From Rhizaria sp. SCN 62-66 (taxonomy: Eukaryota): a stretch of 39,385 nt of DNA. Positions within the stretch are counted from its first letter, which is position 1; each line of letters begins with the position of its first letter. The stretch covers positions 1-39,385 of the forward strand of contig MEDY01000298.1 of assembly GCA_001724265.1 (NCBI GenBank), given 5' to 3'. Both the position numbers and the translations under genes were made by a program. This document shows, one piece after another, positions 1-39,385 of this stretch. The notes below the pieces were generated by a model. The model was not told the DNA's origin and searched no databases. It saw nothing but the letters and a program-made list of their open reading frames with translations.

Positions 1-38
1 GTTATGATCGTGTGAGTTGTGATCGTGCGAGTTGTGAT
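1..38. repeat. 15-bp tandem repeat, about 2.5 copies (GTTRTGATCGTGYGA)
   Basis: gttatgatcgtgtga / gttgtgatcgtgcga / gttgtgat read directly; a related word occurs at ~64-75. Confidence 0.8.
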
Positions 39-97
39 GACTTATGCGATAGTTCATTTTTGTTCGTGTGAGTTATAGTCCGCTCCCGCCCATACTA

Positions 98-490
98 CTA
101 TTCTGACCCGCATTCAAGATACAGGTACTCGGCATCGGCATGACATGACAGCTGCAGCACCGAAACGGAGTCAGGCTCTTCAACACGGCGCATGCAAGCC
201 TCGTAGATAACTTCCTTTAATTTAAGTTCTGAGGCCACGTTGGTCGTGTAATGAGCGTTGCACTTGACTTCTTTGAATGTCTTTGACATTATAGCAAACT
301 CAAGGCTCTCGTTGAGAAGTTGTGATGATTTTGAGTTGTCGACCAAATCTTTTGAAGCGGTGGTGGGAGATGCGCTGGGGGGCAGGGAATTTTCTTTGAG
401 GGAAGAGCTGGGAGAGGGTGGCGTCTCTTTGCTCGGCGTCTCTTTGCTCTCATGGCCGTTTGCAAAGAGGTATGAAATATACAGCCTCGG
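98..490 (-). CDS. Partial exon of a CHAT-like (caspase/HetF-related) domain protein; both ends unresolved
   Basis: The frame of ORF 98..346 stays open upstream to 490: PRLYISYLFANGH-(S/P-rich linker)-LLNESLEFAIMSKTF...VASELKLKEVI...SVLQLSCHADAEYLYLECGSE. This resembles the CHAT pattern (hydrophobic strand-LFA, L-x4-E helix, VLHxSxHG-x(n)-LxLE). A pyrimidine tract plus AG lies just upstream (minus strand, ~530-502). The frame is bounded by TAG at 493-491 and TAG TAG at 100-95. Confidence 0.45.
   Translation of the reverse strand, partial: PRLYISYLFANGHESKETPSKETPPSPSSSLKENSLPPSASPTTASKDLVDNSKSSQLLNESLEFAIMSKTFKEVKCNAHYTTNVASELKLKEVIYEACMRRVEEPDSVSVLQLSCHADAEYLYLECGSE
420..449. repeat. Perfect 15-bp direct duplication (GGCGTCTCTTTGCTC x2), encoding SKETP x2 on the minus strand
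   Basis: Seen directly; the length is a multiple of 3, so it preserves the CHAT-like frame. Confidence 0.85.
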
Positions 491-2557
491 CTACATACGT
501 TCTACAGGAGCAAACAAAACAAAACAGCAAATTCGGATTTTGTGAATTCATGCAATGACATAAATGGCGCTTACTGTGGTCCTCATAGCAAGAAGCTTTA
601 CCATATGAAATACAGCGATTTGTTAGAGATTCAAGCGAACATAATATGATAAGATATTTCGATAAGATTTGGCTTCGTTGGTGGTGTTGATTTGCTTGTT
701 CGAGTCTTGTGGAGAGCAGCAAGAGAAAGATTATACGGGATTCATGCCATTGATGAAGCGCAACCATCGTGCTAATCGTAACTGAATTCCATAGCGCCCA
801 TTATTTTTTTCGAGGACGGAAAAAAGTGAACACAAACTATACTTGCTCTAAACTGATATAGCATTTGTTTCAAGCACAGATGATGCCTTTTACGGACACA
901 CAACTCGATTTATGTCGATGTCCCTTCCTTGGATTCTTCGTGACATTTCTTGGATTCCTGTTGAGGCACTCGGTTGTTAGGAAAAGTGACTGTGAGCAAT
1001 TCCAGAGTTCCGGAAAAACCGGTGCAATTGGTACCACTTTGGTGCAATTCATGATATTATAGTAACTCAATACAAATCGACCTTTTCCACTTGGACTTGG
1101 ATCCTCTAACTCTAACTGCGTTCATGGTCAGGAGCTCAGATGCCGCTGAGTTTCCTCTGCTGCTTTGCTGACTCCTTGAATCTGTCTTTCCACAAGTCAG
1201 TCATGATTTGCCTTGCTTAAGCATAGGGCCCGTGTCCCATATTCCTTCCTTGGACAACAATTATAAGACCTTTGTTTTTTTATTTCAAGACCATAACCAG
1301 TGTGGTAATGTAACCAACGAATGGCAATGACCACTGGCGAAATAGAAAGTACAATGTGATGATAGTACATGTACAACTAAGTACAAAAAAGTAGTAATAC
1401 TACACTATATTATTAGTAGAATTAATATCCATGTAGTACTCGTAAGTTAGCTCATTAGCGAACGAATCACCGGTAAATTACTTATATCGCATCGCACGAG
1501 TCGAGTGAAGCCGTTCAAGAGCGTGCGTATTTGAATAGGCCAACACACTGGCACAACCTGCTCTGCACCTGCCACATCGCCCAATAGCGGGGAGGTTTTT
1601 ATTGACATTGCTGACCAATCTAACACGATGATATAGGCCTGAAATTGCACTTTTATAGCTCATTCTCTCTGTGCATAACGATCTGACCACAAAAGGATTC
1701 GACACAACCTCACAGCTGCCTACACAAAACAAGATGACGGCGGGGTGACAGGCTAACGTGTTATTTACCGGATTTTGCATTCAAATATGTCCACACTCGG
1801 ACGGTCTCATCGAGTACGTAAGCTGACTAATATTCTGTTTGTCAAGTATAAGTAGGCTTTATGCATAACGTAAGCTTACTTGTATATGAAACTACGACTT
1901 GTACAAGGATGTTGTAATATAATACAAATATGTTGTTTGCCAGATTCTCCGTGAATATCCACAAACACATCATTGGCGTCACTTTTGCGCAGCCCAAAAT
2001 AGTATTCGACGGATATTCGACGGATAATGTTCGCTAAGAAACACAAATGACACAATCTCTGGCGTAAGCAATAGAAATCTAGAGGGACTTCAAGATGTCA
2101 CTGTCATCGCACCAGCACCAAAGGTATACATTACATATCATGCCAAGCGAATACATCCAGATACGGAAAAGAAAATGCGCATACAGAGCGCGCGCGATGA
2201 AAGAGGACATCGGCGACTATGAAAATAATGAGGGTAAGACGAAACACAACGGAGAATCGTAATAGGGAGCACAAAAAATAAAAAAATTCCAAACAATCAA
2301 GAGATAAAAGACATGTTGTGATCTAACACTGACGTAACACGAAGCACAATACACGCGAGCGAAACTCAACGACGACCATCGAGATTCCTACGACCACTCT
2401 TGCTCTTGAGTTTTTCTTAAAATAACAAAACCTAAACAAATGAGTTTGAGAAAAATAAGAAAAAGCAACAACACAAAAAAAACAAGGAGAAAGCAAAAAT
2501 AACTGCTACATTTTCACATAGCACATTGCGGTCTCAGTTAATATGGTGTTGATTCAC

Positions 2558-5500
2558 TTAAGCGGGCTTGCGCATGGTTTCACGGTCGTGCATGTTCTTA
2601 ACGCCGTCGACGGGCTTAGTGACAGCACGGTACGCAAGCGCAACGGCGAGCGCAAAGACGAGGACAATACCGATCGACACAAAGGCGACAATCTCACCAC
2701 CAATGCGGATCGTGAAGAAACGGACGTCACCGTCGAGCTCCTCGGCGTATACGCACGCCAGCGTCGCATTCTCACACGGCCGCTGCAGGTCCGGCATCGC
2801 CGTCTCGGGCGGGCAGAGGCGCTCCAGACCCTCTCTAACCTCGGCGGAGTCGGCCGAGTTGACGCACGTGACGTCGCGGCTCTGCACCGTGCCGCACGCG
2901 GAGCAGTTGTTCCACGACTCGGGCCGCCACACGAACGCTGTCGACAGCGAGTTGGACGACATACACTCGCCGTTGAAGCATTGCTGGCCGTCGCCGCACG
3001 GCACGCCCGTGTCCATAATGCGCGCGGAGCCGGCGGAGCTGAAGTAGGTGCACGAATCGGAGCTGCTACGAGTCGACGAGCAGAACATAGTACCGCAGAA
3101 GTTGCCGTTGTTGAGCTTAGACTGCGACGCACACGCGGTGTAGGGCGCGCCGGAGAAGCTGGCGCCGGCGGCCGCACACGCCTGCGCGTGCGACATGCAG
3201 GCGCCAGCGTAGCAGTTGCCGGTGCTACCGCCGGCAACAGAACACTCGTGGCCGGCGCCGATGACGAGGTCGGTGGGGCAGGAGGCCGATACGCCGTCGC
3301 ACACTTCGGCCAGGTCACACGACGACGTCGCGGCGCGGCAGATGAAGTTCTCCGACGCGCTGCGCAGCTGGCACGAGGACGTGCAGCAGGCGTCGCGCGA
3401 GGAGCACGCGGCCGTCGACTTGAGCTGGCAAGTGGAGCCGTTGCAACAGTTGTCGACGCCGGTGCAGTCAGCCTGGCCGCAGTCGCACACCTCGCCCGCC
3501 TCGACGAAGCCGTTGCCGCAGATGGGGTCCTCGCCCCACTTGGTCGTAGGCTTGTTGAGCAGGCACGTGAGCGAGCTGTCGACATAAGCGTTGAAGTAGG
3601 TCACGGAGCACGTGGAGAAAATCTTGGGCGGTAGGATGCCGACGACGGCGTTCATGACGAAGCCCGACGCCGCGCACGTGTTGCCCTGTGAGTCGTGCAT
3701 CATGGCGAAGTTATGGCCCAGCTCGTGCGTGACAACGGTGGCGACGAACTCGGTCGTGTGCGACGCGCGCGCCTGGTTAATGCCACCCGCGTACGCGTTA
3801 ACGCACTGCACGGCGACACCGGCGTAGCCCAGCACGGTCTGCTCGAAGTCGTGGCCAGACAGTAGGTGTCCGTTATCGTGCGTGGGCGCCACCGCGGTGT
3901 TCGAGCGCCACGAGTTCCACTTGGCGAGCAGCTCGTCGACGGATACTTCACCGGTGGCGCACGTCGAGCACGTGCCGACGGCCACGGTCCAGGGGTCCTG
4001 AACGACGAAGGCGACCTGCGCCACGAGCACAATCTCCACGGTCGTGGAAAAGGTCGTCGTCGAGGCGTAGATCGCAGCCATGGTGTTAGCGATCGTCGCC
4101 GAGTCGTACTCGGTCTGCTCCAGCAAGCGGTTGTAGCGCAGATTGTCCGATGCAAGCATGAGCTCCACGTAGATGATCGACGGCACAGCCTTTGTCGCCA
4201 TCTTGACATTCGCGCTCACACTTGCACCGGCGGCCGCGCTGTCGGCGGCGGCGAGGTCGGGGGACATCATGTCGACGCCTGCAGCGCGCAGCTTGGCTTC
4301 GATCGTGCGGCGCGTCTCGGCGAAGCTGCCGTGGCCGTGGTGCCGGTTGTGGTGGCGGTGCTGGTGGCGGCGCACGCGCGCGCTCTTGGCCTCGGCACGC
4401 GCCTGGTCGTGCTCATCCTCATCCTCGTCGTCTTCGAGGTCCGCCTCGATGGCGTCGTGCGCGACACCGCAACGCTTGCCACCGGGCGCAATCCCGGCCG
4501 CCTCGTCGGCCGCCGCGGCCTGCGCCGCGAGGTCGAACACGACGTGCAGAGCGCCGGGCGAGAGCGCCTCGCCGCGGCCGTTGGCGACGCTGGCGAGCGC
4601 GAAGGCAACGTCGCGCTGCGAGAGCACGTTCACCGCCGGGCGCACGCCGTACTCGGTGCCGTTAAAGCCCAGCACGCCCGCAAAGCCTCCCGTGCAGGTG
4701 TCGAGCGCGACGAACGTGTCAGCCACGGCGGGCGTCGCCGCGGCCTCGGCGACGGTGAAGCGCGGCGCCGCAGCTGCCAGGTGCACAGCCGCAGTGTCCA
4801 TGCCGCTGCCGTCGGCGCCGTTGACAGCGCTGTGGGTGGTGGCGGCGACAACCTTGCCGTGGTAGTAGCAGTGGACAACCTCATCGCGTGTCTTGGCGGC
4901 GGTCTCGAGCTCGGTGATGCGCTTGCCGTCGATCCACACCTGGCGCTGCTCGGTGTAGCTGGGTGCGAAGAGTGCCTCGTTGCGCGAGTAGTAGACCTCG
5001 ACCGTCGTGGTGGGCGTCAGCGCAAGCGTGAGCACCCCTGCGGCGGGGTGTTCCCACGAGGGCAGCGTCGGGGCCGAGAGAGACGTCACGGACCATCCGC
5101 CCCAGGGGTCGGAGGCGAGGCGGGCGTGGTATAGGTCCGCCGCCGCAGAGGGGGAGAAGATGCGCGACGAGGACGCCGCGCGCGGGAAAAACCACGACGA
5201 CGTGGCCGACGCAGAGGAGAAGCTCTCGGCGCCGGACTTAACGTTGTTGTGGTTAGCCACAGTGGGGAGCGAGGAGGCGAGCATCTCCCACGTGACGCCG
5301 TCGCGGTACAGAGGAGCGGGCGCGCCAGTGGCCAGAGTCGCGAACGCTCCGGTCGAGGCAGCAGCAACCGCCGCAGTAGTAGCGTCGGAGTTAGCGTCGG
5401 CGAGGAAGTGGGTGGAGGAGACCGAGGAAATGTGGTAGCCGTTAAAGTCGGCGAAGGCGGGCGTGCTGTGGACGGAGAATTGCAGTGTGACACAGGCAAA

Positions 5501-5727
5501 GGCGAACAGGCAGCGAAATAGGACAGAGGGTACGAAATCTAGGTGAGATAGGGTACTGTTCAACACGGGAAATGAAAATAGGCGTGCAGTAGTTGAGGGT
5601 CGAACACGTACCGACCAGCTTTGCCGAGGCGAGAGTACTGACTGAACTCACCAGCGCTCGTTGTCGCAGGGGCCGCGACGGCGGCGGCGACGGCCACAGC
5701 GGCGACGAAGAGGACAGAGCGCATCAT
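2558..5727 (-). CDS. ADAM/reprolysin (M12B) zinc metalloprotease-disintegrin, type I membrane protein, ~1007 aa; exons 5727-5612 and 5465-2558
   Basis: Signal peptide MMRSVLFVAAVAVAAAVA; prodomain with cysteine-switch-like KRCGV; YVELMLASD strand; zinc motif HELGHNFAMMHD (3727-3692) and Met-turn FVMNA; disintegrin CGNGFVEAGEVCDCG...CRAATSSCDLAEVCDG; Cys-rich region; TSP1-like WRPESWNNCSACG...QSRDVTC; TM helix IVAFVSIGIVLVFALAVALAY; TAA stop. Confidence 0.92.
5466..5611 (-). other. Spliceosomal intron, 146 nt (GTACGT...CCACAG), phase 2
   Basis: Removing it joins the signal-peptide exon in frame to ORF 2558..5566 (..GKAGR|TPAFADF..); the 3' half is pyrimidine-rich. An alternative in-frame pair (GTGAGT at 5651 / TAG at 5541-5539) also exists. 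Confidence 0.65.
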
Positions 5728-6505
5728 GTGGGTCAGAAGACAAAAAAACCACAAGTGGGGTCGGTGGCGAGAGTGGGACGCGAGACGTGGAGGCGGACCT
5801 CTCGGGACGCGGCGAGGCGGCGGGGCACTTACCAACGAAAAAAACTTGCCAGCGGGGTTGGGCGGAAACGCTTTGCTACCAGAGTTCTAAAGAGAAAGTG
5901 ACTGAGTATGCCAAAAATAGAGGGCGAGTTGGGATGAACAGCGTCAGAAACAGTCGTATGCCGAACAAATTGGAACGTAACAGTCAATAGACGGCGCGTA
6001 TCGGGCTGAAAGAAGCAAGTGCCCAGTACTGCTTGAACACCCCTTTGCGCAGAAGAGAATTATCACAAAAACGACCTTCTGCGCATGCAGAGTTATTTGA
6101 TAAAGATAATAATCACAAGGGGCAATTCGAAGAGACACTTTATAGCGCTATATCAAAGACTGTTGAATGAAAAAACTAATGTAAATAGTCGCCGAGGTTA
6201 CTATCCTCCCCAGTGACTGTGAGCTCTCCTCTTTCTCTGCCCACACCAAGACTCCCAAAACCCTTTGTGGTGAGATAACATTAAATTGACTTATATCTAT
6301 GTATCACTGTTATGCATAAAATTGAACTAGTCTTCGCACAATTCAACATGTTATTGAGTATTATATTTTAATTTTATCTGCTAAGGTTCTAATTGAAGTT
6401 GCTATGTCCTTAATTATCATATTTAGGTTTGATTGGCAAAAGGGCTTGAACCTTGACAAAAGAATCTCAGTTGGGGTGATAAAGTCTGTCATTGAGAGTG
6501 TCAGC
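5728..6505. promoter_or_regulatory. Divergent intergenic region (possible shared promoter) between the ADAM gene and the hypothetical gene
   Basis: Head-to-head orientation and AT-rich composition; no specific element identified. It may hide a 5' exon of the plus-strand gene (possible acceptor TTTAG at 6422-6426). Confidence 0.35.
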
Positions 6506-9436
6506 ATGGATTACATCCCCCCGGCGCACTTGCATGTTGCAGCAGACATTGCGTTCCGTGAACAACGCGTGGGAAGGGCGCAAGCTGTCCTCGCGCAAAG
6601 CCGGAACAAGCCTCTGTTCAACTCGGCCGTTCTTCGTCGCGCATACAACAAACCCGTGCACACACCTGCTCCCGAGCACAAGCTCACCCGCGACCTCGAT
6701 GCAACCACCGCGTTGGACACGTCCATGCGCTACGACGCGCCTCCCGCGCTGCGCTTCGGTTCCGAGGCACCGTCTACTTTGGAATCGAGCCGTTGGGCCG
6801 AGGAGCCAGACGACTCAGCCTCTGCCTCGACAGGATTCCACAACGCCGCGCCGCTTGGCGCGCTGCTGGATCACGTGCGTGTGCCGGAGTTTTCTCCCGC
6901 AGACCTGAGTTACTTTGTTGCTGAGCCTCTCCGCGGGCTCGGGGCATCTCATAACCCTGCCGACAGCAACGCTCTGAGTGGTAGTGACGGCCACTACTCG
7001 GACAACGACGAGGGCAACGACGGACGCCGCGCTGGAGATGCGCGCATGCCTGGCGATGGCGCTGCTTTTATGTTCATAGCAGACGCGGGACGGCATCTGC
7101 TGTCTGACGTGACGCGCTGTCTCAACGCCACAGCCACCAATAACACCACCATGAACACGCACCGGGACGGAGCCAGAGACTTGAATACTGGCGCACACAA
7201 CAGCGAGCAGCTTAACACAGCCGGATTTTTAAGTGGTGTGTCGCCGGCATATCTCTCTCGCGCACGCGCTGCGCCAGAAGACACTGCACATGAAACAACT
7301 TCATTCACATCGCCCGTCCCGCACATCGGCGCAATGGCGGCTACTCCGGCTCGTGGGACGATGGTGGCGATGACGGAGGCGACTCCGCTGCGCGCTGCGG
7401 CTGCAACGGGGCAGGCGCTTGACCAAAGGCTTGCCAGCCTGCTGACACGACTTGACTTTAAGCAGAGTCAAACACACGCTGATGTTGCTGTCGCTCCGCA
7501 CGATTCTGCGCGCACACTGGCGAAGCCGAGCCACTCTTACGCGCGCATGCTACAACAACAACAAGCACAACTAACAGAGCAGCAATACCAACTACTGTCA
7601 CAGAAAGAGCAATTGTAGCTGCAGAAAATTAAGTTCAGCAACAGCGGCGCCGACTTCATTGTGCGTAATACTGCCACTGCTGGCAACACAATGACAATGG
7701 ATGGCGACACGACGACTGACAACGCTGCAATGCAAAATTATAACCAGTGTAACAATGTCGGAGCCGATGGCCTTGCTAGCAGCAATATTGCAGCTTATAA
7801 CAACCCGAAGTACTATCACTACACTAATTCGTACATTGACACCACATTGCCTATTCCCTCAGTTCCGCACAACGCTTACTCTCAGGTTACTAACCATGAC
7901 GATAACAGCATCAGAGCTGAGAGAATCGGGGTTAATCATGGTTGTAAGCAGGCTTCCGGCTTACAAAACGGTACATTACAGACTGGATATGCTTATATTG
8001 CTCAGGAAAGCGAAGCTCACGTTGACGTTGATGATTATGACACTGGCTATGACTATTGCAACGCCGGCAACAGTATCAGAGTGGTTGCTCAGGAGGCGCC
8101 CAGTACCCTGCCTGCTGCAGAGAGTGGGAACGCGTACATTCTCAATGACAGCGATATCTTGAGCCATGGATGCGATTATGATGAGGGCGATGGCAATGAT
8201 ATTGACGACGCTGCTGAGGACTGTGCTTCGTATGACGAGGGCGCCGGAGCAGAAGATGTCCACAACGAGTACATCGTCAATGATCAAAATAACCATGATG
8301 ATGACATCGAAAATATCATAGAAGACGACAGATTAAGCGAGTACATGAATCCTGACACTCAAGAAACGAAAACTGTCAACGGTAACAACGTCTACAGCTG
8401 TGATCATGTCGAGCACGGTGAAGACTCTCAGAACGATCGGTCATCCTTGACAGCGCACACAGTTAGTCATTTTGCAGGCGTCAACACAATCAGCAACCCG
8501 TACATCCAAAGCGTAAACTCTCTACGCAACACTTACTCCGGTGCAAGTCTGCGCACGGAGCGCGCTTCCGTTGCTGACTCCGACTCCGACTCTGACTCGC
8601 CTCCCGCGCGTGTTCGTCGCGAATATCACGTTGCGCCTGTTACAGCCGCAGCGAGTACCGCTCAGGCGCAGCGGCGCGAACGGGCTGCGAGGCGCGTCGC
8701 GGAGGCTGAGGAGGCGCGTAAGCATAGAGAGATGGAGGCATTTTCTGCGGCTGCGCGTGCGGAAGCAGCGGTGCTGAGCCAGCTGAACTCGTCTGCATAC
8801 GCCACGCACTCATTGCCGCGCGGTGTCGAAAGAATGATGGTGCGCTACAAGTACGATACTCAGACAGCTGTTACTGCGACTGACAGTTGGTCCCCAAGCA
8901 GGGTGCGTTCTGGTGACAAGCTTAGGGCCGCCGCAGCAGCAGCCGCTGCGCGTGCCTCCGCTGCCAGAGCTGAAGTGGCCACAAATAGCTCAACATCCGT
9001 GAAAGCTAATGTCGAGCCCCGGTCTGTGAGCCCGGCGGCTAAGACAACAGACGATACCGTAAACCTCGGTGCGAGCATCGCGACCACAGGCGCGACGTCA
9101 GCCGCGTCAGGCCAGTGGGGCCGCGACGGCTGGGAAACTGGCCTGGCTGGTCGGATGGAGCAAATAACGCAGCAACGGCAGTTCATATCGCACCACCACC
9201 ATGACGCACACAACCCACCAGTCTAGCACCAACAGCGCGGTGGAGTCGACAGGATCTTCACCAGTGATGATGACTCAGATAACAGAGTCAGTAATAGAAA
9301 TGCCGGGATTTATATTCCTGGCGACAGTGTTAGCGACCTTATGAAACACAACCTTAATGCTAATAGAAGCAGCGTTGTGAATGGTGCTGGTCGGAAGACG
9401 AACGTAGTAAACATGATGGATTCTGGGAGTGACTGA
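6506..9436 (+). CDS. Hypothetical, largely disordered protein (~976 aa) with Q-rich and coiled-coil patches; two in-frame TAG codons (7616-7618, 9224-9226); ends at TGA
   Basis: ORFs 6404..7618 and 7661..9226 share a frame, with no other stop in the 14 linking codons. After the second TAG, 69 more open codons run to TGA 9434-9436. The start is uncertain (ATG 6404 or 6506, or an upstream exon). Confidence 0.7.
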
Positions 9437-10505
9437 CTGTGATGATAACAGTGTAACATTGCCTGCACAGGCTGCGTTCTCCCATAACACAGCTCATACC
9501 CTCTACGATGACAATTATTAAGACGGTTATGTTTCAAACATTGTTAAAATAACATCTAAAGCAACAAAAGCGTTGCGTAATCATTCGTGAAGATGAAGAG
9601 AGTGAACAGCTGTGTGTAAGATGATGTTGACGGGCAGTACAGAAAAAAGTGCGCATATTATGGAACTAAGATACTTAGAACGTAGAATAGAATAGTACTA
9701 CATATGTAAATACACACAATTTATTAAAAGACAAGCGATATCCAGCCCATAATTGGTTTTCGTTATCATTGAGTGCTATCGTAAAGAAGTTCTGATATGT
9801 GTGTACGCCTACGTGCCACTTGAAAACAAATGGTAAGCTGCAGTGCCACCAGCATTATTCAATGAGATATTGTATAGATATTGATATTGACTTAGATCGT
9901 CAATGTACTTTGGATACAATTTTCGATTGACATTTACAGCGATTCAAGTCAGGACGTGTTTTTCACCACAAACTTGTAAACGCCATCTCCGTCCAAGAAA
10001 GTGTGAGCGGTTTTGGTGGCTGTAGAGACGAAGAAAGGGAAGCTAAATCGATGTGTTAATCGATTGATAATACTCATATAAACAATGAGTACCTCAAGCA
10101 ATCTGTATATAGTGTATGATGTTACATTTTTCATATTCGCAACACCGGTGTATCATGTGATTTTCTTATGTCGTAGACTTCGAGAGTTATCTCGCGCTCA
10201 CTATGAGTCAGAAGCTTCTGGAGATAGTGCCCTAGCTAATCGAATACGTCTACACAAGCGAACGTAACACGTACGTCACCGATGATTCAATAATACGATC
10301 GATTTTAATCTTGCTCATTTCTTGGTAGCACCCATGATCTGAAACATAGTCAAAATCCAAACATCACAAATCGTTTCTGTTTCCGTTCCGCATTTGTTAA
10401 CAACATCACCAACACAACAGAAGCAAGGGCAAAATCTTTAACGACATCGACAACTATATCAAGAGCTTTTTCGAATGCTTTGTTTTTCCAAATGATCGCG
10501 GAACC

Positions 10506-13500
10506 ATGGTCGATAAGTTAGTCAAGCTTCGCCGCGAACTTCTCTTACTTAAGGCTCCCTTTGCCGTGCGTGCGGCGCGCGTGCAGCTGAGTCACCAAAT
10601 CACATCAAACAACATCGTTGTTGTCTCTGGCAGCAAGGAATATGGAGCGCTTGGCCAGGGCAAGACGACGCAGATCCCGCAGTATCTGGCCGAACTGCCA
10701 TGCTTCGAAGGAAAGACCGTGTTGTGCTCGCAGACATCGCGTCTCACCGCACGCCACGTTGCGGCCACCGTCGCACCGCTCTACAACGCGACGGAGAGGC
10801 ACAACTTCGTATCAGCCCGCAACCCGCAAAAACTCACAACGACAGATACGGAGATTCTGCGCACCTACTTTGATGATCTATACACAGTTGTTCGTCATCG
10901 CTCCAGGCGTGATGAGAACGCCGCATCCGTCGTTCTTGCTGGTAACCACGCACTTACGAACCTAACCGCGCACACCCGCATTGCATATGCGGCAGAGGCC
11001 GACATCTTTGCAGCTGTGCGACAGTCTATTGAGCGCGGCCGCGCGGCGCGCCTGGGCCAAGCGGGCGAATGGGCGCCGCATGGCACCGTGGGCTGCTTCG
11101 TGCTCGACTCGTCGCACTTCACGGGAGCTACGTCGGCAGACGCTGAACGCTATCAACAGGGCGAGTTGGGACTCGATGTCATGCTCTACGTTGCGCGCAC
11201 GGCAGCTGCAGCTGGAGTCAAAGTTGTAATCATTACTCACAGCTTCGACGCCGAGGATGTGGTGGAGAGGTGCACAACTCCTGAGTCTGGCAAGCCGCCT
11301 CACGTGGTGTTCCAAGCCCCCGTGTTGAAACATGACAACCAGTATTTGTCACTACGCCATGGTATAATGTCTCAAAACACAGTGTCTGCGGCAACGGTGC
11401 CCACGATCAACGGTTGGTTGCGTGCCGCGGGGAATTTGGAGCCATTCCAAAACCTCCTTGTGTTTCAGCCTTCAAGTGAGGCTGTTGAAGCAACTCAGCG
11501 CGCGCTAGCGCGTCCATCAATCAAGCAGGAAATGCCCAAAGGTGACACATTTACGGTGGTTGCTATCACTGACGAAGACGCCGTGTTGCGCACTGTCGTC
11601 GGCATCAGCTCGGTCTCAGGCACATTAATTGCGGACTCAACCGCAAACGACGTTGATGGCGACGATGTCGCTATGCGGGAGCCGCGAGCTAGTCACAGGG
11701 CTTACGCTGTTTATCAAAACGCGGGCCGGGCCCACCACTTTGTGTTCCTGGTATCCCCACTGGCTGCGTCATCATTGCGCTTCCAAAGCATCTCCGCAAT
11801 TCTCAGCCCGTTCATCGAGGTGCATCGCACCGTGGACGAAGAATCGGGAGTTCAGGTGGAGACTGCGGGTGCCCCTACAAGCGCCATAGTTGAGCACCAT
11901 CAGCAGTTACTATTTAACTGTGCACGATATGACAATCCGAAGAATATTACAAGTATTTTTCAGACGACTGCTCATGCAGTTAATTTGATTAAGACCAAAC
12001 GGCCCGAACGATTGCCGCTGCAAGGTGCCTCGTTGCAACTTGCACTACTTGCATTTGAGTCTGTTGGAGTTGATGTTAAGACATATGAATGGTTGCAACG
12101 CCCTACAGCTCTTTCGCTTGCTACTGCACGCGATGAGCTTGACCGCTTGTTAACCACAGATACACAGCGCGTCTGCAGTAGCTCTTCGCGCGCATTGACA
12201 GCAAAATTCAGCTTGGCGCTGGGTCTGCCGCCTGAGCATGCCGCCCTAATTGTCAATGGCGCACTTATTGCGCGCACACCCGTGGGACTGTACGTTGCGG
12301 TTGCAATGCAGTTTTCTGCACTTTCTAGTCCACTTGCAGCCCCTGTTGCCAGCGGCACAAAACCCTCGTCGCAGATGATCGGCGATAACGGCATCGGCCC
12401 GGACAATGACGCTTCTATTGTGCTGCCTTCGCAGCCGATGCCCGCAGTCTCGACTGTCGGTAATGAGCCTGGTGCTAGGTGTACATTGCTGGCAAACAAC
12501 CGTGCCGCGTGTGTTCCTATTGACGCATGCGTGCGCGCCATTGCTGCGTGGCAAAGCGATCGCAGCGTGCAGGCGCGGCAGCGCGTGTGTGAGGATACTG
12601 GACTCTCTCAGGCTTACATGCTCTCAACTGACGCTTGGCTTACGTCGCTAATTGATGCCACACACGGTTTTTTAACCTCGAACTTTGCGGCAAACGGTGA
12701 GGCTAATGAGATGGTAGCGCGCATTGCGAGGGTGATTGAGCGACCGCTTCCATCAGCAACAATTGCGTGCGAGACAACCATGGCGGAGTTAATGCACCGC
12801 AGTGTGGCGGAGGTTTTTCGCCCGCGCTTGATTCACCCATTCGCGGCTGTTCTTGATAACGGCGAGCGGCCCACAGCCACGCACGCAACGTACGTTAGCG
12901 CCAAGTCACATGCGTTGCTGCTGGACGCCCGCCCGCACGTGCCCAACCCTGTGGTCGGTCACGCTGCGACACAACCCGTGGCTGTGTACAACATGGGAGC
13001 TGTGGGCGTGAAAGGTCAATGGCTGCTGTCACCGCCGGCGCTTTCGCTCCCCGCAGTCAACGGTGTCCTGAGCAGGCAGTCGCGCGGCCAAGCAGTCTTT
13101 GTTCCTATGCAGCCTGGCATCCTCGCGCTTATGTTTCCCAACACAGAGGCAGTGACGCTGTTAAGTAAAAAGCTGCGCTGCTCCCTTAAGCTCGACGCAG
13201 AGGGTGTGATGGCATTCAGTGATGACGCAGGAGTTCGCGAGAGTGCACATATTGAGCTATCAAAGCTGACTCATGAAATCGGATTTCAGGGTCTTGTAGA
13301 CGTTTCGCACTTTGGCATTGCGGCAAAAAGTGTTGCGCTATGTGGTGAGGGCATGGACGTTCGTGACGTCGCATTCGCGGACGAGAAAACGTCTGTTGTG
13401 CTTCGTGGTGTACCTGAGCGCTACGCGTGTTCAGAGCGTGTGTTTAATGAACTATTCATTGAGGCTCTTGAGCTAGAGCATGATGTGGCACGAATCACAA

Positions 13501-16065
13501 TTAACGGGGGAAAAAAGGCTGTTCATGCGCCTCAACAACTTGAGAAGCCACCCAAGCACAAGAACTCCGATAACGCAGTCAACGTTGCCAATAATCATTG
13601 TGATGACGAGAACGCAAGTGGCGACAGCAGTGGCGACGATGGCGGTGACGAAGAGGGGGAAGCGGCTGCAGTCGCAGAGGAACATCAAGCCCCGGATAAG
13701 GTTGCGGCACTAGAGCTAGACGATGGGTTTGACGACGAAGAAATGCGGCGCGTGATCGCTCTCAGTCTCGAAACTGCCAAGCTGGCGCCTCGTGCTAGGG
13801 AGCAGTTTTACACGGTGACGCTATAGTGTACATCGGTTGAAAGCACGCAAAACGTGTACAACAAGCTGGTGACGTTTTATCGGACAACAAATGATATCAA
13901 GATTCACGTCAGCCTCAAGTCTAACTTTGCTGATGCAACATTTACGGCAAAGAAGTCGACAAAGAATCAGCTGCTTGACTTTTCAAACGATAAGCGTTAC
14001 GTTCAAGGTGTATGGACGCGTCAGTTGTCATTCTTTCGCGTCACGTATCGCGCTACTTCTGAAGCTAGTTCGCGTAACTTGCATCCGGCTCTTAAGCGTT
14101 ACGAAAATAACGTCTACAAGCCAGGCGTGGTGGTAAGCGCACGTAATAATGCACGGCAATACGAGAGGCCTTCGTTGTATGTCGACTTTAATGTATTCCC
14201 AATGATTGAGCAGGATGCATCAAAGTTTGAAGTCAAAACAATGCATTCGGTGCGTTTTTACATTCCATCTGATGTTGGCCGTGTGATTGGACAGTCAGTT
14301 GTAGATGCATTGATCAAGCTTTGCAAGAGTAAGCTTATTGATATTGCAAGTGAAGATATCAAAGGCACGCGTTTTGGGTCGCGTTTTGAGATTGTGATGG
14401 CTTCGACTGGCGAGGATGAAGTTTCTCGTGCGCGCGTCCTTGTCGACGAGCTCTTGGTCTTTCGCCGTTTTCAGCTTTCTGAGCACCAATTTAACTGTGT
14501 TGACACAGCATGCGGTCTCCTTTAGCTGCAAAACATCATTAACACATTTCAATGCCAAGTTGTACCCCTGACTGCAAAGCCTAATGCACCTAGCAGTGCG
14601 ATGATGTGGCTGGGCTTGCGTGAAGAAGAGAAATCCATTGACATTTTTTGCGCACCTGTGCAGTTACCCGACGTTTTAGCTGCATTGAGTGCATTTGCAA
14701 CCAAACTAAGCGAGCGGACAGGAAGCAACAGTGTAATGTACCTGCAGCCGCATGCATCGCCGACAGAGGTGCTTCAACTTGCGCGCGACTGCAGTGTCTT
14801 TATCGGCACGTTTCAACTTACGCCAGCACAACTCATCGCAACAGTAGCGGGCTGTGAACAAAGTTTGTCACGAATTACAATGCAGCTGCAGCGCGCAAAC
14901 CTGCTGCGCACTAAGAGCGAGCTTGCTGTGGCGCGAAACGCCGGTCCTTTTTGCTGGCATTGTCACCGCGCACTGTCCCGGGCGGATGCAGGGAACGTCA
15001 TGATTAAATGCCACCATATGACATGCGCTGACTGCTTGCCTGTGTTGCTGGAGCGCTGCCGCGTCTCCGGCTTCCGATGTCCCGCATGTGTTGATGAGAA
15101 AATGCCTACGGATATGTCTCAGTGCGACATCCTGTTTGAGGGCATCCCGTCGGATATTTTACGCACGCTCTATATGAAGCACGTCTGGAGCTTTGTTGAC
15201 AGGCAAACACGTGGTACTATTATCCGTTGCCCTACGCGCTACTGTATGGAAATTCAGCGCCCTAACATGCTCCGTTTCAATGGTACGTTGCTATTTCATA
15301 ATGCACACAGTGTAAACAACTGCATCGCTATTATGCCCGGCTTAAGGGCGATAACTGCAAACCTGGCTAACAAAATCCAACTCGGCAATGCGGCTATGCC
15401 TACGCTTGCTATACGTCATTTTTGAGTTATGATAGATGATGTTATGATAACTTTCAATCAAACTCACATCCAATCCCGTTTTATTTTTCATATGTAATTT
15501 TTGCACAGACGTGTCAGGTGTTGAGTTTGCATGTACAACGTGTCTAGGTGTGCATCAGCTCCCAGCCCAAGCAGACCCTGCCACCGCGTCTGCCGTTGTA
15601 ACGAATAACCGTTCAGTCTTTGCGGCGCTGCGCGAGGCGCTGCCGGACCGGTGCCCTAACTGCCGCGCATCAATGTCGACGTTTGTGGCGCGCGCTGAGG
15701 TTGACTGCACGGCGTGTAAGCATGTTGTGTGCGCGTGTTGCTTTGCTTACAGCGCCTCTGATGACTCATGTATTCGTGAGCACATTGTTAGCTGCGGCCA
15801 CAACCCCGCACGCGTGGGCAATAGCGCGCTCAGGCGCGCTTTTGTGTCGGACCGCGAGCTTGAGAAGCTGCAGCGCCAGCGGCGCGCAGAGCGTGTGACC
15901 CAGGTTGTGGAGCGTTTTGGCGGCGGTGCGCTTGGGAATGTGTGGGAGTTTGTTCATCGCAGTGCAGTGAATACCCCCAGCGCGCTGACGCAGTACCTCG
16001 ACTCGGGCGAGTTCGCGCGGACATGCGACTTTAAACCTGACCTTAACGCCAAGGAGTTTCACTAA
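10506..16065 (+). CDS. Degenerate DEAH-box helicase fused to a UIM, RRM/KH-like region and RBR-type RING1-IBR-RING2 (architecture like plant DEAH11/DEAH12), ~1777 aa; exons 10506-15282 and 15509-16065; in-frame TAG at 13824-13826 and 14523-14525
   Basis: GQGKTTQIPQYL (motif I), CSQTSRLTARHVA (Ia), FVLDSSH (II), LLVFQPS (IV), SPLAASSLRF (V-like); UIM DDEEMRRVIALSLE (~13731-13772); C3HC4 RING CWHC...CHHMTCADC...CPAC (~14952-15089); IBR-like CPTRYC...CTTC-x3-H; RING2-like CPNC...CTAC-x4-CACC. ORFs 10506, 13854 and 14601 are in one frame; TAA stop. Confidence 0.8.
15283..15508 (+). other. Spliceosomal intron, 226 nt (GTACGT...TTTTTGCACAG), phase 1
   Basis: AT-rich with canonical ends. Splicing gives MLRFN-D-VSGVEFACTTC and joins the two halves of the IBR-like domain in frame. 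Confidence 0.88.
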
Positions 16066-16919
16066 TGCACCCATTTGCAAGTTGTTCACTTGCTGTTTTA
16101 ATATACAGCTGTATATTTACAAGCATTCTCCAGAACAGCGGGGCTAAGACAAATTTGGTTCTCTAGTCACATGTGACCGTCAGTTATTCGCACCAAGTTG
16201 AATTTGAAGATTTACTGGCGCATCCTCATGCGAAAGCATTACGTTAGTTCATAAAACATATTATTGCAATTATGTTTCCCATTTTGAGATATCTACTTTG
16301 GTTCTTACAGCGTAACTGCCTCTTGTTACACATGACTCGTTACTCGCGATACTTCAGTTGACAGAAGTCACGACATATCGATTCTCTAACGATAAAAATA
16401 AAAATTAATCTCAAATGTTAAGCTTACTTTGTACAGCAAATGTCGATTTCAATGCAGGTGAAGCCATGTTCATGTTGATACAGTAAGAATCGATAATTGA
16501 CCATGGTCAAAGCCGTTTGTGGTGGGATCGTGCGAAACGGTGGCTTGCTCTTGCCAAGTGGTCCAAGTGCACCACCCAACGGTCGTGTGCGGAGGCACAC
16601 TTTTTGAAGTCAATTATTTCCGTGAAGACTCGTTGATCGCGTGGTATAATAGCGTTTGCACGATTTAATCATGCAATAAGTAGCGCAAAATATTGTTTTC
16701 ACACTGATATCAGCGGTTAATAATCTGTGTACCCCTCGGTGCTCTCATCGTCAGAGTGGGCACGCAACCCTGTCATCCGTTGTGCCTTCGAGCTCTGTCA
16801 AAGCCTATGCACGTGACTCATTGTGCGAAATTCTTCTGTTTCCACATTTTCCGTTGTTTTCAAAACCTGTTTGCGCTTTAGAGTGCTCCCTCGCGCTTAC
16901 GCGTCTTGTTTCCTCACCC

Positions 16920-19900
16920 ATGAGTAAACAGACAACCACATACGGGCGCAACGGTGCGCCCAAGGTCCGGGCGCTCCTCAACAGCGCATGCCCCGACTTT
17001 GCGCATGCCATTTTTGTCTCCCAGCGTTTCCCGATTGCATCGATTATTGACATGTCGTCCGAGTTCACCATGGACAAGATCTGCCGCCGCTTCGACGCCG
17101 CGGTGACCAAGTTCCTCTCCGGAGAGATTCCTAACTCGATGAGCCACTTCGTCTACGCGCAGGTCGCACAGATGAACTACCTTATCCTGCTCCACTACTT
17201 CTCTGACTACTACCAGGCTGCTTTCGAGTCCGCGCTGAAGAAGCATCTCGCCGCGCTGCCCGCTGACGCGTCCCCGGAGGCCGTCGCCGCGGCCCACATC
17301 GCCGCCCACGACGCCGTGACGGCCTTCGCGCCTGTGCCCGTGCTCGTGCCCAACCTCTGCGCGCCCAACGCCGAGCTCAAGCGCTAGCCCGCGCCGCTGG
17401 CCCGCGCGCTGACAGCAATGCGCGTGCTGCGCATCACGTACATGGACGACCCCGAGGGCGCGGCGCTCTTCTTCCGCGACGTGAGCCGCTACTCGATCGA
17501 CGACCTCGTCGCCTTCGAGGCCTCGGTGCTCTTCCTTCAGGCCGCGCCCGTCGCCGAGGCACGCAAGTTCTTTGCCGCCCGCATTGCCGCGCGCAAGGCC
17601 GCGCCCGCCGCGTCTGTTGCGGCCTCCGCGTCCGCGGCGGCGGCCAACTCGATCGTGACGTGCCCGGCCGCGGTGACCGCTGCGCTCGAGTCGCTACAAC
17701 GGCCCGCGAGCGCGACGGCGGGCGACTCGACCATCCAGCAGCGCACGGACCCTGTGGTGCGGCTGGCCAGCGCCGAGCTGGACGTCGTGCTGGGCGAGGC
17801 CTTCACCAGCGGCGCCGCCGCGCTGCCGCTCGACGACCACGTGCGCGCGCTCAACAAGGAGGCCGAGGAGATCGTCGCGCGCACCACCAGCTCCGTCAAG
17901 GTCACCTCTGCGCGCTCCTTCGCGCTTAAAGCACTGCAGCGCTTGGTGCACCAGCTCTTCGACGGCGCGTACGTGCCCTTCGTGTTCGGCTCCACGGCCT
18001 GGGAGCTGGACTCGCCCTCCTCGGACCTGGACGTCACGCTACTTCACGCCGGCTCGCTGCAGCCGCTGGAAGAGCCGCTGCGCGTGCCTGCGCTGCGAAA
18101 GCTCTCTAAGTCGGTGCGCCGCTCTTTCAGCGTCGAGGCCGTGATGCTCAACGGGCGTCTCCCGCTCATCTCGCTCACGCACGTGCACGAGGGCGTGCGC
18201 GTCGCGCTCCAGGTCTGCTGCACGGCCAACCACGTCGCGCTGAAGACGCAGGCCGTGCGCACGCTTGTGCGCGCGCACCCACTCGCGCGCCCGCTCTTCC
18301 TCGTCGTCAAGCACTGGGCCAAGGCGCGCCACATCATCAACGCCTCGCAGGGCGGCTTCAACTCGTTTGCGTTCCTCATGCTCGTGCTCCAATACCTCCA
18401 GCTCCGCGCCACGCGTCCCCTCGGCGTGCTCTTTGCGCCGCCCGCGCTGCCAGCCTCGGCCGCCGCGCTGCCCGCCAACGCCAACGCCGCGCGCCTCGCC
18501 GCCGCGCCCGCGGACGCCGACTTCACAGTCGTAGATCTCACCACCGCGGCGGGCCGCGCCGAAGCACCCGTGTTCCTCAAGCATCCGACGCTGCTCCCGC
18601 ACCTCAACGCCGCGTGTCCCGTCTCCGCCGATGGCGGCGCGAGTGTCGCCGCCGCCTCGACGCCGCGCTCTGTCGCCTCCGCCAAGGAGGCCGCGGCCGC
18701 TGCCGCCGCGGCCGCAGCCGCTGTCGCCGCCGCTGAGGCTGCCGCGCGCCCCGGCCACCGCCGCGGGCACTCGCGCCAGATCTCCTCGATTCCGCATATC
18801 ATGAACTCGTTCGACCCCTCGATGGCATCGCTGGCGGAGGACGAGGAGCTGGCCGCGGACGCTGGCGGCGACGACGACGACGAGAACGACACCGCGAGCG
18901 CCACGGGCAGCACGCTCACCACGCCGCGCAGCAAGCCCAGCAAGGCCGTCTCCAAGAGCCCTGCGGCGGCGGCCAAGTCGCCGCAGCGCGGTGCGGGCGC
19001 GACCCCCGTCAAGGGCGACAAGAAGAAGGGCGCGATGGAGCCGCAGATGCTGTCGACGACCAGCACAGCGTGGCTGGCGGCGCCCGTGGTGCCTGCGGCG
19101 GCTATGGCCGAGGATGCGCGCGCGATGGCGCGCAGCAACGCGCTCTTCCTGGGCCCCGTCGCGGGCGGCGCGCGCGTCATCGTCACCCAGTCCAACGGGC
19201 ACATGTTCCACGCTATGCCGCGCGCGCAGCGCTTCAAGACGCTGGGGACGACGGAGCCCGCGGCGTACACCAAGTCGGCGCACCTCAAGGAGCACCTGGC
19301 TGCGCACGGCCAGACCGGCATCGAGTACGCTGACACGCTCGGCGACGTGCTGGCGGGCTTCTTCGCCTTTTACGCCACAGTCTTCTCACCCGCGCTGCAC
19401 GCCGTGTCGGTGCGCGAGGGCCACCTCGTGTGGGCCGAGCCGCTGCGCCGCGCCGCTCCGCAGAAGCCGGCGGCCGCCGCGCTGTACGCGCCTGTGCCTG
19501 AGGCCGAGACGCTGCCGGCCCCCGCGCTCGCGGACCACTTCAGCAATCCGGGCCAGCAGCAGCACAACCAGCGGCAGCAGCACCACCACAAGAAGGAGCC
19601 TAAGCAGCAAGAGCAGAGCAAGCCGGTGGAGATCACCAGCGCGCCGGTGGCCGCGCGCGGCGCGTGGGCGCAGGGCTTGCCACCGGCCATCGCGGCGCTG
19701 AAGGAGCAGAGCGCTCAGCAGAAGGTGCAGACGCAGGCGCAGGCGCAGGAGGTGGCGCGCCAGCAGCGCGAGAACGAGCAGGCCGCCGCGGCCGCGCGCG
19801 CGCTCGAGCCTCGGGTGGAGCAGCGCGCCGCGTTCGAGGGCTTCAACTCGAGCTTCACGGGAATCTTGATCGAGGACCCTCTGGACCCTACCGACAACGT

Positions 19901-21590
19901 CGCGCGCGGCGTCACTCCCCGGCGTCTGCACGCCTTTTTCATTGAGCTCGCGCGCGCGCACATCATGCTGTCGACGCACCAGCGCAGCTTCGCGCAAGAC
20001 GTGTGTGAGGAGGTGACGCAGTCCGTCGCCAACCTGCACGACTACCTCTCCGCCGGCCCCAACACGCGCACCGTGCGCGGCCCGACCGACTTTATCCGCA
20101 TCAGCAAGGTCTTCGCCTCGCTGCTCGAGGAGGTCAGCCTCGAGGACGTCGTGGCGCGCGGCCAGAAAGCGCGCGAGACCGCGCTTACGTCGCTGCGCAC
20201 CGAGATGGACCGCAACCTTGCGCAGTTCCTCGAAGAGCGCCGCCGTCGCAACGCGGCCAAGCGCGCCTCCAAGAGTGCCAAGGCCGCCACCTCGCCTGCC
20301 GCCGTCGCCTCGGCTGCTGCTGCCGCCACTGCCGCTGCGGATTCCGCCGAGGCCGCGGCCGCCGCGCCCCGCGTGAAGCGCGCCCGCGCTGCCGAAGCGC
20401 GCTCCAAAGCCAAGGCGCGCGCGCAGGCTCTGCGCTCTCACGCGCCTGCCGCCGCTGCCGCGTCGTCGACCGCCGAGGACGACGAGGCGATCGATGCGGC
20501 GCTGCAGGAGGCGCGCTCCAAGGCGCAGGCCGCGGGTCTAGACCTGGACGAAATCATGCAGGCGACGCAGGACAAGACGCGTTCGCGCGTGAAGAAGAAC
20601 CGCATGTCGATGGGTCCTGGCGCGGGCGCACCGTCGCCGGTTAAGAAGCCCGACCACGCCCTTGAGATGTCGCTCATGGCCATTCAGCTCCAGCTTGCCG
20701 CTCGCGCCGAAGCGCAGCGCCAGGCTATGCGTCGCGCGCAGCAGCAGCTCAACGACGCCGCTGATGCCGCGCTTGCTGGCACCCTTGCCAAGCCCGCCGC
20801 GCCCGCCGCTGCGCCCGCTATTGAGACCAAGAGCACCACGCCGTCGTCCTCGTTCAAGAGCGACGCCACTGGCGATGATGAGGATGATGAAGACGATGAG
20901 CTGCTGGCGCACCTGGCCTTTGCGGCCGATGACGACGACGAGAATGACGCGGCTGATAGCTCTGGCGCTATGCGCAGCGGTTTGTCGATCACCGTATCCG
21001 CGCCCGGTGGCGAAAGCACAAGCAACGGCACGCGCTCGCCCCCGCGCTCGTCTCGCCACAGCAAGACGGCGGATGTCGAGGCCGCAGTGCTGCTGCAGCG
21101 CATCTCTAATGCTAGCAGCGCGCTGACGGCGTCTCCCTGGGAGGCGCCAACTGCGCCCGTGATCATGCTCCGCACCGCTGTAGGCGCGGATGACGACGAC
21201 TTCGACGACGATGACGACGACTACGATGACGACGACGACGAGGACGACGGCGCGGCCGGCGCGGGCGTGCAGATCCACGTCAGCGCCAAGGTGGACGTTG
21301 TTGCGGCGCACGCGAGCTTCAAGACGACCGAGCCCGACGACGACGACATCCCGCAGCCGTCGATGCGCCCTAGCGGTCGCAAGTCTATGGGCGGCAACGC
21401 CATCGGCGCTGCGGGCGTGGCTGCGCGCAAGCCTTCGACCTTCCACATCCGCAAGGGCTCGCAGCTTATCGGTGGCAACATCTGGGCCGGCATCGGACTC
21501 ACCAGTACCAAGGCGAATGGCAAGTCCGGCAAGCTCGCTGGCGACGACGATGACGATGACGACGAGGATGTTCATATCACTTATGCGTAA
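16920..21590 (+). CDS. Non-canonical poly(A)/poly(U) polymerase family protein (Cid1/Trf4/GLD-2-like, Pol-beta nucleotidyltransferase plus PAP-associated domain), ~1556 aa; in-frame TAG at 17385-17387
   Basis: FVFGSTAWELDSPSSDLDVTL (GS + DxD, 17988-18032), RLPLISL, LFLVVKHWAKARHIINASQGGFNSFAFLMLVLQYLQ, LGDVLAGFFAFYA, and IEDPLDPTDNVARGV (19869-19913). ORF 16782..17387 is in frame with 17418..21590 across 10 open codons, with the same GC3-rich codon style on both sides; TAA stop. Confidence 0.85.
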
Positions 21591-22073
21591 GTGCACGGTG
21601 TACCTGCGCTACAAGTGGCAATATCTTATTTTCAGTCGATGGACACACAATTGTTGTCAGCGTTAGAGCTCCCGCCGAAGGGCCGCCTGCGCTGTTGCAG
21701 ATTGTGTGTAATGTTTGACCGCGCGTCGTGCTGACAACAAAAAGCTGATGCTTCGTCATGGCACGCGTGTTTTTTTTTTTGCATCCTATTTTTTTTGGTT
21801 GAAATGCAATCTTTTATGCTAAGATACGAGTCAAATATTTTTGCAAGTGCGAAAACCACTTCTTAAACTTCTTTTTGTTTCCATCAGTTATGCTAACATA
21901 CCAATTTCATTACCATTAATACGGAGTATTAGTTCAACGTAATACAATGCAACACAGTTTTAATTCAAAGCTTCTGTTCTACTGGTGACATTAGGTTAAC
22001 ATTCTATGTATTTTTCACATGTTTTCTTGCACATGCATATGTTTTAAACTAGAGATCGTTGTTGTGAATAAGT

Positions 22074-22103
22074 TAGATGTTGATACGTAGATGTTGATAC
22101 GTA
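22074..22103. repeat. 14-bp tandem duplication (TAGATGTTGATACG x2) just 3' of the helicase stop codon
   Basis: Read directly: tagatgttgatacg tagatgttgatacg ta. Confidence 0.8.
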
Positions 22104-22121
22104 AAGTCTAAGTCAGTGATA

Positions 22122-25100
22122 TTATTGCATCATGAAACGCTTCTTCTTATTGTTCTCACCCCTTGCACTTGACGTTTGCCCTGAAGCTTGCTTCCGTGGC
22201 GGAGGTGCAGCTGGTGTTTGTTCAGAAGCAATAGTAGACTTGACCCAGTCATAGACTTCTGCGACACGAACCAGGCCGCTGCCACTGCGTCCCGCAGTGC
22301 CACGGGAAGTGACAGTGGCAAAGAAAGCGCGCCAATAGCCACTAGCCCGGCTGAGTGTGGCAACATCGCCGACGACGATGAGTCCTCGTTTGGCGCGCGT
22401 CAACGCAACGTTGAGGCGTCGGATGTCCTCAACGAAACCAATTCCGCCGTGCGTGTTGGAACGCACACATGAGAACACGATAACGTCCTTCTCACGGCCT
22501 TGAAAGCCGTCGACAGACTTAACCTCCACATTAGCGGCCTTTGAAACACCGTTACCTGACACAGCTGCAGAGCCTTGGCCAACAAGAGACGAGAGCGTGC
22601 TGATCACGGGTGCTAGCGCAGCCGCAGCCGCTGCGCTTGCTTCGCGCACGCACTGCGCCTTGCGCTCCTGCTTTGAGGCGGCATAAGTTGCGGTCTCGTC
22701 ATCATCACAATTGTTCTCACTAGCCCGAGACACTGCACTAAAATTGGCAGCAGCAGTTCCTGTGTTTGTGACAGCAGTGGGCTTCTTGTTGAAGCTAACG
22801 AGCGAGGCCTCACTCCAGCCAGCACCAGCACCTGCGACAGCACCGGGAATCACGACAGCCGCAGCGCCGCGCTGCATCTGCGCCTGATGCTGGACTTGCC
22901 CTTGCTGCCATTGCTGTACAGTGGAGCGAACGTGCGAGCGTCCAACGGCGGCAGTGACAGCCGCCTCTGCTGCCTCACTCGTAACAGCGCTTCGGAGAGC
23001 ACGTGCACGTGCCAGCCGTGCTGCAGCAAGAACACGAGCAGCAGTCGCGCGCAAAGGCGCAAGCGCTGTGCTGATATGGCGTTGTAGTTGCCGTAGCTGT
23101 GCAGCATAGGGCGAGATAACGCCAATGTCGCTGACAGAGACTGTAAGTCCAAATGAGCTCGCATCATCCTCGTTGCTGCCACTGGCATAACCAGAGGTGA
23201 TGCTTGTAACAGTCCTGGATAGAGCGCGCTCCTGCGCAGCAATATGGGCACGCACAAGACTAGCTACGACTGTGGCGACAGCCACAGCTTCAGTCTCATT
23301 AGCCTTGGAGCCTGATCCTGAAATAAGTTCTTGCGTCGCACCTGTGTCAATGACAAGCACGGGCGACCAAGCCGCAGCGACACGCGCCCAGGGCAGTCCA
23401 GGGGGAGGGCGGCGGGTCGCTGCAGGCACACCGTCCTCAAGACGGCCATCATAAAGTGCGCCATTCGACCACAGCGAGATGTGCGGGTGCATGCGGTATT
23501 GCCGTGTCAACATACTGCTTTCGGCGCGTGCGAGAGAGAGCGACCATGGCAACATTGCACCCGTCAGGCGCATGCCAGTACCACGCTGGAGTGGAAGCAG
23601 CGGGATGGTAACACCAGGAGCGTGTGTGTGCAGACGCTCAAACAAGGACACATGAGCACCTGCAAGCGTAAGAAGCTCGCCTTCTGCGACAACGGGTGGC
23701 AACTGGCACTGATCACCAACTAGCACAACGCGCGCAAACGCTGCAATGTCCGCTAGACCATCCAGAGGGCCTTCGCTCTCCGTTTCTGCTGAGGCTGCTG
23801 CGGCTGCGAGCGCGCGCGCAGGTGGGCAGGCAGCAAGCTTTGTTAGAGGGACCGCACATGCGTGCTCGGGGGCTTGACTCGCTTCATCCACAACGATGAG
23901 TGTGAAACGCAGCTCCTCAAGTTCTGGTGCGCCTGCAGACACGCACGTGCAACAAATGACATCTGCAGTCGCCAAGATGTGATGGCGAGCCTCGCGCTGC
24001 AAGCGGGCTAGTGTACGTCGCGAGTGCTGTGCAACGTACCCAAGCTCTTCCTGCAACAGCGTGAGCCACGACGCGGACCACAATAGCCGCGCTGCAGCTG
24101 CCACACCTGCCGCAGCGCCGAGCGCACTCACCGCAGCGGAGGCTGTCACACGTTGGTCCGCTGGTACGCTCGCGTTGAGGCCAGTGAAGGGAGCCAGCGT
24201 AAACGCGTCGGCGGCAGCAGCCGCAGCAGGCGTCACCGTTGTTAGCGCACCCGCACCACCATTCGTTGCACGTCGGTTTTTTGCCGTGTCACTTGCGCTG
24301 GCGGAAGAAAGCGAAGAGCTGGACACCGTCGAGAACATACCAGCAGCAAACGCCCACTCAGCGTCTTCTGCCTCATCTTCAGCAGCGTCATCGCTGTTTT
24401 CATGTGGAGCTTCGTCATCTTCGCGCGCGCCACGCCGCCGCATGCGCCGCGCTGTCTTTGCAGTGGGTGCCAGAGTCACAGCAGCACCACCAAAGGGTAC
24501 ATTGGCAAGCGCACGCAGCACAGCGACTGAGCCAGGGCAGAGAACTGCGCTAGTTGCTGCTACGGCTCCAAGAGCTGTGCTCTGGCGCTGGTGAGAATAG
24601 TGCGAGCGCGGAGCCTTGCCTTGCCGCACACGCACCGCCTGCCTGCGATTGTGATATTGTGCGAATGCGCGCTCTGCACTCTCGCTTTGCGACGCAGCCA
24701 CAAATGCGGCGGCAGATGCAGCAGAATGGTGCGTTGCTGCTGTGGCCTCGTGGTTACCGAGCCGTACGGTCGTAACTTCGTTACCAGCAGACGTGACGTG
24801 CGCGGGCGCGGGCGCAAGAGTTGGTTCACTCGCCCAGTGCGGCACACCTGCTCGCTGCCTCAGCCCCGCAAGAAGTGCGACGTAAGCGTCCGTTGCGCGA
24901 CTCGCGTGGTCACCTCCACCATCGAGCAACGCGGCCATCGATGTTTCATTGGATTTATTGCTGCCACCAGTGACACGCGTTCCAGGGCCTGCGTTTGTTG
25001 GCGCGGCTGTTGCAGTGGCAGCATCAGTAAAAACGCCACGCAACCAGTCGCCACCACGGCGTGCGCGCAGTCCGCTAACCGTGCGCGACACAAGCTTCTG

Positions 25101-28100
25101 AGCATCGGCGTGAGAGAAGCGGCCACCGATGGCAACGGCAGGTGCGTCCGCTGCGGTGCGTCCATCAGCGCCAGAGGCGCCCTTAGCGGCGGGAGTAGCG
25201 GGGCGCTCGTGAAGGGCGTCGTAAAGACGCGGGAGCGCCGTAGCGCATGCGGCAATCGCCTGTTCGGTCTGCACTAGCGTCCGGCGCGCAGCGGCGACGG
25301 CAGTGCCGAAAAGCGGGTGGCGCGCAACCCAGGCATCCACTGTGACGTCCGCCACCGACGGGTGCACACGACTGCTATTGCCGTATCGCACCACTGTGAA
25401 AGCAGGCGGAACAGCGCTCGCGTTGTTGTCTTCGGCGGAGGAAGCGGATGCAGGGGCGGAGAAGCCCGGCAATGTAAGAAGACGTGAGCAGAGTTGGTCG
25501 ACGGCGATGTTTGAGTACGCCGTCAAGAGCACAGGGCCACGGCCACGGAAGCCGGAGCCTGCGGACGAAAGTGACACTGCCGACATCGTGGCTGTGGAAG
25601 CTGCGGTAGTGGAAGAGGTGAGACATACAAGCAGGTGATCAGAGGCAGGTGAAACAAGCGACGAAGACGTCAGTGCGGAGGTGTTCGCAATGGCGGATAG
25701 CGTGACAGAGGCTGGCAATGTCAATGTTGAACCCGTATTCGACGATGCGGGATGAGCGGCCTTAGCTTTGATGTTGCTCAGAGTAGAAGTTGACGCAAAA
25801 GCAGCTGCAACCTGCGACTTATGTTGCGCTGGCAAAGGTAATGGCAATGGCAGCACAACCTCTGCATCATCATCGCGAATGTTGCTCGTATTACTCATAC
25901 TCTTAACAGAAGTGCGTCCTGCTGGAGCCTCAGCAACAGAGACAGCTGTAACGAGCACGCGGGGCCGCTTCGCGACTTGTTCACCTGCATGAGCGACAGG
26001 CTGCGCAGCGGCGTCGGCAGTTCTGCGCTGCGTTGAGCCATCAGCGACAGCGAGCACCGCACCTGGTGCAAGCAGTAGTGGCGACAGAGAGGCTTCTTCT
26101 GCCGCTTCATCAACCCCAGCAGACTCTACGACACGATCGCTCTTCTGACTCTTCTTCTCCTTGCGTTCTTTCTTATCCTTCTTGTCTTTCTTTGCCTTCT
26201 TCACCTTGCTGTCGCTAGCGGCGCTGGAAACTGCGACGAGGTCGTCGATGCCCAGATCAAGGTCGCTCAGTGCCTCATCATCAAGCCAGTCCATATCATC
26301 CTCTTCTTCTGCAGCGTCACCCGCAGCTGTGCCTTTAGCATCTGCGCCGGCAGAGGGCGAGGTCACGTGGTCCCGCTGTGGATTATTTTTATCTAGCGCA
26401 GTCGTGGCTCTTTTTTTGTCATCATCGCCACTGTCACTGCTGCTGCAGCCACCAAACGCAGCTGACAACAGTGCGGATTTGCGCCACGCGGGCACCGTTG
26501 GAGGGGCCTCAGCCATCGCCGGCACAGGTACAGCGCCGGCACGTAAAGCGGGCAGCGGCGCAAACAGTGAGAACGCGCGACTTTGCTCAGCGACCTTCTT
26601 GCGTGCAGCCTCTGCTTCGGCGGCTGCGCGTTCGGTTGCGCGGGCCGCCGCGCGCGCCTGTTTGGCAGTCAGTGCAGGCCCACGAACAGCCTTGGTACGA
26701 GTGCGATAGTCCAGGGTTTCATCCGGTGGTGGCTCGTCACTGTCATTGCCGTCGCCAAAAGTAACCAGCAGCTTGCGCGGCGCAGCAATGGGCTTCGTGG
26801 CGGCGATAGCGGGACTTTCAGCCACAGGAATGGGAGTACCAGTACTAGGTTTCAGCGACGCAACAGCGAGCGCTGCAGCGAGCAAAGGCGATGCCGCAGC
26901 AGACGATAGGTCCCGATCGATGACATCCTCAGCTGGCGCGTCCATCGCAGCAACGGAATCCTGCGCTGTATCCACGGGCATGTTTTCGACAAACACGAGC
27001 TCCGTCTCGTCGCTGTCGTCCTTGCCACAACCAGCCTCTGCGTCTGCCTCATCACCATCGTCGCCCTCGGCTGGGCGCAATGCAGCAATATGTGGCTTAT
27101 TTGAGGCAGCTGCAGGCGCTACAGCTGGAGAACGCGCGACAAGCGGCGGCGGAGTGTCCTCAGCGACAGCAGCGTCAGTGTCGATGTTAGCGTCTTCGTT
27201 TACTCTCGACGTCATAGCATCTTCTGTGTTTGCGGAAACGGGGCCCGTTGACGTTTGATTATGCTCAGACTCACTATCTGACGTATAGGAGTTACCAATC
27301 GCGATCGAAAAGTCATCCTTGCTACTTTCATTATCACTTTCACTCTCGCTACTGGAGGTTCCAGCGGCAGCGAGATGTGCGTTGCGCTGAGCGTGCTCGC
27401 GAGCACGCTTGTCACTACTGCGACCAGCAATGCGCTTGCGAAGGTTACGGGAGCTTTCGTTAGCAATATCCCGAGTCTTCGTGTTGAGAGCGACGAGAAG
27501 ATCATTTGCACGCTGCAACAGTGCTACAAACAGACTGTTTTCGTTATGAACAGCAGATGCACCCGCGGAGCCCGAGGAAAGATAGTGCTTAATCACCGCC
27601 GCAGCGTCACGCCAAATCGTAGGTTCATACTCAATGACACTTCTACTGCACATGCGCGAGCTCGATGCAATGGCAGCCACGGTGGGCCACCACTGCCGCA
27701 GCTGAACGACCAGAGCGCGCACCCGCGATCGCGCAAGAGCGAGGACGCGATGGGAGTGCGCAGCGGCGCGTCCGTGTACGGCCGCACCCGTGTCAGCAGG
27801 ACGGCTTAGCGCGGCCAAATGAGTGACTGCAGCATCAAGCGCGACAATGAGTTCGGGTAACTGACCCAAAGCACCAGGTGCTGCTGTGAGTAGCGCTAGC
27901 GGTGGCGGCAACGTATGTGCAGCAGCATCAGCGAGCGTTGTGTTGTTTGCACGCGCCAGCGCAATGCGGAGTGCAAGCGCAGCCGCAAGCGCAGCAGTGC
28001 GCTGACGGAGCGTCGCGCTCGCCTTGAGGCTCAGTAGAGGTTTTGATGTTGCACAGGCCTCCAGTTCGGAAAGCATCTGTTCACAATCAGAAACACAGAG

Positions 28101-31100
28101 TGACGCGACACGACTGTGGGTGCTTGCGGCTGCGCTGTCGGCGGCAACAGCAACCATTGTGCGCATTAAGTGTGCCACGAAATAGTTCTGGTACGTGCTC
28201 CCAAGTGTCTCAGAATAAGTTTGGCTAGACCCCAGCTCGAGCCCCAGTGCTGCAGTGGCAAGCCCGCCTCGCGCGCCAGCATCAGCATCAGGCGACAGGG
28301 CCTCGCAGTCCGTCTGTGCCCAACCGTCGCCGACCACGTCATCGCGGTGCCACACAGAACGCACGCCGTAGAAACTCAGCGCCGCCTGCACGCCGCCCCC
28401 AACGGCCGCAGCACCGCCATCAGCGGCTGCAGTGAGCACAGATGCCAGCGGCACAATGACCGTTGTGCGGAAATTGCTGTGTGCACTGCCAGAGCCGTAG
28501 CTTCCACCGCCCCCGGGAGCGTCGGACCGCGACCAGAGGCGCTTTCCAGCGCCACCGCGGCGACCCGCAGTGACGGAGCGTGTAAACTCGTCGGCTTCCC
28601 AGCTGCCCTCCCCGACTGTGTCGTGGGGGACGGCGCTGTGGGTGCGGTAGACATCGTCCTCTTCTTCCATCAAATCCACCATCACGCCGCTGTTAGCGCC
28701 AAATGCCCCAGCTGCGGTGCTCGTTCCTGTCGAACTCACGGCGCAGTCGGCAGTCACCTCAGCAGCAAGAGGCGGCACGGCGGGCCGCGCCTTGGGCCCC
28801 TCACCGCCAAGCGCCGCAACCCAGAGCCAGATGAGATGCGCGATCGTTTGCGTTTTGCCCGTGCCAGGTGGACCCTGGATGAGAGTCACAGGTCGCGACA
28901 GAGCTGCAAGCACGGCACCACGCTGCGACTCGTTAAGTGTGCCTGCAGCGGCAAGCAGCTTTTGCGCCCACTGCATTTCGCGTACGGGCAGCGGCAGCGG
29001 CGCCGTGGCAGCCGCAGATACGGCTTCCACTGACCGGGCCAACGCCACGCCGTCGTCACGCACAAGTAGCCCTGCACCCGCGCACTGCGCAGCACCGCGC
29101 AGTGCGTGTACCACGGCTTGCGGTGCAGGTAGCGTTAAGTGCAACGCCACAGGCGGCTTTGCGGCCAGGGCCACAGCGTCGCCGAGCGCGTCCACACTGC
29201 CACCAACACGGGGCTGCAGTTGCGGGCTCGAAGTGCGCGAGAGCGAGAACGGCGCTGGAGCCGCACTGCCAGCAGCGGCGTATGGCCAGAAGCCCGGGCT
29301 GGCGGCCGCGGAGGCGGTGCGCGAGTGTGGGGCTGTGAGCATTGGCGAGGTCGCAGGCGATGCGGCGTGAGACATGTTGTGGTTGCTGGATTTCGCGGGC
29401 GTGGCTGTCGACTTAGCAGATGGAAAGACAACACGAGCGGCGCCAAAACGGTTCGTCGCAAGGGTCTCTGTCGGCAAGTCCGCGGCAGCTGTAGCGCGGG
29501 CAATAATGCTTGCGATTTGAGGCACCGCACACGCGCGCAGTGAGGGAAGTGGAAGTGGCAACAACGCTGGCACAGCTCGCAACAGCGCACGCAGTCCCAT
29601 AATACTACTGTGACGAGCTGTGTCAGAGCTGCGAGTAATGAAAGCGTCGGCCAAGTCATCGTGCGTCGGAGGAGGCGCGTATTGCTTGTGGCGCATCGTG
29701 AGTTTGCGTGTGACGGCAAGCATGTCTCCAATAGTCCATGTCGGTGCTACAGTGGCTGCGGCAGTCACTGCGGTCGTTTTCGCCGTCCCTGCGGCAGTGT
29801 TGTTGATGCAAGCGTCACACTCAAAGTGAGAAGTTAAAGCAAGGAGCTCAACGTGCGTGACCATAAGATTCAGCATTGCTACTGTCGTGTCAACATCTGA
29901 CATCGCGTTTGACACGGCTGTTGCAGACTTTTGATTAGATGTGCTTGCATCATTGTTAACGGAGTCCGCTGCCGGAAAAGTGAGGCGTGCTTTCGCGTCG
30001 CCAAGCTTGCGCCGCAACCGGTCTTGTTCGCGTTTTTTCTTGAGTTTGGCCCAGTCCCCAGACTCAACAGTGGCAATTTCGGTAGCCGTTGTGGTCACAT
30101 ACGCAGCAGGAGTCTCCATGGATTGAGTGTCCAAGAAAGAGTCAGGTTCTGAACGCAATTGAGATGGTGTCATAGTAAGGGGTACACAGAGGCGGAACAC
30201 GCGACCCTTGGCCCACAGGTCGGCAATTGAGTCGGCACCAGCAACGGGGGAGCCCACCGGGGCGAGAGTAACTCCAGCGGCTCGGAGGCCAGAGAGTGAG
30301 AGAGAGAGTACACAGCTACACTCGCCGTGACACGCCGCGCAACCAGCAGTTTTAACGGAGACAAATGAAAGAGAGGCCGATGCCCACGCGCGATAGAGAG
30401 CGCCGCGCGCGTTGGCACAAAGTTGCCCTACGAAAACAGCCATTGACTTCGCTATGGATTCGGAATGCTGTGGAACCACGGCGACAAGATGCTCAATGAC
30501 GTCATCTGTCGCAGTCGTTGACGTATTGGCTATGATGCGCAGACTAGGAGGTGCCAAGGCAGCTGTTACCGGCAATACAAGTGCTGCAACATCATTGCCG
30601 GCAAGCGCGAGGAAGTGACTATGGGTTGGTGTGAAGTCAAGCCGCACAGGGTACGGTTCCGAGACAGCAACATGAGCATGTGTACTAACACTGACTCCAT
30701 CTTCATCATCACTCTCACTCTCGTCTCTCATATTATGATGCGCAGATGACTTAAACAAGAAGTTTGTGAGTGCGTCACCGCGGTCACCCTTCTTTCGCGC
30801 TGGTGTGACCACTGACACAGTCGCAGTGCTTGGCCTCTTCTCATTGTTGCTCGAGATAGCGCTGCCACCGGAGCCCCCGAGTGCATCAAGCATCACGGTG
30901 CGCAAGGCGGTGCGCCACTGGGACAGCAATAACCACGGTACGCATGTTTCAGGGAGTGCAGAAAGTGCGCTTGAGTTGTTAGAGGCAAAGCAACGCTCAA
31001 GATGCTTGCTGCCGCGATCAAACAAGCGTTGCAGCGCGCTAGCCACAGTGACACCCGCTGCAACGTCCGCCTCCACAGCTTGCCCAGTTGGAGCTGCATC

Positions 31101-34100
31101 AGAGCATGACTGCGCGAGTCCAGGGCTCGGGGCGGGCCTGCGGAAGAGCGAGATACCGGGAGCAAAGCCACCGCAGATGGCGGCCTGCACTGCTGGGGGA
31201 CCGTAAAAGTATCCAGGCGGCTTGGCAGCACTCCACTGCGACAGCATCGTGACACTAACCGTCGCTGAATGTCCGTGCGCAGCTGAGGCAGCAGGGTACA
31301 ACCGCCAGCCAGCGCCAAGTGCGGCGGGAGGCGCGGAGAAAGTGCCTGCAAAGGCGGACACCGCTGCAGCAGCAGCCTTGCTTGCGGCGGCGCTAAGCAC
31401 GCCGGCGCGAACGGCAGTCACTGGGAACCGTAGCAGCGGCGAGCTGTTCGTCACTCCAGTTGCACCACTGACACCACTGAGAAGCTGTGGTAACAGAAGT
31501 GCGCCAGGGAGCGGAACAGTCACCGCGGTCCACAGCGCACCTGCTGCGGCAGCGCGGCGCAGTGTGCGTTCGCCCGCACTAGGACCGAAGATAGCTGTCA
31601 GCGCGCTGCTAGGTTCACTGTTGCGGACAGCGCCCGCAGACGTACAACTCGCTGTCGCTACAGCCGTCAGCGAAAGCGCACACGCTAGAGCTTCGTTGAC
31701 GTTGGACACTGCGGATGTGGAGCCAAGCGTGCCTTGAAGCAGTGCAGAAAGCGCTGCGGCTGCCACCTGCGATGATGCGAGTGCTTCTGCTGACGATACA
31801 CTGAGAGATGACGCTGCGACGAGAGACATGCGGGCCGAAACAGCAGCAGCGCAAAGACGCGCGCGCGCTTCAAGTGCAAGAGCTGTGGGGTAAAGCGCAC
31901 GTGAGGACCGATAATTCCCGACCGCGGGAGTTGACTCAAGTGCGTTGATAAAAGCAACAAAAGACTCATGCTCATAGCCAGTCTCACCGTCATCCCCGTC
32001 GACATCATCGTCATCGTCACTAGAGAACTCGGCATCTTCACTGTCACCCAGCGTGGTGGCAAGCTTGAGTGCAGCTAGCAGAGGTGAAACAGTCCATTGC
32101 GAGCGCAATAGCCGGAGAAGTGCCTGGCCTTCGCGCTGCCAGCGCGGCCCCGAGCCTGCAGCTGCACTGGCAGCGGCACCCATGCGCGCGAGCCGGAGTT
32201 CTGCAGCGAGCTGGTCCGCGCTTAGGCGCTTCGTAAAGCTGCTGAGGTCAGCGGCGGTAGCACAACCGGCAGCGCGCAGGCGTGAGACAAATCCGGCGGA
32301 CGCTTCTTCGTTACGAAGCGACACCTGCAACGCCTGCGCGCGCGTGGCACGGCGCCACTGTGCGCGCTGCAGGAGCTGATGTTGACCATGCTCGCGCTGG
32401 CGCCGCTGTTGAATTCGCCGCAAAAGCGCGCGGTCCTCGTGTGCACTAAGCGCGCGTGTTGCTGCGCCGCGGTAATGTGCCGCAGCCACGCACTGCGCCA
32501 CAGCAACATCAGTCATAGTTAGCACCTTTTGGAGCGATTCTACCACTTGCTCACTTGTCGCTTCATTTGAGCGTGAGGCGTCAGCGTCGCTGTCGCTCCC
32601 ACTGTGGGCATCAAGTTGATGATGTCGGCTGCCAGCCGGGCGTGCTGCAGTCAGAGCACGGCGAAGTGCGCTGACAAGCACAGGGCCGACAACAGCGGCT
32701 ACGCGACTACGAACATCGCCGCGAGATACACGTGACCGGACGGCGCGCCCATTTGCAGTCGCAGCAAGTGAGGCGGCGGCAGACTCACGCGCAGCGGCGG
32801 CAACCGCGTTGGCAGCCCCACTATAGGGCGAGAGAAGTGTCGGCACGGGTACTCCGCCACGCGTGGCACCGCGTTGTGGCAACAGCGCGACGGCAGCAGC
32901 GGGCAGGCGCTGTGCGGATGCAGACATAATCGTAAGGGTGGGGTCGCTCCGACCACCAAATGCCGCGGCCGGCGCGCAATATAGTCCGTCCGGCACAGAC
33001 AAGCCGTGGTTGCTCTCGCCGCGACTCTTCTTGTCCTTCTTGTCTTTCTTGTTCTTTGAGTCCTTCAGTGCATCACTGCTGCCCGACTGCAACCCAGATG
33101 CGTGACCACCGGACACAAGCTTCAGCGGCTGGAAACCCATTCCCACGGATACAAACAGCTGCACCTTGTCGTCAAAATCTTGCGGCAGCGCGATCGCCAC
33201 AGGATCAAGCCCTCCACCAACAGTCGCTGCACCGCAGGTGTTGTTACCGGAGACATTAGCAGTGCCTACAGCGGCCGCAGCAGCCTCAACCAGCCAGCGG
33301 CGCGTCCAGCGGTGCTCGCGGCGTGCTTGCCGCGCCCAGCGCGCATGACTCCTGCGCGCGCGCGCGCCCCATGCGATGAGTGCACCCGCGGCCGCGCCGC
33401 CGCCCGCGCCGCCGGCGCCGTCCCAGCCCGAGGCCGAGAGAGGCACTCCGAGTTTGCGAGCGGCGGCTGCGAGCTCGAGACTCTGAGTGCGCGACGGGTG
33501 CAGAGGTTGCAGGGCGTGCGTCGACTGTGCTCCGTGGCCGCGCGAAGACGCGGCAGCCCCGAGCCCGCGCCGAGGCGCACCTGCGGGAGGCTGCTTCAGC
33601 AGCAGCGTTGTCGGCGGCAGCAGCGGCGCCACGGCGGGCGGTGCGAAGGCTGAGTACGTGACAACCGCCCATGGCGAGACGAGTGGTATGGTCACACCAC
33701 TGCCTGCGGTCCAGAAGCCCTCCTTGCGCATCCACTCACCACGGTCGCTCGCGCTCGTCCACAGCGCAGCGCTTTCAGTCTGACCGTCGCAACTGATGCG
33801 GCTGTCGCCACTCAACGTTTCACCAACAATCACAGCACGGTCGTCATCGAGAGCAGAAACAGCCACAACAGCAGCCTTTTCACTGGCGCGCTGCGCGCTG
33901 TCAAGCACTGCAGCCTCACGGACTGCTGATGCAACCGCGAATGCGCTCTCTGCGCCTGCGCCTGCACTTGCGCTGACGCCGTCAGCGCCCGCGAGCGCGG
34001 CCAGAGGACAGGGTGTGGTGAGCGAGGTGACCGCGCGCAGCGTGCGCTCAAGCGGAACGAGGTTCGCGCACCGGTCCAGGCGCCACGTCGGCGCCCACAC

Positions 34101-37100
34101 GCTCACATCGACTCCGCCGACCTCAGCTGTGGTGCCGGCCTTCACCTCGCTGCTGTGCGCGACCGCAGGCAGGACGAGGACTCCGCGGCCGGGCGTGAAG
34201 AGCGTGCGCGCGAGCGCTTCGGGCAGCAGGAACTCGACAATCACCACGCCAGGCGGCAGCACGCGCACAACGACGCCCTCCAGCGGGCACTGCAGCGTCG
34301 GCAGCGGCGGGTGCAGCGGCGGCGGCAGCGCTCCTGACTGCGTATCGGGTCTCCGAGACAGCAGCGACAGCGCGGTGGCAAACGCGGCGGCTGCGGTCAG
34401 CGGGTGCGTCAGAGCACGCAGCGCTGCAGTCACACCGGCCTCTGCGACCTTGCCCGTAGCGTCTACCGTTTGGGAATCGTTAGCAACGGAGGTTGAAAGT
34501 GACTGCAGCACTTTGTCGAGTTTTGCCTCAGCAGGATCGCGAGGAAACGCGCTCGTGACAGGCTTAAAAGAACTAAGATCATCATCATCTTCATCTTCTT
34601 TAACAGAAGCGTAACTAGTTGAGGATGCGTTTTCAGCCAACGCAGCCTGGGCTGCAGCAGCAGTGACAGCGTCAACTAGTCCTTCAGCCACATGGTCGGC
34701 CCACACCACGCCCACAGCGTTCGCGGCGTAGCAGACTTCGCCATTCACAGGAGTCGCCGCAGGTGCTGCGGTGTGGATGGCAGCATGTGCGGTGGCAGCA
34801 TATGCTTGGTATAGGCGCCGCAGAGCGCGAGCTAGCTTGCCTGCAACGCGACGCGCATCACGTTGAATATGTGACGTGTCGTTGACTACCATATCATTAG
34901 TCGCGGAGACTAAAAGAGAATACATCGCGCGCACACGACGCAGTGGGGCGTTTATGTGCGCTGAATCAGTCGCAGCAAGTGACTGCAGGAGTTTAGCGAG
35001 CACATCAGCAGCTTTTCCACTCTCACCTAAATCAGCAGTCAACGACGCAGAAATCTTCATGAGCCGCTCAAGACGGCGGTGCACCTGTGCTTGTGCAATC
35101 GCGTGCGCCTTTGCAGCAACGCGAGTACGCTCGTGGCGCGCCCAGTAACCGGGGTGCGGTGCAAAGGGTACCGGCGCGCGCAGCGACGCATCAGGCTCTA
35201 GCGCGCTCGAGCCAGCGTTGGCGTCGGCCGCGGCGTCACGGGCTGATCCCGCGTGGGGCGTCGCCCACAGGTGGTTATACAGCCACGGAGTGCAAGACAG
35301 CGACGGATACCGCAGCTGTCCCGTGCTACTGTCATTGCAGCTGTTGCAGGCAGCGGCAGCGGGCGCGACGCCTTGGCCCCAGACGCCCACAGCAGCGGTC
35401 GTGGCAGCTGAGTGCGCAACAGAGAAGCCTGCCAACGCGGCGCCAGCAAGTGACACGCCACCGGCATCGGAGAAGACAGCGGGCGAGAGCACGCGGCGCG
35501 CGCTGTCCTTGTCAGCGTTGCCGGAGGCGGAGACCACGCGTTCAGAGCGCGCCGTCGCAGCAAGAGCAGGAAGGAAGAGCGCTAGCAGCGCGGGCGGCAC
35601 GTTGGCAACACTAGCCCACACCAAGTCGCCGACTTGCAGTTCGTCCTCTTCTTCCTCCTCGGCCGCGGCCGCCGCAGCCGCTGCGGAGGCTGCCAGTTCG
35701 GCCTCGTTTCCGTCATCGTCCTCACCGTCCTCATCGCTGCTGCCCGTGCCACCGGCGGCCTCGCCGCGCTGATGACGCTCCACGTCGCGCAGCGTCGGCA
35801 GTACGCTTTTGGGCGCCATTGACTGCTGCTTAGGTTGCGCGACCGGTCGCAGCGCGTCGCGCTGCCGATCTGCGCCAACACCGTGGTTCGCCTCCGTGGG
35901 GGAAATGCTCGCAACGTCAAAGGCAACGCGGTAGCGCACCATTGATGTCGCCACGGCCGCTGGCACTGCCGCAGCCGCAGCTGCACATGGGTTGTCGGTT
36001 GCGCTGCAGCCTGCGGTAGGCGTGGCGCCGGTGACACGTGCAGCCCACTCGGATGCGGCCTGGCTTCCGATCGCCCACGTCTTGCTGTAGCGCATCACTG
36101 GTCCCGTCTCCGAGAAGGCAGCGGCGATAACGGCGTTGCGACGGCCGCCCGCTGGCACCGCGCCAGTGACGCGGTCGTCGTTGTCATCTCCGCTCTCGCC
36201 GCCGTCGTCGTCGCTCGCGCTTTGAGTCGCGTGGGGGGCACTATGCGTAGACTTCTTGCTCAGCCCGCTAGTCCCCGCGCTCCCACTGGAGTTTGCTGTG
36301 GCCACCCCAAGGGAACGCGCGACGGCGGCAGCTGTAGCAGCAACGCCTGTGGCAGCCCCGCCCTTACTGAGCCGCGCCAGCGCCATCGCACTCGCCCCCG
36401 CCGCCGTGCCGACGCCGCCCGCCGCCGAGCCATCACGCAGCGCGGCGAGGCTGACTGTGAGCGCGACAAGAGCGCGCGCGCGCGACACGGGGCCCGGGGC
36501 GGGCGCCGCGAACACACGCGGGCTATAGTGCTGACCGAGCCGCGTGAGGATTATCGCGGGGAGCACCACCGCAGCATCACTACGTGGAGCATTGCTGCCG
36601 AGCGCGAGGGCCGTGAACGCCAACGCACGAGCCGCAGCGGCCTCGCAGCGCCAACGCTGACGCAGAAGAGAGGGATAATACGCATGCTCAGTGGCACCCG
36701 CTGATGCAGATGAGGCGGAGACAAGTGCGTGTGTGGCTGCCGCAGGCGCAACGCGACCCAGTGCGCCGTAAGAGTCATTGGGTGAGACGGACAAAACAGT
36801 CAGTGCACGATCACCAGCAGCACCACCAATCATGTCAGCGGCACTGACAGCCGCGGCGGCGGACAACACAGCCGCACGGGCGCCGTGACCCGGAGCAGCG
36901 ACTGCACGACGCTGCCGCTCTGCCCAAGAGCCGGCCGAGCTTGCAGTGGCGGAGCCTAGCTTCGCGTCGCTGTCGGCGCCGCCATCAGAATCAGCACGCA
37001 GGGCCACAAGTTCACGTGCGCGGAAATCGAGCTTCCAATGCGTGCGACCTTCCGCATCAGCAGCAGTCATCGCAGCTGCAGCGCCGGGCAGGAAGCGCGG

Positions 37101-39385
37101 TCCAAGCGCGGCCGCGGCAACTGGGGCGAGCGAGTACGGCGACGCCATCGTCGTCCGGTTCGCCGTACTTACTGCCGCCTCGGCGGCAGCGGCAGACGCG
37201 GCCTCAGCAAGACGGGCCTCGGCGCGGGCGGCGGCGCGCGCGGCGGCCTTAGCCTTGGCTTTCTTCACCTTCTCCCTGCGGCGCACAAGCGCGCGGCGCA
37301 GACTGGCCTCGTCCCCGTAGCCATCGTCGTCGCCGTCGCCACCTTCGTCGCTGTCGTCGTCGCTGCTGCTGTCGTCAGCGTCTCCACGTGCGACCCCGTC
37401 GCTGTCGCTGCTGCTGGCGCTACTGTCGCCGCCAGCGCCCGCGTCGTCGTCGCTGCTGCCGTTGCCCAGGTCGTTGAGCGGTGCGCCCACGCCCTGAGGC
37501 AGCACGCGCGCGCCCACAAACGCCAGCGCGCGGGACGCCGCTGCCGTGGTCGCCGCCGCCACGGCAGTCGCTGCGGTGTCAGCGCGGTGCGCCCACAGCC
37601 CCGCAGACAGCGTAGCCGTAACGGCCTCCACGACGCTCGTCGCTGCGGCAGCGCTGGGCGCCGAGCCCGAGCGCAGGCGGCGCTGCGGCGCCGGGGCAGA
37701 GACCGTGAGCAGCGGCGATGACTGCGTGGGCGCGGGGACAGTTGCCGATAGAGGCGCTGGGGGCAGCCACAGCGCAGCCGGCACAGGCGCAGAGGCGGGC
37801 CACAACGCGCGGCCTTTTTTGGCGACACCCGCGCGCTTGCCGCTCTGAGGCTTGGTGGCGGAGCGCGCGGTGGCGGCACCGTCCTTCGTCGCCGTCCACT
37901 CGTACTCGGTCGCAGCTCCAGAGTCTGCAGGGCTGGCGACGGAGGCTAGAAGTGCGTGCGCGTGGGCGCGGAGCGCGGGCAGCGCCTCCAGCGGCGACGC
38001 CAAGGGCGCGGCAGCCGGGCCAAAAAACTCCGCGAGCAGCGGCGGCAGCACCCAGCTGTAGCTGACCGCCGCGACGACGCCGCCCTCGGTCCCCGCGCCG
38101 CCGCCGCGGGCGGGCGCGGGACCGGCCCTCCGCGGCGGCGCGGCCGCGGGCGCCCAGTCGCCGCCGTCCCACGCAAAAGAGCTCTGCGACGGCAGAGCGC
38201 GCGCGCTGGCGGCCTGCGCCGCGGGGCCCACTGCGCCGCGCCTGGTGTGGTGCGCGCCCTCAACGTGAAGGCGGCGGCGCACGGCGACCAAGTCGACCTC
38301 AGTCTGCGCCACACGCAGCCAGTGCGCGCGGTACCGCAGCAGCGCCGCGCGTGCCGCCGCGGGGGTCGTCAGCGCCGCCAGCGCGGGCAGCGTCAGGCGC
38401 ACGCCTGCGTAGCGCGCGGCGCGGGGCGCCGGCGCACCGGACTCAGCAGCCGGCGCAGGGCCAGAGAGCAGCAGCGAGGCCAGGACGCGGCCGCGCGGGG
38501 ACACCTCGACCGCTGCAAGCGCAAATGGCGCGGCGGCAGCAGCGGCAGTAGCACCCCATGTCGCCGCGGGGACGTGCCAGTGCGCTGTGACCGTCAGCAG
38601 CGCTGGCGAGTCCACCATGCCGATAGCGCCCGCAGTGACCGTACCGCACGAAGCTGCTGGCAGCACGGGTGCGTGCGGAGACAGCGCAAAGAGTGATGGC
38701 GCGAGCGCGAGCGGAAGAGGGGCCGCGTGTTCGGCAGTGGCGCGCTTAGCAAAGCGCGTGTACTCGGTCACTGTAGTGTCGCTGCGCGGCACACGCGTCA
38801 CGGAGAGTACAGCCGACGCGGGCGCTTGCGGCAACGCCCAGAGACCATGTGCGCTGCTACTCTCTGCAGCATTCGCAGATGGACGCGGGAAGGCGAGCAA
38901 TGCTGGCAAAATCCGCAGAAGAATAACTGCGGACTCGCCTTCATCGCCATTTGCGGAAGCAGAGGCTTTCACCGTGGGCGCAGTGACTGTGAGCCAGGGA
39001 GACGTGTGGCGCATCAGTCGCGACAGGAACCCACCCAGACACAGCGGGCGCCGAGGTCGCTGACAAAGAGCGGCAGGTCCAGTCGTTGCGCTGGCCGTCC
39101 GCGCGGCGTGGAACGCAGCCCACAGGCACGCCTCCGCACCGGTGGCAACAGACTTGCCGTGACTGTCCGCCTCAGCGTCGGTGTCGGTGGCATCTTCGTC
39201 TTCATCGCTGCTCGTGTCTGCGCCGTCCGCGGTCCCGCTGCCGCCGTTGCCGAAGCCGGCGGCGGCGCGCGCGTCCTCCGCGCCGCCCGCGACCGCGAGC
39301 TCCCAGGCCCGCGCGCCGGGCAGCCGCGCCTCGGCCGCCGCAGCGGCCAGCGCCCGCGGCAGCCGCGCGCGCTGGGGCGCGACCG
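22122..39385 (-). CDS. Giant UPF1/IGHMBP2/SETX-like superfamily-1 helicase (DNA2/NAM7 family), 5'-partial, at least 5753 codons in one open frame
   Basis: Q motif LNESQRGAV, motif I GPPGTGKT (28874-28851), Ia [11 protein letters not shown] (~25525-25492), II VVDEASQ (~23895-23874), [61 protein letters not shown] read the frame upstream of ATG 39014 and found no stop before the window edge. TAA stop at 22124-22122. Confidence 0.92.

Follow-up and report, generated by a model that had tools for sequence, protein, structure and literature searches.

Five in-frame TAG codons in three adjacent genes and the possible translation of UAG in Rhizaria sp. SCN 62-66

Described UAG-only codes and the contig

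Nuclear genetic codes in which only UAG has become a sense codon are already known, and the contig analyzed here, if our preferred reading is correct, would add another such code in this lineage. In the rhizarian exLh (Sainouroidea), UAG is reported to encode leucine, with UAA and UGA retained as stops (Panek et al. 2017, PMC5304391). That report counts 384 in-frame stops in 71 genes, all of them UAG, with 56 gene ends in UAA and 15 in UGA, and describes UAG as scarce in highly expressed genes (PMC5304391). The contig resembles exLh, as described there, in that UAG is the sole interrupting stop, genes end mostly in UAA and less often in UGA (4:1, compared with 56:15 in exLh), and UAG is under-used in some genes. 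It differs in that TAG is far sparser (5 in 5 genes, compared with 384 in 71) and in that leucine scores poorly on the six homologue residues aligned to TAGs; moreover, the comparison draws on one contig. Relatives of exLh are described as coprophilic or free-living, and a fit with the sewage habitat of the contig is speculation.

For Iotanema spirale (Fornicata), published accounts describe UAG as encoding glutamine with UAA still a stop, based on transcriptome-wide data and a GTS-to-GGS change in eRF1 (PMC5304391; PMC9161772). The change is described as confined to one lineage, whose relatives seldom terminate with UAG. The source of our contig would resemble it in being a protist outside the ciliates in which UAG alone went from stop to sense, but one contig here stands against transcriptome and eRF1 backing there. 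Three independent reassignments of UAG to leucine or glutamine, with suppressor tRNAs, have been reported in phyllopharyngean ciliates (McGowan et al. 2024, PMC11687900). According to that report, these cases came from mining metagenome-derived eukaryotic genomes, and our contig is likewise metagenomic; UAG appears as sense and UAA as a firm stop in both, whereas UAG use is widespread in those ciliates. The contig, which is GC-rich and 39 kb long with several genes and AT-rich spacers, does not look ciliate. Ciliate genomes are typically AT-rich or composed of gene-sized chromosomes.

In filamentous ascomycetes, A-to-I editing of mRNA is reported to correct premature UAG codons in dozens of genes, with a preference for U at position -1 and for hairpin loops (PMC11156358, PMC4817773, PMC10776026). 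As on our contig, the genes restored in this way are described as broken almost only by UAG, with the frame kept and the gene functional (PMC4817773, PMC10776026).

Five in-frame TAG codons and their genes

The window covers positions 1 to 39,385 of contig MEDY01000298.1, is GC-rich and contains several genes and long AT-rich spacers (Table 1). Its source organism occurs in wastewater and bioreactor metagenomes; scans for further DNA of the source organism or its relatives gave no match. No tRNA genes were found in the 39,385-nt window.

A first-pass annotation had placed five in-frame TAG codons in three adjacent genes, referred to here as g1, g2, and g3, and their coordinates and flanking peptides were confirmed by translation and DNA context. 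Under the standard code, the open reading frames (ORFs) abut exactly at the TAGs (6326-7618/7619-9226 in g1, 10401-13826/13827-14525/14526-15425 in g2, and 16680-17387/17388-21590 in g3). Reading TAG as sense merges them into ORFs 6326-9436, 10401-15425, and 16680-21590. Beyond the TAGs at 7616, 9224, 13824, 14523, and 17385, the frame continues for 535, 69, 232, 252 (to the intron), and 1400 codons, respectively, in agreement with the long continuations first noted. The median length of stop-free runs in the off-frames of g1 to g3 (n = 341) is 11 codons, with 7% extending to at least 69 codons and 0.3% to at least 232. The absence of frameshifts and of internal TAA or TGA codons also held, as the 4,309 codons of g1 to g3 include five TAG, zero TAA, and zero TGA, and so did the assignment of all five modelled gene ends to TAA (2558, 16065, 21590, 22122) or TGA (9436).

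With the two TAG-free genes as the training set, codon log-odds were positive in the same frame and negative in the other two frames for all eight TAG-flanking segments (0.06 to 0.46 in the same frame). All three segments of g1 scored positive, and the 3' flank beyond its TGA scored -0.26. The 69 codons downstream of TAG 9224 are coding-like, with a log-odds of 0.398 per codon, and the 155 codons upstream of the g3 TAG have a same-frame log-odds of 0.433 and a GC3 of 0.83. TAG use is sparse, at about 1 per 860 codons in g1 to g3, and uneven, with 5 in these 4,309 codons versus 0 in the 6,782 codons of the ADAM-like gene and the UPF1-like helicase ORF (Fisher p = 0.009). Such scarce and uneven use would suit a codon that is young or is decoded inefficiently; the clustering in g1 to g3 is a pattern also expected if only these genes are decaying.

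Two details of g2 required revision. Its end at 16065 stands, but it had been modelled as a single ORF, and a GT-AG intron at 15283-15508 probably joins exon 1 to the frame at 15509-16065. Exon 2 aligns to residues 1439-1500 of the distant homologue P0006, directly behind the part matching exon 1 (E 0.003), and the ORF of a related organism likewise reads into GT at the intron position. No RNA joint across the g2 intron was seen. From these comparisons, we infer that 15283..15508 is a spliceosomal intron. The proposed DEAH helicase plus RBR architecture was not recovered in the window, where Pfam returned no family for the g2 protein or for exon 2 and the helicase motifs are degenerate in the source organism. 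A weak motif-I match remains, and the architecture itself, a DEAH helicase followed by RING/IBR, is found only in P0006, which is one uninterrupted ORF of 1506 residues.

Table 1. Genes and sequence features of the window
Feature	Position	Strand	Description
ADAM-like gene	2558..5647	-	Reprolysin E 2.8e-27, Disintegrin E 2.7e-15 (Pfam); stop-to-stop ORF of 1029 codons, 0 in-frame TAG; end TAA 2558-2560
g1	6326..9436	+	Low-complexity ORF, no recognised family; candidate start Met codons 6404 and 6506; end TGA 9434-9436, then in frame CTG TGA TGA TAA
g1 in-frame TAG 1	7616..7618	+	Context QKEQL-TAG-LQK
g1 in-frame TAG 2	9224..9226	+	69 codons upstream of TGA
g2 exon 1	10506..15282	+	Degenerate DEAH-type helicase region, UIM-like motif, middle domains, RING-type Cys/His pattern
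g2 in-frame TAG 1	13824..13826	+	Orthologue alignment
g2 in-frame TAG 2	14523..14525	+	Orthologue alignment
g2 putative spliceosomal intron	15283..15508	+	GTACGT...CACAG, phase 1, 226 nt
g2 exon 2	15509..16065	+	Cys-rich, IBR/RING2-like; end TAA 16063-16065
g3	16920..21590	+	Cid1/MTPAP-type nucleotidyltransferase gene; PF22600 E 1.5e-07, PF03828 E 5.1e-05; end TAA 21588-21590
g3 in-frame TAG	17385..17387	+	Codon 156, upstream of nucleotidyltransferase domain
UPF1-like helicase ORF	22122..39383	-	C-terminal AAA_12 E 1.6e-49, AAA_11 E 5.7e-27; 5753 codons, open at window end; 0 in-frame TAG; end TAA 22122-22124

The TAG sites in other sequencing runs and in orthologues

We compared contigs from four runs at the TAG sites. 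All five TAGs are unchanged in contigs of the second study (X2), where 7616 is covered by record 3, 9224, 13824, and 14523 by record 4, and 17385 by record 5. Among the matches listed for the third study (X4), two of the five TAGs are present, both unchanged (13824 in record 13 and 17385 in record 15). A contig from a polyA-RNA library (X5 record 18, covering 7378-7665) retains the TAG at 7616, unspliced and unedited; its depth is 2.9, and carried-over DNA is a possible origin. The first-pass annotation had raised the prospect of another base at these positions, and no letter other than TAG occurs at the five sites in the contigs of the four runs. The five TAGs are genuine genomic codons and not assembly errors.

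Strain differences within coding sequence comprise five synonymous and three non-synonymous changes plus an in-frame 3-base deletion. In addition, one X2 contig (depth 4.3) has five extra bases in g1 behind 8851, past which a stop would come after 9 or 49 codons; either the g1 tail is weakly constrained or this contig is wrong. Because rare variants are lost in contigs, an intact second allele could have escaped notice.

Homologues bear on two of the five TAG sites, both in g2, and the search with g3 found no relative. A related orthologue aligns without gaps across TAG 13824 (P0002/P0008; 55% identity over 753 columns) and TAG 14523 (P0011; 58% identity over 385 columns), with the neighbouring residues and all RING cysteines downstream of the TAGs conserved. 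Distant homologues are uninterrupted at both positions. The colinearity of the orthologue through 13824 and 14523 excludes introns and separate genes at both sites. The related orthologue is itself called in separate pieces, as P0008 stops at ...SFFRV in assemblies on four contigs and P0011, also from this contig set, begins 28 aligned residues beyond the end of P0008. This break could be an intron. Given these pieces and the 45% divergence, the frame is conserved in two species even though it is broken at different positions in each.

Readings of the five UAG codons

Because the TAGs are genuine and the orthologue is colinear at two sites, translation of UAG is the best reading. We judge it rather probable that an intron-poor microbial eukaryote here carries five TAGs in functional coding sequence, with UAG as a sense codon and UAA and UGA as stops. 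One contig and five gene ends hint at a genetic-code change restricted to UAG. The variant code proposed in the first-pass annotation is supported in part, in that the TAGs are real, lie within coding sequence, and most likely must be read through to yield the proteins, but the TAG-only pattern is weaker support than had been thought. About 58% of single-base nonsense paths end in TAG under this codon usage, so random nonsense mutation would not be a surprising source of five TAGs out of five (P 0.065-0.075), and the pattern by itself is evidence of little force.

The same calculation would suit a standard code under which g1 to g3 were recently disabled, whether as young pseudogenes or as nonsense alleles and conceivably on a single haplotype, and the TAGs are premature stops. 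The confinement of all five TAGs to three adjacent genes within 10 kb, the degenerate helicase motifs of g2, the frameshifting insertion of X2, and the possible escape of an intact second allele from the contigs are in keeping with such decay. However, 4,309 codons have accumulated no frameshift, TAA, or TGA, and the coding signal is undiminished past every TAG. Past the TAGs, g2 matches the related orthologue as closely (58%) as ahead of them (55%) and retains the RING cysteines and the intron site, and the orthologue of the related species is broken elsewhere, yet conserved. The TAGs are also fixed in the 2015 to 2025 runs of three studies, and the coding differences between strains are those given above, synonymous changes outnumbering non-synonymous ones and the deletion preserving the frame. 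We consider disabled genes unlikely. Alternatively, UAG could still terminate at gene ends but be leaky or dual, with context-aided readthrough by a tRNA that is near-cognate or a weak suppressor. A C directly 3' of a stop promotes readthrough in eukaryotes, and the base after TAG is C at four of the five sites and T at the other, compared with a C at the start of just 24.8% of codons. The scarcity of TAG and its avoidance in the two large genes are as expected for a costly codon, and the under-use of UAG in highly expressed exLh genes is a reported parallel (PMC5304391). Yet none of the five gene ends uses TAG, two readthrough events each would be needed in g1 and g2, so that losses multiply, and of the TAG sites 13824 alone stands out in local folding (z -2.39). 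Leaky termination is, in our view, improbable.

Correction of the TAGs at the mRNA level, such as the A-to-I editing that turns UAG into UGG (Trp) in filamentous ascomycetes, would suit the minimum-energy folds, in which the A of four of the five TAGs lies in a hairpin loop. This placement is nevertheless at background, being shared by 51% of 37 off-frame TAGs and 42% of 380 NAG codons, so the contig has no excess in hairpin loops. Orthologues of the edited ascomycete genes are described as carrying Trp, whereas Trp occurs at none of the six aligned homologue residues here and has the lowest score of the 20 amino acids. The RNA-library contig also has an unedited TAG at 7616, although stage-specific editing could still occur. 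Editing is very unlikely on this evidence. We regard artefacts, whether assembly or sequencing errors or short in-frame introns, as scarcely credible. Introns do occur in this organism, as g2 shows, but the same TAGs recur in contigs of two further studies. The orthologue also matches g2 residue by residue through 13824 and 14523, and the RNA-library contig has no splice at 7616. A set of five introns, every one of them frame-preserving and devoid of other stops, would be very unlikely.

If UAG is translated, the ribosome would insert an amino acid at the five UAGs, and UAA (four ends) and UGA (one end) would terminate. By analogy with known UAG-only codes, a tRNA with anticodon CUA would pair with UAG and not with UAA, and a weakened response of eRF1 to UAG may help this tRNA. 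The trait may be genome-wide rather than partial or dual. The residues aligned to TAG 13824 are M in P0002/P0008, T in P0005, and V in P0006; those aligned to TAG 14523 are K in P0011 and, in a MAFFT alignment, Q in P0005 and K in P0006. The aligned residues agree on no single amino acid (M/T/V versus K/Q/K). Besides the last place of Trp, scoring on these six residues put Gln in the second rank, and glutamine is a possible identity of UAG by this alignment-based measure. TAG 14523 sits in a predicted helix (pLDDT about 72).

In-frame TAG codons and the coding signal around them

The first-pass annotation held that UAG is a sense codon in this organism while UAA and UGA still terminate. Translation confirmed the in-frame TAG codons on which that proposal was built, at 7616 and 9224 in g1, 13824 and 14523 in g2, and 17385 in g3, three adjacent plus-strand genes. 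The standard-code open reading frames (ORFs) meet exactly at each TAG and fuse once TAG is read as sense, and the frame carries on past the five codons for 535, 69, 232, 252, and 1400 codons, respectively, as had been claimed. In the off frames of these genes, stretches free of stops (n = 341) have a median length of 11 codons; 7% of them reach 69 codons and 0.3% reach 232. The 4,309 codons of g1 to g3 contain 5 TAG, 0 TAA, and 0 TGA in frame and are free of frameshifts, again in agreement with the annotation, and the other two genes contain none of the three in 6,782 codons. TAG density is about one in 860 codons where the codon is used; the remaining genes have none. The gene ends were also as annotated, with TAA at four and TGA at one; that TAG ends none of the five is a count from a small sample, the window itself. 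Within the window, UAA and UGA are absent in frame and still terminate. The sole TGA terminator, that of g1, has C as its next base, and the frame then reads CTG TGA TGA TAA (9434-9448 region), a run of back-up stops.

Genes of the window and their distinguishing features
Gene	Position	Strand	Features
ADAM-like gene	2558-5647	-	Reprolysin E 2.8e-27, Disintegrin E 2.7e-15 (Pfam)
g1	6326-9436	+	without recognized family
g2	10506-16065	+	two exons joined by intron 15283-15508
g3	16920-21590	+	Cid1/MTPAP-type nucleotidyltransferase
Big ORF	22122-39383	-	at least 5753 codons, runs off window end; UPF1-like helicase at C terminus

A codon log-odds score trained on the two TAG-free genes was used to follow the coding signal across the TAG codons. 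In their own frame, all segments before, between, and after the TAGs scored 0.06 to 0.46 per codon, and both other frames were negative in all of the TAG-flanking segments. Scores were 0.398 for the 69 codons that follow 9224, 0.433 (GC3 0.83) for the 155 codons leading up to 17385, and -0.26 for the flank 3' of the g1 TGA. Support at 7616, 9224, and 17385 consists of frame continuity and these log-odds, and 13824 and 14523 are supported by orthologue alignment.

Relatives and domain architecture of g2

The annotation had placed a gene end, that of g2, at the TAA at 16065, and this terminus stands. The gene is not a single ORF to that point: its first frame closes at a TGA (15423-15425), and the rest of the coding sequence continues in a different frame. 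A canonical phase 1 intron beginning GTACGT at 15283 and ending CACAG at 15508 joins the two frames, and the exon 2 peptide matches P0006, a distant relative, with an E value of 0.003 directly after the part matched by exon 1. No spliced RNA contig was seen across this intron.

When g2 residues 394-1593 were compared by HMMER with all of 1.84 billion representatives, six matches were obtained in total: two fragments of the window's own protein (P0003 and P0004), one orthologue piece from a related organism (P0002), and three distant homologues (P0005, P0006, and P0007). Two further pieces belong to the related organism, P0008, a longer cluster mate of P0002, and P0011, which came from a word-based search and lies on the contig set of P0008. 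Protein searches with g2 at near lengths, and with the g3 N terminus in a 495- to 1575-residue band, returned only the query's own fragment. Scans found no DNA of the organism or of relatives in metagenome contigs (queried with the N terminus of the big ORF and an alignment of P0005 and P0007), genome contigs (g2 and P0008), or viral contigs (g2, P0008, and P0006).

P0002/P0008 is 55% identical to g2 over 753 columns and aligns without gaps across the TAG at 13824 (TVTL-X-CTSVES in the window, DVTV-M-FKSVES in the relative). P0011 is 58% identical over 385 columns and crosses the TAG at 14523 (GLL-X-LQNIIN versus GLR-K-LQAVIN); downstream of this codon, it conserves all of the RING cysteines and reads into GT at the site of the g2 intron. 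Both TAG columns are also spanned by P0005 and by P0006, the latter a single unbroken ORF of 1506 residues. Since the relatives are colinear across both sites, 13824 and 14523 lie inside one conserved polypeptide. Introns or an intergenic position at these two codons were rejected because the orthologue alignment crosses both. Judged from the alignments, two of the five sites are in-frame UAG within conserved coding sequence, colinear with homologues.

The orthologue of the related organism is itself split. P0008 ends in SFFRV on four contigs at a point where the window reads T next, and P0011 starts 28 aligned residues past this end, its initial M standing opposite a V of the window protein. 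P0008 and P0002 likewise begin with M where the window protein, or a cluster mate, has V. The pieces look as though gene callers had begun afresh at a GTG within an unbroken frame, and the arrangement would fit an orthologue with in-frame stops at positions other than those of the window. An intron is a possible cause of the break. In the public protein collection, g2 is stored as fragments of 1106, 223, and 273 residues: callers that use the standard code cut this organism's proteins into pieces, and it follows from the fragmentation of g2 that eukaryotic bins from wastewater would be misannotated.

A DEAH helicase joined to an RBR module was the architecture that the annotation had expected on reading through the TAGs. 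Pfam detected neither family in the window protein, including an IBR in exon 2, and the architecture is seen in P0006, which carries both parts. Its DEAH helicase has intact motifs (Prp43, E 5e-43; Helicase_C, 24.2 bits against a cutoff of 23.5), and its IBR scores 15.8 bits, below the cutoff of 24.3. In g2, an N-terminal motif-I stretch (residues 47-95) matches Prp43/DHX with an E value of 2e-4, and a C-x2-C...C-x-H-x2-C-x2-C...C-x2-C pattern can be made out by eye after the TAG at 14523. Helicase and RING are present in one polypeptide in P0006, and in the window their union needs readthrough of both TAGs. The g2 helicase part (10503-11900) keeps the GxGKT/TQxPQ-like motif I and, by eye, has DSSH in place of the DEAH box. 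The g2 product may act as a helicase scaffold devoid of catalytic activity that also bears a UIM-like motif and a RING. An AlphaFold model of residues 1075-1593, built on a five-row alignment, was poor (mean pLDDT 54); it suggests a helical setting (pLDDT about 72) for the TAG at 14523 and a low-confidence strand for that at 13824.

The aligned residues are M, T, and V at 13824 and K, Q, and K at 14523, where the MAFFT alignment of both distant rows is rich in gaps. BLOSUM62 sums over these residues were K 7, Q 4, M 3, and L -4, and with two sites they carry no real weight as to which amino acid UAG would encode.

The TAG codons in other runs and competing explanations

Contigs from a different study (run X2) cover all five TAG codons unchanged and differ from the window at a few places elsewhere. 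Among the pieces listed for a third study (X4), 13824 and 17385 are covered, with TAG unchanged, and a contig from a polyA-selected RNA library (X5; 7378-7665, depth 2.9) has TAG at 7616 and no other difference. No other base was present at any of the five sites in the runs compared, which bears out the codons as first read. Assembly error is excluded by the occurrence of the same TAGs in contigs of further studies. The TAG kept at 7616 by the RNA-library contig speaks against editing or splicing of the RNA there, although some DNA can be present in such a library. Of 30 bins, six had no X5 depth, and all but one of the six were mostly intergenic; the X5 contigs may derive from RNA, for which gaps in contig cover are not evidence.

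Strain differences in coding sequence (5 synonymous, 3 nonsynonymous, and one in-frame 3-base deletion) were too few to test. At 13533 in g2, X2 lacks 3 bases, in frame, within an acidic low-complexity linker before the UIM-like motif. X2 also carries a 5-base insertion behind 8851 in g1, a tandem copy of the preceding bases, which would introduce a stop 9 or 49 codons further on; the insertion is found in one contig at a depth of 4.3, and X4 agrees with the window there.

If g1 to g3 were disabled, the TAGs would be true premature stops, and several observations lean this way. Under this codon usage, 58% of nonsense paths lead to TAG, which gives a probability of 0.065 to 0.075 that five of five would be TAG, and the contrast between 5 TAGs in 4,309 codons and 0 in 6,782 codons of the ADAM-like gene and the big ORF (Fisher p = 0.009) sets g1 to g3 apart. 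The helicase motifs of g2 are degenerate, and the X2 insertion, with the single shallow contig behind it, would truncate g1. Against these stand the lack of any frameshift, TAA, or TGA in 4,309 codons, a coding log-odds that is undiminished past each TAG, and an identity to the orthologue of 58% after the TAGs versus 55% before. The second species' orthologue is broken elsewhere and yet conserved. The marks of a pseudogene (frameshifts, mixed stops, a coding signal that fades once the frame is first broken) were not found, the X2 insertion in g1 being the exception, and this explanation is weakened.

Restorative A-to-I editing would convert UAG to UGG, and such editing of premature UAG is known in filamentous ascomycetes (PMC4817773, PMC10776026). 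Tryptophan, however, occupies none of the six aligned homologue residues, the RNA-library contig is still TAG at 7616, and the placement of four of the five TAGs in a hairpin loop is background, given that 51% of 37 off-frame TAGs are so placed. A UAG with leaky or dual function would differ little from translation at these codons; C follows TAG at four of the five sites versus 24.8% C at codon starts.

We consider translation of UAG at these TAGs to be the best reading, and a fairly probable one. The proposal of a sense UAG was upheld in part, in that the TAGs are real, those at 13824 and 14523 have a conserved coding context, and translation is favored; the restriction of in-frame stops to TAG is weak when taken alone. 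More tentatively, and with rather more doubt than belief, we suggest that an uncultured clade of protists, probably outside the ciliates and found repeatedly in wastewater plants, independently made UAG alone a sense codon and appears to be at an early, low-usage stage; the clade would include at least this organism and the relative with the 55 to 58% identical orthologue.

Nuclear codes in which UAG and UAA are decoupled are rare. The cases in the literature consulted are the rhizarian exLh, in which UAG encodes Leu (384 in-frame UAG in 71 genes, with 56 UAA and 15 UGA ends; PMC5304391), Iotanema spirale, in which it encodes Gln (PMC5304391, PMC9161772), three phyllopharyngean ciliate lineages with UAG-only stop-to-sense changes (PMC11687900), and one further ciliate. 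The window resembles the codes of exLh, Iotanema, and the phyllopharyngeans (NCBI table 15 type) in having UAG as the sole internal stop and UAA as the main terminator, a likeness drawn from one contig, and differs from them in its much sparser use of UAG. UAG-only codes are already known, and what is new here, if real, is another lineage. A literature search returned no report of a UAG change in a wastewater protist, which is a weak negative. If the reading is true, such a lineage would be a natural intermediate in which to study stop-codon capture with UAA still terminating; its sparse UAG would show an early step of capture and would provide another test of which tRNA and eRF1 changes are required.

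Gene content and habitat

A search of sequencing runs identified the window sequence as a metagenome contig present in bioreactor, wastewater, and activated-sludge runs from at least three studies dated 2015 to 2025. A eukaryotic source is indicated by the ADAM and Cid1 domains, the GT-AG intron, and the occurrence of contigs in a polyA RNA library. The window (39,385 bases) has no tRNA genes, no Rfam families, and no eRF1 gene. Its genes are GC rich (GC3 0.55-0.85; GC up to 72%) and are separated by AT-rich spacers (1-2500, 5648-6325, 9437-10400, 16066-16900, and 21591-22121); GC is 42.6% in the first 2 kb. The 6-17 kb segment, which holds g1 and g2, has a GC content of 50-54%, lower than the rest of the window, and all five TAGs fall within 7.6-17.4 kb.

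The ADAM-like protein, with its Reprolysin and Disintegrin domains, is an unusual gene product for a free-living protist, and its feature-based Atlas neighbors are animal and fungal ADAMs; the contig is intron poor. For this protein and for the helicase end of the big ORF, the Atlas yielded names of families and no taxonomic placement of use. In g3, two low-complexity stretches rich in alanine and acidic residues (18408-19074 and 21076-21742) are matched by contigs of many other organisms and show depth spikes of 40 to 345 with many spurious joints. The big ORF is a single frame without intron or stop throughout its length. Its UPF1-like helicase (AAA_11 and AAA_12) lies within the final ~1250 residues, with a further P-loop match ~3,000 residues upstream and the remainder without family.

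Follow-up and report, generated by a model that had tools for sequence, protein, structure and literature searches.

The window, a 39,385-nt stretch of the genome of Rhizaria sp. SCN 62-66 (contig MEDY01000298.1), contains three reading frames interrupted by five TAG codons (Table 1). An earlier note on 7560..14540 spoke of five TAG sites; each exists in frame, and the contexts that it quoted agree with the sequence, but the site at 17385 lies beyond that interval. TAG is the sole internal stop codon in these frames, with zero TAA and zero TGA codons, and the five alternative frames carry 5 to 104 TAA and TGA codons apiece in each gene.

Table 1. Reading frames and in-frame TAG codons in the window
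Feature	Position	Strand	Description
ORF	6404..9436	+	Intronless, 1010 codons, low-complexity; two internal TAGs; stop TGA
TAG 1	7616..7618	+	Codon 405 of ORF 6404-9436; Gln-rich surroundings
TAG 2	9224..9226	+	Codon 941 of ORF 6404-9436
ORF	10506..15425	+	Intronless, 1639 codons; two internal TAGs; stop TGA
TAG 3	13824..13826	+	Codon 1107 of ORF 10506-15425
TAG 4	14523..14525	+	Codon 1340 of ORF 10506-15425
ORF	16782..21590	+	Cid1/MTPAP-like nucleotidyltransferase domains; one internal TAG; stop TAA; true start uncertain
TAG 5	17385..17387	+	In ORF 16782-21590; strongly coding up- and downstream

No Pfam family matched ORFs 6404-9436 and 10506-15425, and consequently these two genes cannot settle which residue UAG specifies. 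The earlier note held that five poorly conserved sites are insufficient for this purpose; we agree, and the evidence on the residue comes from other genes. Residues 439-1179 of ORF 10506-15425 are 55% identical to a homolog, P0243, and the homology continues through the TAG at 13824, where the opposite residue is Met. Residues 1187-1595 align to a second homolog, P0244, at 22% identity, with Gln opposite the TAG at 14523 in a part of the alignment that is unreliable. The gene's Cys-rich C-terminus is common to distant homologs. The public protein set splits it into pieces that start after each TAG (P0241 and P0242), an example of how standard-code gene callers fragment this organism's proteins.

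The window TAGs are not assembly errors. Three contigs from run X2, which belongs to a study other than the possible source, span positions 6300-8647, 9126-15564 and 15977-17579 and together cover all five TAGs, each unchanged; they differ from the window by 1, 3 and 0 letters, all at other places. Coverage of the window by RNA runs X6 and X7 is thin, and among the RNA contigs listed one bridges a TAG. This 288-nt contig (7378-7665) of the poly(A) run X7 contains TAG 7616 unchanged and without a joint, at low depth and with DNA possible in the library. The window TAGs lack a pyrimidine tract, and four of the five have no donor-like motif within 120 nt.

UAG, UAA and UGA across the genome

The genome is 34.9 Mb in size and intron-bearing, and UAG serves in it as a sense codon; we read loci amounting to ~1 Mb of it (overlaps included). 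In-frame TAGs occur in conserved genes on separate contigs, encoding eRF1, UBE2J1, kinases, a CHD chromodomain, SNF2, ABCA and an ASCC3-like helicase, and homology is gap-free through the codon in eRF1, UBE2J1 and the helicase. After strongly coding sequence, TAA was followed by non-coding sequence in 47 of 47 cases and TGA in 30 of 30; TAG was followed by coding sequence in 14 of 20, with one borderline case and five that score as non-coding. When these five were inspected by eye, two were judged to lie in introns and two to code briefly onward or belong to an atypical gene; the fifth (L079, minus strand) was assigned to neither group. UAA is the commonest stop codon, and neither the window ORFs nor the stop-context count contained an in-frame TAA within coding sequence.

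UAG is rare, accounting for 53 of 90,869 codons (~0.06%, a tally that includes some intron acceptors) and equivalent to ~1% of Glu codons; it is commoner in less GC-rich genes. The same count gave TTA 203, ATA 95 and AGA 81. Searches of the DEAD, ABC, SNF2, TKL and kinesin families returned few exon-internal TAGs. Across ten dynein heavy chain genes, all five TAGs in aligned regions stand at exon starts after pyrimidine-rich sequence and are intron acceptors, and the single TAG among 54 kinesin matches was judged to be another. Sites at L072, L079 (first site), L080, L149, L266, L267, L268, L107 and L163 were also judged by eye to be intron acceptors.

Conserved UAG columns, tRNA(CUA) and eRF1

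Comparison with homologous proteins points to Glu, rather than Gln, as the most likely residue for UAG. We found one eRF1 gene (G000:C63, L031; of three PF03463 matches, the other two are exons of a Pelota-like gene), and its in-frame TAG corresponds to Glu107 of the human protein. This column is Glu in 120 of 120 homologs, with Gln, Asp and Lys at 0/120; the homolog search took proteins of at least 449 residues, so taxonomy is not to be read from it. At 29 further metagenome loci (32 fetched, less one identical to the organism's own and two not spanning the site), the same column holds Glu in 26 and Gln in 3. In kinase L269, TAG falls in the hinge column, where 53 rows of the organism's own paralogs show 43 Glu, 6 Asp and no Gln. 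More variable columns were found in kinase L047 (Ala 13, Glu 11, Asp 7 and Gln 2 of 52), kinase L078 (Glu 12, Asp 11 and Gln 3 of 53) and UBE2J1 (Asp 53, His 21, Ser 14, Thr 12, Asn 11, Glu 6 and Gln 1 of 120). Three sites were uninformative: the TAGs of L076 and L077 fall in insert columns of the organism's own kinase profile, and that of the helicase lies opposite Cys, Lys or Glu. In a kinase/SEL1-like family viewed by eye and uncounted, Gln, Asp, Lys or Leu stand opposite TAG, two of these being Gln.

We then summed Pfam scores over the 10 in-domain TAG sites. Glu scored highest (501.9 bits), ahead of Asp by 4.5 bits (497.4), Gln by 5.4 (496.5) and Lys by 6.1 (495.8), with Ser at 493.0; its lead was 18.2 bits over Tyr (483.7), 19.0 over Leu (482.9) and 21.6 over Trp (480.3). 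The last two margins uphold the earlier note's view that UAG encodes a polar residue rather than Leu or Trp. Site by site, Glu scored better than Gln at seven, tied at one and was worse at two by 0.1 bit. Only two of the 10 sites are strongly conserved, and without them the Glu lead is 2.4 bits over Gln, 1.5 over Lys and 1.0 over Asp.

A single tRNA gene with a CUA anticodon was found among six pattern matches (G000:C84, L035), and no tRNA(UUA) among three pattern matches in the genome; the search patterns would miss intron-containing genes. A kinase gene and a kinesin gene of this genome share its contig. The gene scores 58.0 bits against Rfam (58.3 and 56.5 for the genome's two tRNA-Glu), and a T-run terminator comes after it, with T at 15 of the following 20 nt. 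The single copy is divergent, with a long branch, and is closest to the organism's own tRNA-Glu(CUC) at 47 of 73 positions, compared with 33/73 and 29/73 for its tRNA-Gln. In a tRNA tree it joins the Glu/Asp clade (ultrafast bootstrap 94), apart from Gln; inside that clade, support is 10-28 and Glu is not separated from Asp. Acceptor pairs 1-5 are the same as in both tRNA-Glu and unlike tRNA-Asp and tRNA-Gln(CUG), pairs 3 and 5 being Glu-type and not Asp-type; none of pairs 1-3 is shared with tRNA-Gln(CUG), which has U73 where tRNA(CUA) has G73, a base also found in tRNA-Asp. The tRNA carries U11, U13 and A46, an A/U-rich anticodon stem (A30-U40, U31-A39) and C32-A38, in contrast to C32-C38 in the organism's two tRNA-Glu. 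In human tRNA-Glu(CUA), the C32-A38 change raised UAG suppression more than 20-fold, with Glu making up ~95% of insertion (PMC12204705).

Two candidate decodings were rejected. Leu does not fit a variable loop of 4 nt with no long arm, or a score 19.0 bits below Glu, and pyrrolysine does not fit a tRNA body that is a canonical Glu-type cloverleaf. The Pyl label given by ARAGORN rests on the anticodon alone.

The eRF1 protein deviates at 5 of 78 columns that are invariant in 120/120 homologs (T32S, M34V, G57S, T58K and K130Q), four of them in or beside stop-reading motifs, and Leu69 is kept. Human eRF1 T32S retains activity in vitro at each of the three stop codons (PMC3632111), so T32S alone does not explain lost UAG reading; G57S and T58K go unmentioned in that paper. 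We consider it very likely that the organism uses a variant nuclear code in which UAG specifies Glu and UAA and UGA are stops.

Competing readings of UAG

UAG could be ambiguous, mainly Glu with some Gln from a mischarged CUA tRNA or near-cognate tRNA-Gln(CUG), and possibly some termination; it would then stay rare and off most invariant sites. Its rarity, its near absence from conserved domains and the dynein (0/5 exon-internal) and kinesin counts are consistent with this, as is the placing of TAG: four of 27 confident sites lie in acidic runs (compared with 6.9% of Glu codons and 1.9% of Gln codons) and three in Gln runs (compared with 0.5% of true Glu codons and 13% of Gln codons). A tRNA whose anticodon has changed may be mischarged; an E. 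coli tRNA-Glu suppressor provides a precedent, inserting 59% Glu and 17% Gln (PMC12204705), and T32S alone leaves UAG termination (PMC3632111). However, a codon rich in A/T and served by a single tRNA gene should be rare where the genome is GC-rich, human tRNA-Glu(CUA) with C32-A38 is reported to insert ~95% Glu, with no Gln reported (PMC12204705), and the sole eRF1 gene relies on reading its own UAG. We regard ambiguous decoding as very improbable.

The earlier note's leading guess was Gln throughout, with Glu kept possible. It had pointed to a Gln-rich context, and the enrichment is real and recurs genome-wide; in the window, it is modest and uneven across sites. Within 10 codons of the five TAGs, we counted 10 Gln per 100 residues (P ~0.01 at the genes' 4.2% Gln), with enrichment strong at 7616 (4/20), weak at 9224 (2/20, in a His-rich stretch) and absent at 17385. 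Around the 27 confident sites, flanks of five residues per side contain 29 Gln compared with 11.3 expected, and 14 Glu compared with 14.2 expected. The resulting context score places Gln 9.6 bits above Glu, but it treats neighbours as independent, so that the three Gln runs carry the preference. This context is the main evidence left for Gln, and it can also arise from TAGs born by CAG transition in unconstrained Gln runs. A Glu-like tRNA could be charged by GlnRS via U35, a GlnRS determinant (bacterial amber suppressors are often glutaminylated; PMC9976931), or a second, Gln-type tRNA(CUA) could exist. TAG is one transition from CAG, Gln stands weakly aligned opposite window TAG 14523, and it occurs naturally at eRF1 position 107 in 3/29 divergent loci, the organism's own eRF1 being already divergent at invariant columns. 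Against this reading stand the absence of Gln at the eRF1 column and the kinase hinge (0/120 and 0/53), its 5.4-bit deficit, the single CUA tRNA among six matches and that tRNA's acceptor pairs and G73. Two checks that the earlier note had proposed came out on the side of Glu: the conserved columns, for which it had named Glu as an outcome contradicting Gln, and the placement of tRNA(CUA), which is Glu-type. We judge Gln throughout to be very improbable.

It is extremely improbable that TAG is a stop or untranslated, or edited in the RNA, the sites being pseudogenes, assembly errors or the 3' ends of small introns that keep the frame: many exon-start TAGs are intron acceptors (dynein 5/5, several kinases) and 5/20 precede non-coding-scoring sequence, but there is gap-free homology through TAG in three genes, the window TAGs recur in an independent sample without splice-like surroundings, TAG 7616 is unspliced and unedited in the low-depth RNA contig (possibly DNA) and a cognate tRNA gene is present. 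Scarcely any probability falls to Asp or Lys, which rank second and fourth in the Pfam sum, even with an Asp-rich UBE2J1 column and a tRNA that shares G73 and a clade with tRNA-Asp; both residues are absent from eRF1 position 107, acceptor pairs 3 and 5 are not Asp-type, and yeast AspRS strictly needs all three anticodon bases (PMC9976931), two of which would differ.

Known codes and a proposed mechanism

We found no prior report of UAG as Glu with UAA as stop in the literature searched, which mostly excludes subscription journals, and to our knowledge this combination is in none of the NCBI code tables. Codes that split UAA from UAG are rare. For codes in which UAG alone is reassigned, a 2024 paper names Leu, Gln and Ser; Glu appears there only alongside reassigned UAA (PMC11687900). 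The UAG-only codes are those of the rhizarian exLh (Leu) and Iotanema spirale (Gln; Panek et al. 2017, PMC5304391), and of phyllopharyngean ciliates (Leu or Gln) and Scotinosphaera (Ser; McGowan et al. 2024, PMC11687900). They share with the present code a sense UAG, a UAA stop and a CUA anticodon blind to UAA, and differ from it in the residue. A Gln code like that of Iotanema, Hartmannula and Trochilia would call for Gln at the conserved columns and a tRNA(CUA) derived from tRNA-Gln, and a Leu code like that of exLh and TARA ciliates for Leu at such columns and a long variable arm; we observed neither pattern here. Iotanema eRF1 is also altered at Thr32, to Gly, whereas exLh eRF1 has L69A and intact motifs (PMC5304391). 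Retention of Leu69 together with five other substitutions suggests an origin independent of exLh.

Glu is also specified by UAR in peritrich ciliates and Blastocrithidia, the latter with UAA as dual Glu/stop and UGA as Trp (PMC5304391, PMC11687900); here, UAA was not seen as sense and no tRNA(UUA) was found. The closest parallel in residue is the ciliate PL0344 (Oligohymenophorea sp.; McGowan et al. 2023, PMC10553269), where UAG is Glu, Asp is the runner-up at conserved columns, as here, and the tRNA(CUA) genes are nearest tRNA-Glu. However, PL0344 reads UAA as Lys, uses UGA as its only stop and has 10 CUA tRNAs and abundant UAG, whereas the present non-ciliate has UAA as commonest stop, one CUA tRNA found and rare UAG. 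The natural tRNA(CUA) and the engineered human suppressor tRNA-GluV13 (Specht et al. 2025, PMC12204705) have in common a Glu body, CUA, C32-A38 and A37; the suppressor also has G30-C40, and the natural tRNA has A30-U40 and U31-A39.

We propose that a duplicate tRNA-Glu(CUC) gene could have acquired the CUA anticodon by one base change, C36 to A, with position 38 also altered from C to A. The product would be charged by glutamyl-tRNA synthetase and, having C34, would read UAG and not UAA. The five substitutions presumably leave eRF1 poor at UAG with UAA and UGA kept. We infer the expression and Glu charging of tRNA(CUA), the loss of UAG reading by eRF1 and the order of events. It appears likely that this is an undescribed code in a non-ciliate, in which case Rhizaria would probably have captured UAG twice independently, here with a residue unlike that of exLh. 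Its parts would be a single tRNA-Glu-derived suppressor, converged on the C32-A38 pair that was later engineered into a therapeutic human suppressor, and an eRF1 newly substituted beside the TASNIKS and GTS motifs. The UAG in eRF1 could act as feedback, with more UAG-reading eRF1 leading to less full-length eRF1.

If true, UAG as Glu with a UAA stop would link the standard code to the UAR = Glu or PL0344 codes as the intermediate that has been missing. The organism would also offer a natural eukaryotic Glu amber suppressor and a natural eRF1 that must separate the two codons; how this can be done has long been a structural question, and the ability is sought for genetic code expansion.

The host is an uncultured single-celled eukaryote from wastewater and probably belongs to Rhizaria, as judged from a one-gene ISWI tree (67 of 117 sequences after near-duplicate removal) that places it with Plasmodiophora and Amorphochlora (SH-like support 0.96). 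A metagenome scan for close relatives gave none: one contig, L234, is identical (1626/1626 nt, possibly the same sample) and the next are at most 69% identical. Wastewater sampled in at least three studies contains the organism, which makes proteomics feasible.

UAG as a sense codon

We examined every stop triplet that followed 50 strongly coding codons in about 1 Mb of fetched loci (963,314 bases plus about 16 kb, overlaps included), with splice-site TAGs discarded by eye ahead of counting. The downstream sequence was non-coding after all 47 TAA and all 30 TGA triplets, and the coding sequence continued past TAG in 14 of 20 cases, with one more borderline; by eye, two of the remaining five TAGs were intronic, two continued as coding and one was unexplained. 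Homology also runs without gaps across a TAG in eRF1, UBE2J1 and an ASCC3-like helicase. UAG is a sense codon beyond reasonable doubt.

The feature in the window is real. Under the standard code the region is fragmented; when TAG is read through, it resolves into ORFs of 1010 and 1639 codons, both ending at TGA, and no stop other than TAG interrupts the TAG-bearing frames. All five TAGs recur identically in contigs of run X2, from another study, and a short poly(A) RNA contig of low depth bridges the TAG at 7616, unspliced and unedited. The earlier note judged these sites too weak to settle the residue, and we agree: neither ORF matched a Pfam family, and the residue opposite 13824 is Met in the sole close homolog, while that opposite 14523 is Gln in a distant one. 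Gln accounts for 10 of the 100 residues near the five TAGs, an enrichment with P about 0.01. X2 carries second, divergent contigs at window positions 16944–17434 and 10994–11062, the former spanning the TAG at 17385 with 75 other letters and 4 gaps; they represent either a paralog or a related organism.

Many in-frame TAGs where exons begin are 3′ splice sites, as were five of five in dynein alignments, and these were rejected as sense codons. Splice-site TAGs of this kind imitate a reassigned codon in six-frame searches (loci L184–L203, L266–L268, L072 and L080), and a Codetta-type analysis of this genome needs them masked. A kinase and SEL1-like-repeat gene family of lower GC (L077, L078 and L079, on the organism's contigs G000:C148, C49 and C9) has several in-frame TAGs apiece, making it a good source for counting codon substitutions.

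Coordinates of the features in the window and elsewhere in the organism's genome
Feature	Location	Strand	Remark
In-frame TAGs of the stretch under study	window 7616, 9224, 13824, 14523		
Fifth in-frame TAG	window 17385		outside the stretch under study
tRNA(CUA) gene	L035 1490-1562 (G000:C84, about 76008-76080)	minus	
Part of the eRF1 gene holding TAG	L031, G000:C63:103370-103699	minus	
Open frame (≥5753 codons)	window 22122-39383	minus	no intron, no TAG
ADAM-like reprolysin metalloprotease with disintegrin domain	window 2558-5566	minus	

The residue read at UAG

UAG very probably encodes Glu. The sole eRF1 gene found has its TAG at human position 107, a column that is Glu in 120 of 120 homologs; at 29 further loci it is Glu in 26 and Gln in three (L239, L253 and L255, unrelated metagenome loci). 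Two metagenome eRF1 loci, L247 and L248, contain in-frame TAA and probably use ciliate-type codes. In a kinase on contig C18, TAG falls on the hinge column, where we found Glu 43 times, Asp 6 times and Gln never (n = 53). In UBE2J1 the corresponding column is rich in Asp; Glu occurs there 6 times and Gln once (n = 120). We then scored eight candidate residues at ten in-domain sites against Pfam profiles (the Pkinase profile for five kinases), and the bit sums were 501.9 for Glu, 497.4 for Asp, 496.5 for Gln, 495.8 for Lys, 493.0 for Ser, 483.7 for Tyr, 482.9 for Leu and 480.3 for Trp. The lead of Glu over Gln comes mostly from two conserved sites, the eight others giving 2.4 bits.

A first tRNA pattern search returned six matches, one of them a tRNA with a CUA anticodon. 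Among the intron-free genes that such patterns detect, a second found no further tRNA(CUA) copy, and a third, which did recover tRNA-Glu(UUC), found no tRNA(UUA). An Rfam search scored 63 of 506 candidates. The tRNA(CUA) reached 58.0 bits, comparable to the organism's own tRNA-Glu, and its gene has a T-run terminator. Its acceptor pairs 1–5 match both tRNA-Glu, unlike tRNA-Asp and tRNA-Gln(CUG); its nearest relative by identity is tRNA-Glu(CUC), at 47 of 73 positions versus 33 and 29 for tRNA-Gln; and a tree built without Leu, Ser and Tyr tRNAs places it inside the Glu/Asp clade (bootstrap 94). It carries U11, U13 and A46 and lacks 47, features shared by the organism's tRNA-Asp and described for E. 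coli as Glu identity features in the available text of PMC9976931. Judged by sequence, the tRNA(CUA) body is Glu-type. The earlier note favored Gln or another polar residue over Leu or Trp and kept Glu as a possibility; the exclusion of Leu and Trp stands, with Tyr likewise ruled out by the profile scores, and Gln gives way to Glu in both the conserved columns and the tRNA comparison.

The tRNA(CUA) has C32–A38, where both tRNA-Glu have C32–C38; its A/U-rich anticodon stem also differs from either. It shares C32–A38 with an engineered human tRNA-Glu(CUA); according to the accessible part of PMC12204705, this change made the human tRNA an efficient suppressor, with Glu making up about 95% of the residues inserted. 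That source also describes an E. coli Glu suppressor that put in 17% Gln, as ambiguous decoding of UAG as a Glu/Gln mixture would have it, a reading that we consider very unlikely here.

The codon's surroundings favor Gln. At the 27 of 49 candidate sites retained as confident, the flanks hold 29 Gln versus 11.3 expected, extending beyond the window the Gln-rich context noticed earlier, and the context score puts Gln ahead by 9.6 bits; three of these TAGs lie in Gln runs and four in acidic runs. A transition suffices to turn CAG into TAG; GAG needs a transversion. The Gln-rich flanks may have a mutational origin, in which TAG would be born from CAG, with a mild Gln-to-Glu swap in unconstrained runs. 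Gln as the meaning of UAG is highly improbable, given its absence at position 107 of the 120 eRF1 homologs and at the kinase hinge, and the low identity of the tRNA(CUA) to tRNA-Gln.

Release factor and known codes

Among the 78 columns that do not vary across 120 homologs, the eRF1 protein is substituted at 5 (T32S, M34V, G57S, T58K and K130Q). Thr32 touches the G of UAG, and position 32 is Gly in Iotanema (PMC5304391, in part). Because T32S is neutral in human eRF1 in vitro, and K130Q is treated only together with N129P in the available text of PMC3632111, we offer these substitutions as a hypothetical cause of lost UAG reading. Since UAG lies inside the eRF1 gene, full-length eRF1 requires UAG to be read as sense; we speculate that this internal codon provides feedback on termination strength.

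Known nuclear codes that reassign UAG only give it to Leu, Gln or Ser (available text of PMC11687900 and PMC5304391), whereas here it is very probably Glu. UAG is known as Glu alongside UAA as Glu or Lys (these sources and PMC10553269, likewise in part), whereas here UAA is a stop. The literature searched, mostly outside subscription journals, contained no earlier report of UAG as Glu with UAA as a stop. This is probably a new code variant, for which a tRNA gene and the release factor gene are identified.

Host genome and other genes of the window

The genome comprises 34.9 Mb in 714 contigs, of which the window is all of C298, and has GC-rich codon use, GT–AG introns (eRF1 gene) and about 11 dynein heavy chain genes. 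An ISWI tree groups the organism with Plasmodiophora and Amorphochlora (SH-like support 0.96), and by this single gene the host is probably a rhizarian. Several studies have sampled its DNA, in metagenomes from bioreactors and wastewater.

By eye, the protein of ORF 10506–15425 resembles a degenerate DEAH helicase at its N-terminus and a RING domain at its C-terminus, which is rich in Cys, a layout reminiscent of plant DEAH11/12. It has three non-self homologs in total among 1.84 billion representatives searched. Two public predictions of this gene, P0241 and P0242, each begin past a TAG, a truncation produced by standard-code gene calling. In the long minus-strand open frame, pieces of AAA_11/AAA_12 (superfamily 1 helicase) are scattered across thousands of low-complexity residues, and the ADAM-like metalloprotease occurs here in a probable rhizarian.
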